Shown here: positions 1 to 47,768 of the stretch, piece by piece
Layout of the letters: every line of letters starts with the position of its first letter
Numbering within the stretch: the stretch's first letter is position 1
Source: Chloroflexia bacterium
GTDB taxonomy: Bacteria; Chloroflexota; Chloroflexia; QHBQ01; JADMIH01
NCBI GenBank assembly: GCA_049580985.1
Contig: JBAURA010000444.1
Location: 1-47,768 of the forward strand
Direction: 5' to 3'
DNA length: 47,768 nt
The notes under the pieces: generated by a model
Database searches by the model: none
What the model saw: the letters and a program-made list of their open reading frames with translations, nothing else
What the model was told of the DNA's origin: nothing
Program-made: the position numbers and the translations under genes

Positions 1-521
1 GCTCAGGAGCATGACCCACCACATCCTTAGCCTGATTGAAGAACCGCCTGGCCGCAACCAAATCTCCCCTCTTTGAGAGCATCGAGTCCACCAGGTTGCC
101 ATCCCTATCCACAGCACGATACAGGTAGCACCATTTGCCGTTCACCTTGATATAGGTTTCGTCGACATACCACGACCGACCAGCCTTGCCCTTGCCTCGG
201 GCCCGCAATTGCTCAGTAATGAGTGGGGCAAAGCTAGTTTCCCACTCCCTGACTGCATAGATTGCATAGAACTTCTTTGTTGAACTCAAACCCTCGAGAC
301 AGGAACATTTCTGCTAAGTCTCGTAAGCTCAACTTGTATCTTAATCTCCACAGGATGACTAAGAGCACGATGTCAGTAGGGAACTGAAGATGGTTGTATG
401 GAGTGCCAGTGCGCTCGTTGAAAACCCGTACACAGTCAGAACAACGGAAAGTCTTGTAGCGGAGAGAGGTTTTCCTGGAAAGCTGGGTGGTTGTCGGGGA
501 TGAGCAGTGAGGGCATTTCAT
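1..521 (-). pseudogene. IS6-family DDE transposase, frameshifted and truncated by the window edge
   Basis: ORF 234..521 encodes the N-terminal Zn-finger/HTH part (MKCPHCSS..CSDC..FNERTGTPYNHLQFPTDIVLLVILWRLRYKLSLRDLAEMFL). After ~nt 270 the homologous reading continues in another frame down to nt 1: IYAVREWETSFAPLITEQLRARGKGKAGRSWYVDETYIKVNGKWCYLYRAVDRDGNLVDSMLSKRGDLVAARRFFNQAKDVVGHAPE. This is typical of the start of an IS6 DDE domain. One frame break therefore lies around 255-275. Confidence 0.7.
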
Positions 522-677
522 CGGTTATCCTTGACAAGATGGTTCGGCCTCAGTAAGGATAACGGATGTACAACGCTGTCGCCAGCGTTGTACCGATTTC
601 TGACACAACCCCAGTTGATAGCTATGATGGCCACTAGACTCACTCTATCAGACTTATTCAATTGTTGCAACACAGCC
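1..677 (-). mobile_element. IS6-family insertion sequence, partial (continues past window start)
   Basis: Contains an IS6-type transposase reading frame (see the pseudogene entry). On the minus strand, 677->664 reads GGCTGTGTTGCAAC. This matches the IS26-type terminal inverted repeat GGCACTGTTGCAAA at 11 of 14 positions. It lies ~140 nt upstream of the transposase start, as expected for a left end. An 11-bp perfect hairpin (568-593) lies in the leader. Confidence 0.7.
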
Positions 678-690
678 GGTAAGTGATACT

Positions 691-2400
691 CTAGCAGACC
701 TGATCAGTTGCTGCAACAGAGTCGATGCCAGCACAAGAAGTGGAAAACGCGTAAACCATGGTGTCACAAGCCGGCACGACTACCTGCTCGCCATATACCC
801 CAGGTGTGGTCCTAAGAGGTCGCCCCGTCTTGTACCGGCGCAACACCTCGCCACTCGCGGCATCTACATAGAATAAATGCCAGTTGCCGCACCCCAGGCA
901 TACGACGTCTTCTCCTACTTGCACTATCCCGCCCAGGATACGACCACCCAGGTTGGTGCTCCAGCGCACCTTCCCGGTAATTCGATCCAGCGCCGTCAGG
1001 AGCCCGGTAAAGCCACCGGCTATCACGTAATCGTTCCAAACAAGGGGGGTCATGTACAGATAGTTGGATATGCGCCTCTGCCAGATCAACTCGCCGCCGG
1101 TGGCAGCCAGGCAGTAGAGGTAACCGTCGAAGGAGCCGAAGTACACCCGTCCCACTTCATCCACCACCGGGTTCCCTTTGATCTCTCCTCCTGTGAGATA
1201 GCTCCACTTAATCTCGCCACTAGTCGCATCGGCAGCGTACAGGTAGCCATCGTTGCACCCAACAATCACGAGGTTTAGCTCACTGCTAAAGAAGGGGGAC
1301 GAGTGCACATAGCCACCCAACTCGGCCTCCCACACGGTAGCGCCGCTGCTCCCTTCCACCGCTACCAGGCGACCGCCTTTCTTGCCGTACTCGATCCCCA
1401 CAAACACGCGGTCTTGCTCCCGGTCTAGGGCGGGAGACGAGCCGATCCACTCGCCAGGACGTACCTCCCATACTAACTCACCGCTCTTCGCGTCGAGGCA
1501 GTACAGATAGCCATCGTAGGCACCGAAGTAGACCCTGCCGCAATTGTACGCCGGAGTTGAATGAACTCCGCGCTGAGCGTCGCGCACCGGGTAGCGCCAG
1601 CGCTCCTTGCCATCGAACGTCAGGGAGAGGAGGAATCCTCGATCGCTCCCCACGAAGATCCCATCAGGCGAGAAGCACGGCCCCGACTTGGGCGCACCGT
1701 AACGCCCCTTATTGAGGCCCTCCCAGGCCCAAAGGAGGTCGGGCGCGGACACCTCCCCCAACACTATGCGATCTGAGTTTATGCGCAGCCCAAGTTCACG
1801 CAACGTGAAGAGGTACTCGAATGGGATGCCTTGCTCCACCAGCCAGCGACTTCCAACCCGCTCATAGTTCAGCACAGTCGCCACTGCCACTACCTCTACT
1901 GTGACATTCAGCCCTTGCAGTGTTTCCACCGCCTTCTGAATGGTGGTACCCGAGTTGAGAGTGTCGTCAAGGAGCACTACCCTGGCGCCTGTAGGGAGGT
2001 CGGGACCTTCTACCAGCTTGCCGAGGCCATAGGACTTCTGCTCCTTGCGGATAACGAACCCTTTCAAAGGATAGCCCTCTTCCGCCGCTCTACACAACAG
2101 CGCATAGGTGAGTGGATCGGCCGACATGGTCACGCCACCCACGGCGTCGGGTCGATAGCGGCGTAGCTGCTCCCACAGTAGGTCCGCGGTCTGCTTCAGG
2201 CAGCGACTATCCAGCAGCACTTCGCGGCAGTCCAGGGTCCAGAAGAGAGGATAGCCTTTTGTATCCATCCCTTCCCCGAGCTTCAGCGCCCGGTCCATAA
2301 TGGCTCTCCCCAGCGCCTGGCGTGTCTCGTTATCTGCGCGCGTGTCCCGCGCAGCGTCCCTCAACAGTTGCTTAGCCTGTTCTCTGTAGACTATGGTCAT
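691..2400 (-). CDS. Phosphoribosyltransferase (PyrE-like type I PRT) fused to a PQQ-like beta-propeller repeat domain
   Basis: 569-aa ORF. The N-terminal ~200 aa carry the PRPP-binding loop VVLLDDTLNSGTT. The C-terminal ~350 aa consist of repeated propeller blades: YFGAYDGYLYCLDAKSGELVWE, GCNDGYLYAADATSGEIKWS, YFGSFDGYLYCLAATGGELIWQ, LLTALDRITGKVRWS, HLFYVDAASGEVL. Confidence 0.8.
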   Translation of the reverse strand: MTIVYREQAKQLLRDAARDTRADNETRQALGRAIMDRALKLGEGMDTKGYPLFWTLDCREVLLDSRCLKQTADLLWEQLRRYRPDAVGGVTMSADPLTYALLCRAAEEGYPLKGFVIRKEQKSYGLGKLVEGPDLPTGARVVLLDDTLNSGTTIQKAVETLQGLNVTVEVVAVATVLNYERVGSRWLVEQGIPFEYLFTLRELGLRINSDRIVLGEVSAPDLLWAWEGLNKGRYGAPKSGPCFSPDGIFVGSDRGFLLSLTFDGKERWRYPVRDAQRGVHSTPAYNCGRVYFGAYDGYLYCLDAKSGELVWEVRPGEWIGSSPALDREQDRVFVGIEYGKKGGRLVAVEGSSGATVWEAELGGYVHSSPFFSSELNLVIVGCNDGYLYAADATSGEIKWSYLTGGEIKGNPVVDEVGRVYFGSFDGYLYCLAATGGELIWQRRISNYLYMTPLVWNDYVIAGGFTGLLTALDRITGKVRWSTNLGGRILGGIVQVGEDVVCLGCGNWHLFYVDAASGEVLRRYKTGRPLRTTPGVYGEQVVVPACDTMVYAFSTSCAGIDSVAATDQVC

Positions 2401-2469
2401 TCTATATTAGCCTCTTCCAGTTGTTTGACATTTTCGCACTTGTGCATCGTCCTAACCACGCTTCTCCCT

Positions 2470-5424
2470 CTAGGTATGGGCGGTATAGAAACCTGGTTCA
2501 CCATAGTCTTTACCACCATCCGAATCGCCGACGACCGGCTTAATGCCAAACGCGGATGCGCATGCCTCCTCCAGGGACATCCACCAACCTGCCTCCCATA
2601 TGGCTTCGGCTGCGGGTCCCAACGTTTCGCGTGTCGACTGCAATAAAGGCTCTAGCCAGGCGCGGACGCGGGCGGAAAGGGGGGCCCCTATACTCTCCCT
2701 GAGAGAGGCGGCTGCCGCCGCCAGCCGCAATGCCGATTCAAGACTCTGCCAGGTAGCGGCCAGACGAGCAAATACTTCGAGAGAGGCGGCTATACCCTCT
2801 TTGTCATTGAGCTCATGCTTGAGGCGCAAGCTCTCCTCCCAATGCTCATAGGCCTCGTTGTACCGCTCTTCGGCGAACAGTAGATTCCCCAGGTCATGTA
2901 GAGCGTGGGCAATGCCTTGTGTATCGTTCAGATCGCGCCTGATCAGCAAACATTCATCCAGGTAGGTGCGGGCCTGGCCGAAGTCTCCCGCTTCGAAGGT
3001 CAACACTCCCAGCCCCTCCAGCGAGGCCGAAGTGCCATGTCTGTCTTTCAGTTGGCGCCTGATCTGTAGGCTTTCCTGGTAGAACTGGCGCGCCTCGGCA
3101 TCGTCGCCGGTCTCCTGAGCAATAATGCCGAGGTTGTTGAGCGTAGAGGCGATAGACCGTTTTTCCCCGAGCCGCCGCTTGATATCTAAACTCTCCTGGT
3201 AGAGAGCACGCGCCCCCTTGTAGTCACCCTGGCGATAAGTCACACTCGCCAGATTGTTGAAGGAGGCGGCGATCCCCTGGAGGTCTCCAAGCTGTTGCCT
3301 GATCGCCAGGCTCTCCAGGTAGAGCTTGCGGGCTTCGTTATAATCGCCCTGGCGATGGCTCAAGTTGCCGGCACCGTTCAGAGCTTTGGCTCTTGCTGCC
3401 AGCGCCGCGTTGGTCAGCTTACCGGGGTCGGCGTGTTGAAGTACCCTGTTAAGCTCCAGTAGGCCCTCCTGTATATACCCCCTTACCTCGTCATCAGACC
3501 CGCCCACCCCAACAAGATCGAGCATGAAGCCGTTTCCATTGGTATGTAGCTCGGTGACGGCCAGGGCCTCGGCAAGCCTGCGCCGACCTTCGGTGAGGTA
3601 ACTGCGAACCACCCAGAAGCGGGCAAGCGCCCCCGCGATCCTCAGGGCTTGCTCAATGCAGTTGTTTGCCAGCGCCCAGGTCAGTGCCACTCTCATATTA
3701 TCGTGCTCAAGCTCCAGGCGATTCAGCCAGGTAGCCTGTGCCGCGCCAGCCAATTGGGGCTCGGCTTCCTCAGCAAGGGCCATATAGTGTGCCAGGTGCT
3801 GCTCGTGAACCATCTGTTCCTCTCCACTTTCGAGCAACCTTTCGTGAGCATACTCGCGCACCGTTTCGAGCATCGTAAAGCGAGGCTCGCCATCGTCCTG
3901 AACATCCTGGCGCAACAGGCTCTTACTAACTAACGACTCCGTCTCGTTCAGCACGTCAATCTCGGTGGAGTCTTCTATTATGCAAACGCTTTCCATTGCC
4001 TCCAGGGTGCACCCGCTCACGAATACCGCCAGCCTGCGGAATAGGGCCCTGTCCTCCGCGCTGAGCAGGTCGTAGCTCCAATCTATGGCCGCGCGCAGAG
4101 TCTGTTGCCTGGCAGGTAGATCCTTGGCCCCTCCCGTCAAGATCTTGAGCCGGCTCTCAAGGCGCGCCAGCATTGTCTGGGGTGGGAGCAACCTGATACG
4201 GGCAGCCGCAAGCTCCAGCGCCAGGGGCAAGCCGTCGAGTTTATTGCATATCGCTACGACGGCGGCTGCGTTCTCTGTGGTCAATTCGAAATCAGGCTTG
4301 ACCGCCTGAGCTCTGTTCAGGAAGAGTTGGATCGTCTCGTTCTCCAGGAGCGTCTCGAGCGATACTTTACGCCGAGGGTCCGGCAAAGCCATCGGTGGCA
4401 CCGCATGTTCCTTCTCACCATAGATGCGGAGGGCGGACCTGCTGGTCACCAGGAGTTTCAGGTTGGCGCAGCCTGACACGAAAGTTGAGATCAGCATGGT
4501 CGCTCCCAGAACCTGCTCGAAATTATCCAGGATCAGCAGCATCTGCTTCTCTTTGAGGTGATCCTTCAAACTGTCGACCAATGAGCGCCCATCGACTTCC
4601 GCCACGCTCAGCGCCCCGGCAATCGCCGAGGCGACCGAACTAGGATCGAGTTCATTGGCCAGAGCTACAAAGAAAACTCCATCGTTGAAGTTGTCGATCA
4701 TCTCCGCGCCTACTTGCAAGCTCAGGCGGGTCTTGCCTGTGCCGCCCAGGCCGGTCAGGGTCATCAAGCGCATATCGTCCCGTTGTAGCTGCTTCTTTAG
4801 GAACTCTACCTCGCGCGCGCGCCCGATAAAGGGGGTGCTTTGCAGAGGCAGATTGTGAGGCCGGTAGTTGAGGGTTTTGAGAGGCGTCGCATTTTGAGGG
4901 AGAGACTCAATGCGTAGTTGGTATATATGCTCGGGGCGTTGCAGATCCTTCAGGCAATGCTCGCCCATGTCCTCCAGCCGCGTGCCCGGAGGGAGCACGC
5001 TGTTCACCAACTCCTCAGTTGTAAGCGATAGGAGGACCTGGCCGCCATGTCCGGCTGATAGGAGACGCGCCACCCTGTTCACTGCGGGGCCGAAGTAGTC
5101 GCCGTCCCGCTCCTCTGTCATGCCGGTGTGGAGGGCCATACGCACCTTGATGCCCCCAACCACTTCCCACTGCCCCTTGTGGAGCGCTTGCTGCGCCTCC
5201 ACGGTAGCCACTATAGCGTCGCTGGCGCGGGCAAAGGCCACGCAGAAAGCATCGCCTATTGTCTTGAAGACATAGCCTTCGTGAGCAGTAAAGATCTCCT
5301 TTAGGAGGGCATCGTGCCTGGCCAGGTCCCCACGCATGGCACCAGGCTGCTCTTCCCAACGCTTGGTGCTCCCCTCTATGTCGGTGAAGAGGAATGTGAC
5401 GGTACCACTAGGTAGCTTTTCCAC
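2470..5424 (-). CDS. Class III adenylate/guanylate cyclase domain + STAND (NB-ARC-like) P-loop ATPase + TPR repeats
   Basis: 984-aa ORF.
- Cyclase motifs: GTVTFLFTDIEGSTKRWE, GDAFCVAFA, VRMALHTG..GDYFGPAVNRVARL.
- Walker A: LTGLGGTGKTRLS.
- Walker B-like: MLLILDNFEQV.
- STAND core: LDGLPLALELAAAR.
- C-terminal region: a run of 40-aa TPR units (NNLASVTYRQGDYKGARALYQESLDIKRRLGE and similar). Confidence 0.88.
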   Translation of the reverse strand: MEKLPSGTVTFLFTDIEGSTKRWEEQPGAMRGDLARHDALLKEIFTAHEGYVFKTIGDAFCVAFARASDAIVATVEAQQALHKGQWEVVGGIKVRMALHTGMTEERDGDYFGPAVNRVARLLSAGHGGQVLLSLTTEELVNSVLPPGTRLEDMGEHCLKDLQRPEHIYQLRIESLPQNATPLKTLNYRPHNLPLQSTPFIGRAREVEFLKKQLQRDDMRLMTLTGLGGTGKTRLSLQVGAEMIDNFNDGVFFVALANELDPSSVASAIAGALSVAEVDGRSLVDSLKDHLKEKQMLLILDNFEQVLGATMLISTFVSGCANLKLLVTSRSALRIYGEKEHAVPPMALPDPRRKVSLETLLENETIQLFLNRAQAVKPDFELTTENAAAVVAICNKLDGLPLALELAAARIRLLPPQTMLARLESRLKILTGGAKDLPARQQTLRAAIDWSYDLLSAEDRALFRRLAVFVSGCTLEAMESVCIIEDSTEIDVLNETESLVSKSLLRQDVQDDGEPRFTMLETVREYAHERLLESGEEQMVHEQHLAHYMALAEEAEPQLAGAAQATWLNRLELEHDNMRVALTWALANNCIEQALRIAGALARFWVVRSYLTEGRRRLAEALAVTELHTNGNGFMLDLVGVGGSDDEVRGYIQEGLLELNRVLQHADPGKLTNAALAARAKALNGAGNLSHRQGDYNEARKLYLESLAIRQQLGDLQGIAASFNNLASVTYRQGDYKGARALYQESLDIKRRLGEKRSIASTLNNLGIIAQETGDDAEARQFYQESLQIRRQLKDRHGTSASLEGLGVLTFEAGDFGQARTYLDECLLIRRDLNDTQGIAHALHDLGNLLFAEERYNEAYEHWEESLRLKHELNDKEGIAASLEVFARLAATWQSLESALRLAAAAASLRESIGAPLSARVRAWLEPLLQSTRETLGPAAEAIWEAGWWMSLEEACASAFGIKPVVGDSDGGKDYGEPGFYTAHT

Positions 5425-5472
5425 CGACGCCTCCCTGGATCTGCTGTCTCAAACGGATGCTTCTATTGCTGA

Positions 5473-6351
5473 TCAGGATATCACATCTAATTTCTCAGAG
5501 GCTGTAGCCTCTATAGGGCCAGCGGCGAATTCCGCCTGCGGCGCTACGTTAGCGGAGGTAGCCCGCAGGATTGTTTTCAACTGGAAGAGAGTCAGGCCGG
5601 GGTGCTTACCCAGGATGCGAGTTACTATGCCTGTCATATGCGGCGCGGCAAAGCTATTGCCGGTAGCGGTGATGTAACCCCTGTTCAGCCAGGCCAACCT
5701 CACGTCTATGCCAAACGCCCCGAACTCCACGGGCGGACTGGGGTTGTAGTAGTAGAGGTAGGGATCCGGGGTGTCGTGGGAAGCCACAGAGATAACCGAG
5801 GAGTAGACCGAAGGGAAACTGGGCACAGGCATATTATTGGCTGCGGTAACTAATATCGTATTCTGAAAGTATGCCTGGTCGGCAATCTCGTGAAAGAGCG
5901 CATAGAAGTCTTTCTTAGTGGTGCCGAGACTGAGGTTGCACACATGTATGCCGTTCTCAACGCACCAGCGGAGGCCGGCAGCGAATACGGCGCCCCGTCC
6001 GATCAGCCCCGCCCCCAGCACTCTCACACTGTACAGTTCGCATTCAGGCGCTAGCGAGCGGATGATTGCGGCGCAGGCCGTGCCATGTCCATAGAGGTCC
6101 TCATGCGGCTCCTCGTTGTATGTGATGTTACCTGCCCGCTCGCTTATTGCCACGTAGCCGTTTACCGGCCCGGCCACTGCGGGGTGGTCGGCATCTATAC
6201 CACTGTCAATCACCCCTACCTTGACGCCCTGGCCTGTGCTGTTCCTCCACGCCCACTCGCTATTGATGGCTTCAAGTGGCTGCAATGGAGCAAGCTGTTG
6301 GAGCGCTTCGGACGTGAACTGCCACCCCCATGCAGGTCTACGGGTTGTCAT
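5473..6351 (-). CDS. S8 (subtilisin-family) serine peptidase, no signal peptide or propeptide apparent
   Basis: 292-aa ORF. The catalytic triad contexts are present: VGVIDSGIDADHP (Asp), YGHGTACAAII (His) and TGNSFAAPHMTG (Ser). The N-terminus is not hydrophobic. It lies 9 nt downstream of the GAF gene and 48 nt upstream of the cyclase gene. Confidence 0.85.
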   Translation of the reverse strand: MTTRRPAWGWQFTSEALQQLAPLQPLEAINSEWAWRNSTGQGVKVGVIDSGIDADHPAVAGPVNGYVAISERAGNITYNEEPHEDLYGHGTACAAIIRSLAPECELYSVRVLGAGLIGRGAVFAAGLRWCVENGIHVCNLSLGTTKKDFYALFHEIADQAYFQNTILVTAANNMPVPSFPSVYSSVISVASHDTPDPYLYYYNPSPPVEFGAFGIDVRLAWLNRGYITATGNSFAAPHMTGIVTRILGKHPGLTLFQLKTILRATSANVAPQAEFAAGPIEATASEKLDVIS

Positions 6352-6360
6352 ATGCTGTCC

Positions 6361-7257
6361 CTATTCTGCCAACACCTGGGGACGTCCACGCAGGTATTCC
6401 AGGAACCCTGCCAGCACGGTTCTGCATAAAGCAATCCCTTCCTCGCCATACCCGGCGATCTGCTGGATCAACCCGGCCAATTCCAGGGCGCCTCTCAGCG
6501 CCGGCATCTCTCCGATAGCCTCTGAGATCAGGCGTGCCTCCTCCTCAGCACCCGAGGCCCCTCTTAGCAATTGCAAAATCAAAGCGTTCAAGTCTGTGTT
6601 TACGCGCGACATCTCCAGGGCCGCGGAGGCCTGGTTGGCGAATAAACCAAGTAGTTCTATGTCGGCTGCATTGAAGGCTGCCCCGCCCTCTTTGTCGAGC
6701 AATTCTAGGACGCCGATCACTTCCCCCTCGTAGAATAGCGGCATACAAAGTATCGTCTTGGGCACATAATCCACGGCACGCTGTATATCCTCGGCTCTAC
6801 GTATATCTTGATCGGCATTTGAGACAGCCATCGGCTGTCCCGTAACCGCCACCAGGCCTGCTATTCCATGTCCCACCGGCACTCTGAACTTCTTGACCTC
6901 CTCGGCTTTGCCTCCGATAGCTACCTCGAATATCAATTCCTCTGTGTCACGATCCAGCAAGAAGAGAGCCCCCGCCCCCGCGCGAATCACCTGAGCCGCC
7001 GTTTCCACGATCGACTCCAGCACCCTGGTGTGCCTGGTGGTAGAGGCCATGGTACCCGCTGAAGAGGCAAGGACCAGCGCGCGGTACAGGCCATCAGCGG
7101 CCTTATCGCCCTCTATCAGGCGTCTCAACCGTCGGATCTCCTCCTGGTCCCTTGAGACGCTGCCATCATCCTCGCCCCTGTCGCCCCTGCGCGCGGCATT
7201 TTCGGACCAATCTCCAACCATCAAGCGTCTCCCTCCTCTACTTCCCGGCTTGCCCAC
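6361..7257 (-). CDS. GAF domain-containing protein
   Basis: 298-aa ORF. An Arg/Gly-rich N-terminus is followed by a GAF-like core (LESIVETAAQVIRAGAGALFLLDRDTEELIFEVAIG ... GIAGLVAVTGQPMAVSNA ... ILCMPLFYEGEVIGVLELLDK). The annotated start is GTG. An in-frame ATG 12 codons downstream is an alternative start. Confidence 0.7.
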   Translation of the reverse strand: MGKPGSRGGRRLMVGDWSENAARRGDRGEDDGSVSRDQEEIRRLRRLIEGDKAADGLYRALVLASSAGTMASTTRHTRVLESIVETAAQVIRAGAGALFLLDRDTEELIFEVAIGGKAEEVKKFRVPVGHGIAGLVAVTGQPMAVSNADQDIRRAEDIQRAVDYVPKTILCMPLFYEGEVIGVLELLDKEGGAAFNAADIELLGLFANQASAALEMSRVNTDLNALILQLLRGASGAEEEARLISEAIGEMPALRGALELAGLIQQIAGYGEEGIALCRTVLAGFLEYLRGRPQVLAE

Positions 7258-7262
7258 GGTGA

Positions 7263-8180
7263 TCAGATTACCTGTATTGCGCGCCGTCCTTCTTTACCCT
7301 TCCCTTCTGTGGCGGGCCTGCGCGCCAGCACCTCACCAAAGATTATTGGCAGGTGCGAATAGTTGTATGCATGGAGCTTGCCGAACTCGGTGAGATTGGC
7401 CTTCTCACCAACTGTTTCAATCATACCTTTATAAAACCGATTTCCCACGGCCACCTGCCCCGCGTCCTCGTAGCTACCGTCGTGCCTGCCAAGATCACCT
7501 GTACGGATGTCGGTGAAGCCGGTTGTAGCCAGTACCGTAGCAAGCTGGCTCATAGTAGTTGTTCTGTAGACGTAAATGCGGTCAAACCGCGCCAGATCAG
7601 CCCGTTCTGCTAGGGTAAGTTCTCCCTCTCTGCAGAAGACGTCCTTGATGTAAAGAGTGCCCCCTGGCCTGAGTACGTTGAACACGCCGGAGAAGAGCCG
7701 TTCCATGTTATACGAATAGCCTGCGGTCTCCAAGAAGAGCACAACATCGTACGTCCCATCGGCGAAAGGCAGGTAGTGGTAATCCCCAATGTACACATTT
7801 ATCGCACCTGCTAGCCCCGCCTCCTGTACGAGTCCTGTGCCTATCTTGGCTTGCACAAAAGATAGGGTAATGCCGTCGATGCGAACCCTATCTATGGCCG
7901 AGGCGATGTCTATACTCGGGCCGCACACGCCACAGCCTGCGTCCAACACCCGATCGCCGGGCTTGATGCCGGCCATCGATGCACAATACAGGTTCGATTC
8001 TCTGGCTGCCTCGGCATTGGGGGCTGACTCGACCACCCCTTTTTCGACTAATCCCGACTGGATAGTGGTACCGACGCTCTTCAGATATGCGGGCGTGGAG
8101 AGGTCATAGTAAGCTCTGATCTCTTGGATGTACCCCAGGTCCGCCTCAATCTCAACAGCTCTACCCATAGACCTATCCAC
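7263..8180 (-). CDS. Class I SAM-dependent methyltransferase
   Basis: 305-aa ORF. Motif I is DRVLDAGCGVCGP. Post-I and motif II/III-like segments are YDVVLFLET and LRPGGTLYIKD. The start is GTG and the gene is first in the minus-strand operon. Confidence 0.8.
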   Translation of the reverse strand: MDRSMGRAVEIEADLGYIQEIRAYYDLSTPAYLKSVGTTIQSGLVEKGVVESAPNAEAARESNLYCASMAGIKPGDRVLDAGCGVCGPSIDIASAIDRVRIDGITLSFVQAKIGTGLVQEAGLAGAINVYIGDYHYLPFADGTYDVVLFLETAGYSYNMERLFSGVFNVLRPGGTLYIKDVFCREGELTLAERADLARFDRIYVYRTTTMSQLATVLATTGFTDIRTGDLGRHDGSYEDAGQVAVGNRFYKGMIETVGEKANLTEFGKLHAYNYSHLPIIFGEVLARRPATEGKGKEGRRAIQVI

Positions 8181-8395
8181 TATCTTTCTCTGCTACGTCT
8201 CATGTCGATCCTCACGGGCTATTTAGAGCAGCTAGCAAAACCTGTTCTAGGGGCGGGTTTGCAACCCGCCTCTACCCGCCTGCCACCCGGTTTAGTATGC
8301 ATTCTTAATGGGTGAGGGAAAGTTGAGAGACATCGCTAAATGCCCGGCAGGAAATTTCACCTACATCCCCTCCAGGCAAGGCAATCTTAGGAAGG

Positions 8396-8427
8396 ATATA
8401 ACATGTCATGGTGACAAAGAGGTGACA
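8396..8427 (-). promoter_or_regulatory. Two TGTCACC heptamers at 11-bp phasing followed by CATGTTATAT (putative SARP operator plus -10 region) upstream of the methyltransferase operon
   Basis: The minus strand reads TGTCACC tctt TGTCACC atga CATGTTATAT. The heptamers are at 8427-8421 and 8416-8410. The lanA1 promoter has the same geometry: TGTCACT acgg CATGTTATGA. Confidence 0.5.
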
Positions 8428-8498
8428 GAGAGGTCTGCAATCGCGGATGCCCTACGCCTCTTTTCGCTCCGAATACGTCCCTTACTCTCCCCTACCAC

Positions 8499-11400
8499 CT
8501 ACCCTTTTGACATCTGCAGGTACAGATCGACCAAGTCCTGGCGAGGATCTATATCCAGGTCGTCGCGCAGGCGGCGCTGCAACTTCTGATAGGCACGTAG
8601 GCCCGCCGTACGGTCACCTCGGGCCTGACACGCCTTCATCAACCAGAGGGTGCCGTCCTCGCTCCAAGGCTCCTGCTCGATCAACTGACGCATTACATGG
8701 GCGCAATCGTCCGGTCTGCCAACCTCGAAGTAGATGATACCGAGGCGCAGCAGGATATCCCGGTAACGAGTGCTCAATTGCTCTCGCTTCGGCATCGCCC
8801 ATTCAGCGTAGGGGTTATCGGCAAGGAAGTCACCCGTATAGAGAGCTACCGCCTTTTCGAGATCAGAGACGGAGTCTAACTGCGAGGATTGCTGAGTGAA
8901 CATCACGTTATCTACGGTGGAGCCACGGGGTAACACTAACTGGTAAGCGCCATACGCAGGCTGTACGTAGCGAGAAGGGAACCCGGAAGGTATCTCAGGC
9001 TCAAGGGCATGGCGCAGACCCGCTACGGCCTGGTGCAGGTTCTTACGGGCGGCTGCGAGCACACCGCCCGGCCACAACACTTCTATTAGCTCCTCCACCG
9101 GCACGGGACGCGCCTGGTGAAGGAGATACTGGAACACGGTTTTGGAGCTTGCCCTGGGCCAGGAGACGGCTATCTTTCGGTGTAACACGGTGAAGCGTCC
9201 AAAGGTCTGGATGGAGAGTGGCTCCGGCGGAGATTCGGCCCAGGCCTTAATCGCCGCTTCCCGCGTCCGCTTCACGGCCAGGTTGGGGTGATCAACCAGT
9301 TCATTGATTGCTGCCAACACTTTCGGGTCTCCGGCTGCGCACAGTTTGCACAAGATGCTTGTCGCGTAGTCTCCTTCAAGCCCGGCGACTATCGCCTCAG
9401 TAAGCACTGGCACAGCTCGCACACCCAATCCTATGATCAACTGGCCGTGCCCGCCTGCCCGACACATTTTCAGCGCCTGAGAAGTGTGATGCTGCATTTG
9501 GAGTTTGTCGCCATTGCTCGATACCGAAATGACTGAGGCAAGATAAACGTGCGCCTGTGCCTGTGCGTATTGCGCGTTGGCTTGATAGAAGATGTCGAGC
9601 GCGGTGTTCAGGTGCATACGTGCTTCTTCCAGTTTACCAGCATCGGCAGCCGCCCCACCAAACACCAGGTGTGATAACCCTACTTCGTAGGGCACGCCCA
9701 GGGCGCGGCGTATGGCCATGCCCCTCTCGGCAGCCCGGAACGCCTCTTCATGGCGTCCTTCACGCCGTGCAAGCGCGCAGAGCCAATCAAGTGCCAGGGC
9801 GGTCTTGGGTCCGTTGTTCCGAGATTGCAGCACATCGAGCGCCTGGCTGAGGTGCAGATGCGCCTCGTTGAGCTGGCCATCGAGGAGATGGACGACACCC
9901 AGGATGAGGGTTGCCATCGCGGATTCCTCCCGGTGATCGCCGGTGTCGGCCAGGTGAAGTGCGGATTCCGCTAGCGCCCGCGCTTCTAAGCAGTCGCCGC
10001 GCAGCAAATGGATATATGCCACTGAGTTGAGCATTTCAGCTCTCTCCTCGTGCAAGCCCTGGCTCTCGCCCAGTTTCAGCAGCATCGCATACCCTGCCAG
10101 TGCCCCCTCGAAGTCGCCCAGCCTGTAACGCAGGTCTGCATTGTGACGATGCACCCTTAGCAGGGTGGTGACCAAGTTGCTACGTTCCGCAAGCTCCAAC
10201 GCCTCTTTTATCCCCGCCTGCACTTCCTCGATTGGACCTTCTACCATGTAGACGGATAAAGCCAGGGTCGAGAGCACCAGCGCTTTGTCGGAGTCATTCT
10301 CCGCGAACAGAAGGGCTTTCTTCAAGCTGATAGTGGACTCTGTGTAACGGCCTTGCTTGCTTAGCCAGTTGCCGAAGCCGTACAGGCTGAGAAAGATGGC
10401 ACCGCGATCTTCGGCCGTTCTCGAGGAAATTTCTGCCTGCCGGTAAAGGGTTTCGGCGCCAAGCAGCAGGTTATCGAACAATTGCGAGCGAGCCTGGATC
10501 AGGAGCAACCAGGGGTGGCTGGCAGCGATAACTTTCGGAAACTCCTTGACCCAACGCTCCAAACGCATGTACTGGCCGGCGGATAGGGTCACCTGGCACA
10601 TCTTGCCGAGCAAGGTTGCCGCCTCATCGTACTCACCAGCCGCCAACAGGTGGCTCATTGCCAGATCAGTCTCCTCTTTCGAGATATGGTGGGCAGCCAG
10701 TTGCCTGTGCAGAGCATGCACGGCGGCAGGCTCCAGCAGGTGCATTTGCTGGCGCAGGTACTCTCGAAAAAAGGTGAGATAGCGATAGGAAGGTTGCGTT
10801 GTGCTACCATCGTCCCCTTCTACGGAGTAAACTTCGGTGTACACACGATGCCGCTCGATTTGGAACAGGGCGCTCTCGGTACCCTTGATCCTGAGGGCGC
10901 GGCAGAGGGCCGGGTCCACCTGGTCCAGGATGGAGGTGTGCGTCAGGAACACCACAGCAGGAGTAGGGAGATGCCTCTCCATCTCCTCCCGCAGGTAGGT
11001 AGCGACAATATGCTGGATGGACCCCAGTCCCGCAATAGCACGCTCCTCATTTACCTCCGTTAGCTCAGGCCGTCCTGGATCGAGCGCACCGGCAAGAATT
11101 ACCAGGCCCGTGATCCACCCTTCCATGTAGACATCGATGATGTTGAGCGCCTTGCCATCGACCTTGCAACCGGCCGTCGACAGAAGAAAAGCCGAAGTCT
11201 CCTCCGGGCTTAGCCTTAGATCACGAGCGGCTAACATACCCACCATGCCCTGCGCCCACAGTTTTGCCAGGCTCAGCAACCGGGGAGAGCCCCACGACCC
11301 GGCTATCATGCGTAGGGCGGGAGGCGAGTAATCGATGAGTCTCACCAGCAAGGCTTGAGCCGTGCGGTCCACCAACAGATGCAGGTTGTCGACAAAGAGA

Positions 11401-12071
11401 TAATAGTAGGGATGGGGAAGCGGTAATATGGTCAGCTCGTTGAGGAGGTGGGCGAGCGCTTTCTCCGGGTCGATGGTATCGAGTGGCTCTCCCAGTCCTG
11501 GGACAGAACGGCGTAGCGATGCGTGGAGATGCAGTACAAACAGCAAGGGGTTATTGTGCTCACGCCCGATGGTAAGCCAGGCAGCTGGTATATTCGCGGC
11601 AAAGCCGGCAAGCAACATCGACTTGCCGTAACCAGGTGGGGCTGACACTAGTGTCAGTTTATGCTTTTGTACAGAGTCGGCCAGTTGCCGATAGAGATGC
11701 GGACGCTGGAACAAACCGGCAGAGGGCGTAGGAGGCGTACACTGTGAGGCCAAAACCCACACCGGGTCTGGGGTACTTACGACGCTAATCTCTGGCACGG
11801 GCGCTACAGATGGACTAGGCGTGGGAGGAGGATAAACCAGTCCGTAATTGTCAAACTCCTGGGTGCTTGGGTCTGCAAACATTGGCTGTGATTCCTCTGT
11901 TGGGGCGCTAGATAGCTTTGTAATTATTGCATGGTGTCTTATGTACCGGGCATCGTAAACCTCCACAATCCTCTTAGGGCCACTCCACCAAGCCTGTATG
12001 CGAAGGGAATGCCACGTTGCAGGATCGTAACACACGATCCTAGAGTGTCTTTCAGGTTGGCCTCGTGACAA
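8499..12071 (-). CDS. Large transcriptional regulator: P-loop ATPase (MalT/LAL-like) + TPR region + C-terminal SARP module (OmpR-type winged helix + BTAD)
   Basis: The longest ORF is 1190 aa with a TTG start. A better-supported start is the ATG at 11882 (MFADPST), preceded by GAGGA.
- Walker A: LVSAPPGYGKSMLL.
- Long TPR-like helical middle region.
- C-terminal winged helix: LSIQTFGRFTVLHRKIAVSW..KTVFQYLL..PVPVEELIEVLWP..ARKNLHQAVAGLRHALEP.
- BTAD: LEKAVALYTGDFLADNPYAEWAMPKREQLSTRYRDILLRLG...GLRAYQKLQRRLRDDLDIDPRQDLVDLY. Confidence 0.8.
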   Translation of the reverse strand: MSRGQPERHSRIVCYDPATWHSLRIQAWWSGPKRIVEVYDARYIRHHAIITKLSSAPTEESQPMFADPSTQEFDNYGLVYPPPTPSPSVAPVPEISVVSTPDPVWVLASQCTPPTPSAGLFQRPHLYRQLADSVQKHKLTLVSAPPGYGKSMLLAGFAANIPAAWLTIGREHNNPLLFVLHLHASLRRSVPGLGEPLDTIDPEKALAHLLNELTILPLPHPYYYLFVDNLHLLVDRTAQALLVRLIDYSPPALRMIAGSWGSPRLLSLAKLWAQGMVGMLAARDLRLSPEETSAFLLSTAGCKVDGKALNIIDVYMEGWITGLVILAGALDPGRPELTEVNEERAIAGLGSIQHIVATYLREEMERHLPTPAVVFLTHTSILDQVDPALCRALRIKGTESALFQIERHRVYTEVYSVEGDDGSTTQPSYRYLTFFREYLRQQMHLLEPAAVHALHRQLAAHHISKEETDLAMSHLLAAGEYDEAATLLGKMCQVTLSAGQYMRLERWVKEFPKVIAASHPWLLLIQARSQLFDNLLLGAETLYRQAEISSRTAEDRGAIFLSLYGFGNWLSKQGRYTESTISLKKALLFAENDSDKALVLSTLALSVYMVEGPIEEVQAGIKEALELAERSNLVTTLLRVHRHNADLRYRLGDFEGALAGYAMLLKLGESQGLHEERAEMLNSVAYIHLLRGDCLEARALAESALHLADTGDHREESAMATLILGVVHLLDGQLNEAHLHLSQALDVLQSRNNGPKTALALDWLCALARREGRHEEAFRAAERGMAIRRALGVPYEVGLSHLVFGGAAADAGKLEEARMHLNTALDIFYQANAQYAQAQAHVYLASVISVSSNGDKLQMQHHTSQALKMCRAGGHGQLIIGLGVRAVPVLTEAIVAGLEGDYATSILCKLCAAGDPKVLAAINELVDHPNLAVKRTREAAIKAWAESPPEPLSIQTFGRFTVLHRKIAVSWPRASSKTVFQYLLHQARPVPVEELIEVLWPGGVLAAARKNLHQAVAGLRHALEPEIPSGFPSRYVQPAYGAYQLVLPRGSTVDNVMFTQQSSQLDSVSDLEKAVALYTGDFLADNPYAEWAMPKREQLSTRYRDILLRLGIIYFEVGRPDDCAHVMRQLIEQEPWSEDGTLWLMKACQARGDRTAGLRAYQKLQRRLRDDLDIDPRQDLVDLYLQMSKG

Positions 12072-12395
12072 CAGGTAACGAGCTCAAACCATAGACTAAA
12101 CCCATGGCTCACTACGCATGCGCCCTCATTATCGGGTATGGTAATAGCCGTGAAGTATAGTATTGTGTGCTGGGAAGTATCGAAGTATACCAACTGGCTT
12201 CGGAAAAAGCAAGAGGTTAATGCCCGTAGCTGCCAGCCTTTTCTTCCTAAGACCATTGACGAGCTAGGGGAACTGGTGATATTCTATGCCACTACAATCT
12301 GGTACCTTGTGCCTGGGAGTCTGCACGGCGCCTCTGGGGCAAAGCGGTTAGCGATGCCTGCACGAACATGAATATCGACTTCGAAGGAGTCCTCT

Positions 12396-13529
12396 ATGTC
12401 CGAGATAGATTTGGGTACTTTCGCCGAATATCTGCGTCCAATTGGCCCCCACATGCCACCACAGTTGATCTCGCCATCGTCTTTCGCCAACATATCACGC
12501 ACTGCTCACGTTTTACCGGGTGCGCTTGCGATGGGCCTGTTCGGTTTCGAGTGCCGGTTGGCCGAAGAGGCGCCTGTCGCTGACTTCCAGTTATGCGCCG
12601 ATGCGGCGTTCAACGCGAAGAACAGTCTCGCCCGTACCATAGCCTCCGGCAATGTGCTCTTGAACAACCACCGGGTGTGGCAGCGTATCAACGATTTCGT
12701 AGAGGCTTGGTCAGCATCAGAATCGCTGCTCAATAAGCATCTGCGCAACATCTGGCTTGAGTTCGATATAAGCGACGCGCCACGTGAAGTCCCGGTACCC
12801 AGCATCTTTTTAGGCCTCTATACCTCCGAAGAGAGACGGAGCACCCCAGCTGAAAACAACAACGGTACAGCGAACGAAAGAGCCGACCCCTCAACCATAC
12901 AGGTAGTGTGCTTAAACGCGCTAACACTGCTGATGGGTAACCCCGTGCTGGAGCCGGTAGCGCAGAAGTTCAGGGAAGCCATCCAGAAGATACCAGCTCC
13001 CGGTGAGGTAGGTTTTGTGGGCACTATGCTGGCCCGCAACGTGAATGCTTTCAGAATGATCGTAAGAGGTTTGGACCGGATGCGGATAATCGAGTATCTC
13101 TCCCATCTTCATTGGCCGGGGCAGCTCTCTGAGGTAGAAGCGGCGCTCGACTCCACATCACGCTTTAGCGATTATCTCTGGCTCAACATAGACGTTGGTG
13201 AGCACATATATCCAAAGATATCGTGGGAATGCTACTTCAATAAACGAGCGCAACCCCAGGATGACGGACGGTGGCAGGAATTCCTCGACTATCTAGTGGA
13301 GAGCGAGATGTGTCTCCCTGCCAAGCGGGAAGGGTTGCTGGCCTACCCGGCGGTTATAGGGCAGAGCACCGCCGGCGCTCTATGGCCCGATAGCCTGCGC
13401 CTGTTGTCTCGCGCACTTGGCCCTCTGGCTCTACGCAGGTGTGTGACCGCCTTGCACCACATCAAGATAGTGTATCAGCCTGGCCGGCCTCTCGAGGCCA
13501 AAGCATATCTGTGTGCTCATTATGAATAG
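12396..13529 (+). CDS. Hypothetical protein (possible ABBA/PT-barrel fold; unverified)
   Basis: 377-aa ORF with an ATG start. An AGGAG lies 6 nt upstream (12385-12389). I see no catalytic motif I can name. There are five spaced strand-turn-strand-like segments: LFGFECRLAEEAPVADFQLCA, IWLEFDISDAPREVPVPSIFLGLY, VGFVGTMLARNVNAFRMIVRGL, YLWLNIDVGEHIYPKISWECYF, LHHIKIVYQPGRPLEAKAYLCAHY. Confidence 0.6.
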   Translation: MSEIDLGTFAEYLRPIGPHMPPQLISPSSFANISRTAHVLPGALAMGLFGFECRLAEEAPVADFQLCADAAFNAKNSLARTIASGNVLLNNHRVWQRINDFVEAWSASESLLNKHLRNIWLEFDISDAPREVPVPSIFLGLYTSEERRSTPAENNNGTANERADPSTIQVVCLNALTLLMGNPVLEPVAQKFREAIQKIPAPGEVGFVGTMLARNVNAFRMIVRGLDRMRIIEYLSHLHWPGQLSEVEAALDSTSRFSDYLWLNIDVGEHIYPKISWECYFNKRAQPQDDGRWQEFLDYLVESEMCLPAKREGLLAYPAVIGQSTAGALWPDSLRLLSRALGPLALRRCVTALHHIKIVYQPGRPLEAKAYLCAHYE

Positions 13530-13546
13530 ACGAATGGGGGTAGCCC

Positions 13547-15157
13547 ATGAGTGGCCTAGACGAAGCGCTGGAGGCGTGGCGTGCTGCTATCGGAGAGGAT
13601 TACGTACGCACCGATCAAGTTACCTTGCGGCAGGTTGAGACGGCCACGTTTGCCACCTATCAGGAGGTGCCGGCCCTGCTTCTTCCCGGCAACCGCGACG
13701 AGGTGCAGCGCTGCGTTCGCATCGCCAATGCTTACAAGACGCCTCTCTACCCGGTGAGCACAGGCAAGAACTGGGGTTATGGCTCCAGGGTGCCCACCTA
13801 CAACGGTTGCGTGGTGATGAGCCTGGAGCGGCTGAACCGAATCGTTGATTTCAGCGAGGAGCTAGCTTACATCACGGTAGAGCCTGGGGTGACCTTCCTG
13901 GATGTGAACAGATTCTTGGCCGAACGAGGCTCCACCCTCAAGGTCAACCTCACCGGCAGTACTTACGAGTCGAGTCTGATCGGAAACGCGCTTGAGCGAG
14001 GCCTGGGCAGCGGTATCTATGGTGATCGCGCGGCACATGTATGCGATATGGAGGTGGTGCTGCCTACGGGTGAGCACCTGCGAACGGGTTTCGGGCGCTT
14101 TGAGGGGGCGGCGGCAAGCGTCAACCGCTGGGGTGTTGGACCATCCCTCGATAGCCTCTTTACCCAATCCAATCTCGGGATTGTGACCAGGATGACCTTC
14201 TGGTTGATGCCGATCTCCAAGCACAGATTTTCCTGCTACTTCGCAACAGACCCGGATGGACTGGAGAGTCTGATCGACGCTTTACATCATCTTCGCTCTT
14301 CCGGAATATGCAACGAGCCAATCCGCTTGTACAACGACTATAGGGCGCTGTCTGGAATCGTGCAGTTCCCCTGGCAGGCGATTGGGGCCGGAGATTTCTT
14401 AACGCCTGAGGTGATGTCAAGCATCCGGGAGGCGCTTGGGATCGGTGCATGGTTGGGCGAGTTGCATATTGATGCTCACAGTCCGGCTCAGGCCCGAGCC
14501 AGCCAGGAATTGGTATACAGCTCTCTGAAGGGCGTGACAAATACTCTCTACTTCGTGGACACGGGTGGGGCGCAATGGGTACCCATGACTGGGAACGCAA
14601 CAGAGGAGAATGGAGAACCGTTCACCCTCCAGCCCAGGCCGGCAGCAGAACAGGGACGAAGCCTTGAGACTCCAGGCGGAATCAGAAACACTTACTGGCG
14701 CAAGAGGACCCCGGTGCCGGAGAAAATGGACCCCGACCGCGACCGTTGCGGGGTGCTATGGTGCGCCCCGGCAGTACCGTTCATAGGGCGACACGTCGTC
14801 CGAGTTGTGCGCTGTATGGAGAAAGTGATCCTATCAGATCGATTCGAGCCTAACATCTCATTGGTTCTCCTTACGGAAAGATGCGCAATAGTGAACGCGG
14901 CGCTGCTGTACGACCGGGATGTGCCGGGGGAGGACGACCGCGCCATGCGTTGCTACCACACGCTCCTGCAGGAACTGATCGGGATGAGGTATCTACCCTA
15001 CCGGCTCGGTATTCAGTCGATGGACTCGCTCCCGGCCTCGTCCGGCGACTATGACGCCCTTCTTGCGCGGTTAAAAAAGTCCCTGGACCCAAACGACATC
15101 CTGGCACCAAGACGATACGATTTTCGAGCAACCTGGCCGCACGATATGACCGATTAA
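13547..15157 (+). CDS. FAD-linked oxidoreductase, VAO/PCMH (4-cresol dehydrogenase / vanillyl-alcohol oxidase-like) family
   Basis: 536-aa ORF. The N-terminal PCMH-type FAD-binding segment reads PALLLPGNRDEVQRCVRIANAYKTPLYPVSTGKNWGYGSRVP ... VVMSLERLNRIVDFSEELAYITVEPGVTF. It lies 17 nt downstream of the preceding gene. Confidence 0.75.
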   Translation: MSGLDEALEAWRAAIGEDYVRTDQVTLRQVETATFATYQEVPALLLPGNRDEVQRCVRIANAYKTPLYPVSTGKNWGYGSRVPTYNGCVVMSLERLNRIVDFSEELAYITVEPGVTFLDVNRFLAERGSTLKVNLTGSTYESSLIGNALERGLGSGIYGDRAAHVCDMEVVLPTGEHLRTGFGRFEGAAASVNRWGVGPSLDSLFTQSNLGIVTRMTFWLMPISKHRFSCYFATDPDGLESLIDALHHLRSSGICNEPIRLYNDYRALSGIVQFPWQAIGAGDFLTPEVMSSIREALGIGAWLGELHIDAHSPAQARASQELVYSSLKGVTNTLYFVDTGGAQWVPMTGNATEENGEPFTLQPRPAAEQGRSLETPGGIRNTYWRKRTPVPEKMDPDRDRCGVLWCAPAVPFIGRHVVRVVRCMEKVILSDRFEPNISLVLLTERCAIVNAALLYDRDVPGEDDRAMRCYHTLLQELIGMRYLPYRLGIQSMDSLPASSGDYDALLARLKKSLDPNDILAPRRYDFRATWPHDMTD

Positions 15158-15166
15158 CGCGTGCTA

Positions 15167-15220
15167 TGTCACCTAATTGTCACCTTGCTGTCACCTTTTT
15201 GTCACTACGGCATGTTATGA
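15167..15220 (+). promoter_or_regulatory. Four TGTCAC[C/T] heptamers at exact 11-bp spacing plus an extended -10-like element upstream of precursor gene 1
   Basis: TGTCACC at 15167, 15178 and 15189, and TGTCACT at 15200, each separated by 4 nt. These are followed by acgg CATGTTATGAC, which contains TG-n-TATGAC. Heptamer direct repeats with 11-bp periodicity are the known SARP binding-site architecture. Confidence 0.55.
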
Positions 15221-15341
15221 CTCCGTCTGCAGAGGACTGACCATAACGTTTAGGAGTCCCCGATATTGAACCCTCCTGAACAGCAGGCCAAATGGATCTG
15301 CCGAGTGACAAACATACCAACCAGCAAAAAAGGAGACTAAA

Positions 15342-15605
15342 GTGAGCGAGCATACATTTAACGATGAGAAACGTGAACTGGCTGCTAAGGTCGTGGATCG
15401 CATCCTGAGTGATGCCTCTTTCCGTGAGGCGCTCAAGAACGACCCGGATGCCGCTATGAACAGCACCTTCCCCGAGGAGTGGCAGGGCATATTTGAGTCC
15501 TTGGGCGATCCCGAGGTCGCTGGCTATCTGGATCAGGAGCCCATCGCAGGTGATGGCGATACCAACTGTTGCCAGGGCGGCACGGTCTGCAACCAGAGCT
15601 ACTAG
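15342..15605 (+). CDS. Lanthipeptide precursor 1 (NHLP-like leader, Cys/Ser/Thr-rich C-terminal core)
   Basis: 87 aa with a GTG start. AGGAG at 15331-15335 lies 6 nt upstream. The leader segment ELAAKVVDRILSDASFREALKNDPDAAMN resembles nitrile-hydratase-like leader peptides. A PEVAGY motif precedes the C-terminal region. The C-terminus is DTNCCQGGTVCNQSY. The gene is immediately upstream of a LanL gene. Confidence 0.8.
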   Translation: MSEHTFNDEKRELAAKVVDRILSDASFREALKNDPDAAMNSTFPEEWQGIFESLGDPEVAGYLDQEPIAGDGDTNCCQGGTVCNQSY

Positions 15606-15644
15606 TCCATGCGCCGGAACCTACCTACCTCGGCGTAGCGTAGC

Positions 15645-15691
15645 GGTACCCTCAGTTTGCAGGCGGAAGAGCCATGCAAACTGAGGGTACC
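15645..15691 (+). terminator. 17-bp perfect stem-loop between the precursor and synthetase genes (probable attenuator or partial terminator)
   Basis: GGTACCCTCAGTTTGCA (15645-15661), a 13-nt loop, then TGCAAACTGAGGGTACC (15675-15691), followed by only TTT. Confidence 0.55.
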
Positions 15692-15806
15692 TTTGCAACT
15701 ACAACTCATTAACTGTGCGTTTTTCAATGCACGCAGTTCAGGCCCTCTCCACCTCGCCTGCGTTTATCCATTACCTTTCGCCCCAGCACAGACCCAGGAG
15801 TCGCTA

Positions 15807-18623
15807 ATGACCGTCGATATAGAGCGACAAGCTATCCCCTCGGAAAACATCAAGATCACAATGGTGAATATTGAGGTGGATGGAGCGGTGATCGCCCTGC
15901 GCGACGGGATGGAGCCGGAGTGGTACCAGCCATTCCTCCTGGAGGCGCTCGCGGCAAAGGTCGCCCAGGGTGAGGACGTTTCCGCCTGGGGAATTGAGCG
16001 AATCACCAGGCCAAAGCAGCTTTGGCTATACATGAGGAACGGGCGAGCCGATACACCCACGCACGGTTGGAAGCTTCACGTGTCTGCGTCGCTCCTGTCA
16101 GCGCGAGCGGTCCTGGAGCGAACGCTCCCAATCCTCCTTTCCGAAGACGCCACTTTCAAACTGTGCGCATCCTCTGCCGCGCTCCTATTCTTGAACCAGG
16201 GGTTCGGGGGCATCTCCCAGGTCGGCAAGTTCATAACTATATACCCCAACAACGACGAACAGGCAGTGCGATTGGCAGTAGCGTTGGATGCAGCGACTCG
16301 CGGCGTGCGCGCGCCCTCTGTTCTCTCCGACCGACCCCTCTCTCCCGGCAGCCTGGTGCATTACAGGTACGGCAGCTTCCGCAAGCAGCATATGCACACA
16401 AAGCTTGGCCTGATCGTGTCGGCGTTCGAAGGGCCGGACGGCAAATTGGTAAAAGACCACCGCGTGCATTTCTACGTGCCGCCGGATGGGGCGCAGGATC
16501 CGTTTGAGGCGGCGGGGGTGGCGGCTCCGCCGAAGCGCCCGGTGCGCATCGTGGGTGGTCGCTATTTTATATTGGCCCCGCATCGTGAGGCGGCACGCGG
16601 AGTTATCTACGATGCTATCGACACCGAAGTACCCCGCCAGTGCATCATCAAACATGCCAGACGGAACGCCGCTATCACGATAGACGGACGAGACGCCCGT
16701 GACCGGCTGCGCAACGAGGCTGAGGTGTTGAAGCGATTGGCTCCCCACCCGGCCTTCCCCGAGTTCTACGGTCTGTTTGAGGAGGACGATGAGCCATACC
16801 TGGTGATGGAGCGCATCGAGGGTACCACGCTTGAGCGTAAGGTCCGGCACCTCACCGTCGAGCATGGCTCCGTGCCCGGTCCCCAGTTCCTGACCTGGAG
16901 CCGCCAACTAGCCTCAGCATTGGGCGCGATCCACGCGGCAGGCCTTATTTACAGGGATTTCAAGTCGAACAACGTGCTGGTAACGCCCGAAGGGCGGTTG
17001 CGTGTCATCGACTTTGAGTTGGCCTACGACCCTGATGGACCGCTCCCGCAGTACAACTTCGGCACGAGGGGATATATGTCGCCGCAGCACAAAGCCTGGG
17101 AGCATGCAGACGTCAGGGACGACGTCTACAGCTACGGTGCTCTCCTCTACTATCTGGCGACCGGAGCCGAGGCATCGAATGCGCCCGACGACTCAAACCT
17201 GTTGAGCCGTCCAATCGAGCTGCTGAATCCTGCCGTCGCCTCGGACCTGAGCGCTCTCATAGCGCGTTGCGTGCACCCTGAGCGTGAGCAGCGCTTCGGC
17301 AGTATATTCGAAATTGAGGAAGCGCTTGCCGGCATAGAGACGGCCACGGTGCCCCCGCCTGCATGGGGAGCTGAAACGCCTGTTGAACCGGATGAGGTTG
17401 CCGCCGGCAGGTACAGGACATGGGCACGGCGCATCGGCGATACACTGTGCCGCACTGCGCAACCGGCAGACAATGGGCAAGGACTGGTGTGGCCCGGCGC
17501 GAAATCGTCGGACGATGCGATCACTTCGAACGACATAATCCAGTCCAGGCACATCAACGTGGGGGTGGCCGGGCAGGTGCTCGCACTGGCCGAGTTGGTC
17601 CGGGAGTTCAATGACCCCGAACATCGCCGCGTGTTAGAGGGCGGGGTTCGGTGGCTCCTCTCTGAGCAACGACTTAGTGGAGAACCCATCTCGGGCTTGT
17701 ACGTGGGCGAGGCAGGCGTGGCTATAGCCCTCCTGCGTGCGGGGCAGGTGCTGAACGACCCCGACGTCATCCGGGCCGCCTCCAGCCTGGGCAAGTGGGT
17801 GGGCGGATTGCCCGACTCGTCCCCATGCATGTTCGTAGGCACTGCTGGTCGGCTTCGCCACCACCTGCTGCTGTGGGACGAAACAGAAGATCCTGAGCAC
17901 CTGGGGTTCGCGGAGGCGGCCGGCGAGCAATTGCTGGACCTGGCAGAGCCTGGCGCGGACAACGGCCTGAGCTGGCAGGCCCCGAATGACTTTGGGGTGA
18001 GTGCCGCTAACCTGGGATACGCGCATGGGGCCGCCGGGATCGGAGATGCCCTTATCGACTTGTACGAGGCCACAGGGGACTCGAAGTACCTGGAGGCGGC
18101 GGCGGGAGCCGCGCGTTGGATCGCCGCATTGGCCGTACCCACCACCGACGAGGGATCGACAGGTCTCAACTGGGCGCGCTCCGAGCGTACGCCTCTTACA
18201 GAAGGGTTCTGGTGCCACGGAGCGGTAGGCATCGGCATATTCCTGCTGCGTGCTTCGCAGTTCGGAATCCTGGAAGGGGCCTTCGAGTTGGCGCACCGCG
18301 CGGCGGTGACGGTAGGGAGGAACATGCGTTGGGCAATGCCCATCTACTGTCACGGCCTGGCAGGCAATATCGGCTTTCTGCTGGATATGTACCAGGCCAC
18401 AGGTGACTCTCGCTACTGGTCCGAGGCCCGCTCGCTAGGGCGAATTCTAGGTACGTTCGCCACAGAGATCAACGGCCTGTTCGTGTGGGGCTCAGAGACC
18501 CCTACCAAATTCACGTCTGTGTATACGGTCGGTTTCTCCGGCATAGCCATGTGCCTGCTCCGACTCAGCAATCCTGGACAGATGCCACAACAGTTGAGTA
18601 GAGCCGGTTTCCGATACCGCTAG
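15807..18623 (+). CDS. Class IV lanthipeptide synthetase (LanL-type: N-terminal pSer/pThr lyase, Ser/Thr kinase, Zn-ligand LanC cyclase)
   Basis: The ORF track starts at 15657, but that extension overlaps the hairpin. The ATG at 15807 has AGGAG 6 nt upstream.
- Lyase motif: HGWKLHVSAS.
- Kinase motifs: LIYRDFKSNNVLV, VIDFELA, GTRGYMSPQ.
- LanC motifs with Zn ligands: GYAHGAAGIGDAL, FWCHGAVGIG, IYCHGLAGNIGFL. Confidence 0.9.
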   Translation: MTVDIERQAIPSENIKITMVNIEVDGAVIALRDGMEPEWYQPFLLEALAAKVAQGEDVSAWGIERITRPKQLWLYMRNGRADTPTHGWKLHVSASLLSARAVLERTLPILLSEDATFKLCASSAALLFLNQGFGGISQVGKFITIYPNNDEQAVRLAVALDAATRGVRAPSVLSDRPLSPGSLVHYRYGSFRKQHMHTKLGLIVSAFEGPDGKLVKDHRVHFYVPPDGAQDPFEAAGVAAPPKRPVRIVGGRYFILAPHREAARGVIYDAIDTEVPRQCIIKHARRNAAITIDGRDARDRLRNEAEVLKRLAPHPAFPEFYGLFEEDDEPYLVMERIEGTTLERKVRHLTVEHGSVPGPQFLTWSRQLASALGAIHAAGLIYRDFKSNNVLVTPEGRLRVIDFELAYDPDGPLPQYNFGTRGYMSPQHKAWEHADVRDDVYSYGALLYYLATGAEASNAPDDSNLLSRPIELLNPAVASDLSALIARCVHPEREQRFGSIFEIEEALAGIETATVPPPAWGAETPVEPDEVAAGRYRTWARRIGDTLCRTAQPADNGQGLVWPGAKSSDDAITSNDIIQSRHINVGVAGQVLALAELVREFNDPEHRRVLEGGVRWLLSEQRLSGEPISGLYVGEAGVAIALLRAGQVLNDPDVIRAASSLGKWVGGLPDSSPCMFVGTAGRLRHHLLLWDETEDPEHLGFAEAAGEQLLDLAEPGADNGLSWQAPNDFGVSAANLGYAHGAAGIGDALIDLYEATGDSKYLEAAAGAARWIAALAVPTTDEGSTGLNWARSERTPLTEGFWCHGAVGIGIFLLRASQFGILEGAFELAHRAAVTVGRNMRWAMPIYCHGLAGNIGFLLDMYQATGDSRYWSEARSLGRILGTFATEINGLFVWGSETPTKFTSVYTVGFSGIAMCLLRLSNPGQMPQQLSRAGFRYR

Positions 18624-18689
18624 CAGGGGGTTTCTTAGCACGGTCGAGTGAGTAGACGGACACGATTGGAAGAGAAGGGTAGAGGCAGC

Positions 18690-19754
18690 ATGATCACTTC
18701 TACAAGTAACATCCTGGCTGAACACCTGCATAGGGCCGCCGGTGCTTACCGGCACGGCAAACGCCACCGTGTCTCTGCCGGTACTTCCACTGCCGTCGGC
18801 TTCGACCAGCTCCTGGGGGCTGCCATATTGAAGCATGCCTCCCCCAGGGAGCAGATGCTCATGAGTGCCGCCCTGGTCGCCCGCACCAGGGGTCTCGCGG
18901 CCGTGCGCAAGGGCGACATGGAGGTAGCCGAGGCGAACCTGCGCACCAGTCGTGACATTCTGGAAGTGCCCTGGCTTTCAACCGAGAGCCATGCTCTGCT
19001 TGCCTCATTCCAGGAGGCAGCCGAGGCCTTCATTGACTTTCGGTGCGGCCGGCATGACCTCGCCAGAAAGCGCGTTTTTCGCGCCATGTCGGCAGATGGC
19101 ACCCTCCTTTCGAGAGATGGATACCATGTCCTCGAATTGCACCGGGTACAGCTTGGACACAACCTGGCACGCGTCGATGCGAACGCGGGCGAGCCGGAGC
19201 GAGCTGCCCGCATACTAGCGGGCCTGCTCACCTATCTTGAAGGGGAGAGCGTAGCATGGCCTTTCCCCGATTACACCTACACTGGCAAAGCAACGGTGGA
19301 CGACTTGCCCGAGGAACAAGTGGCCGACCTGTTCATTCAGCTGACGAGCGAACTGGCGTTGTTGCTGGACGGCCAGGGGCGAGAGGAGGGGCTGGCACTG
19401 TTCGCCCCGGTCGTGGCGCATGCAGAATTGAAAGCAACTCGGCGCTGCGGACGGCACCCATCCGCGCACGCATGGCTCAGCCTGAAACTGGCCTACCTGG
19501 AGCGGAACGTGGTGGGCTTCCTGGAAGGCGCTCAGGAGGTACTGGCAGATGGCCCCAGGGAAGGCTCCCTTCTCTGGTATGCGACTGCTACCGATCTATA
19601 CAGGGAATGCGCCCGGCTGCTTGAGGACTGCCCAGCCGAGGCGAGCTCGCTAAGGAGCGAACTCGCCGAAGACGCTGTATCGTGGATCAGGGTACCGGCA
19701 GGACTCAAGGCCGGTGCCGGAGTAGCCGTGATGAAGCAACCGGCTCCCGCCTAA
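18690..19754 (+). CDS. Hypothetical helical (TPR-like?) protein inside the lanthipeptide locus
   Basis: The ORF track gives 18648..19754. The ATG at 18690 is preceded by AGAGG. The sequence is Ala/Leu/Arg-rich and predicted helical by eye. I find no motif I can assign. Confidence 0.55.
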   Translation: MITSTSNILAEHLHRAAGAYRHGKRHRVSAGTSTAVGFDQLLGAAILKHASPREQMLMSAALVARTRGLAAVRKGDMEVAEANLRTSRDILEVPWLSTESHALLASFQEAAEAFIDFRCGRHDLARKRVFRAMSADGTLLSRDGYHVLELHRVQLGHNLARVDANAGEPERAARILAGLLTYLEGESVAWPFPDYTYTGKATVDDLPEEQVADLFIQLTSELALLLDGQGREEGLALFAPVVAHAELKATRRCGRHPSAHAWLSLKLAYLERNVVGFLEGAQEVLADGPREGSLLWYATATDLYRECARLLEDCPAEASSLRSELAEDAVSWIRVPAGLKAGAGVAVMKQPAPA

Positions 19755-19830
19755 GACCCGGCACGGCGTAATGTAATAGCCGGTAAAGCCGGTAAAGAAT
19801 GTGGCAAGCTTGGAGGCAGAGGAGGCCGCT

Positions 19831-22800
19831 ATGCGCGGAGAAATGGGGCCCGGTATAAGCACCAGTTTGAGTCCAGGCGGCACCGTTGGCCCGGACTGGC
19901 ATAATCTACAGGGCAAATGGGTGGCGGTGCACGCGCCACAGGGCACCTACGCCGCCAAGCGCGCACCCTTGCTGCTACGCGAGGCCGAGCAAGTGGCCGA
20001 TGCCGTGGAACGGCTCCTCAAGCCCGACAAGCACCCGGATGGGAAAGCCGACATATTCTTGCTGGATCCCACCGCCGGTCTTGTCGAAGTGGGAGAAGAA
20101 GGCGAGGGAGAGGAACCCGAGGTGCAAGGCTACGCGGCCTCCTTTATGACGCCGGCGGCGGACACCGGCAGGTCTATTGTGCGGGTTGTGCGCCCCGAAG
20201 CTCCCGGCGAGGCGATAGCTCACTCCCTTTCGCACCTCCTTATCACCAAGTGGCTTGGCACGTCAGCCGGGTCCAGCCTTTTGTTTACGAGCGGTATCGC
20301 AGGCGTGGCGAACGCCCGCGCCGGCTTGGGAGAGTCTATCCAGGCATGTGACGAGTGGGTGCGGGCCGAGTTGGCGGCGGGCAGGCCGGTATCGGTGTTG
20401 AGAGCGGCGCGGCAGGAAGACCGCGACGGAGGAAGCATCGCAGCAAGTGAGGCGGATAAGCGCATCTCTACCTCCTTTGTAAACTACCTCATCGAAACCT
20501 TCGGGATAGTATCTCTCCGGCAATTCCTGGCCGGTTACGACCCGGACCGCCGCGATCAAGCCGCCATCAACGCCTACCAGAAGCCGATAGGCGCACTTGA
20601 GGAGGCATGGGTCAACACCCTCCGGCGCTCCTCCAGTAGCACCTCTATTTGGGGCTCGTTCCTGCGCCACATCATACCTCTGCTTAAGCCCTACCGGCTC
20701 CGCCAGTTGGAGGTGCTCCTCTACATGTTCCTGGGGCTGTCGTACGGTATTGTACTGCCCCTGTCGGGCAAGTACCTGATCGATACCGTAATCCCCAGCA
20801 ACGACCTCGGCCAGTTAGGTCTGTTCGTGCTTGGGCTGCTGGTGTTATACGTTGTGAACGCCCTGGTGGGTATGCGGCGCGGATATCTGACCAGCTGGAT
20901 CAACCAGGAGCTTATAAAGCGTCTCGACGAGCGGCTCTTCGCCCACCTGCAACGGCTGCCCCACACCTTCTTCGCCCAGATAAAGGTGGGCGATATCATG
21001 ACCCGCTTTACCAGCGATATGGCGATGGTGCAAACTGCGATACAGCAGGTGACCAGTACGGGGCCATTCATGGTGCTTACCGGACTGCTGGCTGCAACTA
21101 CCGTGATTATTCTCAGCCCTATCCTGGGAAGCCTTGTGCTACTTATCGTGCCGCTTTTCCTTCTCACCTATGTAACACTAGGCTCGCGCCTGCAAAAAGC
21201 CAGCACCCAGCGCCAGAAAATCCTGGGCGAAGTGATCAGTTCGTTGCAGGAGAACGTCTCGGCGCACGCCGTAGTGAAGGCATATGGGCTTGAGAAGAAG
21301 TCCCTTTCAATGTTCCGAACAGGCCTGGAGGCGCTCCAAAAGGCTTCGTTGCGCACGACCAAGATCGCTGTGCTCTTTGAAACAAGCACAAGCCTGGCGG
21401 TCACGCTGGGCCAGCTGATGGTACTGGGAGTGGGCGGCTACCTGGTGATGCAGAACCAACTCACTATAGGCACGCTGCTGGCTTTCGTGGGCCTCCTGCC
21501 GTCCCTGATCCAGCCTATCATGTCCCTCTCCAGCATAGGACAGACTGTCAAGACAGCCTCGGGAGCGATCAATCGTGTGACCGACCTGCTTGAGGAACCG
21601 GTGACCGTGGACGACAAGCCTGCTGCTGTGGACCTGCCCACGTTGAGCCGAGAGATCCGTCTTGAGGAGGTGGGCTTCTCATATGGCTCGGGCAACCCTA
21701 TCTTGAACGGCTTGAGCCTGACGATCCCTGCCGGAGCAAACGTGGCTATCGTAGGGCCATCCGGTTCCGGCAAGAGCACTATCGTAAGCCTGCTGATGCG
21801 CTTCTACGACCCTGAAGAAGGGAGTGTCCTATTCGACGGCCATGACCTGCGGGACGTGAAGCTAGCTTCACTGCGCAGCCAGATCGGATTGGTATTTCAG
21901 GATACATTCATATACGACACCACCGTCAGAGAGAACATCGCGCATGGCAGGTCAGGAGCTACCGATGTGGAGATTGTGGCTGCCGCTAAGGCCTCCCAAT
22001 TGCACGAGTTTATAGAGGCGCTACCGTCCGGCTACGACACCGTGCTGGGCGAGCGGGGCGTGCGTATGAGCGGGGGCCAGCGACAGCGCCTGGCGATTGC
22101 CAGGGCGTTGATTCGCGACCCACGAATCCTGGTACTCGATGAAGCTACTAGCGCCCTCGACTCGCATACCGAGCGAGAGATCCTGGACACGCTTGACGAC
22201 GTGGCCAGGGGGCGAACGGTGATCAGCATCACCCACCGGCTCGCTATCGCCGCCGCCGCCGACTATATCTTTGTGCTGGAGCGTGGGCGGCTGGTGGAGG
22301 AGGGAAACCATGCTACTCTCGTAAAGGCGGGCGGGTTGTACTCCAGGTTGTATGCAGAGCAGACCAGCGGAGTTGCTCTCCCGGATGGCTCGAGCGTCGG
22401 TCTCGATCAACTGAGGACTGTGCCTCTCTTCGGCGGCTTCTCGGATCCCCTCCTCACCTCCCTAGCCCGTAAGATGGTGCGTGAGCGTTTCTTCGTTGAC
22501 GAAGACGTGGTGCGTGAGGGTGAGCCGGGGGACAAACTGTACGTCGTGCAACGGGGTAGCCTGGAGGTGCTGGTGGGAGCGCAGGGCGAAGAGCGCAAGG
22601 TAAACTCGCTCCATCCCGGCGAGTACTTTGGTGAAATGGCGCTGCTGACAGGTGAGCCACGCGGTGCTACGGTGCGTGCCACCGAACCCACCGAGGTGTT
22701 CAGCCTTTCGAGGCTGGACTTCCTCAACCTGGTGGAACAGGAGGAGGCCCTACGAACATCGGTGCGGAATACCCTGGAGAGCAGGCGCAAGGCGCTGGAT

Positions 22801-22848
22801 CTGGTACGTGCGGGCAGTGCGCAGCCGCAAGCGCAGCGGCTCAAGTAG
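19831..22848 (+). CDS. ABC exporter (TMD+NBD) with an N-terminal peptidase-MA-like (degenerate HExxH) domain and a C-terminal cyclic-nucleotide-binding domain
   Basis: The ORF track starts at GTG 19801. The ATG at 19831 has GGAGG 5 nt upstream.
- ~290-aa N-domain containing AIAHSLSHLLITKW.
- Six-helix ABC membrane region: LLYMFLGLSYGIV..., IKVGDIMTRFTSDM.
- Walker A: GPSGSGKST.
- Signature: LSGGQRQRLAIARAL.
- Walker B: ILVLDEATSALD.
- CAP/cNMP domain: LRTVPLFGGFSD...GEYFGEMALLTGEPRGATVRA. Confidence 0.88.
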   Translation: MRGEMGPGISTSLSPGGTVGPDWHNLQGKWVAVHAPQGTYAAKRAPLLLREAEQVADAVERLLKPDKHPDGKADIFLLDPTAGLVEVGEEGEGEEPEVQGYAASFMTPAADTGRSIVRVVRPEAPGEAIAHSLSHLLITKWLGTSAGSSLLFTSGIAGVANARAGLGESIQACDEWVRAELAAGRPVSVLRAARQEDRDGGSIAASEADKRISTSFVNYLIETFGIVSLRQFLAGYDPDRRDQAAINAYQKPIGALEEAWVNTLRRSSSSTSIWGSFLRHIIPLLKPYRLRQLEVLLYMFLGLSYGIVLPLSGKYLIDTVIPSNDLGQLGLFVLGLLVLYVVNALVGMRRGYLTSWINQELIKRLDERLFAHLQRLPHTFFAQIKVGDIMTRFTSDMAMVQTAIQQVTSTGPFMVLTGLLAATTVIILSPILGSLVLLIVPLFLLTYVTLGSRLQKASTQRQKILGEVISSLQENVSAHAVVKAYGLEKKSLSMFRTGLEALQKASLRTTKIAVLFETSTSLAVTLGQLMVLGVGGYLVMQNQLTIGTLLAFVGLLPSLIQPIMSLSSIGQTVKTASGAINRVTDLLEEPVTVDDKPAAVDLPTLSREIRLEEVGFSYGSGNPILNGLSLTIPAGANVAIVGPSGSGKSTIVSLLMRFYDPEEGSVLFDGHDLRDVKLASLRSQIGLVFQDTFIYDTTVRENIAHGRSGATDVEIVAAAKASQLHEFIEALPSGYDTVLGERGVRMSGGQRQRLAIARALIRDPRILVLDEATSALDSHTEREILDTLDDVARGRTVISITHRLAIAAAADYIFVLERGRLVEEGNHATLVKAGGLYSRLYAEQTSGVALPDGSSVGLDQLRTVPLFGGFSDPLLTSLARKMVRERFFVDEDVVREGEPGDKLYVVQRGSLEVLVGAQGEERKVNSLHPGEYFGEMALLTGEPRGATVRATEPTEVFSLSRLDFLNLVEQEEALRTSVRNTLESRRKALDLVRAGSAQPQAQRLK

Positions 22849-22934
22849 GTGGCTGCGTGCAGCTTTCTCACTTGCCCGTTTCGCGCGTGAGGAATTAGTG
22901 TTCTATAGAAAGTTACGATAGGAGGTAAACAGCG

Positions 22935-23195
22935 ATGGTTAAGCCAAGTGTAGATGAGATCAGGGCCGTAGCGGCGCAGATAGTAGAACGCGCAAACCGC
23001 GACCCGCAGTTTATGGAGCAGCTTAGGAACGATCCGGAGACGGTGCTCCTTGATGCAGGCCTCCATGAAAGCGCCGTAGGAGACTTTATGCGGTCAGCAG
23101 GCCTCATGCCTGAGGTGCAAGGCTATATCCTGGAGGACCTGGATGTGCCGTGCCAGTACTCGTGTCTGCCTAACACGCATGGGGGAATAGGCTAA
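22935..23195 (+). CDS. Lanthipeptide precursor 2 (NHLP-like leader)
   Basis: 86 aa with an ATG start. AGGAGG lies ~9 nt upstream. The leader reads EIRAVAAQIVERANRDPQFMEQLRNDPETVLLDAGL, followed by a PEVQGY motif. The C-terminal region is ILEDLDVPCQYSCLPNTHGGIG. Confidence 0.75.
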   Translation: MVKPSVDEIRAVAAQIVERANRDPQFMEQLRNDPETVLLDAGLHESAVGDFMRSAGLMPEVQGYILEDLDVPCQYSCLPNTHGGIG

Positions 23196-23333
23196 GGGCG
23201 AATAACCAGTAAGCCGGCATGCACACCGGCCTCACCGAGCGATGTGCACCTTAGCGGGCCTACGCGAGTCAGCATTGGCCGACTCGTGCAAGCATTTATT
23301 GTCCCAATCTAGACGAACAAGGAGGTCTAAAAG

Positions 23334-23645
23334 ATGAGTTCGGATTCCAACAACCAGCAAAGCAACGAAATCAGAGAAGTAGCCCACAGAATTCTCGAAC
23401 GTGCCAAGAGCGACCCAAATTACCTGGAGCAACTCAAGAGCGATCCGGAAGCCACGCTCGCGCGGGAGGGTCTAAGCGGCCCGGTAGTCACGCAGCTAAT
23501 AGGCGAGTTTGGGCTGGTAGAGGTAGAGGGGTATTGCGATTTCACTTGTGACTATAGTTGCAACACTGGCACCTGCCAGCTCACTTATTGCGCCCATATT
23601 CCTCAAACCGGAGGGCCGATGGAGACGCAAGTAGTTGGGGGTTGA
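23334..23645 (+). CDS. Lanthipeptide precursor 3 (NHLP-like leader, five-Cys core)
   Basis: 103 aa with an ATG start and a GGAGG RBS. The leader reads EIREVAHRILERAKSDPNYLEQLKSDPEATLAREGL, followed by a VEVEGY motif. The core is CDFTCDYSCNTGTCQLTYCAHIPQTGGPMETQVVGG. The stop codon is 3 nt before the second LanL start. Confidence 0.8.
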   Translation: MSSDSNNQQSNEIREVAHRILERAKSDPNYLEQLKSDPEATLAREGLSGPVVTQLIGEFGLVEVEGYCDFTCDYSCNTGTCQLTYCAHIPQTGGPMETQVVGG

Positions 23646-23648
23646 TGA

Positions 23649-26480
23649 TTGAGCCACCAGGACTTCTTGGCATCACCACACTCTCCGGGTGGAGGATCTG
23701 ATACGAAATACTTGTTGGAGCAAGGCCTGCTCGACGCGCGCCCGGCGGATCTCGCCATAGCAGAGCTTCCTCTAGATCTCGAGAGCGGCCCGTATTGGGC
23801 AATAGCGCGGGAGGCCTGCGAGCAGGCGGGCGACGAATCCACCTGGAGCGTGGAACTAACCTTCGGAGCGGGTGGCGACTGGATCCGGGTCGCCCATGTT
23901 GCGGCGACCGTTCCGAGCCAGGGGTGGAAGCTGCACGTTTCGGCCACCCTCACTTCGGCGGAGGACGTGCTGCGGCATGCCCTCCCAGTGCTCTTGTCCG
24001 AACCGATCTCGTTCAAGCTGGCGTCTACCCCCGCCGCTCTGCTCAACCTGAACCAGGGTGGCGGGGGCATGAGCCAGATTGGCAAGTTCATCACCGTCTA
24101 CCCCGCCACAGATGACCAGGCCGTACGCCTCGCATCGTTACTTGATCAAGCTCTTGATGGTATGCTGGGTCCCGCTATACCGTCAGATCGCCCGCTGAGG
24201 ACAGGCAGCCTTGTGCACTATCGCTACGGCGGCTTCAACAGCACCTTCACCCAGTTACCGGTCGGCGAGATAGTGCCCACTATCAGCACCCCGGAAGGAA
24301 TCCTCACGCCCGACCGCCGTCTCACCCTGTATAAAGCACCCGAATGGGCAACGGATCCATTCGTGGAAGCAGAAATCGCGATAGATATTCCCAGGAAGCG
24401 ATGGATCGCAGGTCGCTATCTCATACTCAATACCGTGCACGCTTCGCCTCGCGGGGCCGTTTATCTCGCTCTCAACTTCGAAAACTCCCGATGTTGTGTG
24501 CTCAAGAGCGCGCCGCACCAGGCCGCGCAAGGGTTCGATGGGTATGGCGCTCAGGACCGTCTGCGTAATGAAGCACACATCCTCACACAACTCTCGCCTC
24601 ACCCGGCCTTCCCCGCCTTTTATGACCTGATCGAGCAGGATGGCGATCTTTACCTCGTGATGGAGGATATCGAAGGGGAGACGCTCATGAGGCACGTGGG
24701 GCGATTGGCGGCACAAGGAGTGCGCGTGCCCAACGAGCAAGTGATCGAGTGGGGGCGGCAGCTCGCAAGCATCCTCGGAGAGCTACACGAAAGAGGCTTA
24801 GCGTACAGAGACGTCAAGCCAACGAACGTGATCGTCACCGCCTTTGAGCGCCTGCGTCTGATCGACCTTGAGCTATGTTGCGCCCTGGACGGCAGTAGTA
24901 CCCATGGGGCGGGGATCGGTACGAGAGGATACATGTCCCGGCAACAGGCCTCAGGTGAGCAACCCGGCGTTCTGGATGATGTATACGGCCTGGGGGCTCT
25001 CCTCTACTTCCTGTCCACAGGCGCCGAACCCTCGACAGCGCCCGATGGCGTCAATCTGCTGGCGCGCCCAATCCAATGGCTGAATCCCCTTTGTGATCCC
25101 ACACTGGCGTCTGTAATACAGCGATGCCTCGATCCTGAGCCTGCCGGTAGATATAGCACGATGCAGGAACTCGACACGGCGCTTTCCACCATTCTGGAAA
25201 TCCGATCCAAAACTCCTCTCACCGTGGCTACAGAGGCTTCATTCGAGCCTGACCGCGAGGAGAAACTTGCTGAGCACTATCGAGACCTGGCGCGGCGTCT
25301 CGCCGATTCCATCTGCCGAGAAGCGGTAGTCGTGAAGAACGACACAGGGGAGGGCCTTACCTGGGCCACCAAACACCCAAGTGGCTATGGGATGCAACTG
25401 CGTGACCTGAACATAGGCGCAGGTGGGGTGGTGCTCGCCCTCGCTGAGTTGGTGGGGGAGTTAGGCGACCCCTGGCACCGAGAGGTATTGGAACAGGCTG
25501 CGCATCACCTTGCGCGCACGCAGCCGCTGGCGCGAACGCCCCTCCCAGGGCTTTACGTGGGCGAGGCGGGCGTCGGGGTAGCCCTATTACGCGCCGGACA
25601 GGTATTGGGGAGCAACCGGTTGGTCGAGGCCGCTGCCGCCAAGGGCCGCATGATCTCGGCGTTACCACATACTTCACAGGACCTGTTCAACGGCTCGGCA
25701 GGCCGCTTACGTTTTCATCTGTGGTTGCTACACGCCACAGGTGAGCGAGAGCACCTCGATAACGCGCTCCAGGCAGGCGAATACTTGCTAACCTCCGGCA
25801 CCGCGCCCGCGCCAGACGAGCTACTCTGGGAGATACCAGCGGGCTACGAGGGTCTCAGCGGCAACAGTTACCTCGGGTACGCGCACGGGGCGGCCGGGAT
25901 CGGGGACGCATTGCTAGATCTTTTCGATTGTACGGGCCAGCAGCGATTCCTGGAGGCGGCGGTGGCGGCGGGACGCTGGCTTGTGCGGCATGCGATACCC
26001 GCACTTGATGGAGACACGGGGTTAGCCTGGCCGAGCGTCCCTGGCGGGGCGGCATTTTCACCCTTCTGGTGCCACGGCGCCACCGGGGTCGGGCGCTTCT
26101 TTCTTCACCTGGTTAGCCTCGATGCTCTTCCAGGAGCAGATGCGGTCCTGGAACGAGCATCTCGGAGCGCGGCATGGGGGGCTACATGGGCGGGTCCAAC
26201 GCTATGCCACGGGCTGGCAGGCAATATTGAATTACTGGTCGATGTATACGTTGCCACAGGCAGCAAGAGATTTTTGAAAGACGCGCATGAGTTGGCTCGT
26301 TTACTCGAAACCATGGGCAGAGAGCACAATGGGATGCTCCAATGGCCTTCCGACTCCAGCAGCGTGATCACGCCCGACTATATGGTGGGATACTCTGGGG
26401 TGGCGGCCTGCCTTCTAAGGCTGAGCGCGCCTGACCGCTTGCCCCATCTATTAAGCTATCGCCGATTCTCAACTCAATAG
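23649..26480 (+). CDS. Class IV lanthipeptide synthetase (LanL-type), second copy
   Basis: 943 aa with a TTG start, tightly coupled to precursor 3.
- Lyase motif: QGWKLHVSAT.
- Kinase motifs: LAYRDVKPTNVIV, LIDLELC, GTRGYMSRQ.
- LanC motifs: GYAHGAAGIGDAL, FWCHGATGVG, LCHGLAGNIELL.
The distance from the N-terminus to the GWKLHVS motif matches copy 1. Confidence 0.9.
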   Translation: MSHQDFLASPHSPGGGSDTKYLLEQGLLDARPADLAIAELPLDLESGPYWAIAREACEQAGDESTWSVELTFGAGGDWIRVAHVAATVPSQGWKLHVSATLTSAEDVLRHALPVLLSEPISFKLASTPAALLNLNQGGGGMSQIGKFITVYPATDDQAVRLASLLDQALDGMLGPAIPSDRPLRTGSLVHYRYGGFNSTFTQLPVGEIVPTISTPEGILTPDRRLTLYKAPEWATDPFVEAEIAIDIPRKRWIAGRYLILNTVHASPRGAVYLALNFENSRCCVLKSAPHQAAQGFDGYGAQDRLRNEAHILTQLSPHPAFPAFYDLIEQDGDLYLVMEDIEGETLMRHVGRLAAQGVRVPNEQVIEWGRQLASILGELHERGLAYRDVKPTNVIVTAFERLRLIDLELCCALDGSSTHGAGIGTRGYMSRQQASGEQPGVLDDVYGLGALLYFLSTGAEPSTAPDGVNLLARPIQWLNPLCDPTLASVIQRCLDPEPAGRYSTMQELDTALSTILEIRSKTPLTVATEASFEPDREEKLAEHYRDLARRLADSICREAVVVKNDTGEGLTWATKHPSGYGMQLRDLNIGAGGVVLALAELVGELGDPWHREVLEQAAHHLARTQPLARTPLPGLYVGEAGVGVALLRAGQVLGSNRLVEAAAAKGRMISALPHTSQDLFNGSAGRLRFHLWLLHATGEREHLDNALQAGEYLLTSGTAPAPDELLWEIPAGYEGLSGNSYLGYAHGAAGIGDALLDLFDCTGQQRFLEAAVAAGRWLVRHAIPALDGDTGLAWPSVPGGAAFSPFWCHGATGVGRFFLHLVSLDALPGADAVLERASRSAAWGATWAGPTLCHGLAGNIELLVDVYVATGSKRFLKDAHELARLLETMGREHNGMLQWPSDSSSVITPDYMVGYSGVAACLLRLSAPDRLPHLLSYRRFSTQ

Positions 26481-26568
26481 ACCGTACATATCCATGCCCT
26501 CGACAGCAGAGTTAAAGGTTGGGAGCCATTTGGACGCCTAATGATCGCGCCATGTATGAGGTGGTATA

Positions 26569-26697
26569 GTGGCTGCTCGGGACCAACTGGATGAAGAGGC
26601 ATTCGGAAGAGCATTTGCGGAGGGACGTGCCTTGAGCATAGCTCAGGGTTTGGCTTGCGCTATGGACTCAGAACGCCTACTTGCTCCCATGAGCTGA
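26569..26697 (+). pseudogene. Remnant of the C-terminal end of a STAND/TPR-type regulator
   Basis: Translates as VAARDQLDEEAFGRAFAEGRALSIAQGLACAMDSERLLAPMS*. This resembles the C-terminal tails of the intact regulators in this window (for example LDDDHFTMAWNVGRAMSADEAITFAL). No upstream coding continuation is visible. Confidence 0.35.
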
Positions 26698-26933
26698 TTT
26701 ACGAATGGTCTTTAACACATAGATGACAGCCAACCTGACAGGCAGCGTCAGAATTGGGAGTACACGGCCTGACTCAGAAGTACCCAAGCGCTCCAGCCTA
26801 ACCTCCGGCCAAACCCTGGCTAGAGTTATGCCGCTATCAGCCAGAATTGCAGGGCATCAAATTGCTGCTGGAATATACAGCGTTGTTCGGCTAACGGTAT
26901 CGTTTCTTTCGGCGTGGGGCAAAACGAGTTTCC

Positions 26934-26977
26934 AATCAGTATGAGCCGTCCAAGCGCTTGGACGGCTCATACTGATT
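26934..26977. terminator. 44-bp perfect palindrome (bidirectional terminator hairpin) downstream of the SLH-protein gene
   Basis: AATCAGTATGAGCCGTCCAAGC | GCTTGGACGGCTCATACTGATT. It lies 46 nt beyond the stop of the minus-strand gene that ends at 27023. Confidence 0.7.
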
Positions 26978-27022
26978 CTCTATTCTATCAGTCTGGCTTT
27001 TGCCTCTTCACCATTATCGATC

Positions 27023-29020
27023 TCATCGAATCTGGCAATTGGGGAAGAACGTATTGGCGACGATCTTGGCCGACTGCCCTCTGGTAACATAGGCATTGGA
27101 CCTGAAGTACGGGCGATTCTGTGGCGGTACGCACTCCTCTCCAGGACCTCCACACGGATAGCCACCTATCGCGCCGCTACTTGCGAGGCCCTCTACCCAT
27201 GTCCAGAAGGTGGAGCCCGGAGGCACATCCTCGAACGTATGCTGCTCGCTCGGCGGCACGGGTAGATTAGCTGCGATAGCTGCGATCTTAGAGGTCTGAA
27301 CCCTTGTTACATAGGCATTGGGCCGGAAGTACGGGCGATTCTGTGGCGGTACGCACTCCTCTCCCGGCGCGCCGCAAGGATAACCGCTGATGATGTTCCG
27401 TGAGGATAGGCGCTCTACAAACTGGTGGAAAGTGGAGCCTGGAGGCACATCCTGGAACGTCTGGTTCGCATGGCTCTCTGAGTAACCTGCGGCATTGGAG
27501 ACGATCTTTGATAATTGGCCACGTGTCACCTGGTTGTTCGGCCTGAAGGTGCCGTCTGTGTAGCCCGATATGATGCTTCGGCACGCCAGGCACATCACAA
27601 ACGGGTGGAATGTGCTTCCCGAAGGTACATCGCTGAAATGGAGGACGCACGCTTCACTGACGCGGTCGCGAAGGAATACGTCGCGGGTATCGTTGTTATC
27701 GCCCGGCACCAGATTACTGGCATAAGAGCCAAAGACCACGTACCGCCCATCTGAACTGACCTGGGGCTTATGGCTGTAGCCGAGGCCTGGTTGGCCGCTA
27801 GATGTGAGGCTGATCTGCTCGGTTGTGTTCGCCTGTAAATCGCGCGAGTAAATGTCGGTCACGATATTGGGGTCGGTGGGCGCGAGGCGTGCGTTCGACT
27901 GGAAAACTACATAGCGCCCGTTCCCGCTGATGTTGGGGTCGGTGCTGTGACCTGTGCCCTGGACACCCGCAGAGTCGACGCTAACACGCATGGTGCTGTC
28001 CGTCAAGTCTCGCACGAAGATATCAAGGCTATCATTGGTATCATTGACAACCAGGTTGGAAGCGAGAGACTCAAATGCCACATAGCGACCATCGTCACTC
28101 ACCGAGGCTTCAACGCTGCGGTTGTTACCCTGGACACCTCCAGAACCGGTACTCGCAAGCACGATGGTGTTCTCAGTACGATCGCGTACAAACACATCAA
28201 AGTTCATATTGCCGTCGCCGGGGACCAGGTTGTCCGCTAATGAGTGGAAGGCGACGTAGCGGCCATCAAAGCTGATGTATGGGTCAAAAGAATGGTTGCT
28301 GCCCACCTGATTAAGAGCATTCTTGCTGATAAGCTCGAATCCGCCCGACACCAGGTCGGTCACATAGACGTCCCGCGCACCCTGCGTGTCCTCCGGGACC
28401 AGGGAGGCATAGGTATGAAACACCACGAAGCGCCCATTTCCACTGATGAACGGGGCCTCGGTACCGAAGCTATCCTGCCCGATGATACTGTTCTGGCCCG
28501 TCAGCCTGTTATAAACGAACGCGTCGGCACTGCCATCGCCATCCCCCTGCACGATGTTTTCAGCATCCGACAGATAGGCGATGTAATTTCCATCGGCGCT
28601 GATACTCGGATCGAGGCTCAGGCCATTTGCGGGGCTACCATCATACCCACGGCTGATAAGCGTGGTTGTGCCCTCTTGCCGGTCGCGTAGGAATACATCG
28701 GGGTGGCCGTTAGTGTCCCCCGGTACCAGGTTGGACGCGAACGAGTAGAAGGCGACGAACCGCCCATCGGCACTCACTCCCGTGCGTATCCCCTCGATGC
28801 CACTTGCATTATTACCCTGGGCCTCATTGTCGGCCAGGCTCACCATCTCGGTGACGGCTAACGGCACAGTAGGGACGCTTCCACCTGAAGACCCCTTGCT
28901 CTCTTGAGCCGGTTGCTCCGCACCTACAGGGGTCAGAAGCAAGCCAAACATAGCGAGGCCGCTCGCTGCGGCTACCAGAGCCTGTCGGATTCGCCCTCTC
29001 TTGATATGTGATGAAAACAA
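27023..29020 (-). CDS. Secreted beta-propeller (TolB/PD40-like repeats) protein with three C-terminal SLH domains
   Basis: 665 aa with a TTG start. AGGAG lies 7 nt upstream. The signal peptide is RQALVAAASGLAMFGLLLTPVGA. There are about nine repeats of the type DGRFVAFYSFASNLVPGDTNGHPDVFLRD. The C-terminal SLH units read FSDVPSGSTFHPFVMCLACRSIISGYTDGTFRPNNQVTRGQLSKIV and two similar copies. Confidence 0.85.
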   Translation of the reverse strand: MFSSHIKRGRIRQALVAAASGLAMFGLLLTPVGAEQPAQESKGSSGGSVPTVPLAVTEMVSLADNEAQGNNASGIEGIRTGVSADGRFVAFYSFASNLVPGDTNGHPDVFLRDRQEGTTTLISRGYDGSPANGLSLDPSISADGNYIAYLSDAENIVQGDGDGSADAFVYNRLTGQNSIIGQDSFGTEAPFISGNGRFVVFHTYASLVPEDTQGARDVYVTDLVSGGFELISKNALNQVGSNHSFDPYISFDGRYVAFHSLADNLVPGDGNMNFDVFVRDRTENTIVLASTGSGGVQGNNRSVEASVSDDGRYVAFESLASNLVVNDTNDSLDIFVRDLTDSTMRVSVDSAGVQGTGHSTDPNISGNGRYVVFQSNARLAPTDPNIVTDIYSRDLQANTTEQISLTSSGQPGLGYSHKPQVSSDGRYVVFGSYASNLVPGDNNDTRDVFLRDRVSEACVLHFSDVPSGSTFHPFVMCLACRSIISGYTDGTFRPNNQVTRGQLSKIVSNAAGYSESHANQTFQDVPPGSTFHQFVERLSSRNIISGYPCGAPGEECVPPQNRPYFRPNAYVTRVQTSKIAAIAANLPVPPSEQHTFEDVPPGSTFWTWVEGLASSGAIGGYPCGGPGEECVPPQNRPYFRSNAYVTRGQSAKIVANTFFPNCQIR

Positions 29021-29098
29021 CTCTTTACTCCTTTCCTTCTACTTGACTAATCACCGTTGGTGCATGGTAATTTGGCCCTCGCACTTGCGTCTGCTACG

Positions 29099-29317
29099 CT
29101 AGTAGCCATGGGCCTCTTTGGCTTGCCCTCTCTCCTCACCACCCGAAAGCTTCAGTAGCACGTCCACGATCTGTGGACATGCCTGGAAGGTGTGTGTCTC
29201 ACCACTGAAGACGTGCTGAATTCGAGCGCTCCACTCGCCCTGAAGATTGTTCTCGTCTTCACTCCAGAGCCGAAGCAGATACAGGTGCGAGCGGCTTTGC
29301 TCTTTGTTTACTTCCAT
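29099..29317 (-). CDS. Small hypothetical protein (LYLLRLW-type)
   Basis: 72-aa ORF, MEVNKEQSRSHLYLLRLWSEDENNLQGEWSARIQHVFSGETHTFQACPQIVDVLLKL. It is divergent from the XRE-STAND regulator. Coding status rests only on ORF length and a protein-like composition. Confidence 0.45.
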   Translation of the reverse strand: MEVNKEQSRSHLYLLRLWSEDENNLQGEWSARIQHVFSGETHTFQACPQIVDVLLKLSGGEERGQAKEAHGY

Positions 29318-29378
29318 CTATACATCCTTCCTTACCCTCCCTTACTCTCAGCTGACATACGCGCATGGTTGCCTGCCC

Positions 29379-29407
29379 TTACATTAAATCCGAAGATTGG
29401 CTATAAT
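29379..29407 (+). promoter_or_regulatory. Sigma70-like promoter for the XRE-STAND regulator gene
   Basis: TTACAT (29379-29384), a 17-nt spacer, then TATAAT (29402-29407). It lies ~90 nt upstream of the ATG at 29496. Confidence 0.5.
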
Positions 29408-29495
29408 GGCCCACACAATAACCCTCACAGAATCCGGCGCTTTTTGCAGACCTGCTCAAGCACTCCATTACCACAAGCTAGAAAGCTGAGCACTC

Positions 29496-32123
29496 ATGAA
29501 CGGCGGCACCTTACCTTTTGGACAGTGGCTCAAGCAGCGCCGTAAAACGCTCGATCTCACCCAGGAAGACCTTGCCCAGCGCGTAGATTGTTCGCTCTCT
29601 TCGATAGAGAAGATCGAGTCGGGCGAGCGACGACCTTCCCGGCAAGTGGCCGATTTGCTGGCCGAGTGCCTCGGGATACCACCCGGTGAGCGTGTTGCCT
29701 TCGCACGCTTCGCCAGATCAGAACCTCGACAAGATGTAACCACTCAGCCGGGTGAGATTGCAACAGCCTCGCCCTGGCGTGTGGCTCACCGCGAGCGCAC
29801 CAATCTGCCCCTTCCTCTCACTTCTCTGGTAGGACGCAATCGCCAGGTGGAAGAGGTCAAGAACCTCCTCATGCGCGAACGAACGCGCCTTGTCACCCTT
29901 ACAGGGGCACCCGGCATCGGCAAGTCCCGCCTCTCCCTGGAAGCAGCCGCCGAAATGGCAGGCGAGTTCGAGGACGGGGTCTTCTTCGTGCCGTTGGCTT
30001 CCATAAACGACCCGGGCCTCGTACTGCCCGCGATCGCGCGCGTTATGCATATACCGGAGGCTGCCAGCGCCTCTCTGGCTGACAGCGTAAAGAAGTACCT
30101 GGGAGACAAATCCGCGCTGCTGGTCCTCGACAACTTCGAGCAGGTGATAGATGCGGCGGCGAGCGTGGTCGACCTCCTGAACTCCAGCCCCTGGCTCAAG
30201 GTAATTGTGACCAGCCGGGAACCTCTGCGCGTGCGCGGCGAGCGCCGTTATATCGTTCCACCCCTCGATGTGCCCAACCTGGCGCAATTGCCCGGTACCA
30301 CGGCTTTACTTGAATGCTCATCCGTCGCCCTCTTCGTGGAGCGCGCCCAGGAGACTAACCCCGATTTCGAGCTTACCGATGAAAGTGGGAAAGTTGTGGC
30401 TGCCCTGTGCTCCCGCCTGGATGGATTACCCCTGGCGATAGAACTGGTCGCCACCAGCCAAAACGTCTTCTCCCCTGAAACCCTGCTCAAGGGGCTGGAG
30501 GACCGGCTTACCATGCAGAGCGAGCTGCAAGATGTGCCCTCCAGACACCAGACGCTGCGCGACGCAACCCGTTGGAGTTACGACCTCCTTGATTCCGGAG
30601 AACAAAAACTGTTCGTCAGACTCGGCGTATTCGCTGGGGGCTGCACGCGCTCCGCCGCCGAGGCGGTGTGCAACGCTCAGGGCGATTTACCTCTAAAGGT
30701 AAGCAAGGGTCTAACTTCCCTGGTCACGAAGAGCTTGTTGAATGAGCAACACCCAGAACCCGAAGAGAGGCAAAGCGCGCAACAAGACGAGCCACGATAT
30801 ACGATGCTGCAGACCATCCACGAATTCGCCCTGGAGCGTTTACATGAGATCGGCGAATCGGGCACCATCTGCCGGCTGCACGCCGAATATTACCTGGCGC
30901 TGGCCGAAGCTGCAGAGTCGGAGTTGGACGGACCACAGCAAGCAGAGCTAATGGGCTGGCTCGAGAACGAGCACGATAACCTTCGGGCCGTGCTTGATTG
31001 GGCACTTGCCAGTGGTGAAGGCCATCTAGCCCTGCAGCTAAGCGGGGCCCTGGCGCGGTTCTGGAGCGCACTGGGCTATCTGAGCGAGGGCCGCACATGG
31101 CTGGAGATGGCTTTAGCCGAACCAGGCAGCCGCAAGTCGCCACACCGTGCTAAAGCTCTGGTCGGCGCGGGCATACTGGCGTCCAGGCAGGGCGACTATA
31201 AGCAGGCCAGGGCCTTCTACGAAGAGGCCCTGGCTATCTACCGGGCGAAAGAGGATAAGATGGGCAGGGCACTAGTGCTAAGCAGGTTGGGTGCTGTGGC
31301 CAACGAGCAAGGAGACCTGGATCGGGCGGACGTTTTCTATCAAGAGGGTCTTACCCTCTCCCGTGAGCTCGGCAACAAAGCCGGCATAGCTGGCATCCTG
31401 AACAACCTGGGCAATCAGGAGGTAATACGAGGCAACGTAGATCAGGCAGGCGCGTACTATCTCGACAGTTTGCAGATGGCACGCGACCTGGGCAACAAGC
31501 AAAAAGCCAGCACGGCGCTCCTCAATCTGGGGAGGCTGGCCTTTAGCTATCAAGGAGATTATGAGCTCGCTGCCTCCTATCTCGAGGAGTGCTTGAGTCT
31601 GTGCCGCGAGCTTGGCAGTAAAGGCGGCATCGCGGCAACGCTATACCAGTTCGGGCTAGCTATGTTTTACCAGCGGAGTTACTCTCGGGCTCAGGCGTTC
31701 TTCGAGGAAAGTCTGCAGTTGTGCGAGGAGTTGAGAGAAAAGCCGGGAATTGCAGCCACACGCCTGGGTCTAGGACGCACCATCTTGCTACAGGGGGGTT
31801 ACAAGCAGGCAAAGGCCTTGTTGATCGAGAGTCTGACTTTATACCAGGAGCAAGGTATAAAAGGCGGCGTGCTAGAGTGCCTTGAAGGGTTGGCAGGTTT
31901 AGCCGCAGTGGAAGGGGGAGCTACGGACGCTGCTCGCCTGTTAGGAGTTGTGGAGGCTCTGCGAGAGGATTCTGGTCTGCGGATGTCGGTAGTCCACGGC
32001 ACGCTCTTCGCCCACTGGATGGAGCAAGCTCGTGCCCGGCTCGATGATGACCACTTTACAATGGCCTGGAATGTGGGGCGCGCTATGAGTGCAGACGAGG
32101 CGATCACATTCGCCTTGCGTTAG
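29496..32123 (+). CDS. XRE-family HTH + STAND (NB-ARC-like) ATPase + TPR regulator
   Basis: 875 aa.
- HTH: FGQWLKQRRKTLDLTQEDLAQRVDCSLSSIEKIESGERRPS.
- Walker A: LTGAPGIGKSRLS.
- Walker B-like: LLVLDNFEQV.
- STAND core: LDGLPLAIELVA.
- Multiple TPR units: LNNLGNQEVIRGNVDQAGAYYLDSLQMARDLGN and similar. Confidence 0.88.
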   Translation: MNGGTLPFGQWLKQRRKTLDLTQEDLAQRVDCSLSSIEKIESGERRPSRQVADLLAECLGIPPGERVAFARFARSEPRQDVTTQPGEIATASPWRVAHRERTNLPLPLTSLVGRNRQVEEVKNLLMRERTRLVTLTGAPGIGKSRLSLEAAAEMAGEFEDGVFFVPLASINDPGLVLPAIARVMHIPEAASASLADSVKKYLGDKSALLVLDNFEQVIDAAASVVDLLNSSPWLKVIVTSREPLRVRGERRYIVPPLDVPNLAQLPGTTALLECSSVALFVERAQETNPDFELTDESGKVVAALCSRLDGLPLAIELVATSQNVFSPETLLKGLEDRLTMQSELQDVPSRHQTLRDATRWSYDLLDSGEQKLFVRLGVFAGGCTRSAAEAVCNAQGDLPLKVSKGLTSLVTKSLLNEQHPEPEERQSAQQDEPRYTMLQTIHEFALERLHEIGESGTICRLHAEYYLALAEAAESELDGPQQAELMGWLENEHDNLRAVLDWALASGEGHLALQLSGALARFWSALGYLSEGRTWLEMALAEPGSRKSPHRAKALVGAGILASRQGDYKQARAFYEEALAIYRAKEDKMGRALVLSRLGAVANEQGDLDRADVFYQEGLTLSRELGNKAGIAGILNNLGNQEVIRGNVDQAGAYYLDSLQMARDLGNKQKASTALLNLGRLAFSYQGDYELAASYLEECLSLCRELGSKGGIAATLYQFGLAMFYQRSYSRAQAFFEESLQLCEELREKPGIAATRLGLGRTILLQGGYKQAKALLIESLTLYQEQGIKGGVLECLEGLAGLAAVEGGATDAARLLGVVEALREDSGLRMSVVHGTLFAHWMEQARARLDDDHFTMAWNVGRAMSADEAITFALR

Positions 32124-32361
32124 AATCAACTCGCGCATTATCGAGTCAGAGTTTGGCACATTTTGGCACGAAGTACACGGCGAAGGACGGTGTTCGACGG
32201 CGAAAGATGGCGTTCCGAGCGTACTATCAGACGTCAAGCGGCTATGAACGGCGATAGACGGTTGCCAAACGCATAATCCCACCTTCGGCACAATCAGCAG
32301 GGTTCATGTGTTATAATTGCGGCGGGTTTGCTCACCGATCAGCAAGTCGCAATGCTTCTTG

Positions 32362-32518
32362 ACAGCCAAGGCGTTGGACAATCCTAGAAGTCTATGGACG
32401 AAAGTTGTCGAATAGAGTCGCATTTACGTACGCAACGGACGTCTTTGGACACCCCTGGAGAGTGATCTCGCCAACTCTGGATCAGTAAGTTGAGGTTCGG
32501 ATCCTTGCGCCCCAGCCA
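32362..32518 (+). repeat. Noncoding element copy 1 with a tRNA-like 3' end (paralog of 46019-46175)
   Basis: It ends in TGAGGTTCGGATCCTTGCGCCCCAGCCA, a T-arm-like GGTTCGnATCC plus a terminal CCA. By manual alignment, 32471-32541 matches 46128-46198 at 64 of 71 positions. Weaker similarity extends ~110 nt upstream (ACAGCCAAgGCGTTGGACAA...). It is followed directly by a strong terminator hairpin. Confidence 0.5.
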
Positions 32519-32533
32519 ATAAGTTACGCACGA

Positions 32534-32567
32534 AAATGGCCTGGTGCAAATCTGCACCAGGCCATTT
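32534..32567 (+). terminator. Intrinsic terminator hairpin after element copy 1
   Basis: AAATGGCCTGGTGCA (32534-32548), an AATC loop, then TGCACCAGGCCATTT (32553-32567). This is a 15-bp perfect stem whose 3' arm ends in TTT. Confidence 0.65.
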
Positions 32568-32892
32568 GCTCAATGAGTCTAGCCAATAATGTAGGCTAAT
32601 GTCTATCAGTGGCTCTATTGTGAGAAGTAGAGCTGGCCCAAACATGAGCGCGCCGACGTGGGACATGCAGGAAATGTAGTAACAACTGCTTTGGGGTAGG
32701 AAGGAGTTGTGCTCCACGTGATCACGCGTGGAGGAGTTGCATGCTGGGCACGTAGCGCCTTGCGGGAGAAGCGTTTATCTGAAACGGCATCTCGCTTTCG
32801 GCTGAGCATGAACTCCAGGATGTTACCCTGTGGACTATATCAGGGTAAGCCCACAATTCGATAACCGTGAACGAGGCTAGACGAGGCTCAGC

Positions 32893-35484
32893 TTGCAAGC
32901 CCATCCGAACAGAGGCATACCTTTTCCTGTGACCGCCTTTATAGGTAGGTTCAAGGAGCTTGCGTCCGTCGTGGCCTTGTTACGCGATCCGGAGGTGCGA
33001 TTGCTCACGCTCACAGGGCCGCCGGGTACGGGCAAAACCCGTCTGGCTATGAAAGCATCGCAAGCTCTACAAAGCGCTTTCCGTGACGGCATTTATTTCG
33101 TGCCTCTTGCTATTACGAGAGAGGCTATTGGCGTTCTCAATGCTGTTGCGCAACGGCTTGACCTCAAGCAAATTGATGAGCAATCAGCCCCCAAGCAGGT
33201 TATTGAATATCTTAGAGAGCGTGAGACTATGTTGCTGCTGGACAACTTCGAGCAGGTACTGTCCGCGGGCCCACATCTGGTTGACTTGCTCGAACAGTGC
33301 CCAGGGCTGAAGATACTTGTCACAAGCAGAGCGGCTCTCAAGGTGTATGGGGAGCAAGAGTTCCCTGTACCGCCGCTTGCCCTCCCAGACGAGGAGCAGA
33401 CAAGGTCGTTGACCGCGGACACCGCCCTGGAATACGAAGCGGTCGCACTCTTTGCTCACAGAGCCAGGTTGGTCAATCCGTATTTCGAGGTAACCGACAG
33501 CGACGCTCCGATCGTGGGACAGATTTGCCGGGAGCTTGACGGTCTGCCTCTATGTATAGAGTTGGCGGCTGCACGCTGTAAAACGATCCCTCCTGCCTCG
33601 CTGCTTGCGCTTCTAGACAACAAGTTCGACCTTCTCACCTCGGAAGCACGCAACCTGCCACTCAGGCAGCGCACTCTGGTCGCCGCAATCACCTGGAGCT
33701 ACGAACTGCTTGATCCCAGTGAAAGGACTTTGTTCAACAGGCTCTCCATATTTGTAGGCGGCTGCACCCTGGCGGCTGCTGAATATGTTTGCACTCTGCC
33801 CGGTGAGCCTCAGCATGGCATGCTTGATCCTGTCACATCGCTAATGGATAAAAGCCTGGTTGACAGAGAGGACCGGGCAGGACAGCCACGCTTCAAGATG
33901 CTGGCTACCCTACGTGAATACGCACTGGATAGGCTTAAACGATCGGGCGAAATGCACTCCGTGCACAAACAACACGCGCGTTATTTCGGACTGGTTGTGG
34001 ACAAGGCTGAGCCGTATTTGCATAGTCCCCACAGAGACCAGTGGCTAAAAAGCCTGGACTCTGAAGTCGAGAATGTGCGAGCGGCGTTAGCCTGGTGCCT
34101 ATCGGACGCGGGCGACCCTCTCGCAGCTTTGCGTATCGCCGGGGCGTTGCACTGGTTCTGGTACTTCCGCGGTTATCTGTCCGAGGGGCGGGATTGGCTC
34201 GAAAGAGCATTCGCGCGTGTAGGCAACGACTTGCCCACCACGGTCGAGACGGCCAAGGCGCTGGATGCGGCGGGCCACCTCGCTCTGCTACAGGACGACT
34301 ACGAGGCCGTGCAGTCTCATCTGACGCGCGCCCTTGCCATGTGGCGGGAGTTGGGCGACGACAAGGGCTTGGCTTACTCACTTAGTCATGCGGGAATTGC
34401 ACGCGTGTACAGGCACGCAGACATAACGGGGCTTGCTCTGCTGAAGGAGTCGCTGAATCTATTCCAGGGCACCGACGACACATGGGGATTGGCGACAGCT
34501 TATGACCTGTGCGCCGAAGCTCACATTTTGCTCGGCGATTCTGCGGCTGCGGCAGGTTGTTACAATGAAAGTCTGCGCCTTTTCCGCGAGATGGGAGATA
34601 TGTGGGGGATCGCCGCCGAACTAGGAGAGATCAGTCGGGTTGAAATTAGGCAGGGCAACTATGTTGCAGCAAAATCGAAGCTTGACGAAGCCCTATCCAC
34701 TGAGAGGCTGGTGGAAGATCGCTGGAACAGGGCGCATACGCTCCGCAGCCTGGGCGATGTCGCTTATTGCCTGAACGACTATCAAGAGGCGCACCTATGC
34801 TACGAAAGCGCTGCCGAATTATACCGCGACCTGGGGGATCGCATGCGAATGGGGGCATGCTTGCGCTGCCTGGGCCACGTCGCACTTAGGACCAACCAGC
34901 CTGAAAACGCGAAAGCTCTCTACCTGCATAGTCTCGGCATCGCAGCGAGTCTAGGGGCGACTCCCAGCCTGGCATGGTGTCTGGCTGCTATGGCCGGATG
35001 GGCAGTCCGGATGGGCGAGGCAATACGCGCCGCCGAACTCCTGGGTGCTGCCGATAGACTGGGCAAGGCTAATCATGCAATACTGCCTGTCGTCGATGCG
35101 CACGAACGGGCCCGGACCTACGAATTGATCAAGTCGAGCCTCGGTAAGCAAGAGTTCGCCTTAGCCACAGTTCGAGGCGCTTCATTGGGGACCGAGGATG
35201 CGATAACGGTCGCGCAAAGGGTAGCCGAGCTCGGTTTGAAACAAGAGTCAGACGATATTCCCACATATGGCGGCAGACGCTCGCCGACCGTACCCAAGTT
35301 GAGCGCCCGCGAAATAGAGGTAGTCAAATTAGTGGAGCAAGGCTTGAGCAATGCCGAGATAGCTGATGCTCTCATTCTCAGCACGAATACTGTGCGCGCC
35401 CACCTCTACTCGGTCTTCGACAAGTTCGGTGTACCATCACGTACAGCCGCGGTCAGATACGCTAGAGAGAACGGCCTGATTTAG
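32893..35484 (+). CDS. STAND (NB-ARC-like) ATPase + TPR + C-terminal LuxR-type HTH regulator
   Basis: 863 aa with a TTG start (start uncertain).
- Walker A: LTGPPGTGKTRLA.
- Walker B-like: MLLLDNFEQV.
- STAND core: LDGLPLCIELAAAR.
- TPR units.
- C-terminal LuxR HTH: LSAREIEVVKLVEQGLSNAEIADALILSTNTVRAHLYSVFDKFGV. Confidence 0.88.
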   Translation: MQAHPNRGIPFPVTAFIGRFKELASVVALLRDPEVRLLTLTGPPGTGKTRLAMKASQALQSAFRDGIYFVPLAITREAIGVLNAVAQRLDLKQIDEQSAPKQVIEYLRERETMLLLDNFEQVLSAGPHLVDLLEQCPGLKILVTSRAALKVYGEQEFPVPPLALPDEEQTRSLTADTALEYEAVALFAHRARLVNPYFEVTDSDAPIVGQICRELDGLPLCIELAAARCKTIPPASLLALLDNKFDLLTSEARNLPLRQRTLVAAITWSYELLDPSERTLFNRLSIFVGGCTLAAAEYVCTLPGEPQHGMLDPVTSLMDKSLVDREDRAGQPRFKMLATLREYALDRLKRSGEMHSVHKQHARYFGLVVDKAEPYLHSPHRDQWLKSLDSEVENVRAALAWCLSDAGDPLAALRIAGALHWFWYFRGYLSEGRDWLERAFARVGNDLPTTVETAKALDAAGHLALLQDDYEAVQSHLTRALAMWRELGDDKGLAYSLSHAGIARVYRHADITGLALLKESLNLFQGTDDTWGLATAYDLCAEAHILLGDSAAAAGCYNESLRLFREMGDMWGIAAELGEISRVEIRQGNYVAAKSKLDEALSTERLVEDRWNRAHTLRSLGDVAYCLNDYQEAHLCYESAAELYRDLGDRMRMGACLRCLGHVALRTNQPENAKALYLHSLGIAASLGATPSLAWCLAAMAGWAVRMGEAIRAAELLGAADRLGKANHAILPVVDAHERARTYELIKSSLGKQEFALATVRGASLGTEDAITVAQRVAELGLKQESDDIPTYGGRRSPTVPKLSAREIEVVKLVEQGLSNAEIADALILSTNTVRAHLYSVFDKFGVPSRTAAVRYARENGLI

Positions 35485-35747
35485 CTACTACATAGACCTT
35501 TCTCAACCACTCACCTGTGAAGCCGGCACCTTCTGTGAGATGCCTTTCTTGAGCGCTTCTCGTTCGCGCTCAACTGCTTTTCGATCCGGTAGTCCTGGAT
35601 GCGCGTCTTCAGGTTGGGCTGGTTCAAGAGGGTAACGGCGATTCAATCCCTGCCCTTATGCATCACTCGGTATTGTTCTACACATAGTACTATTCCCGGC
35701 CAACGAGAGACCGTACACCATTAATCAAGCGAAATAACGTAAAATCA

Positions 35748-35776
35748 TTGACTTACTTGTGTATCTATGATACATT
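35748..35776 (+). promoter_or_regulatory. Sigma70-like promoter upstream of the repeat-core precursor gene
   Basis: TTGACT (35748-35753), a 17-nt spacer, then TACATT (35771-35776). It sits in an AT-rich stretch ~85 nt upstream of the ATG at 35862. Confidence 0.5.
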
Positions 35777-35861
35777 TTGTATAACTTGACCGCCGCCAAG
35801 TACTCTGATGCCTGTTGCAAGGCGTCGACTTGTCGTACCATTACTGGTCAGGAGGCAAACT

Positions 35862-36470
35862 ATGTCCGTAATCGATCCCAACAATGATACCGATTTCATA
35901 GCGAAATCAATCGCCCACAACCTGCGCTACCCACCGCCGAACGTTGTGCCCTATTGGGGCTACCTTACGGCGGCCCTGAAGAGAGTACCCAATAACGGCA
36001 ACCCGAGCGCTGGCCATGAAAACGATCTTGAGCCGCCTAATGCGACTGATATCTATTGGAGGCTCTACAGAACGCTAGAGTTGCGGGAATACATCGAGTT
36101 TAGCGACGACGATGTAGTGTTCTTCAGAAAATTGGCGCTTCCACTAGCGGGGCAGGCGCAGTTACATGGTGGTTTGGTCTGGCTTAGAGTCGGAGCAAAA
36201 CTCGACCACGTAGTTGTCAATCATATGGAGGTGGAAGCCAACTACCTTCAAGGGCCCATTACGTCCACCGCCGGACCGCCCCAAGCTGGCCCCATCCATC
36301 CTGAGGGCTACTCGCCGTCAAACGTCTCATGGACCTGCGGAGGGCATTCATTCGCCTGTGGAGGGCAGTCTTTTGCATGTGGTGGGCATTCATTCGCGTG
36401 CGGAGGACAGTCTTTTGCATGTGGTGGGCACTCATTCGCCTGCGGAGGACAGTCATTCAACTGTGGGTGA
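35862..36470 (+). CDS. Precursor-like protein: 158-aa N-terminal domain plus six tandem CGG[H/Q]SF[A/N] heptads
   Basis: The ORF track starts at 35808. The ATG at 35862 (MSVIDPNN) has GGAGG 6 nt upstream. The C-terminus is TCGGHSFACGGQSFACGGHSFACGGQSFACGGHSFACGGQSFNCG. The gene lies immediately upstream of the kinase and lyase-cyclase genes. Confidence 0.75.
   Translation: MSVIDPNNDTDFIAKSIAHNLRYPPPNVVPYWGYLTAALKRVPNNGNPSAGHENDLEPPNATDIYWRLYRTLELREYIEFSDDDVVFFRKLALPLAGQAQLHGGLVWLRVGAKLDHVVVNHMEVEANYLQGPITSTAGPPQAGPIHPEGYSPSNVSWTCGGHSFACGGQSFACGGHSFACGGQSFACGGHSFACGGQSFNCG
36336..36467 (+). repeat. Tandem 21-bp coding repeat organised as three 42-bp (His-unit + Gln-unit) super-repeats
   Basis: tgc gga ggg cat tca ttc gcc / tgt gga ggg cag tct ttt gca / tgt ggt ggg cat tca ttc gcg / tgc gga gga cag tct ttt gca / tgt ggt ggg cac tca ttc gcc / tgc gga gga cag tca ttc aac / tgt ggg. 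In the first two Gln-units, the codon choices (tct ttt gca) differ consistently from those in the His-units (tca ttc gcN). Confidence 0.9.
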
Positions 36471-36570
36471 CAGATATTCAACTGCGACCGTTGGTGACTA
36501 GTTCGTCGCTCCACGCTGGTTTTCTGCGCCGAAAGCGAAAGCGATTGGGCGACTACCTCAAGATACCGCG

Positions 36571-37689
36571 ATGCTAACTAAAGAAGCGGTCGCTCCCTAC
36601 TTGATGCGCCAGGGTTTGCTCGACCCCGAAGCTCTGGTAGAGAGCGGCCTCTCGATACGCCGCATCGCAGGTCGTAACTCCAATTTCATAATTGAACTAG
36701 CTAATGGCTCTGGTTACTTGCTCAAACAGGCTGTGGATGCCGAGAAGGCCTCGTTTCTTGATAACGAAGCCAGAGTCTACACCTACCTCTCAGGGTATAA
36801 CGATCAATTCACTCGTTACATACCTCCTTTGCAATCCTATAACGAGGACGAGCACATACTCGTGCTGGGGCTGCTGCCGAGTGCTCGGCAGCTAGGAGAA
36901 CATCTCGTCCGGACCGGACGCTTCTCGACTATGATAGCCAGACAGCTTGGCCGAATGCTGGCGGCTCTGCATAGGCGTGGATCTCACGATAGAGCCAACA
37001 ATCCTGTAACGCTGGCTACCAGACCAGTGCCCTGGGTTCTTTCTATCCACCGTCCGCATATTGAATTGTACCGCCTCGCCAGTCAGGCTAATCTCAACTT
37101 GATAGCTAAGATACAGATGTTCCCTGACCTTTGCGACCACATCGAGGCACTCAAGCAAACCTGGCAGCCACTAGCTCTGATACACTACGACCTAAAGCTG
37201 GAAAACATGCTGGTGGTTCCGGCCACAAAAGCCGGCCAATCGCGTTTGACCGTCCGGCTGGTTGACTGGGAGATGGCGGGCATCGGTGATCCTTGCTGGG
37301 ACATTGGATCGGTATTCGGTGCGGTATTGAGCTTTTGGCTTCACTCCATGCCCTTTTCTGGAGATGGCGCTCAAGGTTTGTCACCAGAGTTCGCGCGCTT
37401 CCCCTTGCAGAGAGCGAGGTCCGCTTTATTGAACTTCTGGATCTCGTACGAGCGAGGCATGCAGTTCGCTCCAAGTATATCGAACGATTGCCTACTGCGG
37501 TCCACCAGTTTCGCCGCCGCACGGTTGGTGCAATCGGTGTTCGAGCAATGCCAGGTAATGACGCAGCTTCCAGGCACAGCATTGAATGCACTGCAACTCA
37601 GCTCAAATATACTACACAAACCGCTGGAAGCCGCAGTCCACTTGCTAGGGCTACAGCCACGAGTCGAGTGGAACGAGGCGCAACTTTGA
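36571..37689 (+). CDS. Aminoglycoside-phosphotransferase/choline-kinase-family kinase (LanK / TvaC-like candidate)
   Basis: 372 aa. The catalytic loop is LIHYDLKLENMLV and the metal-binding segment is LVDWEMAGIGDPCWDIG. The N-lobe reads GRNSNFIIELANGSGYLLKQ. The stop codon overlaps the start of the next gene (TTGA). Confidence 0.8.
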   Translation: MLTKEAVAPYLMRQGLLDPEALVESGLSIRRIAGRNSNFIIELANGSGYLLKQAVDAEKASFLDNEARVYTYLSGYNDQFTRYIPPLQSYNEDEHILVLGLLPSARQLGEHLVRTGRFSTMIARQLGRMLAALHRRGSHDRANNPVTLATRPVPWVLSIHRPHIELYRLASQANLNLIAKIQMFPDLCDHIEALKQTWQPLALIHYDLKLENMLVVPATKAGQSRLTVRLVDWEMAGIGDPCWDIGSVFGAVLSFWLHSMPFSGDGAQGLSPEFARFPLQRARSALLNFWISYERGMQFAPSISNDCLLRSTSFAAARLVQSVFEQCQVMTQLPGTALNALQLSSNILHKPLEAAVHLLGLQPRVEWNEAQL

Positions 37690-39968
37690 TAGAGATCGAT
37701 TACAAGGCTCAGCTATTGGCTGCTGTGAGGGCTGTACGAATAGTGTCGTTGAACCGATACTCGTGGTTTGGAGCCGACACAATCGTACTGCCCGGCCGGG
37801 TCAGGCGCGCAGTCAGTCCAGACCTAGCCCGGCGCTACCTCGGGTCGAGCTTGCAGCACAGGCTCTACAACGATTTCTACTGCAAGGGAAATCCAATGCG
37901 GGGGTCAGCAGGCACGTACGGACCGCTCCAACAGAACGCGATACCCTTCCTTCAGCAGCTTGAAAGAGCAAACAGAGGCGTGGGAGGCTGGGAGACCGGT
38001 TGGCGCGTGGTGGCCAGGGGCAACCCTGCCGTCGTGCTTGAGGATGGTCGCCTTGCGCTCTGGCCGCGCCCAGATGAAATGTGGCTGGTGAACCAGGAAG
38101 CAGAGTTGGGGCACGAAGGGGCATTGCGCTATCCGAAGGGCCTTCCTTCGATCTCGCCGGGCTTCTATTTGGTGCTTGGGGACACGCCCCCGCCAGCCAA
38201 TGGCAGTGGGCCGCTTGTTCGGCTCTACTGGAACGTGTCTGCCCAAGGTGCGGCAGTTCTGGTCGGCCTGGTCACAGAGGCTCTCAACAGGTTACAGGCT
38301 CCGTTCCGCCTGAAGGTGGTTAGCAACCCTGAGCAGTTCGATAGGTGCGACACGGCGATACTCTACATAGAGGTATCACGCTACGCAACTGTCGCGGCCA
38401 CGCTGGTGGGGATCTATGCGCAGGTGCGCGACACCCTGCGCGGAGACGTGCCAGCGCTGACTGGTAAGCTTGCGCCGGGGCTTGGATTAGCCGAGGACCC
38501 AGGTGGCGGAGAGAGTTACGGCCTCCACATGTGCGGGCTACTCGCTGAAGGTCTGCTCAGAGCTTTTGAGCTTGGTCTTTCGGGTGATGCGAGATTGGGA
38601 AGTGTGCTTGCGTTACTACAAGAGAGAGGCATCTCGCCGGAGCGGCCCTATTTGCGGCCAGGTTCCCAGGATATATACAACTTCGACGTTCACCACTCAT
38701 CCGGAGCTGGGAAGGGCACCCTTGTTTGGATCGAAAACGCAACGGATTCAGACAGGGCGGATTATTTGGAAACGGCGGCGTTTATAGGGTGGCAGTTATG
38801 CCGCACGGCCATATGGTACAACAGGCGCTGCACGTGGATAGGCGCAACTGCTCCAGGCACGGTGCCCGGTGACCGATACGGGCAAGCGCTAGCTACGTTA
38901 GGACCTGATCTGTACGCTGGGACCGCGGGGGTAGGGCTATTTCTGGCCTGCCTGGCGGAGGTCACCGGCGACCCAACGGTTGAAAGGACGGCGCTCGGAG
39001 CGATGGAGCAGGCTTTCGCAACGGCAGACAGGATCGCGCCGGCCGATAGGCAGGGATTGTACACTGGCTGGATCGGGATTGCGCTTGCAGGTTGCTACCT
39101 TGACCGTTGTATGGGCCAGGGCTGGTCCAGCAGGGCAGCTAACTTGCTCGACACACTACTTGAAGCCGGCGACGCGCCCGGCGGGTTTGACTACCTGGGG
39201 GGCAGCGCTGGCGCTATCATGGGGCTGCTCGCGCTGAAACGGTTGCTGGGCTGTGGCTACCTTTATGACAGGGCGCGCTCTATGGGCGATCAATTAGCAC
39301 TGGCCGGTGCAACCGGAGAATATGCGCCGGAAGCGCATCGAACGAACGCTGGAAGGAAGTGGGGGAGAAGACCGCTAACGGGCCTTGCTCACGGAGCAGC
39401 AGGAGTGGGAGCTGCTCTTATGGAGCTGTACGCGACATCTCAGGAAGTCCGGTACAGGCACGCTTCCGAAGCGGCTTTCGCATATGAGCGTGCATACTTC
39501 GATATTCTAGAGGCTAACTGGCCAGATTTCAGGGCCGGGATTCGCAGGCCATACGCCTACTCAACACACTGGTGTCACGGCGCGCCCGGCATAGCTTTGA
39601 CCAGGCGGCGCGCATACAGCCTAACGGGAGATGTCAAATACCTGGAGGAAACGCAAGCCGGTATACAAACTACAGAACAATGGCTTGAGAGCGCGCTGCG
39701 CGCGGACCGTGAAAACTTCTCCCTGTGTCATGGGCTAGGTGGCAACGCCTGGATCGCTTTTGAAGCTGCTACACCAGGGGGTGTAGGTCGGTATTACGCC
39801 CATGCAGTGGCCAGGCGGGGCATAGAAGCTCACAAGAGATACGGAGTGTGGTTGTGTGGAACGCCTGGAGGAGAGGCCCAGGGATTGATGCTAGGTCTCT
39901 CAGGCATAGGCCTTTTCTACTTGCGTCTCGCCGGGGTAAGCTCCTTTTCACCTCTGTACATAATCTAG
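37686..39968 (+). CDS. Fusion protein: HopA1-like domain (candidate pSer/pThr lyase) + LanC-like cyclase with Zn ligands
   Basis: The ORF is open from 37293, but that part overlaps the kinase gene out of frame. Likely starts are TTG 37686 (4-nt overlap with the kinase stop) or GTG 37668.
- N-terminal half: GPLVRLYWNVSAQGAAVLV...FRLKVVSNPEQFDRCDTAILYIEVSRY (HopA1-type pattern as I recall it).
- C-terminal half: GTAGVGLFLA, GLAHGAAGVGAAL, THWCHGAPGIAL, SLCHGLGGNAWI, GLSGIGLFYLRL. Confidence 0.75.
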   Translation: MIEIDYKAQLLAAVRAVRIVSLNRYSWFGADTIVLPGRVRRAVSPDLARRYLGSSLQHRLYNDFYCKGNPMRGSAGTYGPLQQNAIPFLQQLERANRGVGGWETGWRVVARGNPAVVLEDGRLALWPRPDEMWLVNQEAELGHEGALRYPKGLPSISPGFYLVLGDTPPPANGSGPLVRLYWNVSAQGAAVLVGLVTEALNRLQAPFRLKVVSNPEQFDRCDTAILYIEVSRYATVAATLVGIYAQVRDTLRGDVPALTGKLAPGLGLAEDPGGGESYGLHMCGLLAEGLLRAFELGLSGDARLGSVLALLQERGISPERPYLRPGSQDIYNFDVHHSSGAGKGTLVWIENATDSDRADYLETAAFIGWQLCRTAIWYNRRCTWIGATAPGTVPGDRYGQALATLGPDLYAGTAGVGLFLACLAEVTGDPTVERTALGAMEQAFATADRIAPADRQGLYTGWIGIALAGCYLDRCMGQGWSSRAANLLDTLLEAGDAPGGFDYLGGSAGAIMGLLALKRLLGCGYLYDRARSMGDQLALAGATGEYAPEAHRTNAGRKWGRRPLTGLAHGAAGVGAALMELYATSQEVRYRHASEAAFAYERAYFDILEANWPDFRAGIRRPYAYSTHWCHGAPGIALTRRRAYSLTGDVKYLEETQAGIQTTEQWLESALRADRENFSLCHGLGGNAWIAFEAATPGGVGRYYAHAVARRGIEAHKRYGVWLCGTPGGEAQGLMLGLSGIGLFYLRLAGVSSFSPLYII

Positions 39969-39978
39969 CGAAAGGCAG

Positions 39979-40037
39979 CAGCTAAGAGCTGACGCTGTCG
40001 AGACCTACGAGACCTCAATAGCGTCAGCTCTTAGCTG
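39979..40037. terminator. Bidirectional terminator hairpin between convergent genes
   Basis: CAGCTAAGAGCTGACGCT (39979-39996), a 23-nt loop, then AGCGTCAGCTCTTAGCTG (40020-40037), followed by TTT. It lies between the stop at 39968 (+) and the stop at 40040 (-). Confidence 0.7.
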
Positions 40038-40039
40038 TT

Positions 40040-42844
40040 TCATGCGGTGTCCATCGTAGTTATGGCGATGTTGTTGTCGAAGGGGACGAGCCGCCAGACA
40101 AGGGTAGGTCCGCTGGCGCAAGGGAGTGCAAGGGCGGCTGCCGGGTCAATGTTGCTCAGGTCTCCATACGCACTCACGTCAACAAGCAGGAGCACCTGCG
40201 GCCTGTCGGGGACTGTCCATTCCAGTGGCCCTATGATCTCTACGCCGCCCGCACCGACGGGCGGTCCGGATATGGAGCCTATTGAACCCGCCGACCAATC
40301 GTTAGGCCACACCGCGCCGGGAGTGCCATTGCTGTGGTAAGCTCGCATCGTCACAAGTGTGGCTGACTGGTAACCCCGATTCCACACCCGTACATACAGA
40401 TAGTTGACCGCTTTACGCACGGGTGGCTGGTGTTCGGTTAGAGGGTTTACAGTCGCAGGGTTGGGCGGCGTCGCGTAGCTCGCGCGCCGGTTCCATATCT
40501 CCGTGGTGCCATGAAAGTTCTCCAGGTACGGGGCATAGGAGCCTCGGCGGGAGTCATCTATGTACAAATCCACAGGCTGCTTGCCTGGCGCGACGACAGG
40601 TGCTGATGAGCCAGGCGGCTGATAGAGACCTTGCTGCTCGAAGCTCCATTTGATCACCTTTCCCACCGCACCGCCCGCCAGAGAGTGAGGTGTAGGCAAG
40701 TTGGGTATCTCGAGGGCCGGGTCCGGAAATGCCACAGTTGCCTTGTCAGCCTCCAACATAGCCGTCACGTAAGCGTCGGGCGTGCTTGTGGGTGTGGAGG
40801 AAGCAGGCGGCAGGCCACCAATAGCTCTGATGATCAGGTAACTCATGTACCGTGCCGCTAACTCTTTGACCGCCCGCGCAGCGGGTATCTCGTCGTGAGC
40901 AGACATGGTAGCATCGCCCCCCAGCGCGCAATACGCCCTGAATAAGGATGTAGAGAGTATCTGCTCTTGTTGGTAGCCCCAGTAGGGCTTCATGCCCTGC
41001 TTATCCTCATTGTCTATCTGGCCGCCCCATGCGTAATTCAGGTAGGTGCGTAACGAACCGCCGTGATACCTCCATCGCCCACTCAAAGCCGGATTCTGGC
41101 TCATCAGCCAGGGGTACGTGCCAAAACGCTCCGGTTCATTCACCAGCATGGTAGCAGGGTCGCTCAGTATGGCGGCGAGGCTGTCGCCAGCGCTGTGCGC
41201 GAAGGGGAAGTTGGGCGCGTGGAGGCGCGACCAGAGCAGAGCGTGGCAAAACTCATGCATCGTGATACGTGGGTCCAGCGCGTTGCCCCAGAATACCAGA
41301 GGTTCTGAGTTTAGTCGCCCGTAGTAAACGCTATCGAGGCGGGTAAAGTCTTCGTAACCCATCGTGCGCGCATCTACAGCGCCTTCCGTGCCAAGCGGGT
41401 CAACTCGAATAGGCACTTGAAGGTTGGGCGGGAAGAAGTCGTTCAACAACCCAAGATACTCCAGCAGGCCAAACATCGAGTCAAGATGGTAGTACGCGCT
41501 CACTGCGGTAAACTTCGAGGATTCGGTAATGATTTCATAGTTGAAGTTGAAGCTTAAGCTGCCAGACGGGTTTTCTGCTTGATCTTCGCCAACCGAGGGG
41601 TTCCACAGATCTGTTATATAAAGCCATTTGCCACTAAGCTTGACAGGTTTCCCCACTTCGCGGCTCACCTCGAACGACACAGGCACTCGCAGATTACGGA
41701 CATGGCTATCGCTCACAGAGGTGGGCGGAAAGAACAGGTCGTTGCCCCGGGACGTAACAGGATCAGCGTTCAGCACAAGGCCATTAGCAGTCACCATCTG
41801 CATGGCAGCAGCGACAACCGGCATATCGCCTCCTGCTGCACCCCCTGTGCCCGTTTTGCCCGTTTCGTCTATAGCTCCAACATCCTCATCATCGAAACCG
41901 TCGAGCGAGGCCGAGGCAGCATTGGGTGAGAGCAAGCTTGGCTGCTCATAATCCAAGAAACTGTCAGGGTCGTCCAGGGAGGGACTTACGAGGTTACTGT
42001 CAAGCGCTGGAGAAGGGTCTGCGAAGCAAGATACCAGCGACGTTTCCACAGAGAGCGCAAATCCAGTTTCGGTATGCACGAACGCTCGCCAATTTACGTA
42101 GCTGGGTCGCATATCGCTTCCGGTCACGCTCACGGTGAAGAGAACCTCCGTCACCAGGTAGTGTAAGCCGCCCACAAATATACCCGGCGGGAGCGGGGGC
42201 AAAGGAAGGGTTGTCAGCCTATCCAAGAAGGCGTCGGCCGACGCGGCTGTTTCTGTCATCACATCACGAGGCGACGCTTGATAGCGATAGTAAAGGAGCC
42301 TTGTGGCCTTGAACTGGACCACTTTCCTGTCCAGGGCAGGGTTATACAGTCCCAACAACGTCTCCAACATAGGTAGCGATATGCGACCGGGCAGATAAGG
42401 CGCGGTTGCCGGGTCTGTCCCTTCCCACACAGGCGAGAGATGGAGAGAGCTTTGGGAGCTTGTGATACGCAAGTTCTTGTTGTGTGGGCTAACCACAACC
42501 GATACGCCCGCTTCCCACACAGGCAGCCCGTTGATGGTCTGCGTGTAGCAAACTACGTGAGTCTTGTCGGGATTGCCTACCGATACGACGGTATTGAAGC
42601 GCAACTGAGACCCGTCCTTCGGTATAAAGTCTGAGCCTATGGGCGTACTTAAGTCGAGCTTAACCGTGTGATCGGGGTCGTAGTGGGTAGGCAGGTTTTC
42701 CACCAGGTAGCTCTGCGCCAGCAAGGCCGGGTATGACCCTTCTATATACTGGCCGAATTCCCTGATGTGTTCTATGTGCACGAGGCGACCTCGGTCGTCT
42801 CGCACACTATGGATGTTGGGCGACAGCAAATTGATACTTACCAC
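40040..42844 (-). CDS. Large putative zinc metallopeptidase (HExxH)
   Basis: 934 aa with a GTG start. AGGAGG lies 8 nt upstream. There is a single HExxH motif in the context RITMHEFCHALLWSRLH. No obvious signal peptide is present. I cannot assign a family by eye. Confidence 0.6.
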   Translation of the reverse strand: MVSINLLSPNIHSVRDDRGRLVHIEHIREFGQYIEGSYPALLAQSYLVENLPTHYDPDHTVKLDLSTPIGSDFIPKDGSQLRFNTVVSVGNPDKTHVVCYTQTINGLPVWEAGVSVVVSPHNKNLRITSSQSSLHLSPVWEGTDPATAPYLPGRISLPMLETLLGLYNPALDRKVVQFKATRLLYYRYQASPRDVMTETAASADAFLDRLTTLPLPPLPPGIFVGGLHYLVTEVLFTVSVTGSDMRPSYVNWRAFVHTETGFALSVETSLVSCFADPSPALDSNLVSPSLDDPDSFLDYEQPSLLSPNAASASLDGFDDEDVGAIDETGKTGTGGAAGGDMPVVAAAMQMVTANGLVLNADPVTSRGNDLFFPPTSVSDSHVRNLRVPVSFEVSREVGKPVKLSGKWLYITDLWNPSVGEDQAENPSGSLSFNFNYEIITESSKFTAVSAYYHLDSMFGLLEYLGLLNDFFPPNLQVPIRVDPLGTEGAVDARTMGYEDFTRLDSVYYGRLNSEPLVFWGNALDPRITMHEFCHALLWSRLHAPNFPFAHSAGDSLAAILSDPATMLVNEPERFGTYPWLMSQNPALSGRWRYHGGSLRTYLNYAWGGQIDNEDKQGMKPYWGYQQEQILSTSLFRAYCALGGDATMSAHDEIPAARAVKELAARYMSYLIIRAIGGLPPASSTPTSTPDAYVTAMLEADKATVAFPDPALEIPNLPTPHSLAGGAVGKVIKWSFEQQGLYQPPGSSAPVVAPGKQPVDLYIDDSRRGSYAPYLENFHGTTEIWNRRASYATPPNPATVNPLTEHQPPVRKAVNYLYVRVWNRGYQSATLVTMRAYHSNGTPGAVWPNDWSAGSIGSISGPPVGAGGVEIIGPLEWTVPDRPQVLLLVDVSAYGDLSNIDPAAALALPCASGPTLVWRLVPFDNNIAITTMDTA

Positions 42845-43536
42845 GGATGTTACCTCCTGTTATAAGCGTGCATCTAAGCAGATGGGTACGCTGGAAAGGG
42901 CGCGTTCCTTGGAGAACAGCCCTGTGTCCACATCGTGGCGAGTTGTTGAGTTAGGGTCGGGCGGAGTATGCCCTTATTATAGCAGAAAGCTTGCGTATAG
43001 TGTGTATATTTTTACTCACTATTCTGCTGAATCTAGAAGTTCTGGATGTCGATAGACATTGTATGTATCTGGATAGCCCGCTAATGGATGTGAGTACGCC
43101 ATGCTTGAGTCGATCACATGCGACTCCTCTATTCGATTTAGTTGTGCGCGTTTACAGATTAATACAAAAGATTAATCTTTTTGTCTGATGTGCGTACGGC
43201 AGGACCACGGTACTATCCGTTATGTGGCAGGTTGCCGAGCGGGTTGCGGCGGAGTAGACCCAGGATCGCCGATATTGCCACTTCTAGATATTCAGCGACT
43301 GGTATTAACAGCTACAGACAAAAAGGAGCAAGACCTATCAGGAGACCATATACTCAGTTCTGCGGTTACAGGTTCTCGCTAACCGGGATGCGGGTGAGAT
43401 AAGGAATGCCGCGGACGAGTCGCACGAGGGACATCTGGCGTCCAATGAAGACGTCGAACCGCTCACCGGCTGGTAGAATACCTGCAAGACATCCAAATTA
43501 TAGGATGAAATATGACCAAAGCGGAGGTATGCAGCT

Positions 43537-43868
43537 GTGAGAGTGGTACTAGATGTATTCAGCGGATGCCCGAATCCGTCCTGGGAGTCGTCTGAGGAAG
43601 AAATTGTGCACGCAACACGCCACAGACACGGTCGAGGCACCCGCGGAGTCCCCCCTCGGCTACAGGGGATTTTCGCCTCACGGCCGGTTAAGCGGATATC
43701 GGTTTACCCGACCAAATCTACGTCGGTAGCGGGGCTGTGACGATTCGAGACAGAAATGCCCACCGGGCAGCCCGATACCTGGATGTACACAACCTGGAGA
43801 AGTGGCTTGCACAGAAGGCCGAAGCACAAGGATACGGAAACCTTGTGAGCCACCTGCTAGACGATTAG
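43537..43868 (+). pseudogene. Possible frameshifted small gene (three frame segments)
   Basis: - Frame A (43537-43740) starts MRVVLDVFSGCPNPSWESSEEEIVH.
- A second frame gives PLGYRGFSPHG.
- A third frame (43692-43868) gives IYVGSGAVTIRDRNAHRAARYLDVHNLEKWLAQKAEAQGYGNLVSHLLDD*.
The pieces look protein-like and collinear, but none is a complete gene. Confidence 0.3.
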
Positions 43869-43938
43869 AACCATCTCGCAAACACAAAGATGCAACCGGG
43901 CGCGATCTGCGCTCAGATGCGAACAAAAGGAGCAGAAA

Positions 43939-45414
43939 ATGACACGTGAAGATAGATCGCGCAAGAACGCCGCGCGAAGAGACAATGGCCAGAATAACGC
44001 CGGCTTTGGCTTCAACATAACCGACGGCATCGGCGACACAGGCGGAGTCGCTGGCAACGGCAACGGTAACGGCAACGGTGCGAACAACATCGTTCCGGGC
44101 ACCACCGGCCGCTACCTCGTTCTCCTCAAAGAGAATACCGTAGCTGAAGGCGTATCTCTCTTGAGGGAGTCTACCGGCCTGAGAGTAACCTCAACTCAGG
44201 ACTCTGCTGATGGAGTTCTGGATGAAGAACAACTTCAAAACACCGATGTGATCGTGTTTGACCAGCTTGCAGTAGCCGTGGTTGACGCGCTGCCCGAGCA
44301 CATCAATGCGATCAGTGGAGTTATGGGCAACGAAAGCAGCCCCATCCTCGCTATAGAGCCTGAGCGCATCGTGTTCGCGTTCGAGGATAACGCGCCCGGC
44401 TTTTCAACCGGGGTTGGACTACAGGTACGCGAAGCAGAGGCAACTGTGCCCGCGGACTATCTCTACGGCTACAAAGACGCTGTTGACCATCTGATCGAGA
44501 AGTTACTTGGCAACGGGCAACTCTCAGAGGAATACGGTAGTGAAGAAACAGCTTCCTACGTCGAGAGCGAGTACACCTGGGGCTTGCAAGCGACTAAAGT
44601 AGTATCCACACGCTACACAGGCCGGGGCATCAAAGTAGCCGTACTCGATACTGGATTCGACTTGCGACACCCTGACTTCGTAGGGCGCACCGTGGTCACC
44701 AAGTCGTTCATAGCGGGCGAGCCGGTAGAGGACGGACATGGGCATGGAACGCATTGCATCGGCACTGCCTGCGGTCCCAAGCGACCGACTCAGCTGCCTC
44801 GTTATGGCATTGCCTACCAGGCGGAGATCTACGCCGGCAAGGTGTTGAACAATCGGGGCAGCGGCACCGATAGCGGCATCCTGGCCGGAATCAACTGGGC
44901 CGTCGCCAACAAATGCCAGGTAGTCTCTATGTCGCTTGGTGCGCCCGTGATGCCCGGTCAATCGCATTCGCAGATCTTTGAGCAAGTGGCAAATCGGGCA
45001 TTGGCGGCTGGCACGCTCATTATCGCTGCGGCAGGCAATTCCAGTCGCCGCCCTGGCTCGATCAATCCAGTGGGCCACCCCGCCAACTGCCCATCGATCA
45101 TGGCCGTGGGCGCGCTTGACTCGGCTTTGCGAATAGCATTCTTTTCCGAGGGCGGTTTGCAACCCAACGGCGGCCAGGTGGACATTGCCGGGCCGGGCGT
45201 GGATGTCAGGTCCAGTTGGCCGAGGCCGATGCTCTACCGCACCATCAGCGGCACAAGCATGGCTACCCCGCACGTAGCAGGCATCGCTGCCCTCTTCGCC
45301 GAGTCGAACGCACGCGCCAGAGGACGGGTGCTCGCTCAATTGGTGATGCAACACGCTCGCAGGCTGGCCCTTCCAGCCCGCGACGTGGGGACAGGCCTGG
45401 TACAGGCTCCCTAA
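43939..45414 (+). CDS. S8 (subtilisin-family) serine peptidase with an N-terminal propeptide-like region
   Basis: 491 aa. The triad contexts are VAVLDTGFDLRHPDF (Asp), GHGHGTHCIGTA (His) and SGTSMATPHVAG (Ser). The N-terminus has a GNGNGNGNG low-complexity tract and an I9-like segment (RYLVLLKENTVAEG...VIVFDQLAVAVVDA). No hydrophobic signal peptide is present. Confidence 0.88.
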   Translation: MTREDRSRKNAARRDNGQNNAGFGFNITDGIGDTGGVAGNGNGNGNGANNIVPGTTGRYLVLLKENTVAEGVSLLRESTGLRVTSTQDSADGVLDEEQLQNTDVIVFDQLAVAVVDALPEHINAISGVMGNESSPILAIEPERIVFAFEDNAPGFSTGVGLQVREAEATVPADYLYGYKDAVDHLIEKLLGNGQLSEEYGSEETASYVESEYTWGLQATKVVSTRYTGRGIKVAVLDTGFDLRHPDFVGRTVVTKSFIAGEPVEDGHGHGTHCIGTACGPKRPTQLPRYGIAYQAEIYAGKVLNNRGSGTDSGILAGINWAVANKCQVVSMSLGAPVMPGQSHSQIFEQVANRALAAGTLIIAAAGNSSRRPGSINPVGHPANCPSIMAVGALDSALRIAFFSEGGLQPNGGQVDIAGPGVDVRSSWPRPMLYRTISGTSMATPHVAGIAALFAESNARARGRVLAQLVMQHARRLALPARDVGTGLVQAP

Positions 45415-45433
45415 TAACCTTCGCACATATAGA

Positions 45434-45469
45434 GCGAGGTGGAGCACGACTTGCTGTGCTCCACCTCGC
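45434..45469 (+). terminator. 14-bp perfect stem-loop after the S8 peptidase gene (no T-tract)
   Basis: GCGAGGTGGAGCAC (45434-45447), an 8-nt loop, then GTGCTCCACCTCGC (45456-45469). Confidence 0.45.
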
Positions 45470-45521
45470 CGCTATCATATTGCAGCACAATGCAATTACC
45501 GCTTTGTAAAGGAGGCCACAC

Positions 45522-45821
45522 ATGCCGGCACGCAAAAAGAAAGGTAGCCCAAGGAAGTCCGACCACGGTGACAACCAGAACGATACATATGTACCGGTGT
45601 CGGTTTCTATTGACGACAGCTATCAGCAGCGTTTTGAAGAGGTGCTTCGAAGCTGTGCTGACGTTGGGATGCAAGTTGAACAGAAGATGCCGTCGGTTGG
45701 CGTAATATCAGGCAAAATAAGGCCGACGCAAGTGGCTGCCCTACGCGCGGTCAAAGGAGTATCCTTCGTAGAGAGGGACCAGTCTATCTCGCTTCCATCT
45801 CCCGACGACGACGTGCAGTAG
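45522..45821 (+). CDS. Small protein resembling a stand-alone subtilisin propeptide/inhibitor I9 domain
   Basis: 99 aa with an ATG start and an AAAGGAGG RBS. After a basic N-terminus: YVPVSVSIDDSYQQRFEEVLRSCADVGMQVEQKMPSVGVISGKIRPTQVAALRAVKGVSFVERDQSISL. This has the beta-alpha-beta-beta-alpha-beta pattern and the GV.FVE.D ending typical of I9-type propeptides. Confidence 0.55.
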   Translation: MPARKKKGSPRKSDHGDNQNDTYVPVSVSIDDSYQQRFEEVLRSCADVGMQVEQKMPSVGVISGKIRPTQVAALRAVKGVSFVERDQSISLPSPDDDVQ

Positions 45822-46018
45822 GCAGCACCAGCGCCTATGTACCCGCTAATTGGCAGGGAACTGGAACGCAAATAGGTGAAGGCTTTGTTGCCGCAAATGA
45901 TTATGACTGCTAAAGTAGGGCTTGCTGCCTCTTCATGCTAGTGCGCGGACTCGCCTAAGCACGCTTTCCTCACCCTTTTTCCGTAAACGAGTGTTTGCCG
46001 CTCGTGGCAGCCAAACTC

Positions 46019-46175
46019 ACAGCCAACGCGTTGGACAACCGTAGAGTTCTCTGGACATAGTTACCACGAGGTCATCGTAATTCATGCAGACAAGGGGCCC
46101 TACAGACGTCTCTGGACGACTATCTCTCCAACTCTAGATCAGTTAGTTGAGGTTCGAATCCTTGCGCTCCAGCCA
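46019..46175 (+). repeat. Noncoding element copy 2 with a tRNA-like 3' end (paralog of 32362-32518)
   Basis: It ends in TGAGGTTCGAATCCTTGCGCTCCAGCCA, with a canonical T-loop (GGTTCGAATCC). The upstream part, ACAGCCAAcGCGTTGGACAAcc..., is shared with copy 1. It is followed by a terminator hairpin. Confidence 0.5.
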
Positions 46176-46188
46176 ATAAAATACGCAC

Positions 46189-46224
46189 GAAAACGGCCCA
46201 ATTATATAATTTGAGGCCGTTTTC
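46189..46224 (+). terminator. Terminator-like hairpin after element copy 2
   Basis: GAAAACGGCC (46189-46198), a 16-nt AT-rich loop, then GGCCGTTTTC (46215-46224). Confidence 0.5.
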
Positions 46225-46644
46225 CTTGGGCTTGTGTAGCCAATTATATACTGCCTGTCGCCTGACTACCAACTAGCAATAACAGGCTTAGTGGATCGCC
46301 CCCGGAGCCGCAAGCATCCTTTCGCCATAACTCTTGATTGGACACTTATTGAGCACCTTTCGGGCGGGACAATGAGCACCCCCACGCCGCATAATGCGTT
46401 CAGAGAGTAATCGCTACTATTGCCTCGTTACCTCCTTGAGTGATATACTGGCACATATCATCGTCGTCCCCCTATCTCTTGTAGAGATGGCGGGGCGGCT
46501 GTCTGCATGTAAATATCTGTGCGGACGGAAGCCCGAGGGCTGTACCTCGCAAGGTAACACGCATGGCATTGGGCGCTCATAGGCCGTCCCTCTCTATGAC
46601 GGGTTCTGTGGCGCTGCCGTTTGTTGCCGAAGGAGTGCTTTTGC

Positions 46645-47768
46645 ATGAATTGCCCTGATTGCCAGACCTATAACCCGGAAGGTGCCAAGTTCTGCTTCAA
46701 CTGCGGAACCTCGCTCTCTATTAGCTGCCGCGGTTGTGGCACCCAGCTTATGCCCGGGGCCAGATTCTGCGTCAATTGCGGCCACCCGGTAGCTGCCTCC
46801 GGCCCTCCAGCGCTCGAACCTACCCAGGTAGCCACCCCCATAGTAACACCCTCTCACTCCTCCCCGGCCAGGCCCGCGACCGACCAGTCGCTTGGCCGTC
46901 TGCAACAGTACATCCCAAAGGAACTCCTCAACAAGCTAGAGGCAGCCAGGGCAAACCGCGGCATGGCGGGCGAGCGGCGCATCGTGACCGTCCTCTTCTG
47001 CGACATAAAAGGCTCCACCACCCTCGCCGAGATGCTCGACCCCGAGGAGTGGGCCGACATCATGAACGGCGCCTTCAAATACCTGATCGAGCCTATTTAC
47101 AGGTACGAAGGCACCCTTGCCCGGCTCATGGGTGACGCCATCCTCGCCTTCTTCGGCGCGCCCATCGCCCACGAGGATGACCCCCAGCGGGCTGTGCTGG
47201 CGGGACTTGACATCATCGAGGGCATGAAAGAGTATCGCCAGCAGATCAAGAGCCAACACGGCTTCGACCTGAACGTTCGCGTCGGGATCAACACCGGCCT
47301 GGTGGTAGTGGGCGAAGTGGGGTCGGACCTGCGAGTTGAATACACCGCTATGGGAGATGCCGTCAACCTGGCGTCCCGCATGGAGCAGGCCGCCGAACCC
47401 GGCACCGTGCGCATCTCCGGCAACACCTACAAATCGGTGTCCAACCTTTTCTACTTCAACGCGTTAGGCGAGATCGAAGTACGAGGCAAGGCTGAGCCGG
47501 TGCCAGCCTACGAGGTGCTCAGCGCGCGCGAAGGCGCTATCCCCACGCGAGGCATCGAGGGCCTTGCCTCCCCCCTGGTCGGCAGGGCACGAGAACTCTC
47601 CGCACTACAGGCAGCCATCGAGGATGTAACCGCCGGCCTGGGCCGCGTCGTATCCATCATGGGCGAAGCGGGTCTCGGCAAGTCCCGCCTCGTGGCCGAG
47701 CTAAGACAGTGGACGAAGGACGAAGGACTAAAGACGGATGAAGCGCCTTCGTCGTCCGTCCTTCGTCC
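46645..47768 (+). CDS. Double zinc-ribbon + class III adenylate/guanylate cyclase + STAND ATPase (partial, runs off window end)
   Basis: This ORF is not in the ORF track because no stop codon is reached. Reading from the ATG at 46645:
- Zn-ribbon: MNCPDCQTYNPEGAKFCFNCGTSLSISCRGCGTQLMPGARFCVNCGHPV.
- Cyclase motifs: RRIVTVLFCDIKGSTTLAE, GDAILAFFGAP, VRVGINTGLVVVGEVG...EYTAMGDAVNLASRME.
- Walker A: IMGEAGLGKSRLV. Confidence 0.85.
   Translation, partial: MNCPDCQTYNPEGAKFCFNCGTSLSISCRGCGTQLMPGARFCVNCGHPVAASGPPALEPTQVATPIVTPSHSSPARPATDQSLGRLQQYIPKELLNKLEAARANRGMAGERRIVTVLFCDIKGSTTLAEMLDPEEWADIMNGAFKYLIEPIYRYEGTLARLMGDAILAFFGAPIAHEDDPQRAVLAGLDIIEGMKEYRQQIKSQHGFDLNVRVGINTGLVVVGEVGSDLRVEYTAMGDAVNLASRMEQAAEPGTVRISGNTYKSVSNLFYFNALGEIEVRGKAEPVPAYEVLSAREGAIPTRGIEGLASPLVGRARELSALQAAIEDVTAGLGRVVSIMGEAGLGKSRLVAELRQWTKDEGLKTDEAPSSSVLR

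Follow-up and report, generated by a model that had tools for sequence, protein, structure and literature searches.

The genes between positions 35748 and 39968 of the window, by which we mean the whole 47,768-nucleotide stretch of Chloroflexia DNA analysed here, are best read as a lanthipeptide operon of an already described type, class V with LanC (subgroup Vb), in which the lyase LanY and the cyclase LanC are fused. The less expected part of the locus is its predicted substrate, a member of a large family of precursors, so far unannotated, that combine long leaders with many repeats. The reading as a whole, a class Vb operon whose fused LanY-LanC acts on a 202-aa repeat precursor, is in our view probably correct. 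A preliminary description of this DNA had found the architecture unplaceable in classes I-V. It can be placed, since an APH-fold kinase (LanK), a HopA1-fold lyase (LanY) and a zinc LanC together already define class Vb: class Va systems comprise LanK, LanY, LanD and LanX without LanC, whereas class Vb systems combine LanK and LanY with a dedicated LanC (PMC11186320, PMC12291118). The proposal that class V dehydration has been joined to a zinc cyclase by gene fusion stands with respect to domain assignments and predicted chemistry but, for the same reason, not as a new combination.

Three tightly packed, co-directional genes were called on the + strand, encoding a precursor-like protein, an APH-fold kinase and a HopA1::LanC fusion, as had been described. 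The second gene (36571..37689, +) encodes a LanK-type APH-fold Ser/Thr kinase of 372 aa, with HYDLKLEN and DWE motifs and a Pfam APH (PF01636) match of 3.6e-15, and it overlaps the start of the fusion gene. Its best NCBIfam match is LxmK (4.4e-27), at 95 bits against an equivalog cut-off of 315, so that it is a distant relative of LxmK rather than an orthologue. In the PDB the top match is 9dk1_A, which is LxmK within the LxmKY complex. Both the best family and the best PDB match thus point to LxmK and not to antibiotic-resistance APHs, a grouping that would have spoken against the operon as first described.

The fusion gene (37686..39968, +) starts with a TTG at 37686 that overlaps the TGA stop codon of the kinase gene (TTGA), and its product, a single ORF of 760 aa, is identical to an NCBI protein. 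The HopA1-like and LanC-like halves claimed for it were both recovered with Pfam, as HopA1 (PF17914; 7.4e-36, residues 153-322) and LANC_like (2.8e-47, residues 404-748), where Pfam and NCBIfam residue numbers count from 37689 and lie one below the 760-aa numbering. The fusion was modelled with AF2 at a mean pLDDT of 83.7. In the model, the LanY-type HopA1-fold phospho-Ser/Thr lyase half (residues 1 to ~345; 37686..38720, +) superposes on the entire LxmY chain (9dk2_B; Foldseek E = 8.6e-15, TM 0.75), and a lyase fold is accordingly predicted for it, as had been proposed. PDB entry 9DK1, the lexapeptide dehydratase complex LxmKY, is the best sequence match of kinase and lyase half alike. Lyase residues R179/K210/R220/Y227 match R187/K219/R229/Y236 of CaoY, with a spacing of 31/10/7 against 32/10/7; K210, R220 and Y227 also align with LxmY, and none of the four varies among 27 homologues. 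In CaoY, R187, K219 and R229 matter by mutagenesis and Y236 is conserved, and in vitro reconstitution of LanK/LanY dehydration has been reported (PMC9486802).

The LanC-type zinc cyclase half (residues ~395-760 plus the stop codon; 38869..39968, +) matched LanCL1/2, MadC, NisC, CuvL and LicM2 in Foldseek, with TM-scores of 0.68-0.69 for LanCL1/2, 0.58 for MadC and 0.59 for NisC. The zinc-ligand contexts reported earlier, AHGAAG (H569), WCHG (C630/H631) and CHGLGG (C681/H682), are all present and invariant in 27 homologues, and provide the zinc ligands (Cys, Cys-His) and active-site His of a LanC cyclase.

The single characterised member of class Vb is mSmoA with SmoKYC (Pei, Zhu, Sarksian, van der Donk and Nair, JACS 2022, doi 10.1021/jacs.2c06808, as cited in PMC11186320, PMC12291118 and PMC12328550). 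In the accounts given by these citing papers, an APH-fold kinase and a HopA1-fold lyase (SmoK, SmoY) dehydrate, a dedicated LanC (SmoC) cyclises, and LanD and LanX are absent; ORF and domain searches likewise found no LanD flavoprotein decarboxylase or LanX, the class Va partners, within or adjoining the present operon. According to the same accounts, lyase and cyclase are separate polypeptides in Smo, whereas they form one chain here, and Smo yields a small stapled peptide whose rings overlap, whereas a tandem array from seven S-x-x-C motifs is predicted for this locus. The class Va enzymes LxmK/LxmY (PDB 9DK1-9DK3) and CaoK/CaoY are the best kinase and lyase matches in sequence and fold, and their catalytic Arg/Lys/Arg/Tyr set is kept in the window lyase, but the lyase half shares only ~24% identity with LxmY, and class Va (lexapeptide, cacaoidin) lacks LanC and uses LanD/LanX to make AviMeCys.

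Class IV LanL (e.g., CuvL) and class III LanKC also direct a lyase, a kinase and a cyclase to one substrate, with zinc in the LanC domain of LanL, but their lyase is OspF-type, their kinase belongs to PF00069, and both share a single chain with the cyclase. In the present operon the lyase is LanY-type and the kinase, of APH fold, is a protein of its own. Both classes were rejected, as Pfam finds neither Pkinase nor RamC_N in the fusion; the LanL/LanKC models of NCBIfam cover only its cyclase part, far below cut-off. Class II LanM was rejected as well, since TIGR03897 is matched only over model positions 540-930, the cyclase part, and the 207 bits fall short of its cut-off of 304. Two genuine LanL genes (670 and 666 bits) lie elsewhere in the same window.

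A genome-mining study (Eyles et al. 2021, PMC8153245) flagged HopA1-LanC fusions and proposed that they might be a “new uncharacterised lanthionine synthetase”. These share the fused architecture and the adjoining phosphotransferase, but that work was bioinformatic only and the RiPPER peptides it assigned to them were short (Families 11/20 and 22); those leader-domain motifs that were looked for did not occur in the peptide data examined for that paper. Our literature search found no characterised HopA1-LanC fusion, nor an expression, mass-spectrometric or activity study of one.

The precursor (LanA-like) gene (35862..36470, +; RBS AGGAGG at 35850-35855) encodes 202 aa identical to an NCBI “hypothetical protein” (P0121) from a Chloroflexia MAG. 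Only one protein, P0122, is closely homologous to it (62% identity); it is encoded at L001, a locus that is syntenic with the window, has the genes in the same order and keeps CGGQSF[A/S] repeats. The six CGG[H/Q]SF[A/N] heptads that had been noted at the end of the protein are present in its core region (residues 156-202; 36327..36467, +), which reads SWTC-GGHSFAC-GGQSFAC-GGHSFAC-GGQSFAC-GGHSFAC-GGQSFNC-G. Counting the SWTC that precedes the heptads, S-x-x-C occurs seven times at even spacing, with its first residue at 156, 163 ... 198. All 7 Cys of the protein fall at residues 159-201 with a spacing of exactly 7, while residues 1-150 contain none. At the DNA level, TRF reports repeats over 36334-36458 with a period of 21 (6 copies, 73% matches) and of 42 (2.7 copies, 92% matches). 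The core is predicted to be disordered (AF2, pLDDT < 50). That the repeat protein is the operon's substrate, as first proposed, is the most likely interpretation; its homologues adjoin enzymes of the same kinds.

The N-terminal “leader” domain (residues ~10-120; 35889..36221, +) is delimited by the AF2 model and by family profile matches. It is modelled as a helix (10-22) and six strands with pLDDT 82-93, except for an insertion at 40-60; an insertion of ~20 residues within the domain is found in the precursors of both the window and L001. The domain matches nothing in Pfam, NCBIfam or the PDB, and the window precursor and five family members give no match in Pfam/NCBIfam, including the NHLP and Nif11 leader models. 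Long-leader RiPP precursors such as those of the NHLP and Nif11 types (proteusins, prochlorosins) have a large, conserved, protein-like N-terminal region before a hypervariable core. The present precursors resemble them in this respect, but were rejected as members because the leader models do not match; the two are unrelated in sequence, the window domain exceeds theirs in length, and in many members of its family the repetitive tails are very long.

The family, as defined here, has a Cys-free N-terminal domain and a Cys/Ser/Thr-rich tail and is encoded just upstream of an APH gene. The window precursor belongs to it by profile match, composition and position. The leader consensus is D..LV..LVPDP...L.GFLG.S....RLY...L..Y.E...DI.H...LGG..VWV...A.L......FL.G.I, and the leader-domain profile matches 2,738 protein clusters (50% identity) at E <= 1e-3, from many bacterial phyla and some Nitrososphaeraceae archaea. 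In 53 members the median Cys content is 0% for the leader and 8.4% for the tail, and tails have a median of 14.5% Ser+Thr. Tails are often repetitive, and members range from short-core peptides to proteins of 300-900 aa (at most 917) with dozens of Cys/Ser/Thr repeats.

The comparison covered 82 loci: 80 from genomes, plus the window and L001, the only locus syntenic with it. Of these, 51 encode lyase and cyclase as two proteins and 28 as a fusion, and in 1 the kinase is joined to them as well. The LanY-LanC fusion is thus one form along a continuum, and a minority form. Its architecture recurs in more than 300 protein clusters; relatives of either kind, split or fused, are present in at least 476 species genomes. 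The precursor family is common to split and fused forms. An iterated leader-domain profile matched ORFs in 56 of the 82 loci, and among loci with enough upstream sequence the ORF immediately preceding the kinase gene carries the leader domain in 35/46 split and 14/21 fused ones. Conversely, all five proteins picked by leader homology alone proved to be upstream of APH-HopA1-LANC_like genes. The co-occurrence of precursor homologues with APH/HopA1/LanC enzymes, which had been named as a check on the original proposal, is therefore observed. We suggest, tentatively, that the folded domain of ~120 residues marks a large unannotated precursor family dedicated to LanK/LanY/LanC, with lanthionine-stapled repeat proteins rather than small lanthipeptides as products.

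The pathway that we propose would begin with the 202-aa protein as substrate, its folded domain of ~120 residues serving as the recognition (“leader”) element and its disordered tail presenting seven Ser-x-x-Cys motifs. The stand-alone APH-fold kinase would phosphorylate tail serines at the expense of ATP, the HopA1-fold domain would eliminate phosphate to give dehydroalanines, and the LanC zinc site would activate each cysteine for Michael addition. Up to seven small thioether rings would result, most plausibly as a non-overlapping string of Dha(i)-Cys(i+3) lanthionines, although a Cys(i)-to-Ser(i+4) register fits 6/7 pairs equally well. The leader would then presumably be cleaved off. The best candidate for the peptidase is a convergent protein of 934 aa with an HExxH motif (40040..42844, -), which is syntenic in L001 (phmmer 4e-248) and has a sub-threshold FTP match but no other Pfam match and no PDB match; its association with the pathway is putative.

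Whether the N-terminal domain is a cleaved leader at all bears on the nature of the product. It might instead stay on a lanthionine-stapled mature protein, or act in trans as a scaffold or chaperone for the enzymes. A predicted folded unit of ~110 residues is far above typical leader size, family proteins reach several hundred residues, and the neighbourhood survey found neither a transporter nor a recognised leader peptidase conserved across the family. In two Bacteroidota loci (L085, L086) the leader domain has only a tiny tail, and the next gene encodes a Cys/Thr repeat protein that lacks the leader, an arrangement which suggests that the domain might work in trans or be no classical cleaved leader. 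A copy of the precursor's leader domain is inserted into the 1101-aa L001 homologue of the HExxH protein (7.7e-44), which suggests domain-domain or domain-enzyme contacts. Nevertheless, we hold a non-cleaved role to be unlikely: most loci encode domain and Cys-rich tail on one polypeptide directly upstream of the kinase, the classical precursor arrangement, and S8 peptidase genes lie immediately upstream of the precursor in 3/5 loci sampled independently by leader homology. On the tentative reading of a dedicated family making stapled repeat proteins, the domain would be recognised as a folded module, and this could explain both the copy in the HExxH protein and the domain encoded apart from the repeats.

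The fate of the repeats allows two further alternatives. The modified heptad array might be cut into several small monocyclic peptides, identical or nearly so, as in cyanobactin or microviridin multi-core precursors, instead of remaining one polycyclic product, and the strict 7-residue period, the near-identity of the units, the recent DNA repeats (the 42-nt unit at 92% matches) and the tens of repeated units in other family members would suit this. It is quite unlikely, however, given that the units follow one another without spacers or recognition sequences, that S-x-x-C rings would each span a unit boundary and leave only Gly-Gly-x between rings, and that a dedicated processing protease is not conserved in the family. 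It is highly improbable that the LanC domain makes no intramolecular rings, the operon performing dehydration only or adding an external thiol in the manner of eukaryotic LanCL and glutathione. The top phmmer match of the cyclase half is indeed LanCL2, of the stand-alone LanC proteins matched by Foldseek it is LanCL1/2 whose target-normalised TM-scores are highest, and some class V rings arise without a cyclase (PMC11186320). The substrate nonetheless offers one Cys per Ser at fixed spacing, Cys-rich tails are found family-wide, and the LanC of the characterised class Vb system, as that paper describes it, directs intramolecular rings (PMC11186320).

Class Vb has one characterised member, while fused LanY-LanC enzymes are widespread, and the present locus offers a compact three-gene test case whose regular S-x-x-C array should make both product mass and ring pattern easy to read. 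Should the long folded leader be confirmed as the recognition element, the idea of what can be a lanthipeptide precursor would be widened, most strongly if the repeat proteins of 300-900 aa prove to be real substrates. Genome mining would then also gain a new feature to search for, because RiPP finders restricted to short peptides would miss such long precursors.

The operon is preceded by a sigma-70-like promoter match, TTGACT-17-TACATT (35748..35776, +), with a TG before the -10 element. The sequence is present as had been described, but the region holds 3 promoter-type matches against 2.4 +/- 1.6 in shuffles and is not enriched, so the promoter is plausible rather than demonstrated. Of the terminator said to close the operon, the hairpin is real: between the convergent genes, at 39979..40037, two arms of 24 nt each (39979-40002 and 40014-40037) are 92% complementary and fold with -44.6 kcal/mol (z = -6.6). 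The U tract that follows is weak (UUU only) and a terminator scan did not call the hairpin; on folding energy and arm complementarity we regard it as a probable bidirectional terminator. Upstream, a STAND-ATPase/TPR/LuxR (GerE) gene (32893..35484, +; Pfam) encodes a possible pathway regulator, and a TPR/GerE regulator is likewise found immediately upstream in L001.

The operon outlined in the preliminary description, with three co-directional genes for a repeat-tailed protein, an APH kinase and a HopA1::LanC fusion, is confirmed here and belongs to class Vb of lanthipeptide biosynthesis, as a variant with fused enzymes. All three genes lie on the + strand. The precursor-like gene (35862..36470, 202 aa) has AGGAGG ahead of its start, and is followed by the kinase gene (36571..37689, 372 aa; Pfam APH, 3.6e-15) and the fusion gene (37686..39968, 760 aa; Pfam HopA1, 7.4e-36, and LANC_like, 2.8e-47), whose TTG start at 37686 overlaps the kinase stop codon (TTGA). 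As for the flanking signals noted previously, the hairpin at 39979-40037, which separates the operon from a convergent gene, is strong (-44.6 kcal/mol, z = -6.6); the promoter-like match TTGACT-17-TACATT at 35748-35776 exists, but is statistically indistinguishable from chance.

The best curated-family match of the kinase is LxmK, a class V kinase (4.4e-27, at 95 bits against an equivalog cut-off of 315 bits). In contrast, resistance phosphotransferases (viomycin and capreomycin phosphotransferase) match only at E values of 1e-3 or above, and a resistance APH was rejected on this basis. For the kinase and the lyase half alike, the best sequence match in the PDB is entry 9DK1 (chains A and B), labelled by Foldseek as the lexapeptide dehydratase complex LxmKY. 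An AlphaFold2 model of the fusion was built from 27 homologues (mean pLDDT 83.7). Over its N-terminal half the model can be superposed on LxmY along almost the full chain (E = 8.6e-15, TM 0.75 on target), which together with the Pfam match bears out the HopA1-like lyase fold that had been proposed. The modelled C-terminal half superposes on the LanC folds of LanCL1/2 (TM 0.68-0.69), MadC (0.58) and NisC (0.59), with further matches to the cyclase portions of CuvL, LicM2 and ThurKC. In CaoY, elimination is lost or weakened when R187, K219 or R229 is mutated, and the set is completed by a conserved Y236 (PMC9486802). The fusion residues R179, K210, R220 and Y227 correspond to this set by spacing (31/10/7 versus 32/10/7), the last three also aligning with LxmY. 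The 27-sequence alignment shows no variation at any of the four, nor at the LanC residues H569, C630/H631 and C681/H682. Assignment of the fusion to LanM or LanL was rejected on NCBIfam model scores.

HopA1-domain proteins were surveyed by Eyles et al. (2021; 1,340 proteins), and class V has since been split into two subgroups, Va with LanK (kinase), LanY (HopA1-fold lyase), LanD and LanX and without LanC, and Vb with LanK, LanY and a dedicated LanC (zinc cyclase) (PMC11186320, PMC12291118, PMC12328550). As these papers describe it, mSmoA is the sole characterised Vb member (Pei et al., JACS 2022). The chemistry put forward in the preliminary description, that is, dehydration by a kinase and a HopA1 lyase followed by cyclisation by a zinc LanC, was judged correct, but its placement outside classes I-V was wrong. 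The combination of class V dehydration with a zinc cyclase, which it had taken to be new, is already established as Vb, and it is the fusion that differs. The abstract of the 2022 study by Pei and colleagues is said to count more than 240 class V clusters containing a LanC. The fused architecture itself was already flagged earlier by genome mining; no characterised HopA1-LanC fusion, nor experimental work on one, was found in the literature searched, which covered few subscription journals.

Relatives of the fusion are widespread. At least 314 homologous protein clusters were recovered among 8,000 candidates scored, and the 120 homologues listed are 38-46% identical, each with both Pfam domains. 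When one genome per species was scanned, relatives turned up in at least 476 genomes, from phyla that include Chloroflexota, Acidobacteriota, Planctomycetota, Gemmatimonadota, Actinomycetota (Catellatospora, Micromonospora, Nonomuraea, Plantactinospora) and Bacteroidota (Flavobacterium, Kordia, Spirosoma), as well as from Tumebacillus, Undibacterium, Pseudomonas and Nitrososphaeraceae archaea. A sample of 82 loci was examined, comprising the best 80, the window and its syntenic relative. Nearly all have an APH homologue immediately upstream; 51 have lyase and cyclase as neighbouring separate ORFs, 28 have the two fused, and in one the kinase is part of the fusion as well. The last, in a Gemmatimonadota MAG (L031, DATBJZ010000087.1, 5435-9355, + strand), is a Pfam-confirmed APH::HopA1::LANC_like protein of 1306 aa. 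Although LanL likewise carries kinase, lyase and cyclase on one chain, this protein differs from it in domain order, kinase family and lyase family. Because split, fused and triple-fused forms occur across the 82 loci, the fusion represents one form taken by a single gene set as it evolves, and not a separate invention. Two Nitrososphaeraceae MAGs (L003 and L007), on contigs assigned to ammonia-oxidising archaea, carry a fused HopA1::LanC with an adjacent APH. No ORF with the leader domain described below was detected in either, the L003 kinase starting only ~580 nt from its contig end.

Less expected than the enzymes is the precursor. An identical protein, annotated as "hypothetical protein", is in NCBI from a Chloroflexia MAG (1.6-Mb contig). 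The last 47 residues of the precursor consist of SWTC, six heptads in which GGHSFAC and GGQSFAC alternate, the sixth being GGQSFNC, and a final G. These residues hold all seven cysteines, spaced exactly seven residues apart and each with a serine at -3 (7/7); residues 1-150 contain no cysteine. At the DNA level the tail repeats in tandem with period 21 (six copies), with a younger 42-nt unit (92% matches). A direct search yielded only one close homologue (P0122, 62% identity), which sits in the fully syntenic locus L001 (TPR/GerE regulator, precursor, APH, HopA1::LanC, convergent large protein). Its tail has CGGQSF[A/S] repeats, and SWTC ahead of the first heptad is conserved in both proteins.

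Weaker phmmer matches to the N-terminal part of the precursor were present in ORFs directly upstream of the kinase in related loci. The conserved leader region spans ~110 residues, with the consensus D..LV..LVPDP...L.GFLG.S....RLY...L..Y.E...DI.H...LGG..VWV...A.L....FL.G.I, and the window and L001 proteins have a ~20-residue insertion within it. AlphaFold2 predicts that precursor residues 10-120 are folded into one helix plus six strands, with pLDDT 82-93 except in the insertion, and that residues 123-202 are disordered. Foldseek found nothing significant for this model in the PDB (best E = 0.25, TM about 0.12), a search in which the disordered tail may depress scores. An iterated leader-domain profile detected ORFs in 56 of the 82 loci. 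Where enough upstream sequence was available, such an ORF lay within 3 kb upstream of the kinase in 35/46 split and 14/21 fused loci. Across 53 family members the leader domain has a median of 0% Cys, and the tails have medians of 8.4% Cys and 14.5% Ser+Thr; in 17 tails a 5-mer is repeated at least three times. Large members include L058 (792 aa, 11 copies of TSTCP), L077 (many CPPTPLTH units), L045 (CPSQLTFCQSQ repeats), and L015 and L030 (864 and 917 aa). When 1.84 billion representative proteins were searched exhaustively with the profile, 2,738 clusters passed E <= 1e-3, of which 1,605 also passed E <= 1e-10; lengths ranged from 134 to 816 aa among the 150 matches listed. Five of five proteins picked by leader homology alone are encoded directly upstream of APH, HopA1 and LANC_like genes, and thus the reservation that homologues might occur mainly without these enzymes does not hold.

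Nearly all of the 45 database homologues with a source name are "hypothetical", and Pfam and NCBIfam gave no match to six members (the window precursor and five others) beyond one chance-level RecT. No description of the leader domain was found in the literature searched (few subscription journals), and the motifs used as queries were absent from the Eyles et al. supplementary peptide files covered, which may be truncated. Within the resources searched, this long-leader, repeat-rich precursor family appears to be an undescribed part of the system. In two Bacteroidota loci (L085 6001-7597, L086 6001-8113) the leader-domain gene encodes only 137-146 aa with the tail ...CGCGKCG. Downstream of it, a second gene encodes a Cys/Thr/Gly repeat protein (363 or 525 aa) that lacks the leader and is built of GPTGTQGCT... 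units with AQAQ between, and the APH, HopA1 and LanC genes follow.

By analogy with reconstituted CaoK/CaoY (PMC9486802) and LanC enzymology, the kinase would phosphorylate the tail serines, the LanY half would eliminate phosphate to leave dehydroalanine, and the LanC half would add each cysteine to a dehydroalanine. We favour a product with seven non-overlapping Dha(i)-Cys(i+3) rings, since all seven serines and seven cysteines would then pair, including those of the conserved SWTC; the opposite register, Cys(i)-Ser(i+4), is also conceivable. The enzymes are assumed to recognise the leader through its folded domain, which would later be removed. Alternatively, the domain may be a folded recognition or scaffold module and some products may be modified proteins, not small peptides. 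This reading is consistent with the short-tailed leader-domain genes and separately encoded repeat proteins of the two Bacteroidota loci, and with the finding that no transporter or peptidase is conserved family-wide in the 82 loci. ORF clustering of these neighbourhoods revealed nothing common beyond precursor, kinase, lyase and cyclase, although simple ORF picking may miss short genes. Leader removal is favoured instead by genes for S8 peptidases, of which some include a pro-kumamolisin activation domain, immediately upstream of the precursor in three of five independently sampled loci (L084 3973-5943, L085 4433-5971, L086 4420-5955); these are candidate leader peptidases in their lineages. 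The window has an S8 subtilase (43939-45414), which shows only generic catalytic-domain similarity to one of them (24% identity), was not linked to the operon, and was rejected as their counterpart.

For the window operon, the best candidate leader peptidase, by an indirect argument from sequence, is the convergent 934-aa protein (40040..42844, - strand). Its HExxH motif (HEFCHALL) and sub-threshold FTP propeptide match make it a candidate metallopeptidase; there was no other Pfam match, including in a separate scan of the C-terminal 587 residues, and a sequence search of the PDB came back empty up to E = 10. In the L001 homologue (8537-11842, - strand, 1101 aa; phmmer 4e-248, the C-terminal 600 residues being 52% identical), residues 358-489 are an in-frame copy of the leader domain (phmmer 7.7e-44 versus precursor residues 11-144), and this ties the 934-aa protein to the precursor. 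The window protein lacks this insert and has a short linker instead. Judged from the 82 neighbourhoods, the wider family does not share this convergent protein.

The window also encodes two class IV LanL synthetases (15657-18623 and 23649-26480, + strand; RamC_N, Pkinase and LANC_like), which score 670 and 666 bits against the NCBIfam NF038150 cut-off of 650. With the Vb-type operon there are therefore three lanthipeptide systems of two classes in the window. Small ORFs ahead of the LanL genes (15342-15605, 22935-23195, 23334-23645; 86-103 aa) are candidate precursors with C-termini rich in Cys/Thr/Ser, e.g., ...CDFTCDYSCNTGTCQLTYC. Between the LanL genes lies an ABC transporter (19801-22848, + strand; ABC_membrane and ABC_tran) with a C-terminal cyclic-nucleotide-binding domain, which could be a cNMP-regulated exporter for the LanL peptides. 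Between the RiPP operons lie genes for an SLH/PD40-repeat surface protein and for several large regulators of STAND type (27023-29020, - strand; 29496-32123, + strand; 8499-12071, - strand). The regulators have HTH + NB-ARC + TPR or TPR + BTAD architectures, and their density in the window is unusually high.

Follow-up and report, generated by a model that had tools for sequence, protein, structure and literature searches.

A candidate class V-like lanthipeptide cassette with a tandem S-x-x-C repeat core, a long leader domain and a lyase-cyclase fusion in a Chloroflexia bacterium

The window analysed here, a 47,768-nucleotide stretch of a contig from a Chloroflexia bacterium, holds a gene for a 202-residue protein with a Cys-rich tandem repeat at its C-terminus (the precursor), followed by genes for a kinase and for a fused lyase and cyclase and, on the opposite strand, by a large gene for a protein with an HExxH motif (Table 1). 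The precursor product ends in SNVSWTCGGHSFACGGQSFACGGHSFACGGQSFACGGHSFACGGQSFNCG before the stop codon (translation of 35862-36470, + strand) and is identical to P0001, a 202-aa product of a Chloroflexia bacterium MAG in NCBI/ENA. We favour its start at 35862 over the in-frame upstream ATG at 35808 because of the Shine-Dalgarno-like sequence just ahead of the former. A scan for terminators found none between the precursor and the kinase, and a promoter scan gave a single promoter-like site (35748-35776), which is at most what chance would produce.

Table 1. Features of the precursor locus, with positions counted from the first letter of the window.
Feature	Positions	Strand	Details and basis
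HTH + NB-ARC + TPR regulator	29496..32123	+	Pfam
STAND ATPase + TPR + LuxR-type HTH regulator, directly upstream	32893..35484	+	Pfam
Shine-Dalgarno-like AGGAGG	35850..35855	+	6 nt ahead of precursor ATG; read from sequence
Precursor gene, 202 aa + stop (leader domain, linker, repeat core)	35862..36470	+	translation
Leader domain, residues 1-131	35862..36254	+	ends in conserved ...EANYLQG helix; predicted beta-rich; family-defining
Pro/Gly-rich linker, residues 132-155 (24 aa), predicted disordered	36255..36326	+	pLDDT drop
Core, residues 156-202	36327..36467	+	SWTC + (GG[H/Q]SF[A/N]C) x6 + G; seven S-x-x-C
APH-fold Ser/Thr kinase, LanK-like, 372 aa	36571..37689	+	Pfam PF01636
LanY-LanC fusion of 766 aa (GTG start, 37668); the alternative TTG start at 37686 gives 760 aa	37668..39968	+	start overlaps kinase stop codon
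Phospho-Ser/Thr lyase (HopA1/LanY) domain of fusion	38145..38654	+	Pfam; PDB 9dk1_B 'Lyase', E 8e-13
LanC-like cyclase domain of fusion, zinc-ligand motifs	38898..39932	+	motifs + PDB 6wq1
HExxH protein, 934 aa, candidate zinc metalloprotease	40040..42844	-	HEFCH at residue 530 + conserved FAHSAGD

Modelling of the precursor (AF2, 30-sequence alignment) revealed a leader domain with pLDDT values above 90 at residues ~27-40 and 62-130, comprising six strands and a helix at 123-130, after which confidence fell steadily (block means of 64, 52, 44 and 36 over residues 121-160) to ~50 and below in the linker, with named segments under 50 from residue 135, while the core was predicted to be disordered. 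Within the same alignment G33, R67, Y69, Y77 and G131 are invariant and L68, D84, W107, F128, L129 and Q130 nearly so, and the linker differs among family members in both length and sequence. Neither the precursor nor three of its relatives matched any Pfam or NCBIfam model at E<=0.01, and Foldseek of the precursor model against the PDB returned nothing significant (best E 0.13, TM <0.2; the top matches were Hcp/tail-tube-like noise). The leader family is nonetheless large, with an exhaustive profile search of 1.84 billion representatives returning 429 matches at E<=1e-3, some of which are low-complexity repeat-only matches, and 181 at E<=1e-5, and it is held in neither Pfam nor NCBIfam. A previous reading of this DNA from its letters alone (the sequence-only reading) had suggested that the long N-terminal region may be a folded recognition domain, a suggestion that gains support from the confidently predicted fold (AF2 pLDDT >90) and from the constant adjacency of the family to the enzymes described below.

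All seven precursor Cys fall within the last 44 residues at an exact 7-residue spacing, the leader being free of Cys, and each of them (7/7) has a Ser at position -3, in one SWTC, five SFAC and one SFNC. The translation confirms what the sequence-only reading had placed at 36336-36470, from Cys159 to the stop codon, namely seven Cys and six Ser in a 7-residue register, with the register itself beginning 9 nt earlier, at Ser156 (36327). That reading had also proposed a chain of six S-x-x-C rings; the chain stands and the six does not, since Ser156-Trp-Thr-Cys159 is an S-x-x-C motif too, which brings the potential rings to seven. At the DNA level, Tandem Repeats Finder gave 73% matches for a period of 21 and 92% matches (score 198) for a period of 42, and 21-mers of the same type (His-His or Gln-Gln) are identical at 18-19 of 21 bases as against 14-16 of 21 for mixed His/Gln pairs among units 1-5, unit 6 being the diverged one. 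Period and identities both agree with the earlier proposal that a 42-bp His+Gln dimer was duplicated, and the codons were also found as described: the His units use tca ttc gcN and Gln units 2 and 4 use tct ttt gca, whereas the diverged last Gln unit (6) has tca ttc aac.

Comparison with relatives revealed that the repeat is maintained as a peptide. Codon differences between units are mostly synonymous, with synonymous to nonsynonymous counts of 50:14 in the window precursor, 56:5 in its ortholog, 83:6 in L012 and 23:7 in a fourth locus, and because the units differ mostly at synonymous sites we take the peptide sequence to be under purifying selection. The ortholog (P0002, 62% identical) keeps Ser and Cys in register. 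Cores across the leader family are Cys-rich, and tandem repeats make up the cores of 22 of the 178 members inspected (~1 in 8), with a period of 7, 8, 9, 11 or 14 residues and ~3-8 copies, whereas the non-repeat members carry ordinary Cys-rich RiPP-like cores. Within these 22 arrays, for 154 of the 158 Cys the same unit contains a Ser/Thr 2-5 residues ahead of the Cys, and the number of units equals the number of Cys because arrays start with Ser/Thr and end with Cys; the comparison of repeat number that the sequence-only reading had called for thus gives 7 Cys in the window, 9 in the ortholog and 5-9 across the 22 repeat members. The nearest neighbour of a repeat-type leader is also repeat-type in 17 of 22 cases, and a neighbour-joining tree of leaders did not separate a single from a multiple origin of the repeat type. 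The same reading had worried that Ser and Cys positions might not be conserved, that the repeat might be variable junk or absent elsewhere, or that the protein might be structural and unrelated to its neighbours; instead, orthologs conserve both positions, related loci retain the repeat under selection, and the precursor is linked to the neighbouring enzymes.

Turning to those enzymes, the kinase scores 56.8 bits against PF01636 (cut-off 23.2) and carries a catalytic loop, HYDLKLEN, at residue 205 and VDWE at 231; its 95 bits against the NCBIfam LxmK model NF038156, for which the equivalog cut-off is 315, make it a distant LxmK homolog and not an equivalog. The downstream protein matches both HopA1 (PF17914, 123.7 bits, cut-off 22.7) and LANC_like (PF05147, 161 bits), and an N-terminal alignment with five homologs, together with the sequence itself, narrowed down where it starts. 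Residues R185, K216, R226 and Y233 of the lyase domain have the same spacing as R187, K219, R229 and Y236 of CaoY, bar one residue between the first two, and judged by that spacing, not by structural alignment, they probably correspond to the catalytic Arg/Lys/Arg/Tyr of CaoY. The cyclase domain has GLAHGAAG at residue 572, HWCHGAPG at 634 and LCHGLGGN at 686, the last two aligning with the equivalent motifs of LanCL2 (PDB 6wq1), and its best NCBIfam match is the LanM cyclase region (207 bits). A second APH gene, a flavoprotein decarboxylase, LanD and LanX were all lacking among the window ORFs of >=150 aa that were scanned.

The HExxH protein was modelled by AF2 (pLDDT 81.5, pTM 0.87) and has an N-terminus that resembles the propeptide of vibriolysin MCP-02 (3nqy_A, E 3e-4) and weakly matches Pfam FTP (18.3 bits, under the cut-off of 21), and a CARDB-like C-terminal part. 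A PDB sequence search returned 0 matches at E<=1, and no Pfam peptidase model or PDB chain matched the catalytic core by sequence or fold. This protein of ~900 aa is present in 7/7 repeat-type loci versus 0/3 non-repeat loci, adjoining the precursor in the window, L001, L002, L009, L022 and L023 and being fused to it in L012; P0006, which is counted outside these seven, is a second natural HExxH-leader-repeat fusion, and a coreless copy of the leader domain is inserted in the HExxH protein of L001. Members of the HExxH family also occur in at least 8 loci that have no lanthipeptide cassette. We regard it as probably a leader or processing peptidase, a role read from association because its catalytic core matched no solved protease and because of those cassette-free loci.

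Gene order is conserved across the related loci, which were sought in part by a genome-contig scan with the HExxH protein and which belong to Chloroflexia/Chloroflexota, to a Luteitalea sp. MAG (Acidobacteriota) and to metagenome contigs. The order precursor, kinase, fusion holds in 8/8 distinct loci with enough flank (listed are the window, L001, L002, L004/L005, L006, L008 and L012), with the lyase-cyclase fusion itself found in each of the listed relatives, and a kinase homolog lies directly 3' of the precursor in every related locus. L003 shows the same order with its fusion ORF cut at the contig end, L009 and L022 have the kinase after the precursor and then reach the contig end, and P0003, P0007, P0009 and P0013 lie on contigs of ~1-2 kb whose flanks are too short for gene order. 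The conserved cassette includes no transporter and no immunity gene. Directly upstream, the STAND ATPase-type protein is probably a pathway regulator, with a TPR + GerE regulator at the equivalent position in the ortholog locus L001, and the next regulator upstream possibly belongs to the locus as well, a weak association given by a regulator of the same architecture upstream of the cassette in L002. An SLH-domain protein is encoded 7 kb from the precursor. A subtilase (43939-45414) was considered as the pathway protease, but none of the related loci has it, and it was rejected on that ground.

On these domain and motif matches, the cassette is one of class V ('Vb') lanthipeptide chemistry in fused form, as judged from sequence, and we think it probable that the 135-bp repeat encodes the core of a ribosomal peptide precursor which the kinase and the fusion would convert into a chain of seven lanthionine rings, with the HExxH protein removing the leader. 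A chain of small S-x-x-C (methyl)lanthionine rings, the first of three outcomes offered by the sequence-only reading, was the best-supported one in every test run, drawing on intact catalytic motifs, conserved gene order and the family-wide register of Ser/Thr and Cys. The chemical steps, the ring topology and the removal of the leader we infer as follows. The N-terminal ~130 residues would fold as a beta-rich domain and dock the precursor onto both downstream enzymes; the LanK-like kinase would phosphorylate the Ser of each G-G-x-S-F unit, the HopA1-type lyase half would eliminate the phosphate to leave dehydroalanine, and the zinc-dependent LanC half would add the Cys three residues downstream, so that each S-x-x-C becomes a four-residue lanthionine ring. 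The product would then be a string of seven small thioether rings with Gly-Gly-His/Gln hinges, from which the oppositely transcribed HExxH protein, with its thermolysin-type zymogen build, would most likely cut off the leader last. Rings could alternatively pair each Cys with the Dha four residues downstream (C-G-G-x-S), a pairing in which the last Cys and Ser156 would have no partner. In our best explanation repeat units are gained and lost such that the number of rings changes, with the 42-bp His+Gln dimer duplicated in this lineage.

Whether the leader comes off at all is where the first rival explanation departs. It is far longer than the class V leaders for which we found descriptions (StnA1-3, the triantimycin precursors, have leaders of 32-34 aa; PMC11186320), and a leader of at least 130 residues may never be removed. 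The folded domain could instead stay on in a mature product of ~200 aa, or of ~1150 aa when fused to the HExxH protein, whose permanent multi-ring thioether tail would resist proteases and serve in anchoring, assembly or binding; the HExxH protein would then be a partner and not a leader peptidase. The confident globular prediction for a leader unlike the short ones of class V is consistent with this, as are the two fusions (P0006 and L012), in which the whole HExxH protein stands N-terminal to leader and repeats, the inserted leader copy in L001, which fits a role in protein-protein docking, and a conserved cassette without an exporter. Yet the conserved ...Q-A-x-F-L-Q-G-x-I followed by a disordered, variable linker resembles a leader/core boundary, the cores of non-repeat members look like those of ordinary RiPPs, and the fold search turned up nothing significant to hint at a structural role. 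We consider a retained tail unlikely.

A second rival keeps the ring chemistry and changes the product, in that once rings have formed the HExxH protein or the subtilase would cut between units at Gly-Gly and release six or seven copies of one tiny monocyclic lanthionine peptide. Near-identical units under purifying selection, a copy number that ranges from 5 to 9 in relatives, which would be expected were dosage important, and the restriction of the HExxH protein to repeat-type precursors (7/7 vs 0/3) all fit such a multi-core cassette. Against it, units of 7-9 residues leave Gly2-4 as the sole conserved inter-unit sequence, without a flanking recognition sequence, and the subtilase is not conserved in related loci. 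Moreover, first and last units are consistently unlike the internal ones, as in SWTC and SFNCG of the window and in the last units SFVGC, SLGCW, SFAGCW, SFGGCR and SFVGCW of other subfamilies, and these distinct termini suggest that position within one product matters. We judge separate release of the units to be rather improbable.

Least compatible with the relatives are two readings in which the enzymes play no part. An unmodified Cys/His tail binding Zn, Cu or Fe next to unrelated enzymes, another of the outcomes offered by the sequence-only reading, has in its favour the regularly spaced seven Cys and three His of the window protein, but the His/Gln alternation is specific to the window lineage, with Gln in every unit of the ortholog and Gly, Thr or Pro at that position in other subfamilies. 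Since His is thus unconserved, and the conserved element is the Ser/Thr upstream of each Cys, metal binding is disfavoured; it also gives no reason why the kinase, lyase and cyclase should follow the precursor in so strict an order, and the ortholog comparison largely refutes it, such that we hold it to be very improbable. That the repeat is low-complexity junk or a cell-surface structural repeat beside unrelated neighbours, as the missing Pfam or NCBIfam family and the SLH-domain protein 7 kb away might suggest, deserves hardly any credence, being already refuted by the invariant gene order with modifying enzymes and by the strong synonymous excess between units, with a register that orthologs keep and an N-terminus in which reading by eye noticed nothing like a signal peptide.

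Returning to the lanthionine chain, we propose more tentatively that these loci may form a new lanthipeptide branch, defined by a folded ~130-aa leader domain and a lyase-cyclase fusion, with a sub-branch that has an expandable bead chain of 5-9 identical minimal lanthionine rings and its own new, sometimes substrate-fused, HExxH protease family, the chain being kept as a stapled tail or released and its ring number tuned by repeat expansion. Such a gene cassette occurs in several bacterial phyla and seems not to have been reported before, as our literature search found no HopA1-LanC fusion, no account of this leader family and no tandem-repeat lanthipeptide cores, although the supplement of Pei et al. 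2022 might show fused homologs. The leader-domain profile, which retrieves hundreds of unannotated precursors, and the natural LanY-LanC fusion offer handles for mining genomes and for engineering. The repeated motif G-G-x-[S/T]-hydrophobic-x-C would be an attractive module for designed peptides with a programmable number of thioether rings, and the HExxH-precursor fusions and the inserted leader copy are natural experiments on how enzymes or proteases might recognise a folded leader.

Among known ribosomal peptides, the precursors of cyanobactins, multi-core microviridins and thiovarsolin (VarA) hold tandem short modified units and yield several products each. The precursor described here is like them in repeating a short unit in tandem with a copy number that differs between relatives; their units, however, lie between recognition or cleavage sequences and come off as individual products, whereas here units of 7-9 residues are joined by Gly only and the first and last units are distinct. 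NHLP and Nif11 leaders (ProcM-type class II) are long and conserved and stand ahead of hypervariable Cys-rich cores in many precursors. They share with our family an unusually long conserved leader over varied Cys-rich cores, and they differ in that no such model (Pfam, NCBIfam) matched, in that the leader here is predicted to be beta-rich and globular, and in the class of enzyme.

Class IV LanL enzymes likewise phosphorylate, eliminate and cyclise with a zinc LanC, but do so with a eukaryotic-type Ser/Thr kinase (PF00069), an OspF-type lyase and LanC in one chain, whereas here an APH-fold kinase stands apart as a protein of its own and the lyase is joined to the cyclase; the NCBIfam LanL model gave 83 bits, its cut-off being 650. 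Two class IV LanL genes (15657-18623 and 23649-26480) lie in the same window.

The closest likeness is to class V, in which LanK and LanY together dehydrate Ser/Thr and the cyclase of class Vb is a LanC (PMC12291118, PMC11186320). Class Va (cacaoidin, lexapeptide, pristinins and triantimycins) shares this dehydration pair and has S/T-x-x-C motifs that become small N-terminal (Me)Lan rings (PMC11186320), but unlike the present cassette it needs LanD and LanX, ends in AviMeCys, works without LanC and has 1-3 Cys per core (PMC11186320, PMC12291118). Class Vb is represented by SmoK, SmoY and SmoC, which make mSmoA^C in Streptomyces (Pei et al. 2022, as related in PMC11186320, PMC12291118 and PMC12328550), the sole member to date according to the 2024 triantimycin paper (PMC11186320). 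As these accounts present it, the Smo pathway has the same APH-fold kinase (PF01636), HopA1-type lyase (PF17914) and zinc-type LanC, again without LanD or LanX (here among the scanned ORFs of >=150 aa), and by this likeness lanthionine rings only, without AviCys, would be expected here. The cassette has the kinase, lyase, zinc LanC and Ser/Cys core of class V, and lacks its short leader. So far as the same accounts go, it also departs from Smo in having lyase and cyclase in one polypeptide in place of stand-alone proteins, a ~130-aa domain, predicted to be folded and belonging to an uncurated family, in place of a short leader peptide, a predicted tandem of small non-overlapping rings in place of two overlapping rings plus one, and a dedicated HExxH protein accompanying the repeat type. 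Hosts of class V are actinobacteria only in a 2025 review (PMC12328550), whereas the cassette described here occurs in Chloroflexia, Acidobacteriota and others, such that, if confirmed, it would widen the range of class V chemistry to take in Chloroflexota, Acidobacteriota and further lineages from soil and metagenomes.

Evaluating the 202-aa precursor together with its relatives supported the reading of its C-terminal repeat as a poly-lanthionine chain made by the neighbouring enzymes, which we consider probable, with three corrections to the sequence-only reading that proposed it: the predicted rings number seven, His is not retained among relatives, and the leader is a domain by which a family is defined. 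The identical 202-aa product is annotated in NCBI and ENA (P0001, from a Chloroflexia bacterium MAG, contig size 1.6 Mb) and ends in SWTC-GGHSFAC-GGQSFAC-GGHSFAC-GGQSFAC-GGHSFAC-GGQSFNC-G, with all seven Cys (7/7) confined to this repeat, spaced exactly 7 residues apart, and a Ser at -3 of every Cys. The seven Cys first counted in this register stand, but the six Ser become seven S-x-x-C motifs once Ser156 (nt 36327) is included, because the earlier count began at Cys159. The proposed growth of the array by a 42-bp dimer is upheld by Tandem Repeats Finder (92% matches at period 42 versus 73% at period 21), by the bases that unit 21-mers have in common (18-19/21 within the His or Gln type versus 14-16/21 in mixed pairs, units 1-5), and by synonymous codons that separate His from Gln units exactly as had been described.

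Genes of the precursor cassette and its surroundings in the window
Feature	Position	Strand	Remark
Adenylate/guanylate cyclase + NB-ARC + TPR regulator	2470-5424	-	
Subtilase (S8)	5473-6351	-	
TPR + BTAD regulator	8499-12071	-	
Small ORF, 87 aa	15342-15605	+	just upstream of LanL-like gene
Class III/IV-type lanthipeptide synthetase	15657-18623	+	RamC_N + Ser/Thr protein kinase + LanC-like
ABC transporter, 1015 aa	19801-22848	+	transmembrane + ATPase; between the two LanL-like genes
Small ORF, 86 aa	22935-23195	+	just upstream of LanL-like gene
Small ORF, 103 aa	23334-23645	+	just upstream of LanL-like gene
Class III/IV-type lanthipeptide synthetase	23649-26480	+	RamC_N + Ser/Thr protein kinase + LanC-like
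665-aa protein	27023-29020	-	PD40 (WD40-like beta-propeller) repeats + S-layer homology (SLH) domain
HTH + NB-ARC + TPR regulator	29496-32123	+	
STAND-ATPase (AAA) + TPR + LuxR regulator	32893-35484	+	upstream of precursor; Pfam
Precursor ORF, 202 codons	35862-36470	+	AGGAGG at 35850-35855 ahead of start
APH-family phosphotransferase (kinase)	36571-37689		Pfam
HopA1 effector-type + LanC-like fusion	37668-39968		Pfam; PF17914, 124 bits; PF05147, 161 bits
HExxH protein, 934 aa	40040-42844	-	downstream of fusion; only family match a sub-threshold thermolysin-propeptide (FTP)
Subtilase (S8)	43939-45414	+	

The one relative found by a word-indexed search, P0002 (62% identity), lies on a contig of 14 kb laid out as in the window (LuxR-type regulator, precursor, APH kinase, HopA1-LanC fusion, large minus-strand protein). 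Its tail, SWTC-GQSFAC-GGQSFSC-(GGQSFAC)x5-GGGSFVGC, keeps Ser and Cys in register and holds nine Cys and zero His. Alternating His and Gln are therefore specific to one lineage, and the number of repeats varies. With His absent from every unit of this ortholog, it drops out as a conserved feature of the repeat; metal binding by the repeat, which the Cys and His of the window had suggested, is very improbable.

Searching 1.84 billion representatives exhaustively with a two-sequence profile (HMMER) revealed 429 matches at E<=1e-3, among which the small ones (150-290 aa) share an N-terminal domain (consensus ...G-[YF]-L-G...Y-W-R-L-Y...N-E-Y-[IV]-E-F...D-V...V-W-[LV]...Q-A-x-F-L-Q-G-x-I) and continue through a Gly-rich linker into a C-terminus rich in Cys. 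Tandem-repeat cores occur in 22 of 178 domain-bearing members, the remainder having non-repetitive Cys-rich cores, and their units (including CGGTSIP, GGSFLC, CGGGSFA, CGGGSFS, GGGSWAEC, CPGGGTSFA, CGGTSVIN, GGGSFLTC, CGGGTYN, GGGGLTATC and CGGGSNGPW) recur with a period of 7, 8, 9, 11 or 14 residues in ~3-8 copies with 5-9 Cys. The leader domain has no model in Pfam or NCBIfam, and its predicted structure has no significant match in the PDB (Foldseek). AlphaFold2 (30-sequence alignment) predicted six beta-strands, plus a helix that covers E-V-E-A-N-Y-L-Q, with pLDDT >90 at residues ~27-40 and 62-130 and a disordered core. The suggestion that the long N-terminal region is a folded domain is thus supported by a confident model and by a domain that defines the family across relatives. 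That this domain stays on the finished product is unlikely.

Comparing units within arrays, codon differences were overwhelmingly synonymous (synonymous:nonsynonymous 50:14 in the window, 56:5 in the ortholog's locus L001, 83:6 in L012, 23:7 in L009; the His/Gln position makes up 9 of the window's 14 nonsynonymous pairs, counted from unit sequences), and therefore the arrays are old and each unit is under purifying selection on its peptide. A junk or unrelated structural repeat is scarcely credible. Of the 158 Cys in the 22 arrays, 154 are preceded at a distance of 2-5 residues by a Ser/Thr of the same unit; the four exceptions all lie in P0036, which has extra Cys ahead of its repeat. Because these arrays open with Ser/Thr and close with Cys, units bearing Ser/Thr equal Cys in number, and one predicted ring per unit, from Dha/Dhb(i) to Cys(i+3..5), would fit better than pairing in the opposite direction, in which the last Cys has nothing to join. 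The first and last units depart consistently from the rest (SWTC and SFNCG in the window; elsewhere SFVGC, SLGCW, SFAGCW and SFGGCR), which argues that a unit's position within one product matters. Excision of the like units from the precursor seems rather improbable.

The candidate enzymes for a poly-lanthionine chain lie directly after the precursor. The kinase is distantly related to the NCBIfam class V subunit model LxmK (95 bits, cut-off 315) and has both catalytic motifs (HYDLKLEN and VDWE). In the fusion, whose longest ORF opens at 37293 and whose true start is 37668 or 37686, overlapping the kinase stop, lyase residues R185, K216, R226 and Y233 are spaced like R187, K219, R229 and Y236 of CaoY, shown to be important by mutagenesis or structure (PMC9486802). 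Its C-terminal half is related in NCBIfam to LanM, LanL and LanKC cyclase regions and carries GLAHG, WCHG and LCHG. Judged by these motifs, the catalytic inventory of kinase, lyase and cyclase domains appears complete.

A profile search of a 5.8-billion-protein index found 181 leader-family members at E<=1e-5, and in all four examined on long contigs (L002, GCA_038246015.1; L004/L005, 1.3-Mb ENA+NCBI contig ERZ25039523; L006, Luteitalea sp. GCA_009380045.1; L008, 152-kb ENA+NCBI contig ERZ25039539) the kinase and fusion directly follow the precursor. When all fetched loci were scanned independently with phmmer/hmmsearch, this order was confirmed and L003, L009, L012 and L022 joined the list. 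The three-gene cassette is present in 8/8 distinct loci with enough flank. Non-repeat locus L008 holds two tandem leader-family precursors (9475-9996 and 10001-10486) differing in their Cys-rich cores. At L004/L005 the fusion's N-terminal region is annotated as its own 172-aa gene matching the window's enzyme, so that the gene there is either frameshifted or truly split. In the Luteitalea locus a gene for a B12-binding radical SAM enzyme (15206-16738) lies ~1 kb downstream of the cassette, a hint that non-repeat members may undergo additional tailoring.

The HExxH gene adjoins a repeat-type precursor in the window, L001, L002, L009, L022 and L023, is fused N-terminally to leader and repeats in L012 and P0006, and has no copy nearer than 10 kb to any of the three non-repeat loci; in the loci sampled, it goes strictly with repeat-type precursors. 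The fused chains (L012, 1806-5288, +; P0006, 890 aa) join a whole HExxH protein, leader and (CGGGSFA)x8-9, and we are aware of no earlier case in which a candidate protease and its own RiPP substrate share one chain. The window protein carries HEFCH and belongs to a family whose conserved block is HEFGHxLLWDSVHSPNFGFAHSAGDSL; some members are named "zinc metalloprotease ZmpB" by JGI, and homologs occur in Streptomyces. AlphaFold2 models it with confidence (pLDDT 81.5, pTM 0.87): the N-terminal third is similar to PepSY domains and to the propeptide of vibriolysin MCP-02 (3nqy_A, E 3e-4), the catalytic core found no match in the PDB, and the C-terminus is CARDB/Ig-like. In L001, the HExxH protein P0004 (8537-11842, -) contains at residues 353-490 an inserted copy of the leader domain, without final helix or core, very similar by eye to that locus's own precursor leader; the insertion site is a disordered loop (residues 275-344) of the window homolog, between propeptide-like and catalytic regions. 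We infer that this candidate protease processes the modified precursor, with either one cut or a cut at each hinge. The family also stands alone, with no repeat ORF, in at least 8 loci of other phyla, and is thus a broader family of which one branch was recruited to the lanthipeptide system. Members of ~900-1000 aa with no nearby cassette (L011, L013, L014, L016-L021) come from Symbiobacteriaceae, Actinomycetota, Acidobacteriota, Longimicrobiales, Thermoanaerobaculia, Rhodobacterales, Verrucomicrobiae and Streptomyces, and have no annotation beyond a weak FTP propeptide match. The downstream subtilase, 1.1 kb past the HExxH gene, was rejected as a system member, having no counterpart in related loci.

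Both class III/IV-type synthetases keep WCHG and YCHG/LCHG zinc-ligand motifs and so look class IV (LanL)-like, making the window a lanthipeptide super-cluster of two different enzyme classes. Their precursors are probably the three small ORFs, alike at the N-terminus (...R[IV]L[SE]..A..DP.....L..DP[DE]...), two with Cys/Ser/Thr-rich tails (e.g. ...GYCDFTCDYSCNTGTCQLTYCAHIPQTGG) and the third with two Cys (...DVPCQYSCLPNTHGGIG). The ABC transporter has a C-terminal cyclic-nucleotide-binding domain and a ~300-aa N-terminal extension without assigned family; a cNMP-gated exporter would be unusual. Four large TPR regulators, differing in their output or input domains, surround the lanthipeptide genes with a dense layer of regulation; a guanylate-cyclase domain is also present in the L001 regulator. 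The PD40/SLH protein is probably unconnected with the cassette.

The literature searched, whose coverage leaves out the original class Vb report, describes no LanY-LanC fusion, folded ~130-aa leader family, tandem-repeat lanthipeptide core, or associated or fused HExxH protein. Class V dehydration is defined by LanK (PF01636) and LanY (PF17914), and the "Vb" subgroup, of which mSmoA^C (Streptomyces) was the only member described by 2024, relies on a LanC cyclase (PMC12291118, PMC11186320). The window encodes the enzymes that define class V/Vb but not a short leader; its (methyl)lanthionine cross-links are predicted, and its chemistry would be of the class V (Vb) lanthipeptide type. The locus is predicted to encode the same chemistry as class Vb, with lyase and cyclase fused.
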